Assembly (NCBI GenBank): GCA_964247135.1 | Contig: CAXTTL010000001.1 | Location: forward strand, 37,887 to 101,886 | Origin: an uncultured Deinococcales bacterium | Lineage (GTDB): Bacteria; Deinococcota; Deinococci; Deinococcales; JAAFIG01 | Reading direction: 5' to 3' | Length of the DNA: 64,000 nt | Part shown: positions 1-64,000 of the stretch, in pieces | How positions within the stretch are numbered: position 1 is the stretch's first letter | Layout: every line of letters begins with the position of its first letter | Notes under the pieces: generated by a model | Databases searched by the model: none | What the model was told of the DNA's origin: nothing | Seen by the model: only the letters and a program-made list of their open reading frames with translations | Program-made: the position numbers and the translations under genes

Positions 1-1102
1 AAACCGCCAGCGTCGGCATAAAGCTTCACTGCGCCTTCTGTGCCAAGATACTCGAGGAACTTGCCCGCCGCGTCTTTCTTGGTGCTGGCTTTGTTCAACC
101 CGATGCCGAGGCTGTGGACATGGGTTTTATGTCCTTTGGCTCCGGCTGGCATTGGCGCAAGGGCAACCTTGTCAAACACCAGCGGTGATTTTTCCTTGTC
201 CGAAAGCTCGTTGAAGGCGGCGCTCCATTGAAGCATCACCGCCACCTGACCGGTGCGGAAGGCTTCGTTCGCCTCGGCGTACTCGTAATTGGTTGCGCCT
301 GGTGGCACGGCTTTGTTCTGAGCAATCGTGGTGTAAACCGCCAGCCCTTTACGCGCCGCGTTGGAATTGATGGTCGGTTTGCCTTGGGCGTTAAACAAAT
401 CGCCACCATAACTGACCAGGGTGCTTTGCCAGATCATGATGTTAAAGAGCAAATTTTTCATCTGCAATGCCGCGCCGTAAGTGGTTGGCGAATCTGGATT
501 GAGCGATTTGGTGAAAAACAATGACACGGCAATAAAATCGTCCCAAGTCCAGTTCTCTGGGTCTTTGGGTTTCATGGTCTTGCCAAGGATGTTTTTTGAA
601 ATCTCGCCGTAACGTTTTTGCCAAGCCGCATCGGTCAAGAGTTTCTGCGTCAAGTCCTTGCGATAGTAGGTAAAATGATTGCTGACATCGGTCGGCACAC
701 CGTACTGTTTGCCGCCAAAATTTAAGGAGCTGACCGCCGAGGGCAAGAATCCCGCAATCGCGGTTTTGTTCAAATAACCGTCAACCGGTGCAAGATAGGG
801 CGCGTAGCGACCCAGCGTGTAGGTCGTGATCAAGCCCAGATCAAACTCGCTCGAGCCTGCCGCCAAATCCGTCTCTTCTTTCTCAAAATAACCTTGCCTC
901 GAAAAGAGAATCTGTTTGACACTGACCCCGTCTTTTGTGCCCGCGCCCTTGTTGTACCCATCCAGGACTTTCTGCATGGCTTCACTTTCAGGACCGGGCT
1001 AGACAATAAGGTGACCTCGGTTGGGCTTTGTGCCCTCGAGAAGCCAATGGCAAGCATGAGACCAATGGCGACAGATACGCCTGCAACAAGCTGTTTCCTC
1101 AT
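1..1102 (-). pseudogene. Sugar-type ABC extracellular solute-binding protein (family 1); 3' end off-window; apparent 1-nt frameshift between signal peptide and mature domain
   Basis: The minus-strand frame is open from ~998 to the window edge and reads like a family-1 SBP (PGPESEAMQKVLDGYNKGAG...GKQYGVPTDVSNHFTYYRKD...VMLQWSAAFNEL...GIGLNKASTKKDAAGKFLEYLG). A signal-peptide N-terminus (MRKQLVAGVSVAIGLMLAIGFSRAQSPTEVTLLS) with a GGAGGAG RBS starts at 1102 but lies in another frame. A TAG (plus-strand cta 999-1001) closes the mature-domain frame just upstream of PGPESEA. Confidence 0.55.
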
Positions 1103-1442
1103 CTTTACTCCTCCTTGTCCAGACCGGTCTAACCGGATTGCTGGTGTCAGAAATTGCATCGCGCACAAGGGAATGATCCCCAATGCCAGAGGGTTGCTTG
1201 GTTTGGAAAGTTCAATGGCTGTGACGTGTCAAAAAGTCAGTCGAATAAAGACACTGCGGCAAGAAGTTGACTATCTAACACATATTAACATGTTTTAACA
1301 CGAAGAGCGCAATGCTGACCATTGAGCTGGGATTTTGTCATGACTTGAATCCAACAAATTCCAGTGCCTCCCCACATGACTCGAGAAACGCAATACACTC
1401 AAATCCGCAACATCAATAAAAGTCGGCAACCATCGCAAGCCA

Positions 1443-2516
1443 TCAGCTTGGCTCGAGCGCAACATATTCGGTATCGTACTTGAAGTATGCAGGTCCAACC
1501 AACTCGAGTCCGGCTGGACTGCGCCACTGTGGGTCGCAAGGCATTCCAATGACCGCCACGCGAAAACCGTAACGCAAGACTTCGGTGGTGATCGGTTCGC
1601 CCGTGTCAAGGTCGAGCATGGCGATCAGATCGGGGGTGCTGGCAACCGCTTGACCGCCCTGTTCGGCGAGCAAGAATTCGTTTTGAAAAAAAACTTTCAG
1701 GCTTTGACCCGCATTCGCATCAAACCCCATCAAGCTGGCTTCACCTCGAGCAAAACCGCCCTCGGTGCGGCGCAAGACATCGCCGACCTTGCCATGAAAC
1801 AAACGTGTGCCGTGCGTCACCTCGAGCACCGCCTGAACGGGATCGTGGCGTTTGGCTCGAGCCTCAAAAATCGCTTGACCGATGCGTTCGATCAAACTGA
1901 GCGTGCCGTGAATCGTGGCGCGTTTGACCTGAGCGCCAGTCATTGGATAGAGCACCACGGTGGCGCCGCCGCCCATGTCCACCACCACCGAACGGGCAAA
2001 ACGTTCTGTCCATTTGTTGTCAATGGTGTTGACCACCAGACTGTTGCCTTTTTCGTCTGCCATGACCATCGGGCTGGCTTGAATGCCGTGCAATGTGGGT
2101 AAAACCATTTGAAGTTCTGGGAAAGCGCGTCCCATCGCGTCGCAATCCACCAAGGGCAAACCCAGAATCGAGGCGACACTGAACGGAATTGTGGAGTTGA
2201 GTCCACCCGCCTCAATGCACATCACGGCTCGAGCGGACTTGCCAAGGTACGCCTCGAGCGCCCTGAACGCCAAGATCGGCTCGTCGCCTTTGGGCAGTTT
2301 TTCGACGATCACCGTCGGTGCGCCCATCATGGCAACGGGCACGACCAGATCATCATCCTCGAGTTCGCTGACTTCAATCAGTTTGACCGCCCCATGACGC
2401 TCGAGGTTGCTTTGCGCCCAGACCTTGCCGACATAAGGATCGCCGCCGCCGCCCGTGCCGAGAACCGCGCCACCCAAAGCGATGGCTTCCATGTGATAGG
2501 CTTGAATCAAGCGCAT
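1443..2516 (-). CDS. DUF917 family protein (hydantoinase-associated)
   Basis: Track ORF 1443..2552. I moved the start to ATG 2516 (MRLIQAYHMEAIALGG...), which has a GAGGGGGA RBS and sits 1 nt after the upstream stop. The motifs GTGGGGDPY, CIEAGGLNS and DCDAMGRAFPE match my memory of DUF917, which typically partners hydantoinase-like genes. Not searched. Confidence 0.7.
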   Translation of the reverse strand: MRLIQAYHMEAIALGGAVLGTGGGGDPYVGKVWAQSNLERHGAVKLIEVSELEDDDLVVPVAMMGAPTVIVEKLPKGDEPILAFRALEAYLGKSARAVMCIEAGGLNSTIPFSVASILGLPLVDCDAMGRAFPELQMVLPTLHGIQASPMVMADEKGNSLVVNTIDNKWTERFARSVVVDMGGGATVVLYPMTGAQVKRATIHGTLSLIERIGQAIFEARAKRHDPVQAVLEVTHGTRLFHGKVGDVLRRTEGGFARGEASLMGFDANAGQSLKVFFQNEFLLAEQGGQAVASTPDLIAMLDLDTGEPITTEVLRYGFRVAVIGMPCDPQWRSPAGLELVGPAYFKYDTEYVALEPS

Positions 2517-2517
2517 T

Positions 2518-4056
2518 TCAAATCCCCCTCTTGAGGCTCTCGAGGTCGCCAACGACCTTGACGCGAATGCGGGTGGCGTTGCCGGGCAGGTAACTCAAGG
2601 GCACGTCTTCGATCTCGACGACCTCGAGCGAATCAGGTTTTGCCCCCGCAGCGACCGCCCGTTTCTTGGCTTCAATGGTGGCTTCCTCAAGCGCCGCCTC
2701 GCGGCTGATCTGCTCGAACAAATAGACTTTCTCGAGTTCGCCACTGACTTGTGCAATGGCAGCCCCAACCGCGTTGGCAGCCGCAAAATGATTTGGGCGG
2801 ATGGTCTCGAGGTCGCCCACTTTGCCGCGCACCAGTACCACGCCACCACCGACCAAAATCACTGGAATTGGGACGGCGGTCAAACGCACGCGGTCTACGG
2901 CGGCAAGAATTTTTGTTTGGATGGCGCTAACGGTGGCTTCGACCATGCTCGGCTCGAGCGTTGAAACCTTGCTCGAGTCGCCAATCTGCGCCAGTCCTGC
3001 CGCCACCGCAATGTCGGTGGCAGTCAGGGTTTGACCGCCGAACACCAAGGCTTGTTGCTCGAGTTGATAACCGACACTTTGCGGTCCGATTTCTGTGCCT
3101 TTGATAAGCGAGCCGCCCCCCAAACCGATGCTGTAAACATCGGGCATTCTGAAATTCGTGCGAACCCCGCCAACCTCGACCGCGACACCCGCCTGACGTG
3201 GGAAGCCTTGCACCAAAGCGCCAACGTCGGTGGTTGTGCCGCCAATGTCCACCACCACCGCTTCTTTGAGTTTGGATAAAAACGCCGCGCCGCGCATCGA
3301 GTTGGTTGGTCCGCTGGCAACCGTCAAAATCGGAAAGTTCTCGGCTCGAGCCGCAGGCATCAATGTGCCGTCGTTTTGGGTCAGAAAGAACGGGGCATCA
3401 ATGCCAGCTTGCTCGAGTGCATCGGCAAAAGCCTGCGCGATTTTCTTGCCCAAAGGTTGCAGCGCCGCATTCAAGATCGTGGCGTTTTCACGCTCGAGAA
3501 ACCCCACACGCCCGATAGTGTGTGACAAGGTGATTTTGGCATTGGAAACATGCTCGGCAATGATCTTGCCCGCTTGTTCCTCGAGGTCGTAATTGATGGG
3601 CGAGAATACCGAGGTGATCGCCACGCTGCTCAAACCCCTGGCGTTGATCTCCTGGGCGATGCTCGAGATTTCGTTTGGGTCAAAAATCGAAATTGGGCGA
3701 CCATCGAACTCGTTGCCGCCTTTGGCAAAAAACATGTGCTCGCCAATGCAAGCCTTTAAATCTTCAGACCAGGCGGTCATCGGCGGAATCGCCAAAGTCG
3801 CAGGTGCGCCAAGACGAATGATGGCGACCTGAGCCAGCTCGCGGCGTTGCACGATGGCATTGGTAAAATGCGTCGTGCCGATCATCACGGCATCCACGGC
3901 AGGCTTTGCGCCCTCGAACAAACTTCGCAGCGCCTCGAGCACCCCCGAGGTCACGTCCTGGGTGGTGGGGGTTTTGATGGTGCGGATGACATCAAAACCA
4001 TCCAGCAGCGCGGCATCGGTGTTGGTTCCGCCAACGTCTATCCCGACTCGAATCAT
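2518..4056 (-). CDS. Hydantoinase/oxoprolinase-family protein (HyuA-like, ASKHA fold), short form
   Basis: 512-aa ORF. The N-terminus MIRVGIDVGGTNTDAALL and a second phosphate loop VVVDIGGTTTDVG are typical of hydantoinase A/oxoprolinase-type ATPases. It is adjacent to and coupled with the DUF917 gene. Confidence 0.8.
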   Translation of the reverse strand: MIRVGIDVGGTNTDAALLDGFDVIRTIKTPTTQDVTSGVLEALRSLFEGAKPAVDAVMIGTTHFTNAIVQRRELAQVAIIRLGAPATLAIPPMTAWSEDLKACIGEHMFFAKGGNEFDGRPISIFDPNEISSIAQEINARGLSSVAITSVFSPINYDLEEQAGKIIAEHVSNAKITLSHTIGRVGFLERENATILNAALQPLGKKIAQAFADALEQAGIDAPFFLTQNDGTLMPAARAENFPILTVASGPTNSMRGAAFLSKLKEAVVVDIGGTTTDVGALVQGFPRQAGVAVEVGGVRTNFRMPDVYSIGLGGGSLIKGTEIGPQSVGYQLEQQALVFGGQTLTATDIAVAAGLAQIGDSSKVSTLEPSMVEATVSAIQTKILAAVDRVRLTAVPIPVILVGGGVVLVRGKVGDLETIRPNHFAAANAVGAAIAQVSGELEKVYLFEQISREAALEEATIEAKKRAVAAGAKPDSLEVVEIEDVPLSYLPGNATRIRVKVVGDLESLKRGI

Positions 4057-4217
4057 GATGCTCCCTTCTGGGGTGAGGCACAGATTAAATGAGGCTCGAG
4101 CTTATCAAACAGCAAAATCAAATCCGTTTGAGACCAATTCAAAACCATTGACAGATCAAATTTTCTTCACTATTGTTAACAAAATTAGATGGCAATAACA
4201 AGACCCCAGAGGCGAAC

Positions 4218-4754
4218 ATGGATGTCGGAAAAGCGATTCGAGCCAGGCGCAGACAGCTCGATTTAACCTTGGCTCAACTCTCGACGCGCTCTGGCTTGTC
4301 CTCGGCGTTCCTGTCTCAAGTCGAACGCAACTTGGCGGGGCTTTCGGTGACATCGCTCAAACAAATCGCCCAAGGCTTGGAAGTCAGCATGAGTTACTTT
4401 CTGGCAATCGAAGAAGCCGACGAACCCGTGCATTCGATTCACGCGCCACACTTTTTTTCGATTAATGGCTCAAACCTGCGTTACGCAAGGCTTGGTTCGA
4501 CCACCAACGACCGCGAACTCGAGCCGCTGTTCGTGGTCTTGCCACCCAAATATGCTTCCGAAGCCTTTCACCATGCGGGCGAAGAATTTGTGTTTGTGAT
4601 CAAAGGTCAGATTACCGTGCAGGTCGGCAAGAAAAAACACCATCTCAAAGCTGGCGACACCGTGCATTACAAATCTGGCATTCGTCATTTGTGGCGCAAC
4701 GACAGCAACGAAGAGGTTCAGGTTTTAACGGTCAACACCCCGCCATTGTTTTAA
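4218..4754 (+). CDS. XRE-family HTH transcriptional regulator with C-terminal cupin domain
   Basis: The HTH is LTLAQLSTRSGLSSAFLSQVERN and the cupin is GEEFVFVIKGQITVQVGKKKHHLKAGDTVHYKSGIRHLWRN. I preferred the ATG at 4218 (MDVGKAIRARR) over the track start 4173. The gene is divergent from the HyuA-like/DUF917 operon. Confidence 0.85.
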   Translation: MDVGKAIRARRRQLDLTLAQLSTRSGLSSAFLSQVERNLAGLSVTSLKQIAQGLEVSMSYFLAIEEADEPVHSIHAPHFFSINGSNLRYARLGSTTNDRELEPLFVVLPPKYASEAFHHAGEEFVFVIKGQITVQVGKKKHHLKAGDTVHYKSGIRHLWRNDSNEEVQVLTVNTPPLF

Positions 4755-4766
4755 ACCCCAGGAGGT

Positions 4767-5156
4767 TTGAATGACACAACACTTGGTGAAACCGTGAAAG
4801 TCTTCCCACTCGAGTACCCCGAACGCCCACTGCAAGTCCTCGATCAACTCGAGCTGCCCGCCGAAGCCAGCGCTTCGTTAAGAATGGGCACCGCCAAAGT
4901 TCAAAAAGGCGATTGGATACCCCCAGCGGGATACTCGAGCCACGAGCAACACGAGGTTTCGGTGCTGTTAAAAGGACAACTCGAGATTGAGGTGGGCGGG
5001 CAAACCACCGCGCTCAAACACGGCGAGGTCGTGATGATTCCCGCCCTTGAAGCCCACCGTACCTACGCACTCGAGGATTCAGAACTGATCTGGTTCTGGT
5101 TTGGAAATGCCACAACAAGCGCCCCTGGCGCGAGCGGTAAAGGAGGAGCGGTATGA
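4767..5156 (+). CDS. Cupin domain protein (start uncertain)
   Basis: 129-aa ORF with a two-motif cupin pattern (HEQHEVSVLLKGQLEIEVGG ... GEVVMIPALEAHRTYAL). The track start is a TTG only 1-2 nt after AGGAGG, so the real start may be the internal GTG (~4794). Its stop overlaps the start of the next gene (ATGA). Confidence 0.55.
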   Translation: MNDTTLGETVKVFPLEYPERPLQVLDQLELPAEASASLRMGTAKVQKGDWIPPAGYSSHEQHEVSVLLKGQLEIEVGGQTTALKHGEVVMIPALEAHRTYALEDSELIWFWFGNATTSAPGASGKGGAV

Positions 5157-6766
5157 AGAAAGAACTGGTGGTTCTCGGGCTGTGCATGGTGGCGGCAGTC
5201 GGTATGGCGTTGACGCAATCTCTTGGACAAGGACAGCGCATCCTGCGGCTTGACAATGCCGCACCCGCCGAACTCGATCCGCACATTGGCAATGATTACT
5301 CGGCATCGGTGCTGGCGTACAACGTTTACGATACACTGGTGATGCCAGACCCAGACAACGGGGTGAAACCATCCGTTGCCACCAAATGGACCGTTTCCAA
5401 CGGCGGCAAACGTTTTACCTTCACCTTGCGTCCGAACGTTAAATTTCACGATGGCAGCACACTCGAGGCAAGCGATGTGGTTTTCAGTTACGAGCGCACC
5501 AAAGCCGTGGATCAGGGGTTTTCTTACCTCTTCCAAGGCTGGGTGACTGGCGTCAAAGCCGTCGGCAAAACGGTGGTGCAATTTGACCTTTCAGGCACGT
5601 ATGCACCCTTCCTCTCGACCTTGGTGCGCCTGCCCATCGTCAACAAAGACCTGGTGTTAAAGAACAAAAAAGACGGCAAGTTCGGCGCGAACGGCGATTA
5701 CGGACAAGCCTTCCTCTCGGGCAACGACGCGGGTTCGGGCGCATACCGCGTGACCCAACACAACCCGCAAACCCTGACGGTACTCGAGAAATTCAAAGAT
5801 TACTTCCTGGGCTTTAATCCCAAAGCCCCAGATGTCGTGCGCCAACTGTACAGCGTCGAATCTGCCACGATGCGCACCCTGATGGCACGCAAAGAACACG
5901 AAATCTCGAGCCAATGGCATCCGCAAGAAGTCCTCAAAGCCCTGGCAACTCAACCAGGCATCAGCCTGATTACCGAAGGCAGCGGCGGGTCGCTCATGTT
6001 TAAACTCAACACCCAACGCGCCCCAACCGACGACGTGAACTTCCGCAAAGCGATGGCGCTCGCCTTTGATTACAGCGAACTGGTTTCCGCATTAAAAGTC
6101 ACCGATAAAATCTCGGCAGGTGTTGCCGCTCGAGGTCCTATCGCCGCGAGCTTGCCAGGGTTTGATAAAGCTTTGGTCGCGCCAAAACGCAACTTGGATG
6201 CCGCCAAAGCCGCCCTCGCCAAATCCAAGTACGCCAACCAACTCGACAAAGCCGTGGTGGACATGGTTTGGGTCGCCGAAGCGCCGTTTGAAGAAAAAAT
6301 GGCGCTGTTGATGCAACAAAACCTGGGCGAGATTGGCATCAAAGTCAACCTCACCAAACTCCCCTGGGCAACACTCACCGAACGCTTCGTCAAAGCCGAC
6401 CAAACACCCAACACCTACCCGCTCTTCACCGGGCTTTCCTACCCAGACCCAGACGGACTCTTGTACGTGATGTACTCGAGCAAAGCCGCAGGCACCTTCT
6501 GGAGTTCGAGTTGGGTCAAAGATGCCGAGATCGACAAAGCCCTCGATGATGCCCGCCGGCTCAGCGACGTGAGCAAACGCATGGACTTGTACAAAAAAGT
6601 TCAAGAACGCCTGGTTGGAATGCAATCGGATATTTACGCCTACGACAACTTGGCGGTGTTCGCCAAACAAGATTACGTCAAAGTCCCGACGCTCGAGAAT
6701 GAAGGGCAGAGCGTGTCCACGATTGGGGCGAACTGGTTGTTCAGGTTGATTGAAGTCAACAACTGA
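5153..6766 (+). CDS. ABC transporter substrate-binding protein, family 5 (peptide/nickel/opine type)
   Basis: 537 aa with a signal peptide (MKKELVVLGLCMVAAVGMALTQS) and an AAGGAGGAG RBS. The family-5 SBP-like sequence reads LDPHIGNDYSASVLAYNVYDTLV ... FHDGSTLEASDVVFSYER. It is followed by Dpp-type permease and ATPase genes. Confidence 0.9.
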   Translation: MKKELVVLGLCMVAAVGMALTQSLGQGQRILRLDNAAPAELDPHIGNDYSASVLAYNVYDTLVMPDPDNGVKPSVATKWTVSNGGKRFTFTLRPNVKFHDGSTLEASDVVFSYERTKAVDQGFSYLFQGWVTGVKAVGKTVVQFDLSGTYAPFLSTLVRLPIVNKDLVLKNKKDGKFGANGDYGQAFLSGNDAGSGAYRVTQHNPQTLTVLEKFKDYFLGFNPKAPDVVRQLYSVESATMRTLMARKEHEISSQWHPQEVLKALATQPGISLITEGSGGSLMFKLNTQRAPTDDVNFRKAMALAFDYSELVSALKVTDKISAGVAARGPIAASLPGFDKALVAPKRNLDAAKAALAKSKYANQLDKAVVDMVWVAEAPFEEKMALLMQQNLGEIGIKVNLTKLPWATLTERFVKADQTPNTYPLFTGLSYPDPDGLLYVMYSSKAAGTFWSSSWVKDAEIDKALDDARRLSDVSKRMDLYKKVQERLVGMQSDIYAYDNLAVFAKQDYVKVPTLENEGQSVSTIGANWLFRLIEVNN

Positions 6767-6812
6767 TTGAAATGGGGTGGCTCGAGGGATTGGTTTCTCG
6801 AGCCACCTTTTG

Positions 6813-6876
6813 GGGGGCGGTGCGGTTATTGGTGGTGGGATTGTTGGCGGTGCGCTCGAGAGCGCACCCTACGGGG
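6813..6876. repeat. Left arm of RAYT unit (G/T-rich tract + REP hairpin GGTGCGCTCGAGAGCGCACC + CCTACGGGG tail)
   Basis: Read directly from the sequence. The 9-bp inverted repeat GGTGCGCTC/GAGCGCACC is centred at ~6859. The same hairpin recurs at 7743-7762, 9848-9867, 10094-10113, 13296-13315 and 13484-13503. Confidence 0.85.
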
Positions 6877-7116
6877 TGGGCGGGGCATGTGAATGGTTTT
6901 AATGTGGTTCATTCTGAATTAATAAATTGATCCCCAAAAAATACGCATACGACTCGAGATTCATGTATTCCTCGAGATTACGTCCGAGAGATTACAAAAT
7001 CACAGTTGAAGGTTTTGCTCGACTTGTAAATTTATGGATTTTCAAATTGATAAAAAAATCTATTTCGTTTCGTTCGCATTCATTCACAACGTATTACACA
7101 CATCGACCAGTCACCT

Positions 7117-7656
7117 TCATCCCACAAATTTCTCTTCAACCCTCAAACCCTCGCGCCAATCTTCTGGGTATACCCCTTGCGAAACACACCGATGAAACGT
7201 ACTCCACTCCCAATCCCTGACCTTCGAGACCAACCCATGCTTGACCGGGTTGTAATGAACGTAATCCATGCAGCGTTCAAAATTGGCATCATCCCGAACT
7301 TGATGCTCCCAAAACCGCCTCTGCCAAATGCTCGTTTCGCGTCGCGCCACCCGAGACGCGCTCAACCTCGAGTCGTTCCTGATTTCTGGCAGGGCTTTGC
7401 TGCACAATTGCTTGATCATGTTCCAACGCAAGCTGAAATTGGTGTCATCTTCGGGCAGTGTCCAAATGGTGTGCAGGTGGTCGGGCAGCAACACCCAAGC
7501 ATCAATCGTGAACGGATGATGGCTTCGGGTGCGCGTCACCGCCTCGCGCAGCGCTGCCCGAAATGCAGGCTCGAGCAAAATGGGTTGCCGTTGATGCGTG
7601 ACCACCGTGAAAAAAAACGTGCCGCCAGGGGCATTGGCGCGGCGATAATTCGGCAT
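7117..7656 (-). CDS. rayT: REP-associated tyrosine transposase (RAYT; Y1 HUH transposase, IS200/IS605 superfamily)
   Basis: The N-terminus [23 protein letters not shown] is RAYT-typical. The HUH motif is [10 protein letters not shown] and the catalytic Tyr block is [13 protein letters not shown] preferred the start at 7656 over the track start 7707. REP hairpins flank the gene in inverted orientation. Confidence 0.85.
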
Positions 7657-7733
7657 GGCTCGAGTATAAGATTTTGGGATGTTCGTGCATGTGATATATC
7701 CGCACACCGATTTCCCGCAATTTTATCCCGATC

Positions 7734-7798
7734 CCCCGTAGGGTGCGCTCTCGAGCGCACCGCCAACAATCCCACCACCAATAACCACACCGCCCCCC
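7734..7798. repeat. Right arm of RAYT unit (inverted copy of 6813-6876)
   Basis: The sequence is CCCCGTAGGGTGCGCTCTCGAGCGCACCGCCAACAATCCCACCACCAATAACCACACCGCCCCCC. It is the reverse complement of the left arm except for one position (A vs G in ...AATAACC[A/G]CACC...). Confidence 0.85.
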
Positions 7799-7892
7799 AT
7801 CTCGAGCACACCCCCAAAACATCCAATTTCCACATGTTCCCACGCTTTCAAGACCGTCAATCACCCGCATCCCCCATTCAGGTACACCCCTG

Positions 7893-8924
7893 ATGCTCAC
7901 CTTCCTGACCTACATCGCCCGTCGCCTGTTCTCCTCCATTGTCGTGCTCATCGGCGTTTCAATCCTGGTTTTCGTGATCGCTCGAGTCATCCCTGGCGAC
8001 CCCGCCCGCATCGCCCTTGGTCCAATGGCATCACAAGAATCCATCAAGAATTTGCGCTTCGAGTTGTACCTGGATCGCCCTTTGCCTTTGCAGTACCTCG
8101 AGTTTGTGCGGCGTTTACTCAAGGGTGATCTTGGCACGAGTTTGTACACGCGGCGCGCGGTCACGGCAGACCTCGAGCAGTTTTTCCCAGCCACCCTCGA
8201 GTTGGTACTGGCGAGTGGTTTGTTGATGGTGGTGTTTGGTTTGCCTTTGGGGGTGCTGGCGGCGCGGTATCGCAATCGCTTGCCCGACAACGTGGCTCGA
8301 GTCTTTGCGATTCTTGGGGTGGTCACCCCCAATTTTGTCTGGGCAATTTTTTTGATCTTGATGTTTGCCTATTGGGTGGCGATTCTGCCCGTGGCTGGGC
8401 AACAATCGGATACGTTTTTGCTGCCGAAGAAAATCACAGGTTTTTTGATGCTTGATTCGATTTTGACGGGGCAATGGGCAATGTTCTGGGATGCGCTGAG
8501 GCATTTGATCTTGCCTGCGGCGGCGCTGGCGTTTGCGGGTTTGGGGCAGACCGCACGCCTGACTCGAGCGAACATGCTCGATTCTTACGGCAAGCCTTAC
8601 ATCGAGATGGCTCGAGCTTTTGGCATCAGTGAACTCGAGATTGCCACCAAGTACGCGCTGCGTCCCGCACTCATTCCGACGCTGACCATTTTAGGGCTTG
8701 ATTTTGCCGCGATGCTTGGCGGGGCGTTTTTGGTCGAGGCGGTCTTCAACTGGCCCGGCATGGCGCGTTACGCCGTGCAAGCGATTTTGCACAAAGACCT
8801 GAACGCGATTGTCGGCACGACCCTGGTGATCGCGGTGTTCTTTTTACTGGTCAACATCGTGGTGGATTTGATCGTTGGTTACGTCAACCCTCGGATTCGT
8901 TTTCACGAGGAGGCTCGAGGATGA
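7893..8924 (+). CDS. ABC transporter permease (DppB/OppB-like)
   Basis: 343 aa and multi-TM. The N-terminus MLTFLTYIARRLFSSIVVLIGVSILVFVIARVIPGDP is typical of DppB-type permeases. Its stop overlaps the next permease start (8921). Confidence 0.9.
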   Translation: MLTFLTYIARRLFSSIVVLIGVSILVFVIARVIPGDPARIALGPMASQESIKNLRFELYLDRPLPLQYLEFVRRLLKGDLGTSLYTRRAVTADLEQFFPATLELVLASGLLMVVFGLPLGVLAARYRNRLPDNVARVFAILGVVTPNFVWAIFLILMFAYWVAILPVAGQQSDTFLLPKKITGFLMLDSILTGQWAMFWDALRHLILPAAALAFAGLGQTARLTRANMLDSYGKPYIEMARAFGISELEIATKYALRPALIPTLTILGLDFAAMLGGAFLVEAVFNWPGMARYAVQAILHKDLNAIVGTTLVIAVFFLLVNIVVDLIVGYVNPRIRFHEEARG

Positions 8925-9781
8925 CACTTTCTCCTGCCAGAATCTTTCGCTCGAGGTCTTGGTATCGCTTTTCACAAAACCCGCTGTCAGTGATCGGTTT
9001 GGGCATTGTGGTGTTGGTGGTGCTGCTGGCGATTCTTGCGCCGATCATCACGCCCTACCCGAAGCACGCGGGGCAGTTTGTGAATTTCAGTGCGGGCACT
9101 GCCGCACCGACATGGCAGTATTTGTTTGGCACGGACACCATTGGGCGTGATGTTTTGACGCGCATCATTTTTGGCTTGCGGGTCTCGCTCGCGCTTGGCG
9201 TGGTGGTCTTGGCATTGGCTGTGCCCATTGGTGTGATTCTGGGTTTGATGGCGGGTTATTTTGGGCGGCACGTCGAACTGGTCATCATGCGAATCACCGA
9301 TGTTTTTCTGGCATTGCCACCTTTGGTGCTGGCGTTGGCGGTCTTGGGGTTTCTGGAGCCAAATTTGTTTAACGCCATGATGGCGGTGACCGTGATGTGG
9401 TGGCCATGGTACACGCGATTGGTCTACAACCTCTCCCGTTCAATCCGCACCGAGGGTTTTGTCACCGCCAGCGAGGTGATGGGCGCCTCGAGATTCCATA
9501 TTTTGTTCCGCGAGATTCTGCCGAATTGCCTGCCCTCGATCTTGACCAAAATGACGCTCGACATGGGCTTTGTGATTCTGATTGGCGCGAGTTTGTCGTT
9601 TCTGGGCTTGGGTGTCCAACCGCCCACCCCAGACCTCGGTTCGATGGTCGCCGACGGCGCAAAATACCTGCCCGATGCCTGGTGGATTTCGGTCTTTCCT
9701 GGACTGGCGGTCTTGTTCTGCGTGCTCGGTTTTAATTTGCTCGGTGATGGCTTGCGCGATCTTTTGGACGTGGAGGTATGA
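8921..9781 (+). CDS. ABC transporter permease (DppC/OppC-like)
   Basis: 286 aa. The sequence reads LFGTDTIGRDVLTRIIFGLRVSL ... LPNCLPSILTKMTLDMGFVILIGASLSFLGLGVQPPTPDLG, with an EAA-type loop region. Confidence 0.9.
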   Translation: MTLSPARIFRSRSWYRFSQNPLSVIGLGIVVLVVLLAILAPIITPYPKHAGQFVNFSAGTAAPTWQYLFGTDTIGRDVLTRIIFGLRVSLALGVVVLALAVPIGVILGLMAGYFGRHVELVIMRITDVFLALPPLVLALAVLGFLEPNLFNAMMAVTVMWWPWYTRLVYNLSRSIRTEGFVTASEVMGASRFHILFREILPNCLPSILTKMTLDMGFVILIGASLSFLGLGVQPPTPDLGSMVADGAKYLPDAWWISVFPGLAVLFCVLGFNLLGDGLRDLLDVEV

Positions 9782-9835
9782 ACCACGATTTTGCCGTGTT
9801 GTGGGTTGTACAGTGCAATGTATGGCGAACCGTTC

Positions 9836-10122
9836 GGTGCGCTGTAGGGTGCGCTCAAGAGCGCACCGCATTGACACCCCATCCCTCGAGATTAAAACCC
9901 GCAACCCATGATTTTGTTATTACCAAAATTAACGTTTATATCATTCGTTTCTCGAGATTGAAAAACATTGCTGGTGGTTTTTTTGTTGCCAAAATGAATG
10001 TTTGCACAATGTGTTTCTCGAGATTCAAAAACATTTTTTGTGGTTTTTTTGATGGGTTGGGGTGGTGCGCTCGGGGTTGGTGGGTTTGTGGGCGGTGCGC
10101 TCGAGAGCGCACCCTACGGGTG
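9836..10122. mobile_element. REPIN/MITE-like non-autonomous element A (two inverted REP hairpins enclosing ~2.5 AT-rich tandem modules)
   Basis: The terminal hairpins are 9848-9867 (GGTGCGCTCAAGAGCGCACC) and 10094-10113 (GGTGCGCTCGAGAGCGCACC), in opposite orientation. The right arm carries a G/T-rich tract like the RAYT arms. Internal tandem modules at 9916-9984 and 9985-10050 are ~66-69 bp and ~75-80% identical by eye, each with TTTCTCGAGATT[G/C]AAAAACATT. The element lies between permease 2 and ATPase 1. Confidence 0.75.
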
Positions 10123-10130
10123 AATTATTT

Positions 10131-11105
10131 ATGACAACGCCTCTCTTAAAAATCACCGATCTCCATTTGCGATTTAAACTCTTCGAGGGGGTTTCGCACG
10201 TGCTGGCGGGGGTCAACCTCGAGGTGCATCGCGGGGAACGGGTTGCGATTGTGGGCGAGTCGGGTTGCGGGAAATCTGTGACGTTGCGTTTGATTTTGGG
10301 TTTGTTGCGCGGCAAGAACATCATGGTTTCGGGCACAATCGAATTTGATGACCTCGAGATCAATGCTGCCAGCGATCAGAAATTGCGTGAGATTCGTGGG
10401 CGGCGCATTGGTACGATTTTTCAAGACCCAATGGCTTCGCTCAATCCAACCTTTACGATTCTCGATCAGATGGGTGCGGTGATCCGACGTGGAGAGCCGA
10501 AAATTTCTCGAGTTGCTTTGCTCGAGAAAGCAAAGCACGCGCTTTCTCAGGTGGCGATCAATGATCCTTTGCGAGTGCTCGAGGCGTATCCGTTTCAACT
10601 TTCGGGCGGCTTAAATCAGCGCGTCTTGATTGCGATGGCGCTGCTCAACGAACCCGAGTTGGTACTGGCGGACGAACCAGGCACGGCGCTCGATGTCACG
10701 GTGCAAGAGCAAACCTTGCGTTTGATGCGAGAATTGACGCAGAACCTGAATTCGGCGGTGCTCTTGATTACCCACAACCTCGGCGTGGTGCGCGAGTTTG
10801 CGGATCGGGTCTATGTGATGTACGCCGGCAGCGTGGTCGAGGAAGCCAGAACCACTGAACTCTTCGCCAATCCCAAGCATCCGTACACGCGGGCGTTGCT
10901 CGAGAGTGTGCCGAAATTGACGGGCACCAATTTGCCGCAGGGGATCGATGGTTTTGTGCCCGATTACACCAAGCCTCCTTTGGGTTGTCGCTTTCATCCG
11001 CGTTGCGCTCAGGCGACCCAAGCCTGCCAGACCTTGCCGCCTTTGCTCGAGGTGGCGCAAGGTCACAAGGTTGCCTGTGTGCTTTACGAGGGGGCGGCTG
11101 CATGA
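10131..11105 (+). CDS. ABC transporter ATP-binding protein (DppD/OppD-like)
   Basis: Walker A is GESGCGKS, the signature is LSGGLNQRV, Walker B is LVLADEPGTALD, and the oligopeptide-type C-terminal region is HPYTRALLESVP. The start is at ATG 10131 (MTTPLLKITDL). The longer track ORF from 10062 reads through the REP hairpin. Confidence 0.9.
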   Translation: MTTPLLKITDLHLRFKLFEGVSHVLAGVNLEVHRGERVAIVGESGCGKSVTLRLILGLLRGKNIMVSGTIEFDDLEINAASDQKLREIRGRRIGTIFQDPMASLNPTFTILDQMGAVIRRGEPKISRVALLEKAKHALSQVAINDPLRVLEAYPFQLSGGLNQRVLIAMALLNEPELVLADEPGTALDVTVQEQTLRLMRELTQNLNSAVLLITHNLGVVREFADRVYVMYAGSVVEEARTTELFANPKHPYTRALLESVPKLTGTNLPQGIDGFVPDYTKPPLGCRFHPRCAQATQACQTLPPLLEVAQGHKVACVLYEGAAA

Positions 11106-12082
11106 CCGAGCCGTTGTTGCGTGCCACCAACCTCGCCAAGCATTACAAGACCCGTGCCAGCACCGTTAGGGCGCTTGATGGGGTCAACCTCGAGGTGTTT
11201 GAAGGTGAAACCCTGGCGGTGGTCGGCGAATCGGGTTCGGGCAAGACCACGCTGGCAAACCTGATCTTGGGCATCGAAGCGCCAAGCATGGGTGAACTGG
11301 TGTTCCGTGGCACGGCGTTGACCGCCAAACGCACGCTCGAGTTGAGGCGACGCATTCAGTACGTGCAACAAAATCCGATGACCACGCTCAACCCACGCCG
11401 CACGGTGTTTCAGAGCATCAGTCTGGCACTCGAGACGCATAAGTTGCGACCCCGTGCCGAGCGGCGTGCTCGGGTGGCAGAGTTGCTCGAGGTGGTGGGC
11501 ATGAGTGTCGAGAACCTGGATCGGTTTCCGAATGCGCTCTCGGGTGGGCAGCGTCAACGCGTGGCAATTGCTCGAGCGCTGGCGGCAGAACCGCAATTGT
11601 TGGTGCTCGACGAGCCGACCTCGGCGCTGGATGTCAGCGTGCAAGCCAAAGTGTTGACCCTGTTGGTCGAACTGCAAGCAAAATTTAAGCTCACCTACTT
11701 GTTCATCACGCACGATCTGGGTGTGGTTCGCAATGTGGCAAACCGTGTGGCGGTGATGTATCGCGGCAAAAACGTCGAGCTTGGACCCACGCCCGAATTG
11801 TTCCGCGACCCTGAACATCCGTACACCCGCATGTTGATCTCCTCGATTCCGGTGGTCAGCCTCGAGGAAGAACAACTGAAACCTGTCTGGGCGTGGGATC
11901 GCAACCTGGTGCTCTCGAGCGAAATGACCTCGAGTGGCTGCGGTTTTGCGCCGCGTTGCCCGTATGCCGAAGATGCTTGCCGCACTCAAATACCAGCACT
12001 CTCGAGCGTTCGCAGCGATCATCTGGCGGCGTGTCACATGGTCTCGGGCGTGATGAAGCAAAAAATGAATCAAGGAGGCTAG
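11102..12082 (+). CDS. ABC transporter ATP-binding protein (DppF/OppF-like)
   Basis: Walker A is GESGSGKT, the signature is LSGGQRQRV and Walker B is LLVLDEPTSALD; the C-terminal region reads HPYTRMLISSIP. ATG 11102 overlaps the upstream stop (ATGA). The track start 10985 lies inside the upstream gene. Confidence 0.9.
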   Translation: MTEPLLRATNLAKHYKTRASTVRALDGVNLEVFEGETLAVVGESGSGKTTLANLILGIEAPSMGELVFRGTALTAKRTLELRRRIQYVQQNPMTTLNPRRTVFQSISLALETHKLRPRAERRARVAELLEVVGMSVENLDRFPNALSGGQRQRVAIARALAAEPQLLVLDEPTSALDVSVQAKVLTLLVELQAKFKLTYLFITHDLGVVRNVANRVAVMYRGKNVELGPTPELFRDPEHPYTRMLISSIPVVSLEEEQLKPVWAWDRNLVLSSEMTSSGCGFAPRCPYAEDACRTQIPALSSVRSDHLAACHMVSGVMKQKMNQGG

Positions 12083-12083
12083 G

Positions 12084-13253
12084 ATGCTCAAAGCAAAACT
12101 CGGTGAGGTTCAAGCGTATTTGCGCGAGGCAAAGCTTGACGGTTGGTTGCTGTTCGATTTTCGGGGCATGAACCCCTTCGTCAAACGTGTTCTGAGTCTC
12201 GAGGGCAAGGGCTTGTTGACGCGGCGTTGGTTTGTCTGGATTCCCGCACAGGGCGACCCGAGCGTCACAGTTCACGCCATCGAGCACGGTTCTTTTCCCG
12301 AAACCGGTTTTGCCACCTCGAGTTACTCGAGTCGCAGCGACCTGAGCGAAAAATTGCGAGAAACGCTTGGCAATGCCAAACGCATCGTCATGGAATACTC
12401 GCCGCAAAACAACAACCCGTATGTTTCCAAGGTGGATGCTGGCACAGTCGAACTCGTGCGTGGCTTGGGTGTTGAAGTTTTCAGTTCTGGCGACATCCTG
12501 CAATTGTTTTTGGCATGGAGCGACACGCAACTCGAGAACCACAGAAAAGCCTCTCAAGCCCTCACCGAAACCAAAGATGCGGCGCTCGGTTTGATCCGCG
12601 AACATGCCTCGAGCCAAAAACCGCTAACCGAATACGAGTTGCAATCGTTCATGTGCCGTCAGATGGAACAACGCGGCATGATTTACGACCACGCGCCAAT
12701 CGTCTGCTTTGGACGAACCTCCAACGACCCGCATTACACCCCGTCTGAAACGCATTCCAACCCGCTCGAGCCTGGGGCAATTTTGATGGATTTGTTCTGT
12801 CAAACCTCCAAAAACGATCCCTTTGCAGACATCACCTGGATGGCGCACCTTGGCACACCCTCTGCCGAATTCATGCGTGCGTTTGATCGCGTCACCGCCT
12901 CTCGAGATGCAGGTGTGAATTTTCTGCGTTCAAGGCTCGAGGCGGGCAATGACGTTCAAGGCTTTGAAGTCGATCAGGTTGTGCGTCAAGTTTTGATTGA
13001 CGCAGGTTACGAAAAATATTTGTTGCACCGCACCGGTCACAGCCTCGGCTGCACTGCCGTGCATGGCGATGTCGCGCATTTTGACGGCATCGAAACCCTC
13101 GACGAACGCCGTGTTTTGCCGCGCCTTGGCTTCACCATCGAACCAGGCGTCTACCTGCCCGAATTTGGTGTGCGCAGCGAAATCAATGTGTACAGCCTCG
13201 AGCGTGGTCTCGAGATCACCACCGCCATTCAACACGCATTGGACGTGATTTGA
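12084..13253 (+). CDS. M24 family metallopeptidase (Xaa-Pro aminopeptidase/creatinase-like)
   Basis: 389 aa. Pita-bread fold metal-ligand context is present: DITWMAHLG, HRTGHSLG, EPGVYLPEFGVRSEINV. The gene starts 1 nt after the ATPase stop. Confidence 0.8.
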   Translation: MLKAKLGEVQAYLREAKLDGWLLFDFRGMNPFVKRVLSLEGKGLLTRRWFVWIPAQGDPSVTVHAIEHGSFPETGFATSSYSSRSDLSEKLRETLGNAKRIVMEYSPQNNNPYVSKVDAGTVELVRGLGVEVFSSGDILQLFLAWSDTQLENHRKASQALTETKDAALGLIREHASSQKPLTEYELQSFMCRQMEQRGMIYDHAPIVCFGRTSNDPHYTPSETHSNPLEPGAILMDLFCQTSKNDPFADITWMAHLGTPSAEFMRAFDRVTASRDAGVNFLRSRLEAGNDVQGFEVDQVVRQVLIDAGYEKYLLHRTGHSLGCTAVHGDVAHFDGIETLDERRVLPRLGFTIEPGVYLPEFGVRSEINVYSLERGLEITTAIQHALDVI

Positions 13254-13287
13254 TGTTTCAAACCACCCCCGCGATGTTCCAAACAAC

Positions 13288-13507
13288 ACCCGTAGGGTGC
13301 GCTCTCGAGCGCACCGCCCACAAACCCACCCATCTCGAGCGCACCCCCACACCCCCCAACCCCAACAAAAAAATCACACAAAATGCTTTTGAACCTCGAG
13401 AAACGAATGATGTAAATGTTGTGTTTGGCAACAAAAAAATCATGGGCAATGCTTTTGAACCTCGAGCAATGTGATGCCAATGTGGTGCGCTCAAGAGCGC
13501 ACCCTAC
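13288..13507. mobile_element. REPIN/MITE-like non-autonomous element B (inverted copy of the element A family)
   Basis: The terminal hairpins are 13296-13315 (GGTGCGCTCTCGAGCGCACC) and 13484-13503 (GGTGCGCTCAAGAGCGCACC). The C-rich arm is CCGCCCACAAACCCACCC...CCCCCCAACCCC. Internal modules read AAAAAAATCA..AATGCTTTTGAACCTCGAG (x2). The sequence aligns to the reverse complement of element A. The element lies between the M24 peptidase and hyuA. Confidence 0.75.
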
Positions 13508-13562
13508 TACAATTTTTTGCAATTAAAATTTCGCATCAATTTAATACCATCAGGAGGAATCC

Positions 13563-15665
13563 ATGCCGCAATCACCCCGAATTCGCGCCGCCACCGACGT
13601 CGGTGGAACCTTCACCGACTTGGTGTATTTCCGCACCGACCCCAAAACCGGTCGGCAAGAAATCGTCACCGCCAAGTCCGACACCACCCCGCCCGATTTT
13701 GAACGCGGTGTGATGAACGTGATCCACAAAGCCAATCTGCCAATGGAAGAAATCGCGTTTCTCGCGCACGGCACAACCGTTGTCATCAACGCCTTGACCG
13801 AACGCAAAGGCGTCAAAACCGCTTTGATTACCACGAGCGGTTTTCGGGATTCGATTGAAATTGCTCGAGGCAACCGCCCCGATTTTTTCAATTTGTTTTA
13901 CCAGAAACCCGAGCCTTTTGTGCCGCGTTTTTTGCGTCAAGAAGTGCCTGGGCGCATGTCGCCGCAAGGTTTGGAGCGCGAGGCACTTGACTTGTCGGGT
14001 TTGCCTGCCATCTTGAAGGCGTTCAAAAAAGAGGGTGTTCAAGCGGTGGCAATTTGCCTGCTGCATTCTTACGCCAACCCTGCCCACGAGCAAGCCGTGC
14101 TCGAGCGGGTGCATGAGTTGTGGGCGGATGTGGCGGTGGTCGCGTCGCATCAGATCACCCGCGAGTGGCGCGAGTACGAGCGCACCAATACCACAGTGCT
14201 TTCGGCGTATGTGCAACCGATTGCCGAGCGTTACCTCTCGAGGTTGCAGGCGGGCGCGGAGGCTGAGGGTTTTGCTGGGCAGATGTACATCATGCAGTCC
14301 AATTGCGGGGTGGATTCGCTCGAGCATACGCGTGAAATTCCAATCACGATGGTTGAGTCTGGTCCTGCCAGTGGGGTTTGGGGCGCGGCGGAGCTTGGAC
14401 GTTTGTTGAACGAACCAAACGTCTTGGCGCTGGACATTGGTGGTACGACCGCGAAGTGTTCCTTGATCGAAAATGGTCGGGTGCGGGTACAGACCGATTA
14501 CTGGATTGAACGCACGCATCAGTCGGCGGGTTATCCGATTCAAGTGCCTGTGCTCGACATCGTGGAGATCGGGCAGGGCGGTGGCAGCATCGCCTGGGTG
14601 GACGAGTTTGCCAAGTTGCACGTCGGTCCCAAATCGGCAGGGGCGCAACCAGGTCCTGCCGCCTATGGGCGCGGCGGCACAAATGCCACGACCACCGACG
14701 CAAACCTGGCGCTCGGGCGCATCAACCAGCATTATTTTTGCGGTGGCGAAATCAAAGCCGACATGAAAGCCGTGGGCAGTTCGCTGGATGCCGTCGCCAA
14801 GCAATTGAAGGTTTCTCGGCTCGAGGCGGCTCGAGGGATTGTGCGCTTGGCAAACCACAACATGGTCAATGCTTTAAAACTTGTCTCGGTCAACCGTGGT
14901 CACGACCCCAGGGATTTTACGTTGGTCGCCTTCGGTGGTGGCGGCGCGATGCACGCGGTGGCACTCGCGCAAGAACTGGGCATCAAAAAGGTCGTGATTC
15001 CTCGAGCCGCCGATGTGTTTAGCGCTTGGGGCATGATGATGAGCGACTTGCGGCGCGATTTTTTCATCACCAAACTCGCCAGCTTAAAAGCCGAAAATGC
15101 CGCCGCGCTCGAGGCACTGGTGCGCGAGACCAGCGACAATGCGCTGGCACAATTCAAGCTCGAGGGCATCAAAGCCAGTCAGGTCAGTTTTATTCGTTAT
15201 GCCAAGCTTCGTTACGAAAATCAGGAACATACCGTCGAAATTGCGCTGCCCGATGCGAAAATCAGTGCCAAAACGATTCCTGCAATCATCGAAGATTTTC
15301 ATGCCTCGTATGAGCGCGAGTACACCTATCGCCTGAACGCTCCCGTCGAATTCGTGGGCTTGCATCTGGTGGCTTCTGCCGAGGTGGGCAAGCTCGAGCC
15401 GATTACGTTGCCGTGCAGCAAACGCAAACTCGAAGCGGCGCATAAAGGGACGCGCCAGGTGGATTACGCGCTCGAGGGCGTTCACATTGCCGATATTTAC
15501 GATGGCGATCTGCTCGAGCCTGGCATGAAATTTGTTGGACCTGCGATCATTGAAACCAGCGGCACGACGATGGTGATTCATCCTGGCAATCAGGTGCGGA
15601 TGGATGACTATGGTCATGTTCACATCACGGTCACGGCGGCAGTGACCAAAGGAGGTCGCAAATGA
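13563..15665 (+). CDS. hyuA: Hydantoinase/oxoprolinase A subunit (N-methylhydantoinase A / acetone carboxylase beta-like)
   Basis: 700 aa with an AGGAGGAAT RBS. The sequence contains RIRAATDVGGTFTDLV and ALDIGGTTAKCS and has a long C-terminal domain. It is directly followed by and overlaps hyuB. Confidence 0.85.
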   Translation: MPQSPRIRAATDVGGTFTDLVYFRTDPKTGRQEIVTAKSDTTPPDFERGVMNVIHKANLPMEEIAFLAHGTTVVINALTERKGVKTALITTSGFRDSIEIARGNRPDFFNLFYQKPEPFVPRFLRQEVPGRMSPQGLEREALDLSGLPAILKAFKKEGVQAVAICLLHSYANPAHEQAVLERVHELWADVAVVASHQITREWREYERTNTTVLSAYVQPIAERYLSRLQAGAEAEGFAGQMYIMQSNCGVDSLEHTREIPITMVESGPASGVWGAAELGRLLNEPNVLALDIGGTTAKCSLIENGRVRVQTDYWIERTHQSAGYPIQVPVLDIVEIGQGGGSIAWVDEFAKLHVGPKSAGAQPGPAAYGRGGTNATTTDANLALGRINQHYFCGGEIKADMKAVGSSLDAVAKQLKVSRLEAARGIVRLANHNMVNALKLVSVNRGHDPRDFTLVAFGGGGAMHAVALAQELGIKKVVIPRAADVFSAWGMMMSDLRRDFFITKLASLKAENAAALEALVRETSDNALAQFKLEGIKASQVSFIRYAKLRYENQEHTVEIALPDAKISAKTIPAIIEDFHASYEREYTYRLNAPVEFVGLHLVASAEVGKLEPITLPCSKRKLEAAHKGTRQVDYALEGVHIADIYDGDLLEPGMKFVGPAIIETSGTTMVIHPGNQVRMDDYGHVHITVTAAVTKGGRK

Positions 15666-17341
15666 AAGCCAAAACCAAAAAAACCAGCACTTCAAAATTT
15701 GACCCGATCACGCTCGAGATCATTCAAAATTCCTTGCAAGCCATCAGCGACGAGATGTTCGCCGCGATGCGAAAAACCGCCATGAGCGCGATCATTTACG
15801 AGGTGCTCGACATGGGCACGGGCATCACGGACTTTGAGGGCAACCTGGCGGCATCGGGCGCGGGTATTCCAGCCTTTGTGGGTGTGCTCGACAAAGCCGT
15901 GCAAAAAATTCTCGAGCTGAACCCTCGAGCCGACATTCACCCAGGGGATGTGTTCATCACCAACGACCCGTACTTTGGTGGGGTCACGCACCTGAATGAC
16001 GGGGTGTTGGCGATGCCAGTTTTTGTTGGCAACCAGATCATTGCCTGGACGGCGAACATCGCGCACTGGCCCGATGTCGGCGGTCTGGTGGCGGGTTCGA
16101 TGTCCAACGATGCCAAAGAGATTTTTCAGGAAGGTTTGCGCTTGCCCGCCATCAAACTGATTGACCGTGGAGTGCCGATCAAAAGCGTCATGGAGATCAT
16201 CAAAACCAACAGCCGACTGCCAGACTTTTTGCAGGGCGACCTCTGGGCGGGCATCGCGGCGGTGCGGGTGGGCAACAAGCGCTTGCTCGAGTTGGTCGAA
16301 AAATACGGGCAGGATACCTTCGTGGCGGGCATGAAGCACTTTATGGATTACGGCGAGGCGATCTCGAGAAAGGCGCTCAAGTCATTGCCCAAAGGCACGT
16401 TTACACTTTCTGAAGAGCAGGACAGCGGTGTGGTGTACAGCGCCACCATCACGATCACTGACAGCGAATTTAAGGTAGATTTGCGTAACAACCCAGACCA
16501 GGACGCGGGACCAAACAACTCCTGCCGTGACGGGGCGATGATCGCCGCACAGATGATCTTTAAAAACCTGACCGACCCGCACGGGGTGGCGAACGGTGGC
16601 ACGTTCCGCCCGCTCAACCTCATCACGCGTAAGGGCAGTGTGTTTGATGCCAACCCACCAGCCGCATTTGCCATTTATTACGAGGTCGAGGTGCGCCTGT
16701 ACGACCTGCTCTGGCGTTGCCTCGCGCCGCACATGGAAGGTCGCTTGCCTGCGGGTAACTTCTCCTCGATTTTGGGCACGATTGTTTACGGCAAACACCC
16801 CGACACCGGACGCTTTTTCACCATCATCGAACCACAAATCGGTGGCTGGGGCGGCTCGAGCATACGTGATGGCAACAGCGGCATTTTCTGCGGTTTTCAT
16901 GGCGAAACCTACAACTGTCCCGTCGAAATTGCCGAAACGCGGTACGGCTTGTATGTCGATCAACTCAGCCTCAACCTCGAGCCTGGTGGCGAGGGTCAAT
17001 TCCGTGGCGGCAAAGGCATTGTGCTCGATTACCGTGTGCGTTCGGACAACACCTTTTTAACGGCTTCGTACACCAGAAACATTCACAAACCCTGGGCGCT
17101 GGACGGTGGGCGTGAGGGTTCACCGAATTACATCGAGATCATCCGAAGTGACGGCAGGCGCGAGAAGCACGCCGTCTTGACGGGCTTGTTGCTCAACAAA
17201 GACGATGTGATTCGGGTGATTACCGCCAACGGTGCGGGTTTTGGCGATCCGAAAAAACGCAGCCCCGAGGCGGTGTTCGAGGACATCAAAAACGGTTTGA
17301 TTACCCCGAAACGTGCCAAGGAGGTTTACGGTCAAGGCTGA
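15662..17341 (+). CDS. hyuB: Hydantoinase B/oxoprolinase family protein
   Basis: 559 aa. The sequences DPITLEIIQNSLQAISDEMFAAMRKTAMSAIIYEVLD and ITNDPYFGGVTHLND are typical of HyuB. Its start overlaps the hyuA stop (ATGA). Confidence 0.85.
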   Translation: MKAKTKKTSTSKFDPITLEIIQNSLQAISDEMFAAMRKTAMSAIIYEVLDMGTGITDFEGNLAASGAGIPAFVGVLDKAVQKILELNPRADIHPGDVFITNDPYFGGVTHLNDGVLAMPVFVGNQIIAWTANIAHWPDVGGLVAGSMSNDAKEIFQEGLRLPAIKLIDRGVPIKSVMEIIKTNSRLPDFLQGDLWAGIAAVRVGNKRLLELVEKYGQDTFVAGMKHFMDYGEAISRKALKSLPKGTFTLSEEQDSGVVYSATITITDSEFKVDLRNNPDQDAGPNNSCRDGAMIAAQMIFKNLTDPHGVANGGTFRPLNLITRKGSVFDANPPAAFAIYYEVEVRLYDLLWRCLAPHMEGRLPAGNFSSILGTIVYGKHPDTGRFFTIIEPQIGGWGGSSIRDGNSGIFCGFHGETYNCPVEIAETRYGLYVDQLSLNLEPGGEGQFRGGKGIVLDYRVRSDNTFLTASYTRNIHKPWALDGGREGSPNYIEIIRSDGRREKHAVLTGLLLNKDDVIRVITANGAGFGDPKKRSPEAVFEDIKNGLITPKRAKEVYGQG

Positions 17342-17492
17342 GGCTCGAGCATACAATCCCAACACCTCGAGACACCGTTGTACGTTTCGTGTTTTGAATT
17401 TGCCAGCAGCCGCCAATCCATTTCGCCAAAAAGCACCCTCGCCACTCGAGTTTTGCGTGGGTGCGGCTGGTTTTTTCTCGAACTGACTTGAT

Positions 17493-18353
17493 TTAAGACG
17501 TGAACAACGGAGCCATTTCACGTTGCTCGAGCAAATTTTGCATGAGCGCATCGCTGGGGCGCACTGCCATTTGGTTTGCCGCTTCGAGTACCTTGGGCAT
17601 GATCTTCAGGTCACCAGCCGTGCAAATGAAGACATCGGCTCGAGCCAGCGCCCAGTGAACCGCCAGGTTGATGTCGGCTTGATCCTCGAGCGGTTCATAC
17701 CAGGTGGCGCTGGTTTGTGGTCGTTCATTCCAGGGTCGGCGCGTGATTGTCTTGATCGTTTGCACCGCGACCTGGCGCTGCTGACAGACGAGCATCAATT
17801 CCTCGAAGTCACGGGCGTACTGCGGGTTTTGCATCAGCACATGGCTGTAAGGCAAGAGCACCGAATCAAACTCAAATTGCTCGAGCGCCCGTCGGTGCTG
17901 TGCCGCAACCGTTAAACCGTGACCCGTCACGCCAATAAAGCGCACCAATCCCTCGGCTCGAGCCTCGATCAATGCCTCGAGCGCACCGCCTGGTCCCATT
18001 GCGGTTTCCCACTCTTGCGGATCAACCAGGTTGTGCAACTGAATCGAATCGAGGTGATCGGTGCGCAGGCGCTCGAGTGAACGGTGAATGCTGTCCTTTG
18101 CCGCTTGATACGTGCGATCACCAGTTTTGCTCGCCAGAAAGAAATCCTGGCGGTGGGCGGGCATCCACGGACCAATGCGAAGTTCGGACTCGCCGTAACT
18201 GGCGGCGGTATCAAGATGGTTCACGCTGTACTCAAAAAGCTGCTCAAAGGCACGGTCGGCTTGGGCTTGCGAGACCGCGCTCAGACCCGCCGCACCGAAG
18301 ATGGCGCGACTGCTGTGGTGACCTGTGCGACCAAAGGGAATCTTGGGGATCAT
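17493..18353 (-). CDS. Aldo/keto reductase
   Basis: 286 aa. AKR-like blocks are present: [29 protein letters not shown] and IGVTGH. Confidence 0.75.
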
Positions 18354-18368
18354 GACCCGACCTCGCTT

Positions 18369-20534
18369 TCAAGTTGAGGGCTTTTCAGAATTGGCTCGAG
18401 ATTCGAGCCACCGGATGACACTATACCCAATCAGGACTTGGGTTCTGACACCAAGGTCAAAGCGCCCGCCGTAAACCGTTTCGTCTGGCATCTCGGTGAT
18501 GACGGTGATCGTGCCGCATTCTTCGGGTTGTCCTGGCAAACCTCGAGCCGAGGATCGTGCCTCGCGCTCCCAAAACTGAAACGGCAGTCCATCGATCAGC
18601 TCGAAAGGGTCTTTGAGCACGTGCGGGGCGCGTTGACGCAGTGCCTCGCGTGTCCGCTCAAAGATTTCAGCGTCCGAGGCGAGGTCAGCCGCAATGACTG
18701 CCGCGAGTTCTCGAGCCAAGGTTTTTTGGCTGGCATCGTGAACCACAATCACCATCGCGCCCATCGGCAGCGCCCAGAGTTCAAAACCTCGAGGGGCATA
18801 ACCGGTATAGGGGCGGGTCCATTCGTGGGCTGGGTAGCCGTGAAGGTTGAGATGCACGTGTGGACGGGTTTGAGCCAGCACCAACCCGAGTGCCGCGCCC
18901 TCATGCTGCTGGCTGGCTTCCACGTCCACGCCAAGCGCGGTGTAGCGGGCTGGGTGGTGCATGTGCTCGGGGTGAAGCTGTCTGAGCGCACGGTAAAGCC
19001 GCAGACCGTCAGGGTTTTTGAGCGGCACACCGACCAGATTGATCGACTTGTTCGACAACCAACCCTCGAGCAACTCGAGCGCTGCTTTTGGACCCGTGGG
19101 TTCGTTCGCGTGTTGCCCAGCGGTCAAGAGGAGCGTCGGAAGTTGTGGGTCAAGGCGAGTACCGATCATCGGAATGGGGCGACCCTCGAGGCTGTAACCG
19201 AGAACCTGAATCAAAGCATCTGGAACTTGACCGAGGCGCTGGATTTCTTGCCAGATGTCTCGTGCCGAGAGCGGACCGTTGGGCAGTGAAGCTTTGGGTT
19301 TAAAACCATCAATCAAGCTCTTGAAATGTTGTTGCGGGTTTTGGGTCAGCCTGCTCGAGTCGCTGGCATGGATTCCAGCGCTCTGTATAATCTGCTCCGC
19401 AGGCACAAGTTTTACCGTTCCTTGAGCGCTTTTGACGCCAAGTGAACCCTCTCCAAGCAAGGTCAGGGTGACTCGAGCCTGCCCATCTTGACCGAGGTGT
19501 TCGCTGAAGATGGGTACGATTTTGCCGACCTTTAAACCCCGTCCGCCAGCCGGTGCGCCAACGTGACGCTGGAACGCCTCGAGGCTGCTGAAATAAACCT
19601 CTTCAGCGAGCGCCTCGAGCATTGAGACACGTTCGGGTTCGATGCTCAGCGCAAGATCGGGTTCGGAGAGCTTGCCCGTGACGGTCAAACACTGAAAAAA
19701 CGGTCCCGTTTTGGGGCTGAGCGCCAAAATTTGCGGCAACACCTCGCGTTCGTACCAAGTCCAGAAGCGTTCGCCATCGGTTGGAATTTGACGCGTCCAG
19801 TGTTTGGAGTCGCTGCGCACCTCGAGCCAACCCGTGGGTGAAAGCACCGTCTCATTTTCCAGTGTTCGTGTCGATTGAGGGGCGAGACAAGTGCCGTCCC
19901 ACAGTTGACTGTCTCCCGCAAAGGCGGTGGCTTGATAGCACACTTGGGTGCTTTGGGTGGCGATCATCTCGAGGCTGATTCCGTTTCGTTCACACAGGCT
20001 CGAGGCTGGATACAATTCCTGTAGAAAACGTCCCGCCGAGGCGTTGGGGACAACTGGATACTGCACATGCAAGCGATCCGCTCCAAGTTGGCGCAATCTT
20101 GGCAGCACCTCCTCGAGCAACCAGAACAGCGCGGGTTTGTAGCTGCTGCGAATTGTCACTCGAGCCTGTACCCCTTTGCGCCGCAAGCGTGCTTGGGCTT
20201 CAAGCGCGAACTGTCGTCGGACTTCGGGCGGCTCGGAGAGGTAACCGAGCACCTGCACTGACTTTGCTGCGCCCAAACGGATGTCACCCAGTGCCTTCAG
20301 CCAAACCTTGCCCTCCCAAGGAAAAGTGGCGCTCCAGACATGACGTGTACCTCGAGCGGTGTTGCGGATGTTCAAGCCCGTCATCTTTCGTGCCGCATGG
20401 GGTGGAAACGGCATCAGCAGTTCGACGCTCGAGGCATCGGCAATTGCCATGACCGCCGCCAAGCGGTCCCAGGGGTTTTCGGCATTTGGCAGCGCTTGAC
20501 TCGAGCCGTCTTGTTGCGTGTCCTTAGCTTGCAT
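18369..20534 (-). CDS. M14-like zinc carboxypeptidase domain protein with ~480-aa N-terminal region of unknown function
   Basis: The C-terminal third contains HxxE (LLLTAGQHANEPTG), NPDG and a distal His (HVHLNLHGYPAHEW), as in M14/AstE-AspA-type zinc hydrolases. I recognised nothing in the N-terminal part. I preferred the start MQAKDTQQ at 20534 over track start 20672. It is the last gene of an SBP-permease-permease operon. Confidence 0.6.
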   Translation of the reverse strand: MQAKDTQQDGSSQALPNAENPWDRLAAVMAIADASSVELLMPFPPHAARKMTGLNIRNTARGTRHVWSATFPWEGKVWLKALGDIRLGAAKSVQVLGYLSEPPEVRRQFALEAQARLRRKGVQARVTIRSSYKPALFWLLEEVLPRLRQLGADRLHVQYPVVPNASAGRFLQELYPASSLCERNGISLEMIATQSTQVCYQATAFAGDSQLWDGTCLAPQSTRTLENETVLSPTGWLEVRSDSKHWTRQIPTDGERFWTWYEREVLPQILALSPKTGPFFQCLTVTGKLSEPDLALSIEPERVSMLEALAEEVYFSSLEAFQRHVGAPAGGRGLKVGKIVPIFSEHLGQDGQARVTLTLLGEGSLGVKSAQGTVKLVPAEQIIQSAGIHASDSSRLTQNPQQHFKSLIDGFKPKASLPNGPLSARDIWQEIQRLGQVPDALIQVLGYSLEGRPIPMIGTRLDPQLPTLLLTAGQHANEPTGPKAALELLEGWLSNKSINLVGVPLKNPDGLRLYRALRQLHPEHMHHPARYTALGVDVEASQQHEGAALGLVLAQTRPHVHLNLHGYPAHEWTRPYTGYAPRGFELWALPMGAMVIVVHDASQKTLARELAAVIAADLASDAEIFERTREALRQRAPHVLKDPFELIDGLPFQFWEREARSSARGLPGQPEECGTITVITEMPDETVYGGRFDLGVRTQVLIGYSVIRWLESRANSEKPST

Positions 20535-21408
20535 TGCTGCGCCCTCGATCCAGCGGATCAAGGCGATCCCGCAGCCAGTCTCCGAGCAAGTTGAAACCGA
20601 GCACCGTGACCGTGATCGCCAGCCCTGGAAAGGTGGCAACCCACCAGGCGGTCTGCATGTAATTGCGTCCATCGGCGAGCATGCCGCCCCATGAGGGAAT
20701 CAGTGGGTCAATCCCAAGTCCCAAAAAAGTCAGACCAGACTCGAGCAGGATGTTGTTGGCAACGTTGAGCGTGGCAAGCACAATCACGGGTCCGATCAGG
20801 TTGGGCAGCAAATGGCGCAAGATGATGCGGGCATCGGAGGCACCGAGCGCTCGAGTGCCTTGCACCGCGTCGCCTTCGCGCAAGGTTAGCACCTGTGAGC
20901 GCACCATTCGGGCATACTGCACCCACTGGGTGAGCGCCATGACAAAGATCAACTTCCACAAGCCTGGTCCAATCACGGCGATCACGGTGATTGCCAACAG
21001 AATAAATGGAAATGAAAGTTGCACGTCCGCGATTCGCATCAGCACCATGTCGAGCAAGCCACGGTAAAATCCCGCCAGCAAGCCAATCCCGACCCCGACG
21101 ATCAAAGAGAGGGCAACCGAGACAAAACCAACGGTCAGTGAAATTCGCCCACCGTGGGGAATTCGGGTCAGGATGTCACGCCCGATGGCATCGGTCCCAA
21201 ACAGATGCCCCTCCAAACTGGGTGGCTTGAGGCGATTGGCAAGGTTCATGCTTTCCGAACCGAGCGGTGCAAAAACCGGAGCGAGCAATGCCGAAAACAC
21301 CGAGACGCCCAGCAGCACCAGACCGAGCACCAGGTCAAAATTCAAAGTGCGTTTGACTCGAGGAAGTGGTTGTGATGCGCTCATGTTGAACACCTCATTG
21401 CGCTTCAT
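20524..21408 (-). CDS. ABC transporter permease (DppC-like)
   Basis: 294 aa. The sequence contains LFGTDAIGRDILTRIPHGGRISL and NILLESGLTFLGLGIDPLIPSWG. Its start overlaps the upstream permease stop. Confidence 0.9.
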   Translation of the reverse strand: MKRNEVFNMSASQPLPRVKRTLNFDLVLGLVLLGVSVFSALLAPVFAPLGSESMNLANRLKPPSLEGHLFGTDAIGRDILTRIPHGGRISLTVGFVSVALSLIVGVGIGLLAGFYRGLLDMVLMRIADVQLSFPFILLAITVIAVIGPGLWKLIFVMALTQWVQYARMVRSQVLTLREGDAVQGTRALGASDARIILRHLLPNLIGPVIVLATLNVANNILLESGLTFLGLGIDPLIPSWGGMLADGRNYMQTAWWVATFPGLAITVTVLGFNLLGDWLRDRLDPLDRGRSNAS

Positions 21409-22328
21409 GTGACACTGATGCGCGGGTCAATCAAGCCGTAAGACAGGTCGATCACCAGGTTGACCACCACCACCACCAATGCCAGCACCGCCACCGTGCC
21501 CTGCAAGACGGGATAATCGCGTTGGCTGATGGCGTTCAGCGCCAGCGATCCCAGACCGGGCCAAGCAAACACCTGCTCGATGATGACCACACCGCCGATC
21601 AAGCCGCCAAACTGCAAACCAATAAACGTGACCGCCGGAATCGCCGCGTTGCGAAGCGCGTGCTTGTAGAGCACCACCCGCTCGAGCAAGCCTTTGGAAC
21701 GTGCCACGGTGATGAACTGACTCGAGAGCACCTCGAGCAAGGCGGCACGCAACAACCTGACGTTGGTGGCGGTCAGGATCAGTCCCAAGGTCACGGCGGG
21801 CATGATTATTGAGCGCCAACCCTCAAAGCCAGAAGGCGGCAACCAGCGCAGGTTGACTCCAAAGATCAAGATCAGCATGATGGCAAGCCAAAAGTTCGGG
21901 AACGAAAGCCCAATCAGTGAAAGCAAACGCACCAGGCGATCAACCCAGCGTCCTTTGCGAACCGCAGAACTGATCGCCAGCGGCACTGAAACCACAATCG
22001 AGAAGAGCAGGCTCGAGGCGGCAAGAATCAGTGTTCCTGGAACTTTTTCGTTGATCAACTCGCTGACCGGCTGGTCGTTGCGAAAACTCTTGCCGAGGTT
22101 GCCGGTCAACAAGCCACCGACAAACTCGAGGTACTGCACCAAAAAAGGACGATCCACGCCGAGGGCTTTGCGAATCCGCTCGAGGTCGGTCTTGTTGGGG
22201 GCGCTCGCGCCCTGGAAAAGGGCTACCACCGGATCGCCCGAGAGTCGAACGGCAAACGCCACCAGCAGCGTGACCACCAGCATCACAAAGACCGCTTGTC
22301 CGAGTCGGAAGACTGTGTAACGCAGCAC
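21405..22328 (-). CDS. ABC transporter permease (DppB-like)
   Basis: The track ORF runs to 22355 (TTG). I preferred the GTG at 22328, which gives MLRYTVFRLGQAVFVMLVV and has a GAGGGGG RBS. The EAA-type region reads FITVARSKGLLERVVLYKHALRNA. Confidence 0.85.
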   Translation of the reverse strand: MLRYTVFRLGQAVFVMLVVTLLVAFAVRLSGDPVVALFQGASAPNKTDLERIRKALGVDRPFLVQYLEFVGGLLTGNLGKSFRNDQPVSELINEKVPGTLILAASSLLFSIVVSVPLAISSAVRKGRWVDRLVRLLSLIGLSFPNFWLAIMLILIFGVNLRWLPPSGFEGWRSIIMPAVTLGLILTATNVRLLRAALLEVLSSQFITVARSKGLLERVVLYKHALRNAAIPAVTFIGLQFGGLIGGVVIIEQVFAWPGLGSLALNAISQRDYPVLQGTVAVLALVVVVVNLVIDLSYGLIDPRISVT

Positions 22329-22363
22329 GAAACCCCCTCGAGCAGGATTTTTCAAATAACAAA

Positions 22364-23887
22364 TTATTTAACGGCAACACTCAGCAGACGGTTGCGGTCA
22401 TCGGGTGGCACGACCCAACCCGAGACGCGTTTGTTCATGCCCCACAGGTTGACCCCTTGATAAAGCGGCATCTCGATGGCGACGTCTTGCAGGTAACGGG
22501 CGAGTTCCTGCATCGATTTTTGACGGGCTTTTTGATTGTAGGTGCCGCGCTCCTGCTCGAGCAGCGACTCGACTTTGGGGTCAGAAAACACGGGGTTCCA
22601 GTACTCGCCTTTGTGATAGAGCAGGTAAGCGGTGTTATCAAAATCGAGCGTCCAACCGCCCCAGCCAAAGTTGTACATGTGACCAGTCTTGTTTTTGGGG
22701 ATGATGTCACTGAAATAGGTGTTCTGCTCGAAGGTCTTGAGCGAAACTTTCAGTCCGATTGCTTGCAGGTATCCAGCAATGCCCTGGGCAACCTCGCGGA
22801 ACTGCACGTCGCTGTCGGCAAAGTCAATTTCAAGCTCGGTTCCGGCGGGTACTTTGGCATCGCTAAGCAGCGCCTTTGCTTTTTCTGGATCGTAAGGCAG
22901 CGGTTTGAGTTTGGGGTCAAAACCCCAAGAAATTTCGCCCTGGAAGCTGGCAATCGGTTTGCCATAGCCCTGCAAAATGGTCTTGATGATCGTGTCGCGG
23001 TCAACCGCGTAGATCATTGCCTTGCGAACCCGAACGTCATCCATTGGCTTCAAGGAGGTGTTAAAGCGCAACTCGGTGACGGTGGTGGTTCCAACGGGGA
23101 CAAGTTGCGCGTCATTGATTCCCTTAACGACGCTCGCCAAACTGACTGGCACGCCCTGAACGATGTCCACGCGCCCAGCTTGGAGTTCCGCCACGCGGGT
23201 GGCAGCCTCGGGAATAAAACGGTAGGTCACGGTCTTGACCTTTGGAGCACCCTTCCAGTATCCAGGGAATGCCTCGAGCGTCAAATGATCGTCTTTGACA
23301 TATTCGGTCGGGCGAAATGGACCGGTGCCGACGGGCAGGTTGTTGAATTTTTCGTCGCCAACCTCAGCATAATATTGGGGTGCAATGATCTTGGCGCCGT
23401 AACCGGCGAGCTTGGTGATGATCACCGGATCGGGGCGATCCATGATGAAATCCACCAAGTATTTGTTGATGATTTTGACCTCTTTGATTGCCGTATAATT
23501 GGCTTGCTGTGGACCTTTGGCACCTTCGGGTCCGAGCAGTCGGTCAAAGGTAAATTTGACCGCGCTGGCATCAAAGTCCTCGCCGTTTTGGAATTTCACG
23601 CCTTTGCGCAAGCCAAAACGGATTACCGAATTGTTTTTCAAAAACGTCCAGCGCTCAGCCAGACCTGGTTTGATTTTCAGGTCTGGTCCACGGTCCACCA
23701 GTCCGTCAAAAATGTTTGAGCCGACCATGCCCCACGAGAGCAGGAAGGTGTCAATCGGGTCCCATGAGTGTGGGTCTTGGGTTTGCGCGATCACGAGCTT
23801 GCCTGTCGGTCCTGGACCTTGACTCAATGCCACGCCCAAACCGAGCGTGACAGCCAACACGGAAAACAACTTGATACGAAATGTCAT
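22364..23887 (-). CDS. ABC transporter substrate-binding protein, family 5
   Basis: The start is at 23887 (MTFRIKLFSVLAVTLGLGVALSQG signal peptide, GGGGAGG RBS). Family-5 SBP blocks are present (WDPIDTFLLSWGMVGSNIFDGLV, FQNGEDFDASAVKFTFDR). Confidence 0.9.
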   Translation of the reverse strand: MTFRIKLFSVLAVTLGLGVALSQGPGPTGKLVIAQTQDPHSWDPIDTFLLSWGMVGSNIFDGLVDRGPDLKIKPGLAERWTFLKNNSVIRFGLRKGVKFQNGEDFDASAVKFTFDRLLGPEGAKGPQQANYTAIKEVKIINKYLVDFIMDRPDPVIITKLAGYGAKIIAPQYYAEVGDEKFNNLPVGTGPFRPTEYVKDDHLTLEAFPGYWKGAPKVKTVTYRFIPEAATRVAELQAGRVDIVQGVPVSLASVVKGINDAQLVPVGTTTVTELRFNTSLKPMDDVRVRKAMIYAVDRDTIIKTILQGYGKPIASFQGEISWGFDPKLKPLPYDPEKAKALLSDAKVPAGTELEIDFADSDVQFREVAQGIAGYLQAIGLKVSLKTFEQNTYFSDIIPKNKTGHMYNFGWGGWTLDFDNTAYLLYHKGEYWNPVFSDPKVESLLEQERGTYNQKARQKSMQELARYLQDVAIEMPLYQGVNLWGMNKRVSGWVVPPDDRNRLLSVAVK

Positions 23888-23956
23888 ATCGTGACCTCCC
23901 CATGTCAAAGCGATTGAGAGCATTGCGGACTGCCGCCTTGCGAATGCACCAAACCC

Positions 23957-24448
23957 CTATACCACGACCTCCTTTGCTGGCTCGCGCCTGAGCCACGCCT
24001 GCCAGTCCCAGGTGTTTTTCAAAATTTTGACGACCTGAATCGTTTCGCAGCTCGAGACTCCAGGAACGTCTGGCAGCGTGTGGGAGATAAAGCGGTACAA
24101 CTCGTCGATTGAGGAATGCAGGCTTTCGACCACGATGTCGGCTGGACCCATCGCCAAGCCAACAAAACGCACCGCCTCGAGGGTGGCGATTGATTTGGCG
24201 GCACCCTCGGCGGCTCGAGGCACGGTTTTGACCAGGGTGATGGCATCCACTTTGATACCAAATCCGGCAGGGTCGCCGGTCGCCAGCACTTGCAGAAAAC
24301 CGTTTTTGACCATCGCGTTGTAGCGCCGCCGAATCGTGCCTTCAGAGACACTTAGACGGCGAGCCATCTCGCGGAAAGCCATGCGACCGTCTTCTTGTAA
24401 AAGGGTCACGATTTGGTGATCGAGGGGGTCAAGGTCTGCGTAATTCAT
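23957..24448 (-). CDS. Lrp/AsnC family transcriptional regulator
   Basis: LDHQIVTLLQEDGRMAFREMARRLSVSEGTIRRRYNAMVKNG forms the HTH_AsnC-type region, and a C-terminal ligand-domain-like region follows. I preferred the start MNYADLDPLD (24448). Confidence 0.8.
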   Translation of the reverse strand: MNYADLDPLDHQIVTLLQEDGRMAFREMARRLSVSEGTIRRRYNAMVKNGFLQVLATGDPAGFGIKVDAITLVKTVPRAAEGAAKSIATLEAVRFVGLAMGPADIVVESLHSSIDELYRFISHTLPDVPGVSSCETIQVVKILKNTWDWQAWLRREPAKEVVV

Positions 24449-24752
24449 GATTGTTTTTTTGACGCATTGCGTAAGATAATTGAACAGTAGCATACAAATG
24501 CGGCGATTGACAAGCATTCATCCACGTGTTACTCTCCTTTCACTAAACGAAGTTCCACCGTTCGGTGTAGCCTCGAGTGAAGCAGTTGTCAAAACCAAAA
24601 ACCAAGCCACTGTCAGCAGATGACGAAGTTCTCGAGTATTGATCTCCCCTGGGAGAGCGTGCGCGGGAATTTAAGCGATTTTTACCAATCTTGATCGTTT
24701 TCAGTGCCAGCAGCAATCACCGTCTTCAGCGCAGTATTGGGAGGTCACACCA

Positions 24753-25622
24753 ATGCCCGTCGTGCAACTGAACGGAACAGCTATTTTTTACCTTCGCCGT
24801 GGTCATGGACTGCCCTGCCTGGTCATGCACGGTGGACTGGGTTGCGACCACACGTACATGCACCCCTGGATGGATGCGCTGGGCGACACCTTCGAGCTGA
24901 TCTATTTTGACCACCGAGGCAACGGGCGCTCGGGTCGCCCAACCCTCGAGACGCTCAACTTTGAACAATTTGCCGCCGATGCGGACGCGCTCCGTGCCCA
25001 TCTGGGGTTTGAGCAGGTTGCTGTGCTGGGCAGTTCTTACGGCGGTTTTATTGCCCAAGAATACGCCATCCGCTATCCAAACCGTGTGTCTCACGCTTTT
25101 TTGATGGACACCGCGCCGGTTTTTGATTATGCCAATGAGGTCAAAATGCACGCCACCCGCAAAGGCGCAACGCCAGAGATGCTCGAGATTTTGGATTCAC
25201 TCGAACCAAAGTCAGATGAAGACTTTGCCAAGATGATGGATAAGCTGGGACCGTTGTACTACTACAACTTTGACCCTGAGCTGGCGGCTCGAGCGATGGG
25301 TGCGACGATTTACTGCGCGTCTGCCGCCAAACGCGGTTTTGAGCTGCTCAAGGGTTGGGACACGCGTTCACGCTTGGCGCAAATTTCCGCGCCGACGCTG
25401 GTGCTGGTTGGGCGCGACGATTACATCACCCCGCCGAACAAATCAGCCGATATCCAGGCAAGGATTCCAGGCGCGGAACTGAAAATTTTCGAGCGCTCGG
25501 GTCACATGCCCCACCTCGAGGAACCCGAAGCGTTTTTTGCCACCATCCGCGATTTTGTTCGGCGGACAAAGACGGCAAATCAGCAGCAAAATACCCGAGG
25601 AGGTGAGCCAACCAGAGCGTGA
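24753..25622 (+). CDS. Alpha/beta hydrolase (proline iminopeptidase-like)
   Basis: 289 aa. The sequence has HGGLGCDH, the nucleophile elbow GSSYGG and a C-terminal SGHMPHLEEPE. The RBS is GGGAGG. It is the first gene of the third family-5 ABC locus. Confidence 0.8.
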   Translation: MPVVQLNGTAIFYLRRGHGLPCLVMHGGLGCDHTYMHPWMDALGDTFELIYFDHRGNGRSGRPTLETLNFEQFAADADALRAHLGFEQVAVLGSSYGGFIAQEYAIRYPNRVSHAFLMDTAPVFDYANEVKMHATRKGATPEMLEILDSLEPKSDEDFAKMMDKLGPLYYYNFDPELAARAMGATIYCASAAKRGFELLKGWDTRSRLAQISAPTLVLVGRDDYITPPNKSADIQARIPGAELKIFERSGHMPHLEEPEAFFATIRDFVRRTKTANQQQNTRGGEPTRA

Positions 25623-25665
25623 CGTTGACGGCAACGAACGGATTGTTTCTTAAAGGGGGTCAGTG

Positions 25666-27183
25666 ATGAAAACGATGGCAAAGTGGTTTGGTTGGGGTAT
25701 TGCACTGGGCACATTGGCGCTCGGCATGGTCTTGGCACAGACCAAGGGCGGCAGCTTGACCGTGGCGCAACAGGCGGATGTGGTCGGACTTGACCCGCAC
25801 ACGGTCTCGGCATACTCGAGCGCGGTGGTGGATGAGCAGATTTACGATTCGCTCCTGGCGATCACCCCCAAAGGCGATGTCACGGCGTCGATTGCCCAGA
25901 AGTGGGCGGTGTCCAAAGACGGGTTGAAATACACCTTCAACCTTCGCAAGAACGTCAAATTCAGTGACGGGAAACCCCTGACCTCCAAAGATGTCGTCTA
26001 CTCGCTCATGCGCGTCATCGACCCAAAGACTGCCAGCCCGCGCGAGAACGATCTGGGCAAGGTCAAGTCCATCACGGCACCCGATACGTACACCGTTGTC
26101 ATCAGCCTCGAGCAAACCTTTGCGCCGTTTTTAACCAAAATCGGCGGCACCCTGATGGGGATCATGCCCGATGGTTACGCCGAAAAGAACGACCCGAACA
26201 AAGTCCCGCTCGGCTCTGGTCCGTTCATGTTTGTCAGTTGGACGCCAGACGACAACGTGACCCTCAAACGCAACCCCTATTACTGGGAGGCGGGCAAGCC
26301 CTACCTCGATACCTTGATCTTCAAACCGCTCAAAGACGACACGGCACGCATCACCAACGTCGAGACGGGCAATGTTGATTTGATCATGAGCGTCCCACAA
26401 AACGAGGTTGACCGCCTCGAGACTTCAAGCACCGTAAAGCTCTCGGGTGGACCTGGCACCTGGTACGACTACCTTGGACTGAATCAATCAAAAGCGCCGT
26501 TCAACAACATCAAGGTTCGCCAAGCCTTGTCTTATGCGGTCAACCGCGATCAGATTGTCAAAACCGCCATTTTTGGCAAGGGCACGGTCATCAACTGCGG
26601 TCCGATCCCACCCAAGAGCTGGGCGTTTGCCTCCTGCAAAGAACAGATCACCAACCTCGAGAAAGCCAAAAAACTGCTCGCCGAGGCGGGCTTGGCTGGC
26701 GGTTTCAAAATGACCATCAAGGTTGGCGCAGATTACAAGTCGCAGGTCAACATCGCCCAGGTCATTCAAGCCCAACTCAAACCGCTCAAGATTGACATCA
26801 CGGTCGCCCCGATGGAGTGGGGTGCATTCCTGGATGATGTCGTGACCAAAGGAAATTTTGATGCCGTGATCCTGGGTTGGATTGGCGCGGTTGACCCAGA
26901 TGACTTTTTGTATTATCAGTTCCGCACGGGTGAAAAATTCAATTTCTACAAGTTCTCGGACAAAGAGGTCGACAGCCTGCTCGACCAGGCACGCACCTCG
27001 GTGGATCGCGGCACAAGGCAAGTGCTTTACCGCAAGGTGCAACGCCTGCTCGCCGAGAAAGCCGCCTATGTTTTCTTGCACATCAACGAGCAATACGAGG
27101 CGTTCGGACCCCAGGTGCAAGGCTATGTTCACTATGCAACCGGTTCGATGGAATCTTTGAAGGATGTCTGGCTAAAGAACTGA
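25666..27183 (+). CDS. ABC transporter substrate-binding protein, family 5
   Basis: The signal peptide is MKTMAKWFGWGIALGTLALGMVLAQ and the RBS is AAGGGGG. Family-5 blocks are present (GLDPHTVSAYSSAVVDEQIYDSLL, FSDGKPLTSKDVVYSL). GTG 25663 is an alternative start. Confidence 0.9.
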   Translation: MKTMAKWFGWGIALGTLALGMVLAQTKGGSLTVAQQADVVGLDPHTVSAYSSAVVDEQIYDSLLAITPKGDVTASIAQKWAVSKDGLKYTFNLRKNVKFSDGKPLTSKDVVYSLMRVIDPKTASPRENDLGKVKSITAPDTYTVVISLEQTFAPFLTKIGGTLMGIMPDGYAEKNDPNKVPLGSGPFMFVSWTPDDNVTLKRNPYYWEAGKPYLDTLIFKPLKDDTARITNVETGNVDLIMSVPQNEVDRLETSSTVKLSGGPGTWYDYLGLNQSKAPFNNIKVRQALSYAVNRDQIVKTAIFGKGTVINCGPIPPKSWAFASCKEQITNLEKAKKLLAEAGLAGGFKMTIKVGADYKSQVNIAQVIQAQLKPLKIDITVAPMEWGAFLDDVVTKGNFDAVILGWIGAVDPDDFLYYQFRTGEKFNFYKFSDKEVDSLLDQARTSVDRGTRQVLYRKVQRLLAEKAAYVFLHINEQYEAFGPQVQGYVHYATGSMESLKDVWLKN

Positions 27184-27223
27184 ACAATCCATAACACTCG
27201 AGCACGATGAAGAAAGACCTGAC

Positions 27224-28168
27224 ATGCTGATCTACACCTTCAAGCGCCTGCTCGCGGTGGTTCCCATCTTGTTGGGAATCACCGCCGTGTCATACATCCT
27301 CACCCGCACCATCCCTGGCGATCTGGTGGCGGTGATGCTCGGCACCAACACCGACCCCGAAATCGCGGCACAACTGCGTCACAAGCTCAACCTCGACCGA
27401 CCGATCCTCGAGGGTTATGTGGTCTGGTTGGGTCAGTTGCTGCGCGGCAACCTCGGCGAGTCCTTGCGCTCGGGCAGACCCATCGCCGAGGACATGGGCA
27501 CCCGCTACGGGCGAACGGCGCAACTGACCCTTGCCGCCATGACATTGGCACTAATGCTTGCGATTCCGCTCGGGATTCTGGCGGCGCTGCGCCGAAACCG
27601 AACAGTTGACCAAACCATCTCGAGCATCGCGCTGTTGGGCGTTTCCACCCCCGATTTCTGGCTGGCGTTTTTGCTGATTCTGATCTTCGCCGTCTGGTTG
27701 CGCTGGCTGCCACCCGCCGGCTATGCCATGCCGCTCGAGAAACCCTGGTTGTTTTTAAGGTTACTGCTGCTGCCCGCCCTGACGCTTGGCTTTCAAGTGA
27801 CGGGCATCCTGACGCGCTTCACCCGTTCAGCCATGCTCGAGGTGCTCTCGCAAGATTTTATTCGCACGGCACGCAGCAAAGGGGTGGGGCAACGCGCCGT
27901 GATGTACAAGCACGCCTTGCGCAATGCGCTCGTGCCAATCACCACCGTGATCGGTCTGAACATTGGTTTTTTGCTGGGCGGCACGGTGATCGTCGAAACC
28001 ATTTTTGGCTGGCCCGGCGTCGGCAGCCTGGCGGTCACCGCCATCAACCAGCGCGATTATCCGGTGGTGCAAGCCACCGTGATGCTGTTTGCGTTTACTT
28101 TTGTGATCGTGAATTTAATCGTGGATGTGCTGTACGGCGTGATTGACCCAAGGATTCGCTATGGATGA
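27224..28168 (+). CDS. ABC transporter permease (DppB-like)
   Basis: 314 aa. The sequence contains MLIYTFKRLLAVVPILLGITAVSYILTRTIPGD and FIRTARSKGVGQRAVMYKHALRNA. Confidence 0.9.
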   Translation: MLIYTFKRLLAVVPILLGITAVSYILTRTIPGDLVAVMLGTNTDPEIAAQLRHKLNLDRPILEGYVVWLGQLLRGNLGESLRSGRPIAEDMGTRYGRTAQLTLAAMTLALMLAIPLGILAALRRNRTVDQTISSIALLGVSTPDFWLAFLLILIFAVWLRWLPPAGYAMPLEKPWLFLRLLLLPALTLGFQVTGILTRFTRSAMLEVLSQDFIRTARSKGVGQRAVMYKHALRNALVPITTVIGLNIGFLLGGTVIVETIFGWPGVGSLAVTAINQRDYPVVQATVMLFAFTFVIVNLIVDVLYGVIDPRIRYG

Positions 28169-29084
28169 ACCCGCAACCTCAAACCCAGTCTCAACCAATC
28201 GCGGCTTGGCGCTGACCTCCACCTCTTCAAAACCAGACTCCAGCCCAAGCAGCCCCTCGAGCAAACGACCACGGCTGCTGCGACAACGCTCGTTTTTGCT
28301 GGGCATCTTGCTGATCGGCGCGATGGCGCTCTGTGCCGTTCTTGCGCCCTGGATTTCGCCACACGATCCGGTCGAGCAGAACTTTGACAGCACCTTGCAA
28401 GCGCCAAGCGTGCAATTCCTGCTTGGCACGGACATGTTCGGACGCGATCAACTCTCGCGGATCATCTTTGGTGCGAGAATCTCGTTCATGGTCGGCTTGA
28501 TCTCGGTGGGCATCGCCCTCCTGGCGGGCGGCTTGCTTGGCTTGCTCGCCGCCTACGCTCGAGGTTGGCTGGATAACCTGATCATGCGCGTGATGGACGT
28601 GCTGCTGGCGTTTCCGTTCTTGTTGTTGACCATTGCGATCATGGCTTCATTTGGCACCAACCTGGTCAATGCCATGATCGCCATCGGCATCGTTTACACC
28701 CCCAGTTTTGCCCGCATCACCCGCGCCGCAACCTTGGGCGTGATGGAGCAAGGTTTTATTGAGGCGAGCCAGGCGCTAGGCTCGAGTCCCATACGGGTGA
28801 TGCTGCGACACGTGCTGCCCAACATCACCGGACCGCTGATCGTCCAGACCACGCTCTCGCTGGCTTTTGCGATTCTTGCCGAGGCGGCACTCTCGTTTTT
28901 GGGTTTGGGCACGCAACCACCCACGCCGTCCTGGGGTTTGATGCTCAACGAGGGACGCAGTTTCTTCAACACCGCCCCGTGGTTGGCAATTTTCCCTGGG
29001 GTGGCGATCACCTTGGCGGTGCTGGGCTTCAACCTGCTCGGCGATGGTCTGCGCGATGCCCTCGACCCACGATTGCGCGATTAA
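28161..29084 (+). CDS. ABC transporter permease (DppC-like)
   Basis: ATG 28161 overlaps the upstream gene end. The sequence contains LLGTDMFGRDQLSRIIFGARISF and AEAALSFLGLGTQPPTPSWG. A low-complexity Ser/Pro N-terminal tail precedes TM1. Confidence 0.85.
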   Translation: MDEPATSNPVSTNRGLALTSTSSKPDSSPSSPSSKRPRLLRQRSFLLGILLIGAMALCAVLAPWISPHDPVEQNFDSTLQAPSVQFLLGTDMFGRDQLSRIIFGARISFMVGLISVGIALLAGGLLGLLAAYARGWLDNLIMRVMDVLLAFPFLLLTIAIMASFGTNLVNAMIAIGIVYTPSFARITRAATLGVMEQGFIEASQALGSSPIRVMLRHVLPNITGPLIVQTTLSLAFAILAEAALSFLGLGTQPPTPSWGLMLNEGRSFFNTAPWLAIFPGVAITLAVLGFNLLGDGLRDALDPRLRD

Positions 29085-29128
29085 ATCAGACTCGAGCGCC
29101 GTCACTCAACCCAAATCAAGGAGAAGCC

Positions 29129-30610
29129 ATGTGCGCCAAAAAAACCGCAACCCCAACCAAATTCTCGGTGCTCGAGGCAACTTTTGATGATCTGCAAAAC
29201 GCGATGGCATCGGGTCAAATCAGCTCAAAGCAACTCACCCAAATCTACCTCGAGCGCATTGAGGCGTATGACCGAAGCGGTCTAAAGTTAAACAGCGTGA
29301 TCGAAACCAACCCAGACGCCTTAAAAATCGCCGAGGCGCTCGACCTCGAGCGTCGCAGTCAAGGTTCACGCGGTCCACTTCATGGCGTGCCAATGCTGCT
29401 CAAGGACAACCTTGACACCCATGACAGAATGCACACCAGCGCAGGCTCCCTGGCGATGGCAAAATCCATCGCGCCCCTAGACTCGACCGTCGCCGCACGG
29501 CTGCGGGCGGCTGGCGTAGTGCTGCTGGGCAAAGCCAACATGACCGAATGGGCGAACTTCATGACCGTCGGCATGAGCAACGGTTACAGTTCACGTGGCG
29601 GTCAGGGCATCAACCCCTACAAACCAGGCTTGGACACGGGCGGCTCGAGTTCGGGTTCGGGCATTGCCACCGCCGCCAACCTCTGCGCAGCAGCCATCGG
29701 CACGGAGACCTCGGGTTCGATTCTCAGTCCGGCGAATCAAAACAGTTTGGTGGGCATCAAACCAACGGTTGGGCTGGTCTCGAGGGCTGGGGTGATTCCC
29801 GTCTCGAGCACCCAGGACACCCCTGGACCAATGACCCGAACGGTGCGCGACGCGGCGATGTTGCTCTCCGCGATTGCCGCCAAAGACCGACGCGACCCAG
29901 CCACACGGAGCGCCAAACCTGCCCAAGATTACACTGCCTTTCTTGACCCGAACGGCTTGAAAGGGGCACGGATTGGTGTACCTCGAGCGGTCTACTGGGA
30001 GATGCTCTCGCCCGAGCAGGCACAGATTGTTGAAGATGCGTTACAACGCATTCGAGGTTGCGGCGCAACCATCGTTGACCCTGCCGAAATTCAGACTGCG
30101 CAGGAATTGACAGGCTTCAACTTCGAGGTGTTGTTGTATGATTTCAAGCGCGATATCAACCGCTATTTCAAAACGCTCGGTTCAAACGCGCCGATCAAAA
30201 ACCTCAAAGAATTGATCGCCTACAACGAGCAACGCCCCGAAAAGATGCTGCGATACGGGCAGTTGATCCTTCAAGCCGCCCAGTCCACCGGCGGCAAGCT
30301 CGAGGAAGCCATCTATGCCTATCGCCGCGCCGAGGATTTGCGGCTCTCGCAACGTTTGGGGATTGATGCGACCATCAAAAAACATCGCCTTGATGCTTTG
30401 CTGTTTCCAATCTACTCGGGTTATGGCATCGCGGCGCGACCTGGTTATCCAAGCATCATTGTTCCGGCGGGCTACACCGCCGATAACACGCCCGTGGGTG
30501 TGACCTTCACCGCCAGGGCTTGGCAAGAACCCATGCTGATTCGCTTTGCTTATGCCTTTGAGCAAGCCAGTCAGGCACGCCGTCCACCAGACCTCACGCC
30601 AGCTCTTTGA
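29129..30610 (+). CDS. Amidase (amidase-signature family)
   Basis: The start is MCAKKTATP at 29129 (AAGGAGAAG RBS); the track start 28979 lies inside the permease. The amidase signature stretch reads GLDTGGSSSGSGIATAANLCAAAIGTETSGSILSPA. Confidence 0.85.
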   Translation: MCAKKTATPTKFSVLEATFDDLQNAMASGQISSKQLTQIYLERIEAYDRSGLKLNSVIETNPDALKIAEALDLERRSQGSRGPLHGVPMLLKDNLDTHDRMHTSAGSLAMAKSIAPLDSTVAARLRAAGVVLLGKANMTEWANFMTVGMSNGYSSRGGQGINPYKPGLDTGGSSSGSGIATAANLCAAAIGTETSGSILSPANQNSLVGIKPTVGLVSRAGVIPVSSTQDTPGPMTRTVRDAAMLLSAIAAKDRRDPATRSAKPAQDYTAFLDPNGLKGARIGVPRAVYWEMLSPEQAQIVEDALQRIRGCGATIVDPAEIQTAQELTGFNFEVLLYDFKRDINRYFKTLGSNAPIKNLKELIAYNEQRPEKMLRYGQLILQAAQSTGGKLEEAIYAYRRAEDLRLSQRLGIDATIKKHRLDALLFPIYSGYGIAARPGYPSIIVPAGYTADNTPVGVTFTARAWQEPMLIRFAYAFEQASQARRPPDLTPAL

Positions 30611-30779
30611 AAACCAAATTGCTCAGCATGACTCAACCCAAGAGATAAAAAATTCAGCGAGAAAATTCTCAATCCGTGGCAACCAACCCGAGCTGCATTC
30701 GATGACGTGATTCTGGAGGCTGTTCAAGCCCCAATGTTGCTCGAGTGCTTGCAGGTCAAAATCCTTTTGCCTCAAACTG

Positions 30780-31244
30780 TTATGGCTCGAGATACCCGCT
30801 CGAGAGTGTCAAGCTTCGTTGGTGCTGGGCTGCCTGTTCAAGGATGCTTTGTTGTTGGTCGCGTTTGGCACGGTAAAAACCTAAACCTGTTTCAATTTGC
30901 TTGGCTTTTGAATCACTTGCCAAGCCAAACGTCAAACAACCAAATAAATTCTCCAAGGCTCGAGCACGTTTGTCTTTGGCGTTTTTGTATCTGACACGAC
31001 GCTCGATCACTTCAGTCGTTACCATCTCGAGCAACTGCGCATCGGTTTTGATCGCCAGATCAAACTTTGGCACGCCCACACCGTGCATCGAAACCCAGAC
31101 ATCCATTGGAATTTGTACCATTACCGATTGCCGACTGACCTCAAATTCGGCGTGGTCAAGCTCGAGATAGACGTTGGCATCGTCAAATGCCTCGAGGTAA
31201 AAGTGAAAGTGATTGCCGTGGCTGAGGGTGGCTTTGGTACTCAT
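30780..31244 (-). CDS. Hypothetical protein
   Basis: This ORF shows coding-like periodicity but I recognised no family (MSTKATLSHGNHFHFYLEAFDDANVYLELDHAEFEV...). The start is uncertain (31244 vs 31361). It is divergent from the Uma2-domain gene. Confidence 0.4.
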   Translation of the reverse strand: MSTKATLSHGNHFHFYLEAFDDANVYLELDHAEFEVSRQSVMVQIPMDVWVSMHGVGVPKFDLAIKTDAQLLEMVTTEVIERRVRYKNAKDKRARALENLFGCLTFGLASDSKAKQIETGLGFYRAKRDQQQSILEQAAQHQRSLTLSSGYLEP

Positions 31245-31360
31245 CAGCTCGAGCTTACAAATTTGTGCACGATGTTGCGTTTGCCATACGGCGTACAACG
31301 GGTACGCAAAATGGTGGATGCCAACAAACCACGAGGTATCATTGTGGTTGGGTAAAATCA

Positions 31361-32380
31361 ATGCAGGATTTAGAACGCAAAATCGAATTGCTTGGTGGCT
31401 CGGTGGTCATTGGTCGCCATCCCAATGGTGCTATCGGTATGTTGCAACTGTTGTTGCAAAGCTGGAATCTCAAGCAGATCCTCGAGCTTGCCGATCAAAC
31501 CCAGTGGCAGTTGGCATTGAAGCAACTCGGTGTCCCAGAAGACCAGACCCAACTTGAGGCATGGAGGAAACAACAACCAATCCCAGCCTCGAGCAGTTTT
31601 GACTTGTTTGAGAGCCAAGCCAGCGATTGGTGGTTGCATCATCAGGTGCTGCAAAAATTGCGGTTTGGCTTGCTCGAGCTTGAAGGTACTGGATTGATCG
31701 AATCGTTTGGTTTTGGCTTTGTGATGCGCTGTGGAAACGATATTTTGATGCCCGATATTTATGTTGGAAAACTTGACCCAAGTCGTGTTCATGAATACCA
31801 TTACAACGGACCCGCCGAACTGATTGTTGAAGTCCTCAAAAGCGATACTCGAGATTATGATGGCAGCGTTCAACTTGCCATGTACCAGAAGCATCAAGCC
31901 GCTGAAATTTGGTTGATAGACCCAACCCAGCAGCAGGTTGAGGTATTCTGCCCTCAAGGAAATGGTTCGTACCAAAAACGGGTTGAAACTCGAGTTTTGG
32001 AATCCAGTGTGCTGCCGCTGCGTTTAAATGTTGCTGCCTTGTTTGAAATTGAGAACAACAATCCGTTTGAGAACAACCTCAAGTTGCAGGCTCGAGCGCG
32101 TCGTCATGAGCAGAATCCTGAATTGGGTTGGACTTGGCTCAAAGACTTGCCGATTACACCAGAACCGCAACAAGTCAGTTTGGATGCGTTTATGACGTTC
32201 GTGCCGGAAGTGAAATTCGAGGGTTCAAACGCCAGGCTCGAAGTGGGCGGGGGTGGCTGGAAGACCACCAGGGACTTGTTGCAATTGCTGATGTATCATC
32301 TTGGTTTGAAACGAACTTTATCGCTTCTTCCCATGCCAGACTGGGTTGCTGTGCTGGCAACCCGTCGCTCGAGGGACTGA
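31361..32380 (+). CDS. Uma2 (DUF820) family putative endonuclease with N- and C-terminal extensions
   Basis: The central block LMPDIYVGK...YNGPAELIVEVLKSDTRDYDGSVQLAMYQKHQAAEIWLIDPTQQQVEVF matches the PD-(D/E)xK Uma2 pattern (PD...EVxS...D...K..Y...EYWLVD). About 95 aa of N-terminal and ~120 aa of C-terminal sequence are unassigned. Confidence 0.65.
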   Translation: MQDLERKIELLGGSVVIGRHPNGAIGMLQLLLQSWNLKQILELADQTQWQLALKQLGVPEDQTQLEAWRKQQPIPASSSFDLFESQASDWWLHHQVLQKLRFGLLELEGTGLIESFGFGFVMRCGNDILMPDIYVGKLDPSRVHEYHYNGPAELIVEVLKSDTRDYDGSVQLAMYQKHQAAEIWLIDPTQQQVEVFCPQGNGSYQKRVETRVLESSVLPLRLNVAALFEIENNNPFENNLKLQARARRHEQNPELGWTWLKDLPITPEPQQVSLDAFMTFVPEVKFEGSNARLEVGGGGWKTTRDLLQLLMYHLGLKRTLSLLPMPDWVAVLATRRSRD

Positions 32381-32532
32381 ATTCCGTGTGCTATTCGTGT
32401 GCTATGGCTCAAGACATGTCAGTTAAAAGGTGTACAGCTCACTTACTTTGATTTTAAGGAATGTATCGTTTTGAATAGCTATTTCTTGAATTGAATAGGA
32501 CTGACTTACCCTGATGTTTCTCTCTAAAAACC

Positions 32533-32579
32533 TGCTTTTAATCAGTGGGTCGCTGGTTCGAATCCAGCACGGGCCACCA
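32533..32579 (+). pseudogene. Orphan 3' half of tRNA-Lys(UUU): anticodon loop to CCA
   Basis: CTGCTTTTAATCAGTGGGTCGCTGGTTCGAATCCAGCACGGGCCACCA aligns with the 3' half of bacterial tRNA-Lys (...GACTTTTAATCAATTGGTCGCAGGTTCGAATCCTGCACGACCCACCA in E. coli, from memory). The T-arm is GCTGG-TTCGAAT-CCAGC. No complementary 5' acceptor strand (GGCCCGT) or D-arm exists in the preceding 100 nt. Confidence 0.7.
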
Positions 32580-32593
32580 CAAGAGGTATGTGA

Positions 32594-32628
32594 GAGACGC
32601 GGATTTAAAGTCCGCGTCTCTTCGTTTT
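32594..32628 (+). terminator. Rho-independent terminator downstream of the tRNA fragment
   Basis: A perfect 10-bp stem (GAGACGCGGA-TTTAAAG-TCCGCGTCTC) is followed by TTCGTTTT. Confidence 0.8.
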
Positions 32629-32763
32629 ACGCCCTGAAACCCCAAGCTGCGGCTACCCTGACGCTACCAGCAATCTAAAGGTCTGAATAAAATACATCTC
32701 TCGAGAAATTGGCACGGTGCTTTTGCTTGAGAAAACCTCAGATTGCAGTCCTCTTTTGGACGG

Positions 32764-33054
32764 TCAGGTTATTGGCTCGTTCTTCACACCCGCCACCAGT
32801 TCCTCCAACTCGAGTCTCAACGCTTGAGCAATCATGAACAGCGTCCCAATTCGCGGTTCAACTTTCGCGTTCTCAATCAATCCCACATGAGCACGTTGAA
32901 TCCCCACCAAATCCGCAAAATCGTCCTGATTGATGCCTCGAGCCTTACGGAACGTGCGAATGCGTTCTCCAAGCGCTACCCTGAGCGGGAGTGTGAAGTC
33001 ATTGCACTTGTGATCGCTTTTGCACTGCATACGATGCCGTGTTTTTTGCAGCAC
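32764..33054 (-). CDS. XRE-family (Cro/CI-type) HTH transcriptional regulator
   Basis: LGERIRTFRKARGINQDDFADLVGIQRAHVGLIENAKVEPRIGTLFMIAQALRLELEELV is a classic HTH_3 pattern. The start is uncertain (33054 or 33030). Confidence 0.8.
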   Translation of the reverse strand: MLQKTRHRMQCKSDHKCNDFTLPLRVALGERIRTFRKARGINQDDFADLVGIQRAHVGLIENAKVEPRIGTLFMIAQALRLELEELVAGVKNEPIT

Positions 33055-33338
33055 AATCGAAGTTCATCCTCGAGTTTAGCCCTCGGGTGCCGATCTTCTG
33101 GCGGATGTGTTTTACCGAAAGTTTCCCGCCCCTCCCGATTCCAATCCCCGTGCCGATGCCAATGGTTCATGCCGCTTCGAGGGTCGATACGCAGTGGTTG
33201 AGCGTGCCTGAAGGCTATCCGATTCCTGAGTTGAAAGGCGCGCCACGATTCTAAACGTGAAATAAGCAAACAAAGGCTGGGCTGCTAGCGTGATTCAGGC
33301 AAATGCAGTCCAGCCATGACATCGTTTTTTAATCGCAA

Positions 33339-33752
33339 TTATGGTGCAACCATTTCAACCATGTCTTCTCGAGTATCGGTGATGACCAATGGGCAAACAT
33401 GGCACGCATCCGCACCAGATTGTGAAAACCATCGGCAATCACTGCGAATCGAACAGTTTGGCAAGGTATCGATCATCGGCAAGACCATTTGCGTTTCACT
33501 CGCCATTTCGAGCACATGGTCAATCACACCACAACGCGATCCAGTCCATTGATGACATGCACCCTGAGCACATGGGCTGCTGAACCGAAAGCGCTGCTCG
33601 GGACGACGACCTTGCCTGGCACGATCCACAAAATCTTGGTCTATCACCAACCGATCCTCGAGAAACCCCACGCTTCCATCCTCAAGCACCACACCCAACA
33701 AGATTGCTCCTGGGGTGCTGGTGCTGCTTGGGCAGAGGGGCTTGCCGTCCAT
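33339..33752 (-). CDS. Hypothetical Cys/His-rich protein (137 aa)
   Basis: The ORF has eight Cys, including SSPCAQGACHQW, RCGVIDH, PNCSIRSDC and ADACHVCP. Its start codon overlaps the stop of the upstream 84-aa ORF (TAATG). I recognised no family. Confidence 0.5.
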   Translation of the reverse strand: MDGKPLCPSSTSTPGAILLGVVLEDGSVGFLEDRLVIDQDFVDRARQGRRPEQRFRFSSPCAQGACHQWTGSRCGVIDHVLEMASETQMVLPMIDTLPNCSIRSDCRWFSQSGADACHVCPLVITDTREDMVEMVAP

Positions 33753-34006
33753 TAGCCGCGTGGTCCTGGTCCAACATGAAGCTGTGGGACGGTAAACCGT
33801 GTGCCAAGCTTATCAAGCCAGATGCCCAACCATTCTTTTGGAAAGGCGGGTCTGATTTCGTGGTTCAAATCCAGGTGGGCGATTTCACTTAAAACCATTT
33901 TTTGAATCCCTGCTGCGATACGCTTTTTCGCGTCGGCGTGCAATTCCACGCCCTCGAATTTGACGATGAACTCGGTGCCAGTCAGATCAACTTTTGCCTC
34001 TGTCAT
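33752..34006 (-). CDS. Hypothetical small protein (84 aa)
   Basis: The sequence is MTEAKVDLTGTEFIVKFEGVELHADAKKRIAAGIQKMVLSEIAHLDLN.... It is translationally coupled to the 137-aa ORF and divergent from the giant secreted-protein gene. I recognised no family. Confidence 0.45.
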   Translation of the reverse strand: MTEAKVDLTGTEFIVKFEGVELHADAKKRIAAGIQKMVLSEIAHLDLNHEIRPAFPKEWLGIWLDKLGTRFTVPQLHVGPGPRG

Positions 34007-34524
34007 GATTCACCTCGTGCTCCATCCGGATTGGAGAATGCCTACTGTACACCCACGAAGAAATATTGCTGCTAAATACGCAATTCTACCCGTTATGAAC
34101 GCCAGATTTCGTTCCAAATATTTGAATCTGGTGCATGAAAGTATGCCATATCACTTTTTTTGGCAACACTCGCCATCAGTGGAATCACCGATTCGATTAC
34201 CATTGTTACCATTGTCTTCCAACTTCGCAGGCGCTGAACCGTTTCACTCAATACCAATACAAGCCGAGCGGCATTCTCACTGACCTCGATCACGGCACTG
34301 AACGGACAGCAAATACCGAGAACACCACCCCTGCTTAGGCACTCAAGGAAAGTGATTTATGCAAGGAGTCTGAGGTTGGCATTATTTTTAAATCTACCGG
34401 ATTTTCTTGTTCCCAACACAAAAACAGTCAATTTTGAGCCTCAGATTTAAATTGGGTGTAATGTGAAACTATATCTTTTAGAAGTATTGCATTTTTGGTT
34501 TTAAGGACCTCAAGATTCGCCAGG

Positions 34525-34547
34525 GTCACAGTATAGCTCACTGTGAC
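34525..34547. promoter_or_regulatory. Perfect 8-bp inverted repeat (GTCACAGT-N7-ACTGTGAC) in the leader of the giant gene
   Basis: Read directly from the sequence, 36 nt upstream of ATG 34583. It is either an operator-like site or a 5'-UTR hairpin. A possible sigma70-like promoter (TTGAGC-N17-TGTAAT) lies at 34434-34462. Confidence 0.3.
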
Positions 34548-34582
34548 GATTGGACCAATTCCCAACCCTAAAGGAGGGTGAT

Positions 34583-37500
34583 ATGAGGCTGAAATTCACT
34601 CAGGTTTTGGTGGCGTTCGCAATCTTGGCGGCACTTGTGTTCGTGCCCAAACCTGGACGTGCACAACCTGGGGCACAAGAACCCGTCTACGCACGAGGTT
34701 ACGTCTTTGCCCAGGTGCGTGACCGATTTGAAAAAGCCATCCAGGTGGCGCTGCCCCACGCGGTGGTTTTTTTGGCAAACCCCCAAGACCTCGCCAAACC
34801 GCTCGCCTCGAGCATCACGGATTTAAGCGGTCACTTTCAACTTCGCGCCGATGACCCTGGCGTTTACATGCTGTGCGTCAAAGCCGAAGGTTTTGCAGAC
34901 AATTGTGTCCGAAAAGAATTTCGAGTCTCGAGCGACCTGGGGCATGTCCTGATTCAACCCGTTCAAAGCGATAAAACCGCCGCGATTTACGGTTCGATCA
35001 GCTTGAGGCGGGGCAGGCTGGCACGTGGTTTTGAACCGTTCATGAACGTCAATGCGTTTACCACCATTGAGATGCAGAGCAACCAGGGCAGCTACAAGGG
35101 TTTTGTCAACAACCACGGCGAGTACATTGTGCCCAACATCCCCAACGCCGAAAAATTTAAATTTCGTGCCAGCATCGAAAACGAAAACCTCGAGCGCGAA
35201 ATTTTCATGGGTACACTGATTCCCAACCTTGGCTACAAGTTCGATTTTCGTTTTTCCAATTCTGCGCCCACAACCCGTCTGGTCAGCGCCAGCCTGAACA
35301 ACAAGCTCGTTCAACAGGTCGCCCCAGGCAACACCATCACCTTAACCGCCGTCAGCGATGACAGTGACGCCGATTCGCTCGAGTATCGCTGGTTGCTGCC
35401 CGAAGGTGGGGGCACGGTTGGACCGAACACCACGCCAGAATTAAGCTGGAAAGTGCCCTCGCGCAATGGCTTGTTTACGGTCGTGTCTTTGGTGGGCGAC
35501 CGGCGCGGTGGCTACACCCGCAGCACGATCACGGTTCGTGCCACCAACGGCGGCGTGCCGTTCAACGGTACGGTGGTTGATGCCAACGGCAAACCCGTGG
35601 CTGGCGCTCAGGTGGACGTGAACGGGCGTTTGACCAACAGCGACCTTTCAGGTCATGTCGAACTCGAGGTCCCTGTCGGTGACAAGTACGTGCTCAACAT
35701 CCGCCAGCCTGGGGTGAGCGCACCAGGTCAGGCGGCATTTGGCACGGCTTCGTTTGTTTACACCAGCTCGGTGGTCGGCGAGCGCTGGGTCTTGCGGCGC
35801 TCTGCGGTGACCACTTTTGACCCGACCAAAGCCATCACCTTTCAACACAAACGCGATGAAAAAGACTGTGCCGCCGCCCGTTCACGCTCGAGCCAGATCG
35901 ATTGGAAACAATATTCTCAACCAGGCTTGTTTGAATGGCAAGACGGTCGTGGCAACCCGCAATCCTTGAGCGAGGCAGCCTTCAAAGACCCCAAAGCGGC
36001 ACGCCAGATCATGCGTTTGCTCGCCAAATCCAACCCTGTGGTGGCTCGGGTCTTTGCCCAAGCCGCCAAGGTCGAGGGGCAGTTTGAAACCAGCCCAGTG
36101 CCGTGTCGCAATGGCATCAAGGTCGAGATTCCCGCCAACGCCCTCGAGAATCCCAAAACCAAAAAAGCCCCCACAGGTCCAGTGCAAATTGGGCTTTCGA
36201 CGATTGATCTCAATTCGCCAACCCAAATGCCTGGCGATTACAGCGCCCTGGATGGCAACGGCAAACTTGCTGGCATGGCAAGCTTTGGCGCGGGCAGCAT
36301 TGATGTTGGCGCGGGCAATCAGCGTTTTAACCTCAAACCAGGCATGACCGCCAAAGTCACGATTCCGGTGGATGGCACGCAACTGACCCCTGGCGCGACC
36401 TTGCCCACCAAAATTCCGTTCTTGTACTACAACGAACAAACGGGAGTCTGGAAACAGGAGGGCGAGGCTGTGCTGACCGGTTCGGGCGCAAACGCCGCGT
36501 ATGTCGCCAAAGCCAAACACTTTTCAACCATGAACGCCGATATCTTAAAAACAGGCGAATCCTGCGTTGCCGTCGAGGTTGATCCAGCCGCAGGGTTCAG
36601 TTTCCCACTGAATGTCGAAGTCAACCTCCAACCCTCGGTCGTGAACCCAACCGCCGTTCAAGTCCGAACCCTGACCATCAACTCGAGCGGCGAGCACAGC
36701 GTGATTTACAACCTGCCCAACAAACAAGACATTGCCCTGACCCCGATCATTCCTGGCGTGCTGCCAGATGGCTCGAGCGGCAATGTGCCCGCCGGAATTT
36801 TTGTGGTGAATACTGGCGGACCACAAACCTCGCCCAGCGCACCGCCGACGCCAAATGCCGATGGCACGTATTACAAAGAAGTGGGTGGCAACCCTGTCGG
36901 ACCGTGTGGCTCGAGGGTCACATTGAAAAAATTAAACGGGGCGCAACTTGACCCGCAATACGAATTCTTGCAGGGTTTGTATTTTGAGTCGAGCAACATT
37001 ACTGAATTTGCGGTCAGTGACCCGAGCATCTCGAGCGCGATTGAGGCGGGCAGCGACGATTACTATGCGCAATCTGATCCTCGTCAGCAACGCTTGACCC
37101 TGGCGCAATTTCAAGCGTTCAATCGCTTTGGTCAAGCACAAAACCCAGCAACGGGCGAGGTCGAATTCTCGGCGGTCTATGCCAACAGCGGCGATTTGGG
37201 TTTTGGACGTGAAATGCACTGCCGACGCAACGTGGCAAACGACAGCACCATCGCCACCCCAAAGTTTGATTACGCCTGTTACGTGACCAATTACGGTCAA
37301 CCGCCACTGTTCCGCGACGACCAAACGGACGCCGACGAAGCCGCCAAAGGTCCTGTTGCGGGTCATGCCGATGCCACGGTCACCATGGAATACTCGAGGG
37401 TCGAAAATGCCCCTGGCGATCCAATCGAATTTCCTGATAACGAACGCACCGTCAAGTTTTACGCCTACAACACCCTCACCGGCGTGCGGGTCAAAAAAGC

Positions 37501-38542
37501 TGACCTTGACGGTCATGGCGAACGTCCGATTCCGCAACTGTGCGTGATCTGTCACGGCGGTAAAAGTTCGGATACCGCCGCCGACCCGCTCGACCCAAGC
37601 GGTCCGAAAAAAGGCGCGTACACCGCCCGCAGCGACATGTTCAACAAGAACTCAAAGTTCTTACCGTTTGACCTGCACTACTACAAATTTCCAGCCACCA
37701 AACCCAAAGCAACCCAGCAAAACGACTTCAGAAACCTCAACCTCGAGATCGTGAAGCAGGTGGCGAACGACATTGCACCCAGCAGCCCCATCGGTGAATT
37801 GATTGATGCTTGGTATCCAGGCGGCGCGGGCGACCAACAGGAAGCCAAAGTGATTGCCGGCTGGGACACGGGCGGGGCGGGCAACCCCAACCATCAGGAC
37901 AACCAAATGTACCGCGATGTGTTCGCTCGAGCCTGCCGCACCTGTCATGTGGCGCAGCCTTACAGCGCCCCAAATTACGTGACCGTGGCACAATTCAAAG
38001 CCGACATCGGTAAAATCCAGAGCCGTATTTGCCGTGAAAAAGTCATGCCCCATGCCCAACGCACCAACGATATTTTCTGGAGCAGCCTGAACCCCAACAT
38101 GCCAGGATTCTTGGAAATTTTCGGTCAAGGAACGGGCACTTGGTCAACCGCCCCAAATGACCAGTGCGGCTTGTTCTTCCAACCTGGCAGCGATCCAAAA
38201 TCGTTCTTTGAAAGCCAGATTTACCCAATCCTGACCAAGAACTGCCAGTCGTGTCACGGTTCCGTCGGGCTGGCTCAATTTGCCGTGACCACCCCAGCCG
38301 CAACCTACAACGCGCTGCTCAACACCCCAACCAATGCTGGAGGCTCGAGCCGTTACATCGTGCCCAACAACCTTGGCTCGAGCGTCCTGTACCAGCGCAT
38401 CACAACAGGCGCGGTCGGTGTGCGAATGCCAAAATTTGGGGCTGACCTGACGACCACCGACACCGATGTACCGCCAGACGGAAAATTGGATGCCAATGAA
38501 GTGAAAGACTGGATCACCACCTTTAACGCCACTGGACCGTAA
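34583..38542 (+). CDS. Giant secreted protein: CarboxypepD_reg-like and Ig-like repeats, C-terminal region with three CxxCH motifs (PSCyt1-like cytochrome c domain)
   Basis: The start is ATG 34583 (AAAGGAGGG RBS) with signal peptide MRLKFTQVLVAFAILAALVFVPKPGRAQ. The CarboxypepD_reg-like segments are GYVFAQVRD...SITDLSGHFQL...GVYMLCVKAEGF and FNGTVVDANGKPVAGAQVDVNGRLTNSDLSGHVELEVPVGDKYVL. The CxxCH motifs are CVICH (37541-37555), CRTCH (37934-37948) and CQSCH (38243-38257). The last lies in a PSCyt1-like context (ILTKNCQSCHGS...SSVLYQRIT...RMPKFG). Confidence 0.7.
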   Translation: MRLKFTQVLVAFAILAALVFVPKPGRAQPGAQEPVYARGYVFAQVRDRFEKAIQVALPHAVVFLANPQDLAKPLASSITDLSGHFQLRADDPGVYMLCVKAEGFADNCVRKEFRVSSDLGHVLIQPVQSDKTAAIYGSISLRRGRLARGFEPFMNVNAFTTIEMQSNQGSYKGFVNNHGEYIVPNIPNAEKFKFRASIENENLEREIFMGTLIPNLGYKFDFRFSNSAPTTRLVSASLNNKLVQQVAPGNTITLTAVSDDSDADSLEYRWLLPEGGGTVGPNTTPELSWKVPSRNGLFTVVSLVGDRRGGYTRSTITVRATNGGVPFNGTVVDANGKPVAGAQVDVNGRLTNSDLSGHVELEVPVGDKYVLNIRQPGVSAPGQAAFGTASFVYTSSVVGERWVLRRSAVTTFDPTKAITFQHKRDEKDCAAARSRSSQIDWKQYSQPGLFEWQDGRGNPQSLSEAAFKDPKAARQIMRLLAKSNPVVARVFAQAAKVEGQFETSPVPCRNGIKVEIPANALENPKTKKAPTGPVQIGLSTIDLNSPTQMPGDYSALDGNGKLAGMASFGAGSIDVGAGNQRFNLKPGMTAKVTIPVDGTQLTPGATLPTKIPFLYYNEQTGVWKQEGEAVLTGSGANAAYVAKAKHFSTMNADILKTGESCVAVEVDPAAGFSFPLNVEVNLQPSVVNPTAVQVRTLTINSSGEHSVIYNLPNKQDIALTPIIPGVLPDGSSGNVPAGIFVVNTGGPQTSPSAPPTPNADGTYYKEVGGNPVGPCGSRVTLKKLNGAQLDPQYEFLQGLYFESSNITEFAVSDPSISSAIEAGSDDYYAQSDPRQQRLTLAQFQAFNRFGQAQNPATGEVEFSAVYANSGDLGFGREMHCRRNVANDSTIATPKFDYACYVTNYGQPPLFRDDQTDADEAAKGPVAGHADATVTMEYSRVENAPGDPIEFPDNERTVKFYAYNTLTGVRVKKADLDGHGERPIPQLCVICHGGKSSDTAADPLDPSGPKKGAYTARSDMFNKNSKFLPFDLHYYKFPATKPKATQQNDFRNLNLEIVKQVANDIAPSSPIGELIDAWYPGGAGDQQEAKVIAGWDTGGAGNPNHQDNQMYRDVFARACRTCHVAQPYSAPNYVTVAQFKADIGKIQSRICREKVMPHAQRTNDIFWSSLNPNMPGFLEIFGQGTGTWSTAPNDQCGLFFQPGSDPKSFFESQIYPILTKNCQSCHGSVGLAQFAVTTPAATYNALLNTPTNAGGSSRYIVPNNLGSSVLYQRITTGAVGVRMPKFGADLTTTDTDVPPDGKLDANEVKDWITTFNATGP

Positions 38543-38607
38543 AGTTTTTCACCAGCACATCACCGAGACGTTCAGCATGGAATTAGACACTGCTCGAGTT
38601 CGGGTAG

Positions 38608-38624
38608 GGTGCGCCATGCGCACC
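38608..38624. repeat. REP-variant hairpin (GGTGCGC-CAT-GCGCACC) with CGGGTAG prefix
   Basis: It lies 66 nt after the stop of the giant gene. The stem is the same as in the RAYT-associated REPs but the loop is shorter. Confidence 0.55.
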
Positions 38625-38854
38625 ATCCAATACGCGCAATTGGAGCGCTACGAATTTTTCAAGCTTGGAATGTTTTGGTTCATTGGTCGAGGTCAACATA
38701 CTTTTTAGGGTTCTCGGTTGAACTGAGTTGAAACCAACAAGATCAGGCACGGTCGCTCGAGGGTTTGATAGCCCTCGAGCGGATGGAGTACGGCTTTTCT
38801 CTCAAGCAAATCTCAAAGCTCGAGCAACATATTTCTCGAGCATCAGGAGAACAT

Positions 38855-41818
38855 ATGCGAAAAATGCGTCCCGTTTTGAAGTTGATGGTTTTGGTTGTTC
38901 TGGCTGGAGTGCTTACCCTGGCAGATCAAACGGTTCGAGCCGATTTTAACCATGTGACCGACACCAGCAATTTTCTTGCCTTGCCCGTTGCCAGCCTTGA
39001 TGGCATTTTTCCTCAACCTTGGGCGTGTGGTGGCGCAGCGCCAAGCCCGCAGAGTGTGGTGCAACTGCACGCCAACTGGCACTGCGCGAATCCAAATCAT
39101 GTTGGACCCAATTGGGGCAATCGCTTTTTTGGTTTTCACAAGCAGTTCTTGCTGGCGTATGACCGTTACCTTGCCAGTGTTGGCGAAAGCTTCATTCAAA
39201 CCTGGGAGGCTGCGCCAGGCGCATTGATTCCGCCACCGCACCAGGGTCGTCCGGCAAATACGGCTTGCCCAACCTGTCTGGCGTTGCCCAGCCAGTTCAG
39301 GTTGCCCGCCGCCGGAGGCACGCTCGATGCGTTCACGTCTTTGACCGCCATTGGCGATGCCGTCATCAATTGGCACGACACCAACCACGGTCGAATCGCC
39401 AATTCTTTTGCCGCCGCGACCGACATGGGTTCTCCCTCGACCTCACCTCGAGACCCCGTGTTTTACCGCTATCATCATATTTTTGATGATATTCAAGACG
39501 CTTGGCGCACCCATCAAGCCAACGATATTGCGATTGTTTTTGACCGTTCTGGCAGCATGAACCTGCCTGCGGTTGGTGGCGGCACACGCTTGCAAGCCGC
39601 CAAAGATGCCTCCGCCCTGTTTGCCGATTTGCTCGAGGATGGCAGTGCGCACAAGTTGGGGATGGTTTCGTTTTCGACCACTGCCAGCGCCGTGCCAGAC
39701 ATGCCTTTAACCGCTGTCGCCAGCGCCAGCTCGAGCATGACCAGCGCACTGGCTTTGATTGCGGCTGGAGGTTCAACCAGCATCGGTGATGGTCTGACCA
39801 AAGGGCAAGCCTTGGTGGCTTCGGGTGCGAATCCGCGCAAAGCCATCTTGTTGCTGACCGACGGCATGGAAAACACCGCACCGCTGATTTCAAGCGCCGC
39901 GCCTGGACTGGGCGACACGCATGTTTGTTCGGTTGGGCTTGGAACGCCCGGAACTTTGGACGGCGAAAAACTGCAACAACTCAGCGAACGCCAAGGTGGA
40001 ATTTACATCAGTGGACCGAGTGCGCTCGAGTTAAAAAAGTTTTTTGTCTTTTGCTTCGCCGATATTTTCGATACCTTTGTTGGCGCCGACCCAATCCAGA
40101 CGCTGCCAGCCAACCAAATTGCCTCCAAGCCACTGATCCACGGGGCGCTCGACGATCAAAAACTGGTGTTTGTTTTGTCCTGGACACACCCACTGCCAAA
40201 CGGTGCGCTGCGCTTGGCAATCACCCGACCAGATGGCACAAGCCTGTCCCTGAATGATCCAAACGTTGAAAGCACCTTCGGTCCAACCTGGCACATTGTG
40301 CGCATCAAGAATGTCTCGAGTGCAGACCGTGACGGGCGCTGGTTGGCTCGAGCCATAAGACCACATCGCGGTTTTATCAACGGTTTTGTTTCCTATCCTT
40401 TTCAGGATGACGTTGCGGGGATCAACCTGATCCGTTCGCAACTGGCTCGTCTTTGCCCCGAGGGTTGCAGGCGCGTGTTGTACTTTGAAGACCCGCACGG
40501 TCACGAAACCTTTGAAGAGCACCTGAGCATTTACGATGCTGCCATCTTCACTGAGGCTGGACGCAGCATCGGCACGGTTGAGGTTGAAAACGACCCCAAA
40601 GCCTTTGCCGAAAAACTGGCGCAAGGTGGGCAAGATTACGACCTGATCGTCTCGAGCGTCAGTCATGAAAACAAAGACCAGCCTTTTGATGCGCCGCTGG
40701 CAAAATTGTTGTGCTTTGCCCAGGGACCAAAATTTATTGTGGCGGACAACCGAGAAACCGCTGGCGCCCAAGCGATCTTGCGTTGCGCGGGGGCAATTCG
40801 AGCGGGCAAGACCAACCTCAAAACCCTGAACTTGGACGGGCAATTGGCGGCTGGAAAATTGCTGTTCCGCACCCCAATGAACATGCCAGGAATGTCCGCC
40901 GACAGTTACGAATTAAAACCAAGTCTTGAGACCAACATCGTTCAGGGCGTCAGCGAACTTGGTGGTGCGTTGATCGTGGCACGTCCGAGCAGCGACATCA
41001 AACCCCAAGACGAACCCTACTTCATGACCTCGTTGACCCGCGCCACAGCTCGAGTTTTACCCTTTGCCTACCGCAGCAATTATTACACCGGCGAATCCCT
41101 GCATCCGACCTTTCACATTCCCGTGTCGTACTGGTCGGCTGCTGGTTACGATTCGATCAAAGCCAGCGTGCGGGTCACACGACCAACTTTGAGCTTGAAT
41201 GCGTTGGTGGCAAAGAACGGCGCGAAAGAACCACAAAACCTTCAGGGCGATACTTTAAGTCCACGCCAAGCCACGATTGCCAGGCTTGATCCAAACGGCA
41301 CTGGAAAACTGATTCCCACCGAAACCAAACGCTTTGCCCTGAACGACGATGCCACCAATGGCGATGGCACCGCCAACGACCATTACTGGGAGGTCGCCCT
41401 GCCAGCCAATTTGACCCAGTTTGACGGGCAGTACGTTTTTCACGCGGTCTTTGAATTGTGCCGTGCCAAAGCTTGCGTCACTCGAGAGGCGGAACAAACC
41501 GTCAACGTCCAGACCAAAGTTTCGCCCAGCAAAACCAAAGTCAGCCTCGAGAAACTCATTGTTGCAGGCAATGCCCGCAACTTTACACGGGTGCTTGTAA
41601 CCCCAGTGGACAATGCGGGCAGTCCACTGGGACCAGGGCTGCTGGATCGTTTGATTCTGACCCCTCAGGGCGATGCCAAACTCGAGCGCAGCGGCGATGT
41701 TGACGGTCGCGGGACGTATGAAATTGTGGTCAGTTGGACGAATACCAACGGCGCACCAAAACTGGTCATTGCACAATTTGGACGACCCAAAGAAACCATT
41801 GTGCTGACACTCAAATAA
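38855..41818 (+). CDS. Secreted type-3 copper (tyrosinase-like) + von Willebrand factor A fusion protein with ~630-aa unassigned C-terminal region
   Basis: The start is ATG 38855 (CAGGAGAA RBS) with signal peptide MRKMRPVLKLMVLVVLAGVLTLADQTVRA. The CuA-like block is LHANWHCANPNHVGPNWGNRFFGFHKQFLLAYDRYL. The CuB-like block is WHDTNHGRI...SPRDPVFYRYHHIFDDIQDAW (~39050-39500). The vWA domain has the MIDAS motif DRSGSM plus LLLTDGMEN (~39520-40080). Confidence 0.7.
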   Translation: MRKMRPVLKLMVLVVLAGVLTLADQTVRADFNHVTDTSNFLALPVASLDGIFPQPWACGGAAPSPQSVVQLHANWHCANPNHVGPNWGNRFFGFHKQFLLAYDRYLASVGESFIQTWEAAPGALIPPPHQGRPANTACPTCLALPSQFRLPAAGGTLDAFTSLTAIGDAVINWHDTNHGRIANSFAAATDMGSPSTSPRDPVFYRYHHIFDDIQDAWRTHQANDIAIVFDRSGSMNLPAVGGGTRLQAAKDASALFADLLEDGSAHKLGMVSFSTTASAVPDMPLTAVASASSSMTSALALIAAGGSTSIGDGLTKGQALVASGANPRKAILLLTDGMENTAPLISSAAPGLGDTHVCSVGLGTPGTLDGEKLQQLSERQGGIYISGPSALELKKFFVFCFADIFDTFVGADPIQTLPANQIASKPLIHGALDDQKLVFVLSWTHPLPNGALRLAITRPDGTSLSLNDPNVESTFGPTWHIVRIKNVSSADRDGRWLARAIRPHRGFINGFVSYPFQDDVAGINLIRSQLARLCPEGCRRVLYFEDPHGHETFEEHLSIYDAAIFTEAGRSIGTVEVENDPKAFAEKLAQGGQDYDLIVSSVSHENKDQPFDAPLAKLLCFAQGPKFIVADNRETAGAQAILRCAGAIRAGKTNLKTLNLDGQLAAGKLLFRTPMNMPGMSADSYELKPSLETNIVQGVSELGGALIVARPSSDIKPQDEPYFMTSLTRATARVLPFAYRSNYYTGESLHPTFHIPVSYWSAAGYDSIKASVRVTRPTLSLNALVAKNGAKEPQNLQGDTLSPRQATIARLDPNGTGKLIPTETKRFALNDDATNGDGTANDHYWEVALPANLTQFDGQYVFHAVFELCRAKACVTREAEQTVNVQTKVSPSKTKVSLEKLIVAGNARNFTRVLVTPVDNAGSPLGPGLLDRLILTPQGDAKLERSGDVDGRGTYEIVVSWTNTNGAPKLVIAQFGRPKETIVLTLK

Positions 41819-41829
41819 GCGCAACATCG

Positions 41830-42180
41830 TTAGCCACCAGCTCCACTGCCTTGTTGAAGAGCAGGATGCACAATCCCCTGACAATGCCGCGTTTCATCCT
41901 CGAGGTGGAGAAACACCAATCCCCTGGCGATTTCTGGATGCTGCCGAACCGCCAACACAACCTTGAAATGCCAACGTGCCATAAGTGTAGCTAAAAACGT
42001 GTCTCGAGCACTGCGCCAGACCACTGGCATCCGAAACTTACTTTACAAGAGTTCTTCACCATATGAGTTGTTCTCGAGCATCAGCCCAAATTCCACAGCG
42101 ATGGACTGGTGGGTTGTGCTCGAGAAACTGACCAATCACCGAGACAGTGAAGCCATTTTAAACAAAAAACAACTTCATCC
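41830..42180 (-). pseudogene. Relic fragment of an error-prone DNA polymerase III alpha (DnaE2-like) gene, OB-fold region
   Basis: The 66-aa ORF contains VVLAVRQHPEIARGLVFLHLEDETRHCQGIVHPAL, which resembles the DnaE2 block ...RQRPxTAxGVxFLxLEDETGxxNV.... An upstream out-of-frame piece (GFTVSVIGQFLEHNPPVHRCGIWADAREQL) ends in a stop. Only ~350 bp remain, squeezed between two unrelated genes. Confidence 0.4.
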
Positions 42181-42181
42181 T

Positions 42182-43258
42182 TCAATCAAATTCAACCATC
42201 ACCTTCATCGAGGTTTTCTTTTCCTTGTCCGCAAACTCGAGCGCCTGATGCGCCTGCTCCAAGCCAAAACGGTGCGTAATCATGGCGTCCAGATTCACGC
42301 GGTTTTGCGCCACCAACTCGAGCGCGGCGGGGTAACAATTGGCGTAACGAAACTGTCCGCGAATGTCCACCTCTCGAGACGCAGCAGCAACAATATCGAG
42401 CGACACGAGTGGGTCGGCGGGCAAGCCGACCAGAATCGCCACCCCACCAGATCGTGTGGCTTCAATCGACATACGGCAGGTGGGCAGCGAACCAGCCGTT
42501 TCAAAGGCGGCATCCACACCTGCACTCGAGCCTATCAAACCCGTTAAGGGCGAGGTGATGGCGCGAATTTGCTCGAGCACATTTGGGTCGCGTCCGTTGA
42601 TGGTGTGCGTCGCCCCCAGTTGTTTTGCCAAATCCAACCGAAACGGCTCGAGGTCAACCGCAATGATGGTGGTCGCGCCTGCGGCTTTGGCGGCTTGCAA
42701 GGTGGTGCAACCGATGGGTCCCGCGCCAAACACTGCCACACTTGCGCCCATGCCGATTTGGGCGCGTTGTACCGCCCAGACGCCCACAGCCAGAGGCTCG
42801 AGAAGCGCGGCGGCATCGAGGCTCATGCTGTCAGGAATTTTGAAGGCGAAGTCAGATGGCCACGCGACGTATTCGGCAAATGCGCCGTCCACGGGTGGGG
42901 TTGCCATGAAGGTGATGTCTGGGCAGAGGTTGTAGCGCCCACGTTTGCAGTGGTAACACCTTCGGCACGGATACCCTGGCTCGAGACTGACCCGATCACC
43001 GACTTTTAAATGCGTGACCTCGCTTCCGACGGCGGCAACCACACCCGCCGATTCGTGTCCGAGCACAATGGGTTTTTCGACCACATAACGCCCAATGTGC
43101 CCGTCGGTAAAATAATGCACATCGCTGCCGCACACCCCAACGCGCTGGATTTTCACCAACACGTCCTGGGCTTTGGGTGTTGGCACGCTCCAAGTCTCAA
43201 GGCGAACATCACGAATGCCGTGCATCACGGCGACGCGCATGGTTTGGGGAATTACCAC
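42182..43258 (-). CDS. Zinc-dependent alcohol/polyol dehydrogenase (MDR family; sorbitol/idonate dehydrogenase-like)
   Basis: 358 aa. The sequence has [15 protein letters not shown], the structural-Zn Cys cluster [15 protein letters not shown] and the Rossmann motif GAGPIG. Confidence 0.85.
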
Positions 43259-44007
43259 GAGGTGTAACCCCCATCAACGATCACGTCGCTGCCCGTCATA
43301 AAACTCGAGGCAGGGCTGGCAAGGAACACCGCAACAGCAGCAACTTCAGCAGGTTCGCCCAAACGCCCCATCGGAGTGCTCGAGAGCCAGATGTCACGCC
43401 ATACGGGGTTTTCCAGCGCTGCTTTGGTCATGGCTGTACCGATGTAACCAGGGCTGATGCTGTTGACACGCACACCACGCGGCGACCATTCGCCAGCCAA
43501 GGATTTGGTTAAGTGAATCACGCCAGCTTTGGCAGCGTTGTATGCCGATTGTGGTTGTGGTCGGTTGGAAATGCTACCCGACATCGAACCAATATTGACA
43601 ATGCTGCCCGATCCACGCGTCAGCATGTGCTTGCCGACCTCACGGCAGCAGTAAAACACGCCGTCCAAATCCACACTTATGACCAAACGCCATTCGTCAT
43701 CGGTCACATCTTCGGACGGTGTGTTGCGGCAAATGCCCGCGTTATTGACAATGCAGTCAATCCTACCGTGTTTTTTGATGACCTCTGCCACCATGCTTTT
43801 CACGCTGCTCGAGTTGGTCACATCAGTTGCTATAAAATCTCCCTCGAGCTTGTGGGCTGCGGCTTCGCCAGTGCTTGCGTTGGCTTCGGCAATCACCAGA
43901 TACGCACCGGAAGCTTTCATGGCTTGAGCGATTTCAAAGCCGATGCCTTGACCGCCGCCAGTGACGATCACGATTTGATTCTCGAGGTTGAAATTGGGTT
44001 TGCTCAT
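43252..44007 (-). CDS. SDR family oxidoreductase
   Basis: 251 aa with TGGGQGIG (TGxxxGxG), NNAG and YNAAKAG (YxxxK). Confidence 0.85.
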   Translation of the reverse strand: MSKPNFNLENQIVIVTGGGQGIGFEIAQAMKASGAYLVIAEANASTGEAAAHKLEGDFIATDVTNSSSVKSMVAEVIKKHGRIDCIVNNAGICRNTPSEDVTDDEWRLVISVDLDGVFYCCREVGKHMLTRGSGSIVNIGSMSGSISNRPQPQSAYNAAKAGVIHLTKSLAGEWSPRGVRVNSISPGYIGTAMTKAALENPVWRDIWLSSTPMGRLGEPAEVAAVAVFLASPASSFMTGSDVIVDGGYTSW

Positions 44008-44067
44008 GTTGTGACTCCTTTTGAGGTTGGGATTGAATTTTTGTTTTCGTTGTGTGGGTTTCTTGCG

Positions 44068-44093
44068 TAGGGGCGCATGGCTGTGCGCCCCTA
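44068..44093. repeat. GC-rich 10-bp-stem hairpin (TAGGGGCGCA-TGGCTG-TGCGCCCCTA), REP-like variant
   Basis: It lies between the upstream MDR dehydrogenase and the SDR gene. It shares the GTAGGG[G/T]GCGC core with the REP family but has a different stem register. Confidence 0.45.
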
Positions 44094-44207
44094 ACAGAAC
44101 GTTAATTTTTTAAAATATGGTTCGAGCTTTTGGTTTACCGTGGTTCAATTCGCATCCCTCGAGTTTTCAATTCGTACATTGTATATTTTAATTTTTAAAT
44201 CGTTCAC

Positions 44208-45230
44208 TTACGGAACAATCAAGACTTTTTGTGAACCGTTCATGCCAGGATGATCTTTGTACTCGAGCGCGAGTTTGAGTTGTTCAATCGGCAAACGGTG
44301 CGTGATGAGGGGTTTGACTTGCACCCGCCCTGATTGCAGCCACTCAAGCGCAATGGGGGTTGTGCCAAGCAGTGAAAAACTGCCCAGAATGGTCAGGTCA
44401 CGCCTGAACACCTCGTAAGGACTGATTTCAACCCTGGCATCGTCGGGGGCGACACCGTAATACAAGATTTTGCCACCAGGGGTGGCGTATTGAATCATCT
44501 GCGAAATCACGGCGGGCGCGCCTGTGGCTTCGGTAACAACGTCAAAACCGTAAGGCTCGAGGTCAAACAGTTGGGTTTTTAAGTCTTTGCCAGGCTCGAG
44601 CGCCAGTTTTGCGCCGAGTTGCATGGCGAGGGCGCGGCGCTCCAAGTTGGGTTCGACCACGGTGATTTCGGAGACGCCAGACACCAGCAAGGCTTGCATC
44701 AGCAACAAACCGATGGGTCCAGTGCCAAACAACAATGCTTTGCTGGCGGGTTCGGGTTGCAGGCGTTTGATGCCCCAAGCAATGCAGCCCAAGGGTTCAG
44801 CAAAGGCGGCAACCTCGAGGTCGAGGTTTCCAACGGGGTAGACATTACCCTCGGGGGCGATCACGTATTCCGCAAAACCGCCCGCCCTGGTGACCCCGAG
44901 CGCCTGATAGTTTTCGCAGTGGTGACGCATTCCTCGGCGACAATGGTGACACGCGCCGCAAGAGATCACGGGATCGAGGGCGACCCGATCACCCTCTTTG
45001 AGGTAACGCACGCCAGCGCCCACCTGATCGACCACGCCAGCAATTTCATGCCCTGGAACGAGCGGAAAGACCGCGCCAAAATGACCGCCGTAGAGGTGCA
45101 AATCCGTGCCGCAGACGCCGGTCACGGCAATCCGAATCCGAACCTCGCCAGAAGCAACTTCGGGTGCGGGAATGTCTCGGGTCTCGAGGTGGTATTTTTC
45201 GGTGATCACGGCGGCACGCATTGTTGGCAT
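44208..45230 (-). CDS. Zinc-dependent alcohol dehydrogenase (MDR family; threonine/sorbitol dehydrogenase-like)
   Basis: 340 aa with GVCGTDLHLYGG, GHEIAG, CGACHHCRRGMRHHC and GTGPIG. Its start overlaps the permease stop by 1 nt (TAATG). Confidence 0.85.
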   Translation of the reverse strand: MPTMRAAVITEKYHLETRDIPAPEVASGEVRIRIAVTGVCGTDLHLYGGHFGAVFPLVPGHEIAGVVDQVGAGVRYLKEGDRVALDPVISCGACHHCRRGMRHHCENYQALGVTRAGGFAEYVIAPEGNVYPVGNLDLEVAAFAEPLGCIAWGIKRLQPEPASKALLFGTGPIGLLLMQALLVSGVSEITVVEPNLERRALAMQLGAKLALEPGKDLKTQLFDLEPYGFDVVTEATGAPAVISQMIQYATPGGKILYYGVAPDDARVEISPYEVFRRDLTILGSFSLLGTTPIALEWLQSGRVQVKPLITHRLPIEQLKLALEYKDHPGMNGSQKVLIVP

Positions 45231-46090
45231 TATTTCACTGCTCCCATGGTGAGACCTTGAATCAATTGACGTTGCGCCGACCAGCCGAACGCCATCACGG
45301 GCAGAATCACCAGGGTCGCGGCGGCTGAAAGCTGCGCCCAGAACAGACCCTCAGAGGTTTTGAAGGCGCTGATGTAGACCGAGAGCGGCGCGGCATCGAC
45401 GTTGGTCAGGTTGAGGGCAAAAAAGGCTTCATTCCAGGCAAAGATCAGGCACAGCAGCGCGGTGGAGGCGATACCAGGCACCGCGAGCGGCATGGCGATG
45501 TTGATAAATTCTTGCCACAAACTTGCGCCGTCCACTTTGGCAGCCTCGAGAATTTCGCTGGGGATTTCGGAGATGTAGCTGTGCATCATCCAGATCACCA
45601 GGGGCATGTTCATGGTGGTGTACATCAGCGTTAAACCCCAAACGGTGTCGAGCAAATGCAGGTCTTTAAAAATCAGGTACAACGGTACAATCACACCGAC
45701 GGGCGGCATCATTTTGGTCGAGACAAACCAGAGCAGCGTGCCGCGACTGCGTTTGGTCGGGTAAAAAACCATCGAAAACGCGGCGGGCAAACCGAGCAAA
45801 AACGACAGCAGCGTTGAGCCAAAAGCCACCAGCAAAGAATTCAGCAACGCGTGTCCGTACTTGGCGAAAGCTCGAGTAAAATTATCAAAAATTGGTTGAA
45901 ACAAAATGATTGGCGGCGTGGTGAAAGCTTGGTCTTCGGTCTTAAAGGCGCTCATGATCATCCATAAAATCGGGAAGAAAAACGCCAGGGCGATCAACCA
46001 TGCCAGCAAAGCCAGTGAAACATTTTGGAAGCTGCGCCACGGGTGGCTCGGGTTTTTCTGAGGACGTGATCGTCTCGCTGCGGTCATCAT
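45230..46090 (-). CDS. Carbohydrate ABC transporter permease (MalG-like)
   Basis: 286 aa and multi-TM. The EAA-type loop reads EILEAAKVDGASLWQEFINIAMPLAVPG. Confidence 0.9.
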   Translation of the reverse strand: MMTAARRSRPQKNPSHPWRSFQNVSLALLAWLIALAFFFPILWMIMSAFKTEDQAFTTPPIILFQPIFDNFTRAFAKYGHALLNSLLVAFGSTLLSFLLGLPAAFSMVFYPTKRSRGTLLWFVSTKMMPPVGVIVPLYLIFKDLHLLDTVWGLTLMYTTMNMPLVIWMMHSYISEIPSEILEAAKVDGASLWQEFINIAMPLAVPGIASTALLCLIFAWNEAFFALNLTNVDAAPLSVYISAFKTSEGLFWAQLSAAATLVILPVMAFGWSAQRQLIQGLTMGAVK

Positions 46091-47007
46091 TTCACTTCCT
46101 TCACGTTGACGTTGCGGTTGACCAGGCGCAAGAACAGCGCGGTCACGATGTTTGCCAGAATCACGGCGAACACTCCCGCCGCCGATGCCATGCCGATGCT
46201 GTACTCACCGAAGGCTTTTTGAAAAATAAAATACGGCAGGTTGGTCGTGGCGGTGCCAGGACCGCCGCTGGTGGCAATGTAAATCTCGCCGTAAATTTGC
46301 AGAATAAAAATTGCCTCGAGAAGCACCACGACCTCAAACGCCCGTGTCCAGTGCGGCAGCACGATGTACCAAAATTCTTGAAAACTGTTGACACCGTCCA
46401 GCCTTGCCGCCTCGAGTTGATCGACGGGCAGCGATTGCAAACTGGTCAGCAAAATCAGCATCGCAAACGGCGTCCATTCCCAGGTGACCATCATGATGAT
46501 CGAAAGCATGGGGTACTGTGCCAACCAGTCGATGGCTTCAACACCAAAGGCTCGAGACACCACGCCGAACAAGCCGAACACTGGGTTTAACAGCGAGTTT
46601 TTCCAGATTAGAGCGGTCACGACGGGCATGATAAAAAATGGTCCGATGAACAAGGTTCTGGCGAGGTTGCGACCAAAAAATTTGCGATTGAACAGCAACG
46701 CCAGCAACGCCCCAAACACCACGGTCAAGAAAATCACGCTCAAGACCAGCACGAGGGTATTGACCAACACTGGCACGGACAATGGGTCGGTGAACAGCGT
46801 CAAATAATTCTCGAGTCCGATAAACGGACGTTTGAACGGATCGACCAGGCTATACCTGAACAGGCTGTAATAAATCGTCATGATAAACGGCACTTGGGTC
46901 GTTAAAATCAAGTACCCCAAAGCTGGCAGCAAGAGCAGCAGCGCGGGCAATCTCGAGGTGCGCCCAGATGATTGCTTGGTTTTGATGGTGCTGGGTTGGG
47001 CTGTCAT
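46087..47007 (-). CDS. Carbohydrate ABC transporter permease (MalF-like)
   Basis: 306 aa. The EAA-type loop reads QLEAARLDGVNSFQEFWYIVLPHWTRA. Confidence 0.9.
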   Translation of the reverse strand: MTAQPSTIKTKQSSGRTSRLPALLLLLPALGYLILTTQVPFIMTIYYSLFRYSLVDPFKRPFIGLENYLTLFTDPLSVPVLVNTLVLVLSVIFLTVVFGALLALLFNRKFFGRNLARTLFIGPFFIMPVVTALIWKNSLLNPVFGLFGVVSRAFGVEAIDWLAQYPMLSIIMMVTWEWTPFAMLILLTSLQSLPVDQLEAARLDGVNSFQEFWYIVLPHWTRAFEVVVLLEAIFILQIYGEIYIATSGGPGTATTNLPYFIFQKAFGEYSIGMASAAGVFAVILANIVTALFLRLVNRNVNVKEVK

Positions 47008-47111
47008 GGTTGACCTCGGAATTCAGTGTGAATCTTGTTTTGTCAGGCAATAAAAACCAATACTCGAGCCTTAAACAAAGCCGTCTCGAGCCATTACAAA
47101 TTTTTTTGTTA

Positions 47112-47188
47112 GGGCAGGTGAAACCGTTTCAACCTGCCCAAAAAGAAAGGCTCGAGTGACCCAGAGGAGGGTTATGGGGTCACTCGAG
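47112..47188 (-). promoter_or_regulatory. Two intercistronic stem-loops between the sugar SBP and permease genes
   Basis: The first is GGGCAGGT-N12-ACCTGCCC (47112-47139). The second is a perfect 12-bp inverted repeat, CTCGAGTGACCC-N14-GGGTCACTCGAG (47151-47188). Neither is followed by a U-tract on either strand, so they are more likely mRNA-stability or processing structures than terminators. Confidence 0.4.
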
Positions 47189-47196
47189 CAAGAGGC

Positions 47197-48561
47197 TTAC
47201 TTCTTGTAACCGCCCTCTTTGGCGACTTTGGTGGCGGCGGCTTGTCCAAGCTTGAGCGCTTGGCTCACGCTGTATTGCCCTGCGAGTGCGCCTGCGACGT
47301 ACTGTCCGACTTGTGTCCCTAAAGCTTGGAATTCTGGAATGCCGACGAATTGCACGCCGACGTAAGGCACTGGGTCTTTGGTGGCGTTCGTTGGGTCGGC
47401 GCGGTTGATCGAATCCAGCGTGATGCCTGCAAAATCACCGGCGGCTTTTTGGTATTCTGGATTGGCGTAGGTGCTCTTGCGGGTTCCTGGTGGGACGCTC
47501 GCCCATGTGCCGTTGGTCTTGGCGACCAGGGCAATGTATTCCTTGCTGGTTGCCCAGGTCACGAATTTAAACGCGGCGTCGGCAACTTTGCTCGACTTTG
47601 GAATGGCGAGCGACCATGACCAGAGCCAGTTGCTGCCCTTTGGCGTGCCAGGACCGGTTGGAGCGTTGGCAAAGCCGACGGTGTCCACGATCTTGGATTG
47701 CTTGGGGTCTTTCAAGAAGCCTGCGGCGACGGTGGCGTCAATCCACATGCCGCACTTGTTTTGGCTCATGTAGGTCAGGTTTTCGGTGAAACCGTTGCCG
47801 GTCGAACCTGGGGCGCCGTACTTCTTTTGGAGGTTGACGTAAAAGGTTAAAGCCGCTTTCCAAGCTGGCGTATCGATGGTGGCGTTCCATTGTGGGTCAA
47901 ACCAGCGTCCGCCGAAGGTGTTGACCATCGTCGAAAAGACCGCCATGTTCTCGCCCCAGCCCGGAAGTCCGCGCAGGCAGATGCCGTAAAAACCATTTTG
48001 TGGTTTGTGCAGCTTGGCGGCAAAGCCCGCGATTTGGTTCCAGGTTGGTTTGACGGGCATGGTCAGCTTGTTGGCGGCAAAGGCAGCCTTGTTGTAAAAC
48101 GTCATGCTCGATTCGGCGTAGAACGGCAGGGCGTAGAGGGCTTTGTTGTACGACAGACCGAGTTTGACTGGCGTCAGAAGATCGTTCACGTCATAGCTGG
48201 CTTTGATGTCGGCGTTCTTGGTGAACAAGTCATCCATCGAGTTGAGCCAGCCGTTTTTTGCCCAGATTGGCACCTCGTAGGTGCCGATGGTGGCAACGTC
48301 GTAGCTGCCCGCACCCGTGGCAATGTCGGTCGTGACTTTTTGGCGCAATTCGTTCTCTGGCAGCACATTCCACTTGAGTTTGATGTCCGGGTAGGCGGCT
48401 TCAAACGTTGAGGTCAAGCTTTCCATCGTTTTCATGTCTGAGTTGTTGACTGTGGCGATGGTAACCGTCACGGGTCCTTGTGCAATCGCGCCGGTTGCGA
48501 TGGCGGCAACAACTGCGCTTGTTGCCAAGCCTGCACCAATAATCCAAGTTTTTGATTTCAT
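47197..48561 (-). CDS. Carbohydrate ABC transporter substrate-binding protein (family 1)
   Basis: 454 aa with signal peptide MKSKTWIIGAGLATSAVVAAIATGAIAQG. SBP_bac_1-like blocks are present (DVATIGTYEVPIWAKNGWL, ALPFYAESSMTFYNK). It is the first gene of the SBP-permease-permease-dehydrogenase operon. Confidence 0.9.
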   Translation of the reverse strand: MKSKTWIIGAGLATSAVVAAIATGAIAQGPVTVTIATVNNSDMKTMESLTSTFEAAYPDIKLKWNVLPENELRQKVTTDIATGAGSYDVATIGTYEVPIWAKNGWLNSMDDLFTKNADIKASYDVNDLLTPVKLGLSYNKALYALPFYAESSMTFYNKAAFAANKLTMPVKPTWNQIAGFAAKLHKPQNGFYGICLRGLPGWGENMAVFSTMVNTFGGRWFDPQWNATIDTPAWKAALTFYVNLQKKYGAPGSTGNGFTENLTYMSQNKCGMWIDATVAAGFLKDPKQSKIVDTVGFANAPTGPGTPKGSNWLWSWSLAIPKSSKVADAAFKFVTWATSKEYIALVAKTNGTWASVPPGTRKSTYANPEYQKAAGDFAGITLDSINRADPTNATKDPVPYVGVQFVGIPEFQALGTQVGQYVAGALAGQYSVSQALKLGQAAATKVAKEGGYKK

Positions 48562-48670
48562 CTGATCTCCTATAAGATTGCTTGAAAGGACTTTTGTTAC
48601 CGATTTGAGACTTCTTTTGTGATGCTGGTGATTTCACCCCCTCGAGAAACCTAGCCCTAAAATCTTTAAA

Positions 48671-48684
48671 TGGTCACGTGTCCA
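48671..48684. promoter_or_regulatory. Candidate LacI-family operator O1 (TGGTCACGTGTCCA)
   Basis: This is one of three copies of AAATGGTCACGTG[T/A]CCA in the divergent SBP/lacI intergenic region. It is a 14-bp palindrome of the TG...CG...CA type typical of LacI-family operators. Confidence 0.55.
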
Positions 48685-48763
48685 TTTTCGTCGTGAGCGA
48701 GAATACAGTAAAAATTGGGTTTCTCAAGCCATGCAAAATGCACGAATTCAAGAATCTTCTAAA

Positions 48764-48777
48764 TGGTCACGTGTCCA
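48764..48777. promoter_or_regulatory. Candidate LacI-family operator O2 (TGGTCACGTGTCCA)
   Basis: The 14-mer is identical to O1 and lies 93 bp downstream. Confidence 0.55.
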
Positions 48778-48826
48778 GAACTTTACATGATCGGACTTAC
48801 ATTTGTAAAGCCCCTTGTGGTTAAAA

Positions 48827-48840
48827 TGGTCACGTGACCA
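48827..48840. promoter_or_regulatory. Candidate LacI-family operator O3 (perfect palindrome TGGTCACGTGACCA) overlapping the lacI-family start codon
   Basis: This is a perfect 14-bp palindrome. Its central GTG (48834-48836) is the predicted start codon of the regulator gene. Confidence 0.55.
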
Positions 48841-49853
48841 ATATTCACGATGTTGCCAAAAGGGCTGGAGTCTCGGCGACAACTGCAAAACGTGCCATCC
48901 ACGAGCCGCAACTCCTGACCAAAGCGACGCTCGAGCGGGTCACCCGTGCCATCACCGACCTGAATTACGAACCCGACCGCACGGCGGGGGCACTCAGGCG
49001 CGGTCACAGCCACACCATCGGCTTGATGGTCGGCAACATTATCGAACCGTTTTTCGCACAGCTTACCCGCACGGTTGCCAAAGCCGTTCATGCCAGAGGT
49101 TACGCCCTGATTGTCGCCGACAACGAATACGACTCCAACCTCGAGCTTGAAAACCTGCGCATGTTTCATGGACACCGCGTCAGCGGCTTGATCGTGCGTT
49201 CCGCTTTCGGTTCGGGTAACCTCGAGTATTTGAAGCGCCTGCACGAGCAGGGGACGTATATCCTCGAGATTGATCACTTTTTGGCGGGCAGCCCGTTTGG
49301 GCATGTGCTTTTGGAGAATGCCGAGTGCGTCGATATGGGCGTGCGTTATCTGCACAATTTGGGTCACAAGCGCATTGCCGCGTTGACCGTGTTCGACGCC
49401 GAAAAGCTACAAGACGAACGTGGCAAGGCTTTTCCTAATGTCATGAAATCCCTCGGTTTGCGCCTGCCCAAAGCCTATCAGCACGGCGCGACCTTGAGCG
49501 AGGAGGGCGCATACAACTTGACACTCGAGTTGCTGCGTCTTTCAGAGCCGCCCACCGCCATTTTTTCGATGACGGGTAACGAAGCCGCCGGTGCGTTTCG
49601 TGCCATCAGGGAACTGAAATTGCGAATTCCTGAGGACGTTTCGTTTTTGACCTTCGACGATTACTCTTGGACCAGTCTGGTCGATCCGCCGCTCGACGTG
49701 ATTATTCAACCCATCGAGGACATGGGTCTTGCCGCCGCCAAAATTGTGATTGATGCAATTCAAAGCCGAGATTTGAAAACAGTGGTGCGCAAACGATTCC
49801 CAGGCACTTTAATTCGGCGCGGCAGTTGTGCGCCACCAAAAAAGAAAAAGTAA
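48834..49853 (+). CDS. LacI family transcriptional regulator
   Basis: The GTG start gives MTNIHDVAKRAGVSATTAKRAIH (LacI-type HTH), followed by a periplasmic-binding-protein-like sugar-binding domain. Confidence 0.9.
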   Translation: MTNIHDVAKRAGVSATTAKRAIHEPQLLTKATLERVTRAITDLNYEPDRTAGALRRGHSHTIGLMVGNIIEPFFAQLTRTVAKAVHARGYALIVADNEYDSNLELENLRMFHGHRVSGLIVRSAFGSGNLEYLKRLHEQGTYILEIDHFLAGSPFGHVLLENAECVDMGVRYLHNLGHKRIAALTVFDAEKLQDERGKAFPNVMKSLGLRLPKAYQHGATLSEEGAYNLTLELLRLSEPPTAIFSMTGNEAAGAFRAIRELKLRIPEDVSFLTFDDYSWTSLVDPPLDVIIQPIEDMGLAAAKIVIDAIQSRDLKTVVRKRFPGTLIRRGSCAPPKKKK

Positions 49854-49900
49854 TTCAATTTTTAAATGATTTATTCTATAAAATATTCTCGAGGTGAACG

Positions 49901-51322
49901 ATGCTGCTTGGTTTGGATTTAGGAACGGGTTCACTCAAAGCAATCTTACTGGACGAAAACGCTCAAATTGTCGCTGAGGCAACTCGAGCTTACAACGTTC
50001 ATGCGCCGCAAGCGGGTTGGGCGGAATCCAACCCGAACGATTGGTGGACTGCCGCAACGAACGCCACCCTCGAGCTTGGTCACGGGGATGAAATTACAGC
50101 CATTGGTTTTTCGGGTCAGATGCACGGCGTGGTGTTATCTGATGCCAGCGGTCAAGCTTTACGCAACGCGATTTTATGGGCAGATACGCGATCAAACCTC
50201 GAGCTTGAACAATATAGAAATCTCGAGCCTCAAACCTTGCAACGCCTGGCGAATCCGCTGGTGACAGGCATGGCGGGCGCAAGTTTACTGTGGCTCAAAA
50301 AACATGAACCTAAAATTCTCGAATCGGCGCATTGGGCGTTTCAACCCAAAGACTGGCTGCGGTTTCAACTGACCAAACAAGCTTTTAGTGAACCTTCAGA
50401 TGCCAGTGGCACACTGCTCTATGACCTCGAGCGCGATGATTGGGCTTTTGATGTTATCGAAAAACTCGAGCTTCCACAGACTTTGTTTGCGCCATTAAAA
50501 GGCTCGAGTGACATTGCGGGGACACTCTCGGGCAAAGCGGCAAGTCAACTTGGTTTGAGGGCTGGAATTCCTGTGGCGGCTGGCGGAGGCGACACGCCGA
50601 TGGCGATGTTTGGCAGCGGCATTCTCAAACCTGGAATGGTGCAACTTTCAATCGGTTCGGGGGCGCAAATCGTTGCCCCTCGAGATGCCGCGATCATCGA
50701 CACCAGTTTACGCACACACTTGTACCGGGCTGTGACCCCGCACGGTTGGTACGCGATGGCTGCCATGCAAAACGCTGGACTGGCGCTCGAGTGGGTGCGA
50801 TCCATGCTCGGTTTGGATTGGGAAACCGCGTACCTGGAGGCATTCGCCCTCGAGCATACAAATGGTTTGCGTTTTTTACCGTACCTGATGGGCGAACGCA
50901 CACCGCACCTCAATCCGAATGCCAGGGGCGCGTGGGTGGGTTTGGCGCTCTCGCATACCAGGGGACATTTGATGCGTGCCGCCTTTGAAGGCGTGGCATT
51001 TGCAATTCGTGATGGGTTTGAGGCGCTGCTCGAGACTGGAATCCAAGCCCCAAGTTTGCGGCTGGCGGGCGGTGGAACACGGGTTCAACTCTGGCGGCAA
51101 TTGCTTGCCGACATTTTGCAACGTTCGTTATATACCAGCGAAATCTCGAGTGCTTCCGCCAGAGGTGCGGCACTGATCGCAGGTGTGGCGAGCGGCGTAT
51201 TCTCGAGTTGTGAAGATACTTTGCGTTTTGCGCCGACACCGCAATTGATCGCAGAACCGAACGGAAATCTCGAGGAAGCCTATGGACGGTTTAAAGGCTT
51301 GTACTCGAGTTGCAATACTTAA
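49901..51322 (+). CDS. xylB: FGGY family carbohydrate kinase (xylulokinase-like)
   Basis: 473 aa. MLLGLDLGTGSLKAILLDENAQIVAEATRAYNVHAPQAGWAESNPNDWW matches the XylB N-terminal pattern. The C-terminal FGGY block is also present (LRLAGGGTRVQLWRQLLADI). Confidence 0.75.
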   Translation: MLLGLDLGTGSLKAILLDENAQIVAEATRAYNVHAPQAGWAESNPNDWWTAATNATLELGHGDEITAIGFSGQMHGVVLSDASGQALRNAILWADTRSNLELEQYRNLEPQTLQRLANPLVTGMAGASLLWLKKHEPKILESAHWAFQPKDWLRFQLTKQAFSEPSDASGTLLYDLERDDWAFDVIEKLELPQTLFAPLKGSSDIAGTLSGKAASQLGLRAGIPVAAGGGDTPMAMFGSGILKPGMVQLSIGSGAQIVAPRDAAIIDTSLRTHLYRAVTPHGWYAMAAMQNAGLALEWVRSMLGLDWETAYLEAFALEHTNGLRFLPYLMGERTPHLNPNARGAWVGLALSHTRGHLMRAAFEGVAFAIRDGFEALLETGIQAPSLRLAGGGTRVQLWRQLLADILQRSLYTSEISSASARGAALIAGVASGVFSSCEDTLRFAPTPQLIAEPNGNLEEAYGRFKGLYSSCNT

Positions 51323-51675
51323 ACATCAAGCGTTTTTGCACCAAACACAAACCAGGCTTTGCTGATTTTGTCAGCCTCAACTTCGTACATTGCCACCATC
51401 TCGAGCGTCCCCGTGCCTTCGGGAAACGTGCGTGTGACGAGTTCATAGTCGATTACCAGATTGCCAGACACGATGCGGTTCAGTAACTTTGCATGAAGGT
51501 TTGGTTCTTGAAGCCGCACGATCTGGCGTTCACGCAATTCTAGAGCGTTCGCTGCCAGCAGGGTCGCAGGATGCTCAAAAACTTGCACGTTTTCGGCATA
51601 AGTTGCCATCAGCGCGTTAATGTCTTTGGCATTGTAGGCATCGAGTTGTTGTTGCACCAGCATTTCAGGTGTCAT
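51319..51675 (-). CDS. NTF2-like / SnoaL-like domain protein
   Basis: 118 aa. QQQLDAYNAKDINALMATYAENVQVFE is a typical SnoaL/NTF2-like N-terminus. The gene is convergent with xylB and overlaps it by 4 nt. Confidence 0.6.
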   Translation of the reverse strand: MTPEMLVQQQLDAYNAKDINALMATYAENVQVFEHPATLLAANALELRERQIVRLQEPNLHAKLLNRIVSGNLVIDYELVTRTFPEGTGTLEMVAMYEVEADKISKAWFVFGAKTLDV

Positions 51676-51714
51676 ATCCCCAGTCTACAAGCTCGAGTGT
51701 GCCAATATAAAACC

Positions 51715-52740
51715 ATGAAAGTTGTTTTCACCTGCATCTTGATTCTGTTGAGCGTGAGCAGTTTGGCATCACCCAACAATCCAAGCCTGGCAATTGATGT
51801 GATGCTCTCGAGTTTGACCAAAACTGGACGATTTTCTGGTGCGGTCTTAATTGCTCGAGATGACAAGGTTTTGCTGCGCAAGGGTTATGGTTTTGCCAAC
51901 CGATCAAACCGCATTCCGTTCATGCCAGACACACGGCATCACGTGGCTTCGATCTCGAAAATGTTCACGGCAATGACGGTTTTAAAACTTCGAGATCAGA
52001 ACAGTTTAAAACTCGAAGCTTCAATTTGCAGCTATCTCGAGCCATGTCCAAAAATATGGCAAGCCGTCACGGTGCAAAACTTGCTGCGTCACACTTCGGG
52101 CATTCCAGATTACGAGGAGAAACTGGGTTTGTACTCAAAGGCGTACCTCGAGTTCATGACGCGAAAGGATGCAACGCGGAACATTATAAAAAACGCTCGA
52201 ACACAAAATCTCGAGTTCAAACCTGGCACACGGTTTCAATACTCAAACACGGGTTATGTGCTGCTCTCGAGCATTGTCGAAAAGGTTTCAAAAATGCCGT
52301 TCAACCAAGCCGTGCAAAAAATGGTGCTCGAGCCTGCGGGTTTAAAAAACACGGGCATGTTTGAAGCTGGTATGACGGGCATCTCGAGCGGCTACGGCAA
52401 AAACTGGAAAGCCATCCCAAAACTGGCATTGACGCCGCCAGCCGGAGACGCCGCACTGGTCAGCACTTTGGACGATTTGTACCGTTGGAGCGAATTGATG
52501 GATGCTCAAGAAGTGCGGGAAGTTTTCAAGCCTGGACTGGGCGGTTACGGTGATGGTTGGTTTATCGACACGCGTTTTGGACGCAAACGGTACATCCACA
52601 CGGGCGAATTGCCAGGGTATCGGACGGTGTTCGTGAAATACCCCGGCGAAAAACTGACGATTATTTTGTTTTCCAATCAAGACCGAAGTCCAATGGAAAT
52701 CCTCACTCGAGATATTACGGCGTTGTTGTTAAGCCATTAA
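51715..52740 (+). CDS. Serine hydrolase, beta-lactamase (class C/PBP4-like) family
   Basis: The start is ATG 51715 with signal peptide MKVVFTCILILLSVSSLASP. The SxxK motif (ASISKMFT) and the YSNTGY motif (YxN) are present. Confidence 0.8.
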   Translation: MKVVFTCILILLSVSSLASPNNPSLAIDVMLSSLTKTGRFSGAVLIARDDKVLLRKGYGFANRSNRIPFMPDTRHHVASISKMFTAMTVLKLRDQNSLKLEASICSYLEPCPKIWQAVTVQNLLRHTSGIPDYEEKLGLYSKAYLEFMTRKDATRNIIKNARTQNLEFKPGTRFQYSNTGYVLLSSIVEKVSKMPFNQAVQKMVLEPAGLKNTGMFEAGMTGISSGYGKNWKAIPKLALTPPAGDAALVSTLDDLYRWSELMDAQEVREVFKPGLGGYGDGWFIDTRFGRKRYIHTGELPGYRTVFVKYPGEKLTIILFSNQDRSPMEILTRDITALLLSH

Positions 52741-52743
52741 ATA

Positions 52744-53193
52744 TCAAACACCAAATTGCCCGAAGTGATAACTCAGGTGCTTGTACTGCAATTTCCCCCA
52801 TTCTTCGGGCGTCAAAGACCCAAAGAAAAAATGGGGGTGGTTGGTCACCCTGGCAACGCCGCCTTCGTTAAACTTTGCCAGTAAAGCACTGAGCCGCGCT
52901 TTCTCCTCGAGAAAAAGTTTTGGTTCTGTGACCCGAATTGAATTGTCGGTCGGGGTGTTGCGCGGCAATGGGCTGTCATCGAAGGCTTTGGTTTTAAAAA
53001 AATTACCAATCAAACGACCCATCAACGAACGTGGCGGTTTCGGTTCGCCCATCGCCAGCTCGAGTCCGTTTGAAACGTGCGCCATCATTTGCGCCACGTC
53101 CATTTTGCCCCATTGCCCTTTGGTTTCGGGACTCAGTTGCTCGAGACGTTGCAAAGCTTCTGCCAGGGCATTGGTTTCAAGCAGGGATTTCAT
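52744..53193 (-). CDS. DUF1569 (DinB-like) family protein
   Basis: 149 aa. The C-terminal sequence HPHFFFGSLTPEEWGKLQYKHLSYHFGQFGV matches my memory of DUF1569. Confidence 0.55.
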   Translation of the reverse strand: MKSLLETNALAEALQRLEQLSPETKGQWGKMDVAQMMAHVSNGLELAMGEPKPPRSLMGRLIGNFFKTKAFDDSPLPRNTPTDNSIRVTEPKLFLEEKARLSALLAKFNEGGVARVTNHPHFFFGSLTPEEWGKLQYKHLSYHFGQFGV

Positions 53194-53218
53194 GGTTACC
53201 GCCTTTCTCGGACTAAAT

Positions 53219-54379
53219 TTATGTTGTCACTGCCAAGCGAATTCGCTCGAGCGCTTGGGTCAAGACCTGACGGCTGGTGGCAAAATTGAGCCGCACAAAA
53301 CCCGTGTAATCCGCGCCAAAATTTGTGCCTTCGTTCAAGCCGACTCTGGCAGTCTCGAGCAAGAATTTTTGAACCTCTGGCGCCTGCGGGTAGGCGTTGA
53401 AGTCGAGCCAGGCGAGGTAGGTGGCTTCGGGCAGGATGCACTTGACTTCTGGCAGGTGCTCGGTCAGGTAAGCGCCCAAGAATTCACGGTTGGCGTGCAA
53501 ATAACTTTTGGTTTTCTCGAGCCAGGGCATTCCCAATTCAAGTCCTGCCAGCCACGCCGTTTCGGACATGATGTTGGCGTGTCCCATCAAGCCTTTGGTG
53601 ACGGCTTGAATCCGCTCGAGCAATTTGGGGTTGGTGCTGATGACCGCGCCAATGCCCAAACCTGCGGTGGTGAAGGTTTTGCAAGGTCCGGTAATGGTCA
53701 CGGTTCGCTCTGAAATATCTGGGCTGAGCGAAGCAAACGGAACATGCACCGCCCCAGGCTCGAGGATTAAATTGGCGTGGAGTTCGTCGGAGATCACGTA
53801 AAGGCGGTGCTTTAAGACAAATGCCGCCAGTTTCTCGAGTTCGGTTCTGGTGAATACCCGTCCCGTCGGATTGTGCGGATTGCAGATCATCAAGACCCGA
53901 GTGCCTGGCGTGACCAGCGCCTCGAGGTTGTCAAAATCGATGATCCACTTGTTGTCCGCAATCAGCATTTTATTCTCGAGCATCTTGCGGTTGTGGTCTT
54001 TGATCGAACTCATGAAGGGCGGGTAAATCGGGGTTTGGGTGATGATCTCGTCATTTATGCTGGAGAGTCCGAGCACGCTGGCGTACATGCCTGGCACGAC
54101 CCCAGACACCAACCAGATGTTTTCTGGTTTTAAACCCGTCCAGCCAAAGCCTGCCATGTGCGCCACAATGCCGTCTAACAGCTTTGGGTAACCCGACATG
54201 TTCTCATAGCCCACCCAATGGTCTGCCCGTGCCTTTAACGCTGCCAGAATTTCTGGTGCGGGCAAGAAGTCCATGTCGGCAACCCACAACGGCAGCACGT
54301 CGCGTTCAAAGTAATTCCATTTGATCGAATACGCGTCGTAAATGTTTTCGGCGGTCAAATCATCGTAATTCTGGCTCAT
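53219..54379 (-). CDS. PLP-dependent aminotransferase class I/II, MalY/PatB (cystathionine beta-lyase-like) family
   Basis: 386 aa. The sequence contains LWVADMDFLPAPEILAALKARADHWVGY, CNPHNPTGRVF and a fold-type I layout. Confidence 0.75.
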   Translation of the reverse strand: MSQNYDDLTAENIYDAYSIKWNYFERDVLPLWVADMDFLPAPEILAALKARADHWVGYENMSGYPKLLDGIVAHMAGFGWTGLKPENIWLVSGVVPGMYASVLGLSSINDEIITQTPIYPPFMSSIKDHNRKMLENKMLIADNKWIIDFDNLEALVTPGTRVLMICNPHNPTGRVFTRTELEKLAAFVLKHRLYVISDELHANLILEPGAVHVPFASLSPDISERTVTITGPCKTFTTAGLGIGAVISTNPKLLERIQAVTKGLMGHANIMSETAWLAGLELGMPWLEKTKSYLHANREFLGAYLTEHLPEVKCILPEATYLAWLDFNAYPQAPEVQKFLLETARVGLNEGTNFGADYTGFVRLNFATSRQVLTQALERIRLAVTT

Positions 54380-54415
54380 GACTCAAGCTTAACTCGAGAA
54401 GCCAACTTCACGCTT

Positions 54416-55300
54416 TTACACCTCGAGCATTTTTGGAACTTGTTCACGCAATCCTGGAAGCATGATCGTGTCCACGTACTCGCGGTCTTCGGCTCGAGCC
54501 GCCAAAAACGCCAAGTTGGTCAGCCATTCGGCAATCGTGAAGAACTTGCGTTTTTCCAGAAAGCCTTCTGGCAGGGGCAGCACCGTTTCGTAACCCGCCA
54601 AAAACGCAACTCGAGGATGATGCTCGAGATATCCGAAGGTGGTCGCAATATCGTAAGAGACAGGTCCAAAGCCGGAGCGCTCAAAGTCGATCATGGCAAC
54701 CTTCGCGCCCTGCCAGACCATGTTTCCTGGGTGCAAATCGGCATGAATCAAATCCCAAGGAATGTTTGGCTCGTTAAAAGCCTGCTTCGCGCTAGCCATG
54801 CTCTTTTCAAACAGCGGCATATCGGGTTGCAACCAGTCAATTTCACGTAACTCGAGCAAAGTATTCTCGAGATACTGGCTGTCGTACTGAAGGCGTTCAA
54901 ATCCTGCGGGCGGCTTGAATCCTCGAGCAACACTGTGAAAACGCGCCAGCAAGACGCCAACCGCCTCGGCTTGAATTTCGTTGATGGTCTCGAGCACCTC
55001 GCCGTCAATCCAGGAGAGCAACGAAAAACGCTGTGACTCGAGCGTTAAAATATAATTCCCAGCAGGCAAAGACACGGGGTGTTGAACCTCGAGTCCAGAT
55101 TGATGCAAATAATTCAGCAGCAGCATTTCAGACTCGAGCATGGCAAGGCTGCGCGACTCGGCGCGGTGCTGGCGCAACAAATAGCGTTGATTACTCGCAG
55201 TGGTTACCAGAACATTGGTGTTTTCGGTGTTGCCAAGCGGCACAAAACTGCTCGCGGAAATACCGTATTGCTCGAGGATGCCGCTCAGGTCAACCATCAA
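54416..55300 (-). CDS. Phosphotransferase (APH / homoserine kinase type II-like) family protein
   Basis: 294 aa. The catalytic loop is LIHADLHPGNMVW (HxDxxxxN) and the DFE motif is MIDFERSGFG. Confidence 0.75.
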   Translation of the reverse strand: MMVDLSGILEQYGISASSFVPLGNTENTNVLVTTASNQRYLLRQHRAESRSLAMLESEMLLLNYLHQSGLEVQHPVSLPAGNYILTLESQRFSLLSWIDGEVLETINEIQAEAVGVLLARFHSVARGFKPPAGFERLQYDSQYLENTLLELREIDWLQPDMPLFEKSMASAKQAFNEPNIPWDLIHADLHPGNMVWQGAKVAMIDFERSGFGPVSYDIATTFGYLEHHPRVAFLAGYETVLPLPEGFLEKRKFFTIAEWLTNLAFLAARAEDREYVDTIMLPGLREQVPKMLEV

Positions 55301-55303
55301 CGC

Positions 55304-55981
55304 TCACCGTGCCGCCCAGAGCATCCCGCGCCGCTCGATCTCTCGAGCTTCAAACACGTCAAAATCGCTGCGTACATGCCCGAGCGCACTGTAAAACACG
55401 CGCCCCAAACCCCAGCGTCGCCTCCAGACCACGGGCATGATGGTGTTTGCGATCCATTCACAGTGTTCACCGTTAAAGGTGGTCGTGGCGAGGACTTCGT
55501 TGCTCGGGTCAACGTGCATAAAATATTGCTCGGAGTGCATTACAAAATCATTTAACCCCGCCACAATCGGGTCGCTCGAGGTGATGTTGACGGTGTAATC
55601 GATGATATTGCCAGGGTGCGCCACCCATTGTCCGCCGACCATAAATTGGTATTCGGTGTTGTTGCGAAACGCGTCCGCCATGCCGCCGTGCCAACCGGCA
55701 AAACCCGTGCCCGCTTTGATGGTCTCGAGCAAGCCGCGTTCTTGCTCAGGCGTGATCGTGCTCATGGTGTAGACCTGCACGATCAAATCCTGCGCCTGCA
55801 TGAATTCAGTCTCGAGGTAGCTGTCGAGCGTGTCGGAGACCGTGACTTCAAAACCCTCCAACTCGAGGATTGGGGCGAACAGGTCAACACATTGTTTGGG
55901 TTCGTGACCCTCCCAACCGCCCCAGACGAACAACGCCCTCTTGGTTTTACCAGATTCTGTCATAAGGTCATCATAAGCCAA
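55304..55981 (-). CDS. ThuA domain-containing protein
   Basis: 225 aa. [13 protein letters not shown] and WHGGMADAF resemble the ThuA (trehalose utilisation) family. Confidence 0.6.
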
Positions 55982-55999
55982 TGTTGAGGCTCGAGAACT

Positions 56000-56575
56000 T
56001 CAGTCGTTCAGCACATTTTCGATGCGGCGATCAGGGATAAACCAGATGATCGAAACCGAGAGGTACAAACCCATCGAAATCCAGTGGTTAAAAAATGCCA
56101 TCGGAATGGCAATGATTAAAAACAGCAACGAGGTTTTGCCTTTTACATCGCTGCCGATGGCTTGCGCGAGTTTCGAGTTTGCGCCGTGAAAGTCGATCAA
56201 TGCCAGCGTCAAGATGGTGTAGGCGACGGCGCACATCAGCATCACCACACCGTAGACGGCGACTGGACGCGAGGCGAATCCAGTTTCGCCCATCCAATTC
56301 GTGACGAACGGAATCAAGGACATCCAAAACAGCAGGTGCATGTTCGCCCAAAGGATTTTGCCGTTGACTTTTTCGACGGCGTGCATGGTGTGATGATGGT
56401 TGTTCCAGTAAATACCAACAAAAATAAAGCTTATGACATAACTCAAGAACACTGGAATGAGCGGCTTGAGTGCTTCAAAATCCTCACCGTGCGGGATTTT
56501 TAACTCGAGCACCATGATGGTAATGATGATGGCAATAACGCCGTCGCTAAAGGCTTCCAGTCGTGTTTTGTTCAA
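56000..56575 (-). CDS. TMEM175/DUF1211 family membrane protein (putative K+ channel)
   Basis: The signature RLEAFSDGVIAIIITIMVLEL is followed by six TM segments. I preferred the TTG start at 56575 (MNKTRLEAFSDG). The track ORF extends to 56965 across the divergent M42 gene start, which is implausible. Confidence 0.7.
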   Translation of the reverse strand: MNKTRLEAFSDGVIAIIITIMVLELKIPHGEDFEALKPLIPVFLSYVISFIFVGIYWNNHHHTMHAVEKVNGKILWANMHLLFWMSLIPFVTNWMGETGFASRPVAVYGVVMLMCAVAYTILTLALIDFHGANSKLAQAIGSDVKGKTSLLFLIIAIPMAFFNHWISMGLYLSVSIIWFIPDRRIENVLND

Positions 56576-56708
56576 AGCCGTACCCCCAGTTGAAATGCCA
56601 TATCTTAACGCCGCCTGGCGCTGTGGATGAACGCTCAAACTGCATTCGGGTCCAATTGTCACAAGATTGTCGTGATACTCGAGGTTTGCTGGCTGCATTC
56701 GCAGTATC

Positions 56709-57764
56709 ATGAGGGCAATGAACATTCCATTGTTAAAAGTGTTGTCCGAAGTGACTGGTGTTCCTGGGCGCGAAGAGCGCGTGCGTGAGATCGTCAGGCT
56801 CGAGTTAAAAGGGCTTGTGGACGAAATCCGCGAAGATGCGCTCGGCAATTTGATTGCGCTAAAACGCGCCACCGTCAAACCCAAGAAAAACTCGAGCGCC
56901 CGCAAGGTCATGCTCTCGGCACACATGGACGAAATTGGCTTTATGGTGAAATATATTGACGACAAAGGTTTCTTGCGGGTGCAACAGCTCGGTGGTTTTG
57001 ACGCCCGAAATTTGTTCGCCCGTCAGGTGGTGGTCTGCGCCAAAGACGGTGACCTGCCGGGTATTTTGCAACCCAGCGGTCGCCCCATTCACATCTCGAG
57101 CCTTGAAGACCGCGCCAAAAACCCCGAGATCAAACAATTTTTTGTGGACACCGGTTTAAGCGCCAGTGAGGTCAAGCAAAAGGTTCGGATCGGTGATCCA
57201 GTGGGCTTGACCCAAACCTTCCGCGAGGTCGGGGCTTATGTTGCGGGCAAATGCCTCGATGATCGAATTTGGGTGTTTGTGCTGCTCGAGACTTTAAAAG
57301 CCTTGAAGGGCAAGCAACACAAGGACGACATTTACGCGGTCTTCAGCGTCCAAGAAGAAATTGGCTTGCGCGGTGCGGTGGTCGCGGCTTACGGCATCGA
57401 ACCCGACATCGGTATTGGACTGGACACCACGCTGGCGGTGGACATCCCGGGCGTCGAAAAAGATGAATCGGTGACCGTGACCGGCAACGGTGTTGGGATC
57501 AAAGTCTTTGACTCGAGCATGGTGGCAACACATTGGTTGGTCGAAGAATTTGCCGATCTTGCCGACCAGAAAAAAATAAAGTACCAACTCGAGGTATTGC
57601 CGCTCGGCGGTACGGACGCGGGTGCGATTCAACGGAGTCGTTCGGGTACGGCAAGCATCACGTTGTCCTTGCCGAGCCGTTACGTCCATACGGTGCAAGA
57701 GACGGTTCACAAAGATGATCTGGATGCGGCGTTGAAGCTGTTGACCGCATGGCTGGTTCAATAG
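56709..57764 (+). CDS. M42 family metallopeptidase (glutamyl aminopeptidase/FrvX-like)
   Basis: 351 aa with LLKVLSEVTGVPGREERVREIV, SAHMDEIGFMVKYIDDKGFLRVQQLGG and VQEEIGLRGA. The start is either 56709 or 56718. Confidence 0.8.
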   Translation: MRAMNIPLLKVLSEVTGVPGREERVREIVRLELKGLVDEIREDALGNLIALKRATVKPKKNSSARKVMLSAHMDEIGFMVKYIDDKGFLRVQQLGGFDARNLFARQVVVCAKDGDLPGILQPSGRPIHISSLEDRAKNPEIKQFFVDTGLSASEVKQKVRIGDPVGLTQTFREVGAYVAGKCLDDRIWVFVLLETLKALKGKQHKDDIYAVFSVQEEIGLRGAVVAAYGIEPDIGIGLDTTLAVDIPGVEKDESVTVTGNGVGIKVFDSSMVATHWLVEEFADLADQKKIKYQLEVLPLGGTDAGAIQRSRSGTASITLSLPSRYVHTVQETVHKDDLDAALKLLTAWLVQ

Positions 57765-57766
57765 AT

Positions 57767-58078
57767 TTAAGGCGTTAAAGCCAAAGCCAAACGGGCGTAT
57801 TCTCGCAGTAAAGTTGTGGCTGGTTGAATCGCTTGGGCTTGCTCGAGATTTTGTTCGGGAAAATTGCGCGACAGCCGTAATCTGTGCTCCAAGACTGCCT
57901 CAGTGTTTTCATTGTCAAGCCATTTGCAAACACCGCCATCTCGAGAGACACCGAGTGACACGATGTAAAGCGTTACTGGCATCGGGTCTTTCGCGTCTTC
58001 ATCGCATTTTTGGCTGCTCGAGAATCGAGTGTTACGTTCTGCACGAAACATCATCCGCTCTTGACAGGCGACACCCAA
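57767..58078 (-). CDS. Hypothetical protein (weak call)
   Basis: This is a 103-aa ORF with no recognised family. It is retained only because no better-supported gene occupies this gap. Confidence 0.25.
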   Translation of the reverse strand: MGVACQERMMFRAERNTRFSSSQKCDEDAKDPMPVTLYIVSLGVSRDGGVCKWLDNENTEAVLEHRLRLSRNFPEQNLEQAQAIQPATTLLREYARLALALTP

Positions 58079-58239
58079 TAGGTAGTATTATTTCTTCATA
58101 GATGCACTAGATATGGGAATACGCCGAGGGCATTCCAAAGTCATCTCGCGGAGATCACGATGCTCGAGAAACCGATCAAAACCGCTCGAAACATCGTCCA
58201 CAACACCTTGCGCCTTCAAAAATAATTCCCACGGTACCC

Positions 58240-58265
58240 GCGCCGTATAACGGTGCTTTTTTATT
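58240..58265 (+). terminator. Terminator-like hairpin + T-tract inside the nrdJ 5' leader (possible attenuator)
   Basis: The hairpin GCGCCGT-ATA-ACGGTGC has a 7-bp stem with one G-U pair and is followed by TTTTTTATT. It lies 66 nt upstream of ATG 58331, and there is no upstream plus-strand gene for it to terminate. Confidence 0.35.
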
Positions 58266-58330
58266 GTCGCGCCATCAACACCAAACGATTCAGACGCCAT
58301 GATCGGCGTGCCAACCACAAGGGGAGAACC

Positions 58331-61300
58331 ATGACACTATCGCTCGAACCACAAACCGCCTACCACTTCGACGACCACGCGCAATCAATGGCAAAACGCC
58401 AATACATGTTCGAGTCGGACAAAGACGTGTTCGGCATGTTCCGCCGCGTTGCCGACTGGGTGGCGGGCGGCGAAAAATCGAGCGAATTGCGCGCAAAATG
58501 GGGCGCACAATTTTACGACCTGATGGCGAGCAAGCGCTTCTGCCCAGGCGGACGCGTGCTGGCGGGCGCCGGCACACAACACGGCAATGTCTTAAACTGC
58601 TTTGTCCAGGGCGCAACCGATCACGACCCCTCGAGCTTTGAGGGCGTGATGGAGGTTGCCAAAAAACTTGCGCTGGTCACCAAAGTCGGCGGCGGCAACG
58701 GCGTGAACCTCGACGTCTATGCCCCTCGAGCCGCCAGCAGTCGCCGTGACGCAGGGGTGCGCGGTTGGGCGTACATGAGCGCCAGCCACCTCGATGTCGA
58801 AGATTTTATCAAAGGCTTGATGCGCCCACCGACCCAACCCGACGGGGCGAAACAACCGACCACCGTGCGCAACTGGACCAAAGCGATTTACGGCGTGGTC
58901 GGTCCAGCCATCTCGAGCCTGGCGCGTCAATACGGCGTGACGATTGTGCCAGAATTGCCTGAAGGCGTCGAGGTGATCCGCGACGACATGGGCGGCATCA
59001 TCGACGCCGCCAGAATTGTTGCCGAACAAGCCAAAATGAACCTCGAGCCTCGGATTGATCTGACGGGCTTGCGAGCCGAAGGCGCAGAAATCAAAGGTTC
59101 TGGCGGAAGCTCGAGCGGACCGGTGTCGTTCCTGTTCGAGATTTTTGACAACTTCCTCGAGTGGGCGAACTTGGGCGCGGAAACCTCGGGACCCGTGAAC
59201 ACTTTGCGTTACTGTTATGCACCAGTATTGCGTGTGGTACGTCAGGGTGGTTGCCTCCATCCCGACACGCTGGTTCACACCTCGAGGGGTACATTGCGCC
59301 TTCGTGAACTGGTGGGCGGCTACCAATTCGGGCATCAACAACATCAACTTCAAGTTGCCACCGACCAAGGCTGGAAAGACAGCTTGGAAGGCTTTAACAA
59401 CGGCATTGCCAACACCCTCAAAATTACTCTCGAGAATGGTTTCGAGCTTCAAGGCACACCCAACCACAAACTCAAAGTCATGCGCGAAAACGGCAAACGC
59501 GAATGGCTGCGCTTTGACGAACTCCAAGCAAACGATTTTGTCATCCAAGTGCTCGACCAACACACGGGCAGCCCTGTGCAACTCGAGCCACCCAGCGAAC
59601 AGCATTTCAATGCCACGCCGATCACCACAACCGACACCCTAACCGAAGACCTTGCATTTTTCTTGGGCTACTTCTGGGGCGATGGTTTTGTCAGCACAGG
59701 CGGACGCATTGGTTTGTGCGCCTCGCACGATAGTGTCATGATGCAACGCGCCCCAGCAATGTTTCAGGAATTGTTCGGTTTGAATGTCAGTTTGCAACAA
59801 AAACCCAACGACAAAAGCGCTGTGTTTGTCGTCAAAAGCGCGGTACTGACCAACTGGTTAAGTCAAAACGGCTTGTTGAAAACCAAAGCTGCCGACCTCG
59901 AGTTACCCCGTGCGATACGTCAAGCGCCACGTCATGTTTTGGCTGCATTCTTGCGCGGTTTGTTCGAGGCTGACGGCGGAGTGAGCGAACACTACCCATA
60001 CCTTTCGAGCGCCTCCAAGCAACTTGTGCAAGATGTTGCGGTCATGCTCGGCGGATTGGGCATTCCGACCCGCATTGCGACTTACGCCCCAAGGGAAGAC
60101 CGTTACTCTCAAAGCGAACACTACCGTTTGCGGGTCGAAACTAGCCTCGGCTTGAAGAACTTCCTCGAGCGCGTCAACTGTATTGAAGGCTCGAGGTTTG
60201 AAACATTGAGAACTTTTACACCCGATGACACTCGAGCCTCGAGTTGGGAATTGCCACACGCCTCGGCACTGCTCGAGCCTGTGTTCAACAACCTTCCAGC
60301 AGGTCGAAAAAATTATCCTTCTGAATTTACCCAGACCCGCAAAACCCTCTCGAGGTACATTCGCGGTGAGCGCTCACTGACCATGACAGGCATGGCTCGT
60401 CTTGCGCAAAATGCCCAGATTGCCGAAATGCTGCCCGAAGTCAGCTTTGATGAATACTTTGTCCCCGTCAAATCTATTGAAGTGGGCGGACGCATTTTGA
60501 CGCTCGATATCAGCGTAAACGAAAACCACACTTACCTGGCAAACGGGATGGTCAGTCACAACACGCGTCGCGGCGCTGGGATGGCAACCATCAGCATCGA
60601 TCACGCCGACGTTCTGGATTTTCTGACCGCCAAAGACCTTGACCGCGAAAGCGCTGAGGGCGACATTTCAACCTTCAACATCTCGATTCTGGCAACCGAG
60701 CGCTTCATTCAAACCCTCGAGAAAGACGGACTCTGGAACATCACACCGCTTGAGGTCAGCGCCAAATACCACATCGTTAAACTCGAGGGCGAATACAAGG
60801 GCAAGATTCCAACGCTCGAAACTCGGGTGTTGGACGGCGCGAAAGGCGTGCCATTGTACGCGGGAGGTGTTCCCGCCCGTTGGTTGTGGCGCGAGATTGC
60901 CACGCACGCCTGGAGTACGGGCGAACCAGGCTTGATTTTCAATGACCGCATCAACGAATTCAGTGCGCTGAAAAACCTTGGTGAACGTTATCAAATTAAG
61001 AGTACAAATCCTTGCGTGACTGCTGACACTTGGGTGATGACTCGTACAGGTGCGCAACAAGTTCAAAACCTTATTGGCAAGGACTTTTGTGCAGTTGTGG
61101 ACGGAGAAATCTACCAAGCCGCAGGCGGATTCTGGTTGACTGGTGTTAAACCAGTCTTAAAACTTCGCACCAAGCGGGGTTACGAATTGCGTTTGACGGG
61201 CAATCATCAACTGTTACAAGTCACAAAACAAACTCGAGACAACCAAGAAACAATGTGGACAGAAACGCAAAATTTGAAGATCGGTGACAGCATAAAACTC

Positions 61301-63706
61301 AACGATCATCGCAATTTGGCATTCTGGAGCGGACGTGGCAATCAGGCTGAAGGGTGGTTGCTTGGCAACTTGATCGGTGATGGTACGTTCTTAATAGACA
61401 AAGCCCGTCCAATGGCAGCACTGGATTACTGGGGTGATGCTCGAGTCGAGAATCTAGCTCGAGCCAAGAAAATGCTCCAACGCTTGTCCGCAACAGCAAA
61501 ACTTTGGCACAGCGAAAATGAAACCCACAATCGCAGCCGTCTGAGTAGCGAGGCACTTGCAACCCTAGCCGAAAAATACGGGGTGAAACACGGTCACAAG
61601 ACCATCACTGATGAGATCGAACAAGGCAATACCCGTTTTTATCAAGGCTTTTTGCAAGGATTGTTTGATGCCGACGGCAGTGTTCAAGGCACACAGCAAA
61701 AAGGGGTCAGTGTGCGTCTGGCACAAAGTAACCTCGAGTTGTTGCGCCGTGTGCAGCGCATGTTGTCACGTTTGGGTATTCTCTCGAGTATCTTTGAGAA
61801 CCGTCGTAATCAACACAACAAATTCATGCCAGATGGACGCGGTGGACAAAAAGAGTACACCGTACAAGCCCAGCACGAATTGATTATCACTGGCAGCAAC
61901 TTACAAGTATTCCTCGAGCGTATAGGGTTTAGCGAAACAGCCAAACAAACCACATTGACCAAGCTTCTCGAGTCTTATCAACGCCGTTTAAACCGCGAGC
62001 GTTTCGCTGACCAGGTTGTGAGTATCGAACTTGACGGCGAAGAGGCTGTATACGACGTTACAGTGGATAGCATCCATGCTTTTGATGCAAATTGTATCTT
62101 GGCTCACAATTGTGGCGAGATTCCGTTGACGGTAGGCGAACCGTGCGATTTAGGCGCAATCAACCTCGCCGCATACGTCGAAAAAGGCACATTCAACTTC
62201 AAAAAATTCCGTTCCGACGTGCGCGACTGCACCCGCTTCCTCGACGACGTGCTCGAGGTCAACAAGTTCGCCCTCGAGGACAACCGCATTGCCAGCCAGG
62301 ACTTGCGCCGTCTTGGGTTGGGCGTGATGGGACTTGCCGATGCCTTGATTTTGATGGGCTTGCGTTACGACCGCCAGGACGGGCGCGATATGATCGACCA
62401 GATCATGAGCACCATGCGCGAGGAAGCCGTGCGTGAATCCGAAAACCTGGGTCTCGAGCGTGGTGTCTATCCAGTCTTCGAGCGGTATCAAGACAAAATT
62501 CCCCACGCGCCGCGCCGCAACGTTGCGGTCTTGACGGTCGCCCCAACAGGCACGACCAGCATGTTGATGGGCGTCTCGAGCGGCATCGAACCCGTGTTTT
62601 CGCCGTTCATTTGGCGCAAGATCGGCAGCGATTACAAAGCCTTGATCGCGCCACTGTTCCAAGAGTTGCTCGAGCAATTCCCAGCACACCCGCAGTACGC
62701 CAGGGACGGACGCTGGGATTGGGATAAAGTCACCGAAGCCCTTGGCGGCAATCACGGCTCTTGCGTCGGACTGGATTTTGTACCGCAAGTGGTGCAAGAC
62801 GTGTTCGTTTGCGCCCACGACATCGCGCCGCTCGACCATGTGCGGATGCAAGGCACGGTGCAAAAAGCCTTTGACCGCGAAGGATTCGCCGCGAACAGCC
62901 TCTCGAAAACCATCAATCTGCCCAACAGTGCCACCGTCGAAGAAATCGAGGCGGCGTATCTCGAGGCGTACAAAACGGGTTGCAAAGGGATTACGGTCTA
63001 CCGCGACGGCAGCCGTCAATTTCAGGTGTTAAGCGTCAGCAAAGACGAGAAAAAAGAGGAAGTTAAAGAGACCAAGCTCGAGTTGAAACCAGAATTGACC
63101 GAATCGAGCGACAACCACACCTGGCAAGCCTCGCCCAAATTTCAACCAGGCAAACCAATTCTCGAGCGACCAACGCGGTTGACGGGCGTGACCGACATGG
63201 TGAAACTGACCGACTTGGGCGCGGGGTCAAAACGCACGTTCTTGATTACCACCAACACGCTCGAGGGCAAACCGATGGAAGTCGTGGTCGTCTCGGGACG
63301 TGCAGGAGACGAGGCGAACGCGGACTCCGAAGCTTTGGGGCGCGTGGTTAGCATTGCGCTGCAATACGGTGTGCCAGCCGAAGCGATTCAGAAGACTTTG
63401 CGCGGCATCAACGGCGGGTTGTACGGGAGTTACAACGGGCGCTTGGTCGCCAGCAAAGCAGACCTGATTGCGGTGGCGCTCGAGAGTACCAGCAGCACGG
63501 GCGGCGTGAAGCCAGCCGAGCAACCACTCCTCTACCCGATTCTGGAAGGTGCAGCACCAGAAAACTCGAGCGACACGCCACTTTTCAGGAATGTGAAAGC
63601 GGTGGAAATGAAAGGCGAGAAATGCCCGAGTTGCTCGAGTCCGAACTTGGTGCGGGAAGAGGGATGCTTGAAATGCCAGAGTTGCGGATACAGCAAGTGC
63701 GGGTGA
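58331..63706 (+). CDS. nrdJ: Class II (adenosylcobalamin-dependent) ribonucleotide reductase NrdJ, interrupted by two inteins
   Basis: The start is ATG 58331 (AAGGGGAGA RBS). The extein blocks are AKRQYMFE...FCPGGRVLAGAG, RQGG|TRRGAGM, STNP|CGEIPL (active-site NPCGE), VAPTGTTS, a TSCPD-like region (MEVVVVSGRAGDEANADSEALGRVVSIALQYGVPAEAI) and a C-terminal Cys4 finger (CPSCSS...CLKCQSCG). The precursor is 1791 aa and the spliced product is 988 aa. Confidence 0.9.
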   Translation: MTLSLEPQTAYHFDDHAQSMAKRQYMFESDKDVFGMFRRVADWVAGGEKSSELRAKWGAQFYDLMASKRFCPGGRVLAGAGTQHGNVLNCFVQGATDHDPSSFEGVMEVAKKLALVTKVGGGNGVNLDVYAPRAASSRRDAGVRGWAYMSASHLDVEDFIKGLMRPPTQPDGAKQPTTVRNWTKAIYGVVGPAISSLARQYGVTIVPELPEGVEVIRDDMGGIIDAARIVAEQAKMNLEPRIDLTGLRAEGAEIKGSGGSSSGPVSFLFEIFDNFLEWANLGAETSGPVNTLRYCYAPVLRVVRQGGCLHPDTLVHTSRGTLRLRELVGGYQFGHQQHQLQVATDQGWKDSLEGFNNGIANTLKITLENGFELQGTPNHKLKVMRENGKREWLRFDELQANDFVIQVLDQHTGSPVQLEPPSEQHFNATPITTTDTLTEDLAFFLGYFWGDGFVSTGGRIGLCASHDSVMMQRAPAMFQELFGLNVSLQQKPNDKSAVFVVKSAVLTNWLSQNGLLKTKAADLELPRAIRQAPRHVLAAFLRGLFEADGGVSEHYPYLSSASKQLVQDVAVMLGGLGIPTRIATYAPREDRYSQSEHYRLRVETSLGLKNFLERVNCIEGSRFETLRTFTPDDTRASSWELPHASALLEPVFNNLPAGRKNYPSEFTQTRKTLSRYIRGERSLTMTGMARLAQNAQIAEMLPEVSFDEYFVPVKSIEVGGRILTLDISVNENHTYLANGMVSHNTRRGAGMATISIDHADVLDFLTAKDLDRESAEGDISTFNISILATERFIQTLEKDGLWNITPLEVSAKYHIVKLEGEYKGKIPTLETRVLDGAKGVPLYAGGVPARWLWREIATHAWSTGEPGLIFNDRINEFSALKNLGERYQIKSTNPCVTADTWVMTRTGAQQVQNLIGKDFCAVVDGEIYQAAGGFWLTGVKPVLKLRTKRGYELRLTGNHQLLQVTKQTRDNQETMWTETQNLKIGDSIKLNDHRNLAFWSGRGNQAEGWLLGNLIGDGTFLIDKARPMAALDYWGDARVENLARAKKMLQRLSATAKLWHSENETHNRSRLSSEALATLAEKYGVKHGHKTITDEIEQGNTRFYQGFLQGLFDADGSVQGTQQKGVSVRLAQSNLELLRRVQRMLSRLGILSSIFENRRNQHNKFMPDGRGGQKEYTVQAQHELIITGSNLQVFLERIGFSETAKQTTLTKLLESYQRRLNRERFADQVVSIELDGEEAVYDVTVDSIHAFDANCILAHNCGEIPLTVGEPCDLGAINLAAYVEKGTFNFKKFRSDVRDCTRFLDDVLEVNKFALEDNRIASQDLRRLGLGVMGLADALILMGLRYDRQDGRDMIDQIMSTMREEAVRESENLGLERGVYPVFERYQDKIPHAPRRNVAVLTVAPTGTTSMLMGVSSGIEPVFSPFIWRKIGSDYKALIAPLFQELLEQFPAHPQYARDGRWDWDKVTEALGGNHGSCVGLDFVPQVVQDVFVCAHDIAPLDHVRMQGTVQKAFDREGFAANSLSKTINLPNSATVEEIEAAYLEAYKTGCKGITVYRDGSRQFQVLSVSKDEKKEEVKETKLELKPELTESSDNHTWQASPKFQPGKPILERPTRLTGVTDMVKLTDLGAGSKRTFLITTNTLEGKPMEVVVVSGRAGDEANADSEALGRVVSIALQYGVPAEAIQKTLRGINGGLYGSYNGRLVASKADLIAVALESTSSTGGVKPAEQPLLYPILEGAAPENSSDTPLFRNVKAVEMKGEKCPSCSSPNLVREEGCLKCQSCGYSKCG
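59252..60562 (+). mobile_element. NrdJ intein 1 (437 aa, LAGLIDADG homing-endonuclease type), inserted in the GG/TRRGA motif
   Basis: Block A is CLHPDTLVHT. Block B is ELQGTPNHKLKV. The LAGLIDADG motifs are LAFFLGYFWGDGFV and LAAFLRGLFEADGGV. Blocks F/G are ILTLDISVNENHTYLANGMVSHN, followed by Thr at +1. Confidence 0.85.
61013..62110 (+). mobile_element. NrdJ intein 2 (366 aa, LAGLIDADG type), inserted immediately before the catalytic Cys of NPCGE
   Basis: Block A is CVTADTWVMT. Block B is ELRLTGNHQLLQV. The LAGLIDADG motifs are WLLGNLIGDGTF and FLQGLFDADGSV. Blocks F/G are AVYDVTVDSIHAFDANCILAHN, followed by Cys at +1 (CGEIPL). Confidence 0.85.
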
Positions 63707-63740
63707 AATGAACATGCCCGCTCGAGTATCCCGATAATTT

Positions 63741-64000
63741 ATGGCAAAAGACTTTTTCAGTGAAGCCGTCAAAAACGCTCTTCGCAAAGATGGTTGGGAA
63801 ATCACCAACGACCCACTCGCGCTCGAGTACGGCGATGCAGCATTTGAAATTGATCTTGGCGCAGAACGAATCGTCGGCGCAGAACGAAGTGGTAAACGAA
63901 TTGCCGTAGAAATCAAAACCTTTATTCGCAAATCTGCATCACACGAATTCAGTGGATCGCTGGGTCAATACCTCAGTTACCGTCACGCATTGACGCAAAT
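63741..64000 (+). CDS. xisH: XisH family protein (5' partial view; runs off window)
   Basis: MAKDFFSEAVKNALRKDGWEITNDPLALEYGDAAFEIDLGAERIVGAERSGKRIAVEIKTFIRKSASHEF matches the XisH pattern as I remember it (MAKDxFHxxVKxALxKDGWxITxDPL...DLGAE...AVEVKSF). The frame is open to the window end. Confidence 0.7.
   Translation, partial: MAKDFFSEAVKNALRKDGWEITNDPLALEYGDAAFEIDLGAERIVGAERSGKRIAVEIKTFIRKSASHEFSGSLGQYLSYRHALTQ

Follow-up and report, generated by a model that had tools for sequence, protein, structure and literature searches.

The gene at 34583..38542 of the window (the whole 64,000-nucleotide stretch of DNA analysed here, from an uncultured Deinococcales bacterium) encodes a 1319-aa secreted protein, which is probably an extracytoplasmic c-type cytochrome composed of a stalk, a two-haem module and an optional third domain, and acting as an electron relay with a reaction site at haem 1. 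The tail of the protein is predicted to carry three covalently bound haems, very probably correctly. The real core of the family is the module spanning residues ~790-1204, which bears the first two CxxCH motifs and, as judged from profile and fold comparisons, matches no described family or solved structure and is undescribed. The protein represents a class of bacterial redox proteins that is widespread yet unstudied. The features on which the following analysis draws are:

34567..34582, + strand: ribosome-binding site AAAGGAGGG and spacer before the ATG start (read directly from the sequence)
34583..38542, + strand: gene, through its stop codon, for the 1319-aa secreted protein with three CxxCH motifs (ORF list and translation)
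34583..34663, + strand: Sec-type signal peptide, residues 1-27, MRLKFTQVLVAFAILAALVFVPKPGRA (translation, judged by eye)
34748..34903, + strand: CarboxypepD_reg-like beta-sandwich 1, residues ~56-107 (PF13620 stretch, E = 4e-5 for the segment alone)
35318..35536, + strand: PKD/Ig-like domain, residues ~246-318 (PF00801, PF22352 and PF18911, scanned alone)
35564..35719, + strand: CarboxypepD_reg-like beta-sandwich 2, residues 328-379 (best PF13620 stretch)
35780..36952, + strand: middle region, residues ~400-790, a small helical sub-domain and then beta-sandwich domains (AlphaFold, Foldseek, profiles)
36953..37582, + strand: alpha+beta domain with predicted haem site 1, residues ~791-1000 (AlphaFold pLDDT 92, conservation)
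37541..37555, + strand: CxxCH motif 1, CVICH, residues 987-991 (translation; C, C and H kept in 281-282 of 282 copies)
37583..38194, + strand: helical domain with predicted haem site 2, residues ~1001-1204 (model secondary structure)
37934..37948, + strand: CxxCH motif 2, CRTCH, residues 1118-1122 (translation; kept in 285 of 285 copies)
38045..38047, + strand: Met1155, candidate axial ligand in the helical haem-2 domain (kept in 284 of 285 copies)
38195..38539, + strand: C-terminal class-I cytochrome c domain of the FoxE/PSCyt1 type, residues ~1205-1319 (PF13442, family profile)
38243..38257, + strand: CxxCH motif 3, CQSCH, residues 1221-1225 (translation; kept in 119-120 of 120 domain-bearing copies)
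38855..41818, + strand: gene for a secreted type-3-copper (tyrosinase-like)-VWA protein (Pfam; likely ATG at 38855 after AGGAG)

We prefer the ATG at 34583 over the upstream TTG at 34550 because AAAGGAGGG sits 6 nt upstream of the former. The N-terminus MRLKFTQVLVAFAILAALVFVPKPGRA reads by eye as a Sec signal peptide, as the initial annotation had proposed, and hydrophobic signal sequences also occur at the N-termini of relatives, those matching over the full length being 48-74% identical to the 1319-aa protein. The extracellular or periplasmic location claimed earlier likewise fits this signal peptide, the lipoprotein signals on ~500-aa relatives and the coupling of Cys880 and Cys899: both are cysteines in 237 cases, neither is in 35 and 4 are mixed, a joint gain and loss that would be the behaviour of a disulfide pair.

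Translation confirmed the coordinates of all three CxxCH motifs named in the initial annotation, as well as the SSVLYQRIT...RMPKFG pattern reported with them. Shuffling the protein yields a mean of 0.0025 CxxCH motifs, and 13 of 5000 shuffled versions contain one or more, against the three observed; six of its 16 cysteines lie in these motifs and 10 elsewhere. None of the 79 genome loci, which range down to 26% identity, lacks motif 1 or 2, and motif 3 is retained wherever the third domain exists. In the confident AlphaFold model of residues 790-1319 (pLDDT 92, pTM 0.81) all three occur in helices, motifs 2 and 3 closing long helices in the usual class-I manner. The initial annotation had held that the lack of any cytochrome HMM match together with unconserved CxxCH motifs would speak against it; PF13442 does match, and all three motifs are conserved. 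It is extremely unlikely that these motifs go without haem and instead form disulfides or a metal site: the first two do lie in a domain without a cytochrome HMM match, but the C-x-x-C-H, including the histidine, is invariant at all three sites, conserved methionines occur at ligand-like spacing, a profile of the motif 1/2 region aligns, if weakly (E 0.01-1.5), with the helix-plus-CxxCH of real cytochromes, the third domain is a recognised cytochrome c domain, and the protein is exported, as haem c attachment requires. The description of the tail as a single triple-CxxCH PSCyt1-like region holds, loosely, for the third domain only, whereas motifs 1 and 2 belong to the separate, undescribed module.

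This core module has no Pfam model, in a scan of 74 members, and no NCBIfam model; its haem-1 domain retrieved no PDB match by profile or by fold, and its haem-2 domain matched PDB cytochromes at the motif level only. An examination of its conservation showed that: 1) The haem-1 domain displays the motifs NSGDLGFGR(D/E)MHC, ACYVTNYG, ATV(A/T)MEYSR and ADLDGxGxRPVPQLCxxCHGG, and its Y827, N868, D871, R876, M878, N903, M935 and D976 are near-invariant across ~280 diverged copies. 2) Each of N868, D871, R876, N903, D976, D1030 and Y1110 is retained by 99% or more of the module copies, M878 by 272 of 277 and M935 by 276 of 279. 3) In the haem-2 domain Y1110 is present in 285 of 285 copies and W1166 in 282 of 285. 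4) The near-invariant R876/M878, V901/N903 and A931/V933/M935 follow an i, i+2, i+4 strand spacing, which would put them on one face of the antiparallel sheet of the haem-1 domain; the near-invariant F959 is likely to lie on this face too. The module is a separable unit, being found both alone, in ~500-aa proteins with a lipobox, and in varied fusions with discoidin (F5/8-type-C), PKD, fn3 or CarboxypepD_reg domains. The family comprises 1944 clusters at 50% identity and is represented by 241 loci from many phyla in GTDB species-representative genomes, the carriers being mostly soil and freshwater bacteria.

The third domain is present in about 40% of relatives and absent from those of ~1100 and ~500 aa. 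PF13442, with a cut-off of 27, recognises it at 28.3 bits in the full-length scan and at 33 bits when the C-terminal 520 aa are scanned, and the Met1282 of its RMP motif is kept in 116 of 116 copies. Its family profile retrieved from the PDB FoxE (5mab, E = 4e-8) and hydrazine synthase alpha (5c2v_A, E = 6.6e-5). The PSCyt1-like label given to it earlier is borne out in that PF07635 matches 13 of 76 relatives (best E = 1.9e-5), but this model finds no match in the 1319-aa protein itself at E <= 0.1, and the closest solved relative is FoxE.

N-terminal to the module, PF13620 gives 47.4 bits against the whole protein, above its cut-off of 32.3 and in two stretches, bearing out the claim of at least two CarboxypepD_reg segments. 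The Ig/PKD-like segment of the initial annotation is also upheld, with the proviso that PF00801 exceeds its cut-off only when residues 246-318 are scanned alone (24.4 bits against 23.5) and stays sub-threshold in the whole-protein scan; precomputed PKD matches are present in relatives. The middle region, noted earlier as unassigned, gave no confident family in domain scans of the 1319-aa protein; it contains the invariant cysteines 429, 508, 661 and 775, the AlphaFold model of residues 400-1319 (pLDDT 70.5) has strands all through 510-782, and Foldseek retrieved only FN3/Ig-like folds with it. Around residues 590-640, with the motif IPVD...IPxLxYDExxGxW, it resembles the FAM171 N-terminal domain (PF10577), which matches 17 of 70 relatives (best E = 3.7e-9; FAM171A2, PDB 9Y6N, E = 0.012) and falls below significance against the 1319-aa protein itself. 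FAM171A1, A2 and B are animal type-I membrane proteins without haem, and the likeness is one of a shared beta-sandwich scaffold, not of function. About 60% of the protein consists of beta-sandwich domains typical of surface proteins, and these, with the fusions of the module to PKD, fn3 and discoidin domains in relatives and weak matches to S-layer families (Slr4, E ~1e-3; SlaB, E = 0.009), would suit a mainly S-layer-like or adhesin-like surface protein whose haems are structural or sensing rather than part of metabolic redox. We regard this as quite improbable, as the haem module and not the stalk is the most conserved part, the module occurs alone as a ~500-aa lipoprotein, and the S-layer matches lie under their cut-offs.

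In the relay that we favour, the ~790-aa stalk would be a run of CarboxypepD_reg, PKD and FAM171-like beta-sandwiches that, like the lipid anchor or discoidin domain of relatives, may hold the module in place on the cell envelope or a polymer. The attachment site of haem 1 would be C987/C990/H991, where the alpha+beta domain ends, and that of haem 2 would be C1118/C1121/H1122 in the helical class-I-like domain, where Met1155 is the likely sixth ligand; the haem of the third domain would be ligated by His1225 and probably Met1282. Electrons could pass along a short relay that begins at haem 3, continues at haem 2 and ends at haem 1. This relay would exchange them with the general periplasmic or extracellular redox pool, and a substrate that binds to the haem-1 domain would receive or donate them. 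The near-invariant polar residues Y827, N868, D871, R876, N903, D976 and D1030 there suggest a site of reaction or of metal binding more than they do a plain electron carrier. What is said here on the pocket of haem 1, on ligands and on the spacing of the haems is predicted, the AlphaFold model being haem-free, and the conserved acidic and Gly-rich loops DLGFGR and DLDGxG could bind Ca2+ in a structural role instead of taking part in catalysis. The near-invariant methionines 878, 935 and 1155 would allow six-coordinate His/Met ligation of both core haems, which would favour simple electron transfer over catalysis. The haems of FoxE are His/Met-ligated with methionine ligands swapped between its domains (PMC10654088); hence assignments of ligands from within the same domain may be wrong here.

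These methionines, at hand as sixth ligands, are also among the points for a pure carrier or a metal/humic oxidoreductase, with all haems six-coordinate His/Met and no bond-making at haem 1, that would connect the redox pool of the cell with an outer-sphere partner, for example Fe(II), the substrate of FoxE, or Mn(II), quinones or humics, or with another protein. This is possible, if clearly less probable than a relay with a reaction site: the third domain resembles FoxE, neither HMM nor fold searches matched a catalytic family, and the mostly soil and freshwater carriers live where such substrates are abundant, but the ~200 aa of the haem-1 domain, polar residues included, show a much stricter conservation than electron carriers usually do, the neighbourhoods contain no genes for a porin or for foxYZ-type or multihaem partners, and ~60% of the family do without the FoxE-like domain.

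The loci of the family have no conserved neighbouring gene or operon partner, which fits a protein acting alone and drawing on common redox partners, and none of the genes around them points to a substrate. The adjacent gene in the window encodes a protein with a VWA domain (44 bits) and a tyrosinase match of 21.3 bits, just under the cut-off of 22.6, and its histidines are conserved in three homologues. The pairing with a copper oxidase-vWA gene mentioned in the initial annotation is real and recurs across phyla, but it does not define the family, only about 4% of whose loci have it. Besides the window, Bradyrhizobium sp. TZ2 (L013) and a Phycisphaera MAG (L040) have the two genes side by side on one strand, and a search with the copper protein recovered adjacency in three metagenome contigs (L104, L107 and L118, with the order reversed in L107); all six cases have the three-haem long form. 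As both are secreted redox proteins, the cytochrome might serve to reduce the copper oxidase or to activate it, or might process the quinones that it makes, on an extracellular phenolic substrate. We consider such a two-protein system unlikely, given that the partner lies within 10 kb in only 3 of the 79 genome loci of the cytochrome family and the cytochrome at only 3 of 46 partner loci, that the closest partner relatives (59-60% identity) lack the cytochrome where flanks exist (e.g. L099, 10 kb on each side), and that 313 nt with hairpins separate the genes.

Among known haem proteins, cytochrome P460/c'-beta and the Tll0287-like PF11845 carry their CxxCH at the C-terminus of a domain that contains a sheet, a placement resembling haem site 1 of the core module. 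Kinship with them is not supported: no scan gave a Pfam P460 match, PF11845 matches just 2 of 76 (E = 0.007), and no such structures were among the best 50 PDB matches listed by Foldseek. PSCyt1, the 'Planctomycete cytochrome C' domain (PF07635), is a class-I cytochrome c domain of the same kind as the third domain; it is usually accompanied by DUF1549/PSCyt2 and DUF1553/PSD1, both absent from the 1319-aa protein in the Pfam scan. Both repeats of FoxE, the di-haem Fe(II) oxidoreductase of Rhodobacter ferrooxidans SW2 (PDB 5MAB), align with residues 1205-1319 and share with them a helix plus CxxCH, an (R)MP methionine motif and a C-terminal W-I-x-x-G-A. However, FoxE is a protein of ~290 aa with two such repeats only and a foxEYZ operon, whereas here a single optional terminal copy, without foxYZ neighbours, confines the likeness to ~9% of the protein. 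In hydrazine synthase alpha (5C2V chain A) residues 642-765 match the third-domain profile, and in both proteins a small cytochrome c domain ends a large multidomain haem protein, though the rest of the 1319-aa protein is unrelated, with no beta-propeller and no anammox context. Di-haem cytochrome c peroxidases and MauG are exported, stand-alone enzymes without a dedicated operon partner, in which a His/Met electron-transfer haem feeds a reactive haem. We reject membership in this family, as there is no Pfam CCP_MauG match, and the haem-1 domain is alpha+beta rather than all-helical; MauG appeared in the PDB profile search with a single 37-residue stretch around the CxxCH (E = 0.7). The logic of the proposed relay, in which one electron-transfer haem would feed one reactive haem, resembles that of these bacterial di-haem peroxidases by analogy.

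The core of the protein encoded at 34583-38542 on the forward strand, residues ~790-1204, is a predicted two-haem module that is undescribed, widespread and very tightly conserved; it is both modular and portable. The ORF is real and specifies 1319 residues; the frame could also be opened further out, at a TTG at 34550, but we prefer the ATG at 34583, the start already chosen in the initial annotation, because AAAGGAGGG lies 6 nt upstream of it. The N-terminus, MRLKFTQVLVAFAILAALVFVPKPGRA, reads by eye as a Sec signal peptide, as had been proposed, and from this signal sequence the protein is predicted to be exported. About 35 nt 5' of the start codon, at ~34527-34549, is a perfect 8-bp inverted repeat, GTCACAGT-N7-ACTGTGAC, which might serve as an operator or form a hairpin in the 5'-UTR; a promoter and terminator scan returned sites no commoner than in shuffled controls. 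The 4 kb 5' of the gene (30611-34582) contain several small ORFs with no Pfam match besides a Uma2-family (PF05685) nuclease gene at 31265-32380 (+), and the GC content of the window is lowest in the 32-36 kb bin (0.515 versus ~0.55).

Residues 1-790 are a chain of beta-sandwich domains. The Pfam scan found PF13620 (CarboxypepD_reg) in two stretches, ~56-107 and 328-379, with a score of 47.4 bits (cut-off 32.3), in agreement with the earlier count of at least two such segments. PF00801 (PKD) scored 24.4 bits against a cut-off of 23.5 when residues 237-325 were scanned alone and stayed below threshold in the whole-protein scan, so that segment 246-318 is a marginal candidate for a PKD domain; precomputed PKD matches are on record for relatives. 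An AlphaFold model of residues 400-1319 (pLDDT 70.5) has strands throughout 510-782, and its Foldseek comparison with the PDB retrieved only generic FN3/Ig-like folds. One part of residues 1-790 is similar to the N-terminal, extracellular domain of FAM171 proteins from animals: PF10577, the model of that domain, matches 17 of 70 relatives (best E = 3.7e-9), with no match in the window protein itself, and the middle-region profile aligns with the FAM171 structure PDB 9y6n at E = 0.012.

The putative haem sites lie C-terminal to this stalk. Shuffling the protein gives 0.0025 CxxCH motifs on average versus the three observed; these take up six of its 16 cysteines and leave ten others. The motifs, read from the translation, and the residues conserved with them are as follows.

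Predicted haem-attachment motifs and conserved residues (counts from 301 module copies)
37541-37555, + strand, residues 987-991: first CxxCH, CVICH, kept in 281-282 of 282 copies
37934-37948, + strand, residues 1118-1122: second CxxCH, CRTCH, kept in 285 of 285 copies
38243-38257, + strand, residues 1221-1225: third CxxCH, CQSCH, kept in 119-120 of the 120 copies having the third domain (~40% of copies)
N868, D871, R876, N903, D976, D1030 and Y1110: each kept in at least 99%
M878: kept in 272 of 277
M935: kept in 276 of 279
M1155: kept in 284 of 285
M1282: kept in 116 of the 116 copies having the third domain

An alignment of 31 sequences likewise showed all three CxxCH motifs, M1155-P-H1157 and M1282-P1283 to be invariant or nearly so. 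No intact relative, even at 26% identity, lacks either of the first two motifs; the third belongs to the ~1300-aa forms and is missing from those of ~1100 aa. Cys880 and Cys899 co-vary (both in 237 copies, neither in 35, mixed in 4), the pattern that would be expected of a disulfide pair in an exported protein. The observation made in the initial annotation is confirmed. We consider the protein to be probably an exported c-type cytochrome, a known kind of protein, with haem sites predicted from these motifs. That it binds no haem at all appears extremely improbable beside such conservation; among the scanned ORFs of at least 220 aa in the 64-kb window there is no Ccm or CcsBA Pfam family.

Only the third domain (residues 1205-1319) is recognisable as a known family, and haem sites 1 and 2 match no model. 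PF13442 matches this domain alone, at 28.3 bits in the whole protein and 33 bits in the C-terminal 520 aa against a cut-off of 27. The family profile matches FoxE (PDB 5mab) at E = 4.2e-8, again in the third domain only, and the C-terminal haem domain of hydrazine synthase alpha (5c2v_A) at E = 7e-5. The initial annotation had called the region PSCyt1-like. As a description of resemblance this is fair for the third domain, since PF07635 matches 13 of 76 relatives (best E = 1.9e-5); membership is not established, as PF07635 has no match to the window protein at E <= 0.1. The usual companion domains of PSCyt1, PSCyt2/DUF1549 and PSD1/DUF1553, which that annotation had proposed to look for, are absent from the Pfam scan of the target. 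The haems of FoxE are His/Met-ligated, with methionines swapped between its repeats (PMC10654088), and this swap calls for caution over firm ligand assignments in the target.

To define the anatomy of the core we modelled residues 790-1319 by AlphaFold with a 136-sequence alignment of database proteins (pLDDT 92, pTM 0.81). The model comprises: 1) an alpha+beta domain whose antiparallel sheet has five to six strands and which ends in the first CxxCH; 2) a helical domain in which a long helix terminates in the second CxxCH and M1155 lies 33 residues beyond H1122, an arrangement that, as modelled, is the class-I cytochrome pattern; and 3) the third, also class-I, domain. Conserved strand residues of the first domain alternate (R876/M878; V901/N903; A931/V933/M935), and therefore should lie on one face of the sheet; this face would pack against haem 1, the model itself being haem-free. 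Residues ~400-1204 matched no Pfam or NCBIfam family in the whole-protein scan, nor did the haem-1 domain of 74 members. PDB sequence searches with phmmer and four profiles (C-terminal 520 aa, haem-1 domain, haem-2 domain and middle region) gave real matches for the third domain only, the others being at the level of the CxxCH motif or of a beta-sandwich. By profile the two-haem core has no PDB relative, the sole matches to real cytochromes being short helix-plus-CxxCH segments at E 0.01-1.5, and Foldseek gave it no match in the PDB, the best E for the 790-1319 model being 0.13. The top 50 of that search, scattered T-fold, START and LolA-like alpha+beta proteins at probability <=0.11, were discounted as evidence. 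Membership of the CCP/MauG group was rejected, with no Pfam or Foldseek match and MauG aligning over only 37 residues at E = 0.7; relationships to cytochrome P460 and Tll0287 were dropped for want of support. On the Pfam/NCBIfam, PDB profile and PDB Foldseek searches the core is provisionally a new fold. The architecture was, in the initial annotation, not known to be characterised, and literature searches found no description of it.

We propose that electrons would be relayed from haem 3 through haem 2 to haem 1 and so into the alpha+beta domain, whose invariant polar residues hint at a site for reaction or for metal binding, and that the beta-sandwich stalk, or in relatives a lipid anchor or discoidin domain, would position the module. 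The reading we favour, if only guardedly, is that of a redox relay in which haem 1 is the site of reaction. Confidence in catalysis is held down mainly by two features: three methionines of the target are conserved at ligand-like positions, and its Gly/Asp-rich loops are possible Ca2+ sites. A FoxE-like role in electron transfer alone, to metals, humics or proteins, would sit well with such methionines and less well with the invariant polar set; we think it possible but doubtful. A mainly structural role seems to us quite improbable. A bolder and distinctly tentative proposal is that the core represents a new haem-c enzyme fold or class and defines a large family of extracytoplasmic oxidoreductases shared by many phyla. 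A substrate outside the cell or in its envelope would then react at haem 1, which the alpha+beta sheet would hold along with an invariant Asn/Asp/Arg/Asn/Asp set, and in some lineages a secreted type-3 copper oxidase would take part. If true, it would amount to an unrecognised route of extracellular oxidative chemistry, for instance on phenolics, humics or polymers, in soil bacteria.

The first database search recovered 39 clusters of full-length relatives at 48-74% identity, Methylobacter, Acidobacteriota, Planctomycetes and Bradyrhizobium being among the named sources. When one genome per GTDB species was scanned, 241 loci emerged, of which 79 were kept for analysis; their hosts belong to Acidobacteriota, Alpha-, Beta- and Gammaproteobacteria, Myxococcota (several Corallococcus), Planctomycetota, Verrucomicrobiota, Chloroflexota, Gemmatimonadota and others, and proteins from different phyla share 50-58% identity along all 1300 residues. 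Searched exhaustively with a profile, 1.84 billion cluster representatives yielded 1944 proteins at E <= 1e-30. The module occurs in three main architectures: proteins of ~1300 aa with three haem sites, of ~1000-1150 aa with two, and of ~500-540 aa with little besides the module. Fusions occur too, one form carrying F5/8-type-C (discoidin) domains; in a 3907-aa metagenome protein (P0197) the module lies at ~649-1273 among fn3, PKD, P-proprotein and Y_Y_Y domains. By eye, the ~500-aa stand-alone relatives open with lipoprotein signals: eleven of them (P0111, P0116, P0118, P0120, P0125, P0127, P0136, P0209, P0218, P0220 and P0222) all have a lipoprotein-type signal with the lipobox cysteine around residue 20-30, followed by a conserved NG(S/T)T-x-SG motif, and several stand-alone proteins come from Myxococcota. 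In the complete genome of Bradyrhizobium sp. TZ2 (CP170752.1, loci L005/L013, ~10001-13940) the homologue is split into 791-aa and 521-aa genes in different frames, either by a frameshift (pseudogene) or by a sequencing error, and is followed by a 1113-aa tyrosinase-VWA gene; the homologues at two further loci (L014 and L068) likewise lie in two frames.

The target itself stands among genes for peptide ABC transporters, hydantoinases, an amidase, dehydrogenases and the Uma2 nuclease, and is followed by a gene (38855-41818, +; 38855 being the likely start) for a secreted protein that combines a VWA domain with a tyrosinase-like domain of the type-3 copper kind and whose copper-site histidines are kept in homologues. 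The initial annotation had noted this pairing. Seen from the cytochrome family, adjacency is found in the window and at three of the 79 genome loci (L013/L005 of Bradyrhizobium sp. TZ2, L040 of a Phycisphaera MAG and a weak fragment, L067); seen from the copper protein, at three of 46 metagenome loci (L104, L107 and L118), with the gene order reversed in L107. The six clear adjacencies cross phyla and all involve the three-haem form, and are unlikely to be pure chance; however, over 90% of loci lack the pair, those of the copper protein's closest relatives included. It is at most an optional association, and an obligate partnership with the copper oxidase is unlikely. Neighbour clustering over the 79 genome loci gave no conserved gene partner, individual neighbour look-ups for three additional contigs and for three relatives of the stand-alone or fusion type gave none that is shared, bar an occasional tyrosinase-VWA gene, and an exact look-up of the window's protein on contigs had nothing on record. 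The interpretation offered in the initial annotation is supported, with refinements in the PSCyt1 label, the separate core module and the neighbour pairing.

The 313-nt spacer before the tyrosinase-VWA gene contains two perfect hairpins, GGTGCGC-CAT-GCGCACC near 38609 and CTCGAGGG-N8-CCCTCGAG at 38757-38780. The palindrome CTCGAG occurs 385 times in the window (6.0 per kb) versus 11.4 +/- 3.5 expected from dinucleotide-preserving shuffles, spread evenly over coding and non-coding DNA, and GCTCGAGC occurs 47 times versus 1.2 expected. As a hyper-abundant palindrome CTCGAG is comparable to cyanobacterial HIP1, though a different word; a literature search found no description of its hyper-abundance. 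An unrelated metagenome contig (L095, GC 63%) equals the window's density, all other loci having <=1.8 per kb. Because the target and tyrosinase-VWA genes both carry the palindrome (4.0 and 3.7 per kb), neither is a recent arrival. Among named relatives, Meiothermus MAGs came nearest in a search with hydantoinase B, at ~75%. Elsewhere in the window, a 1817-aa ribonucleotide reductase ORF at 58253-63706 (+) (PF02867, PF00317, TSCPD) is broken up by domains for intein splicing and for LAGLIDADG homing endonuclease, each matched in two stretches, and may contain two inteins; a 766-aa ORF at 18369-20672 (-), among ABC-transporter and hydantoinase genes, has no Pfam match at E <= 1e-5; and no Rfam family or tRNA gene was found in the window.

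The c-type cytochromes are among the best-catalogued redox proteins, yet this module, with neither a Pfam or NCBIfam model nor a solved or recognisably similar structure, is present in ~1900 sequence clusters and 241 species-representative loci. Its tight conservation, its exchange among anchoring domains and the lack of a conserved partner gene suggest that selection maintains a specific function, either in the envelope or extracellularly. Once identified, its substrate could add an enzyme or electron-transfer class to the redox biology of soil and freshwater, and cultured carriers (Corallococcus spp., Tistlia consotensis, Parvibium lacunae and Frateuria defendens) make the function directly testable.

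Among known extracellular electron-transfer systems, conduits of the MtrC/OmcA type have many closely spaced haems (ten in MtrC) and partner genes for a porin and a periplasmic cytochrome; such a conduit was rejected for the target, which has three CxxCH motifs in 1319 aa, a PF22113 match only at E ~0.1 and no such partner genes. The closer comparison is with FoxE: there is no gene for a PQQ protein or FoxZ-type transporter near the target, and whereas FoxE is a di-haem protein of two tandem repeats encoded in the foxEYZ context, the target carries a single copy of that repeat.
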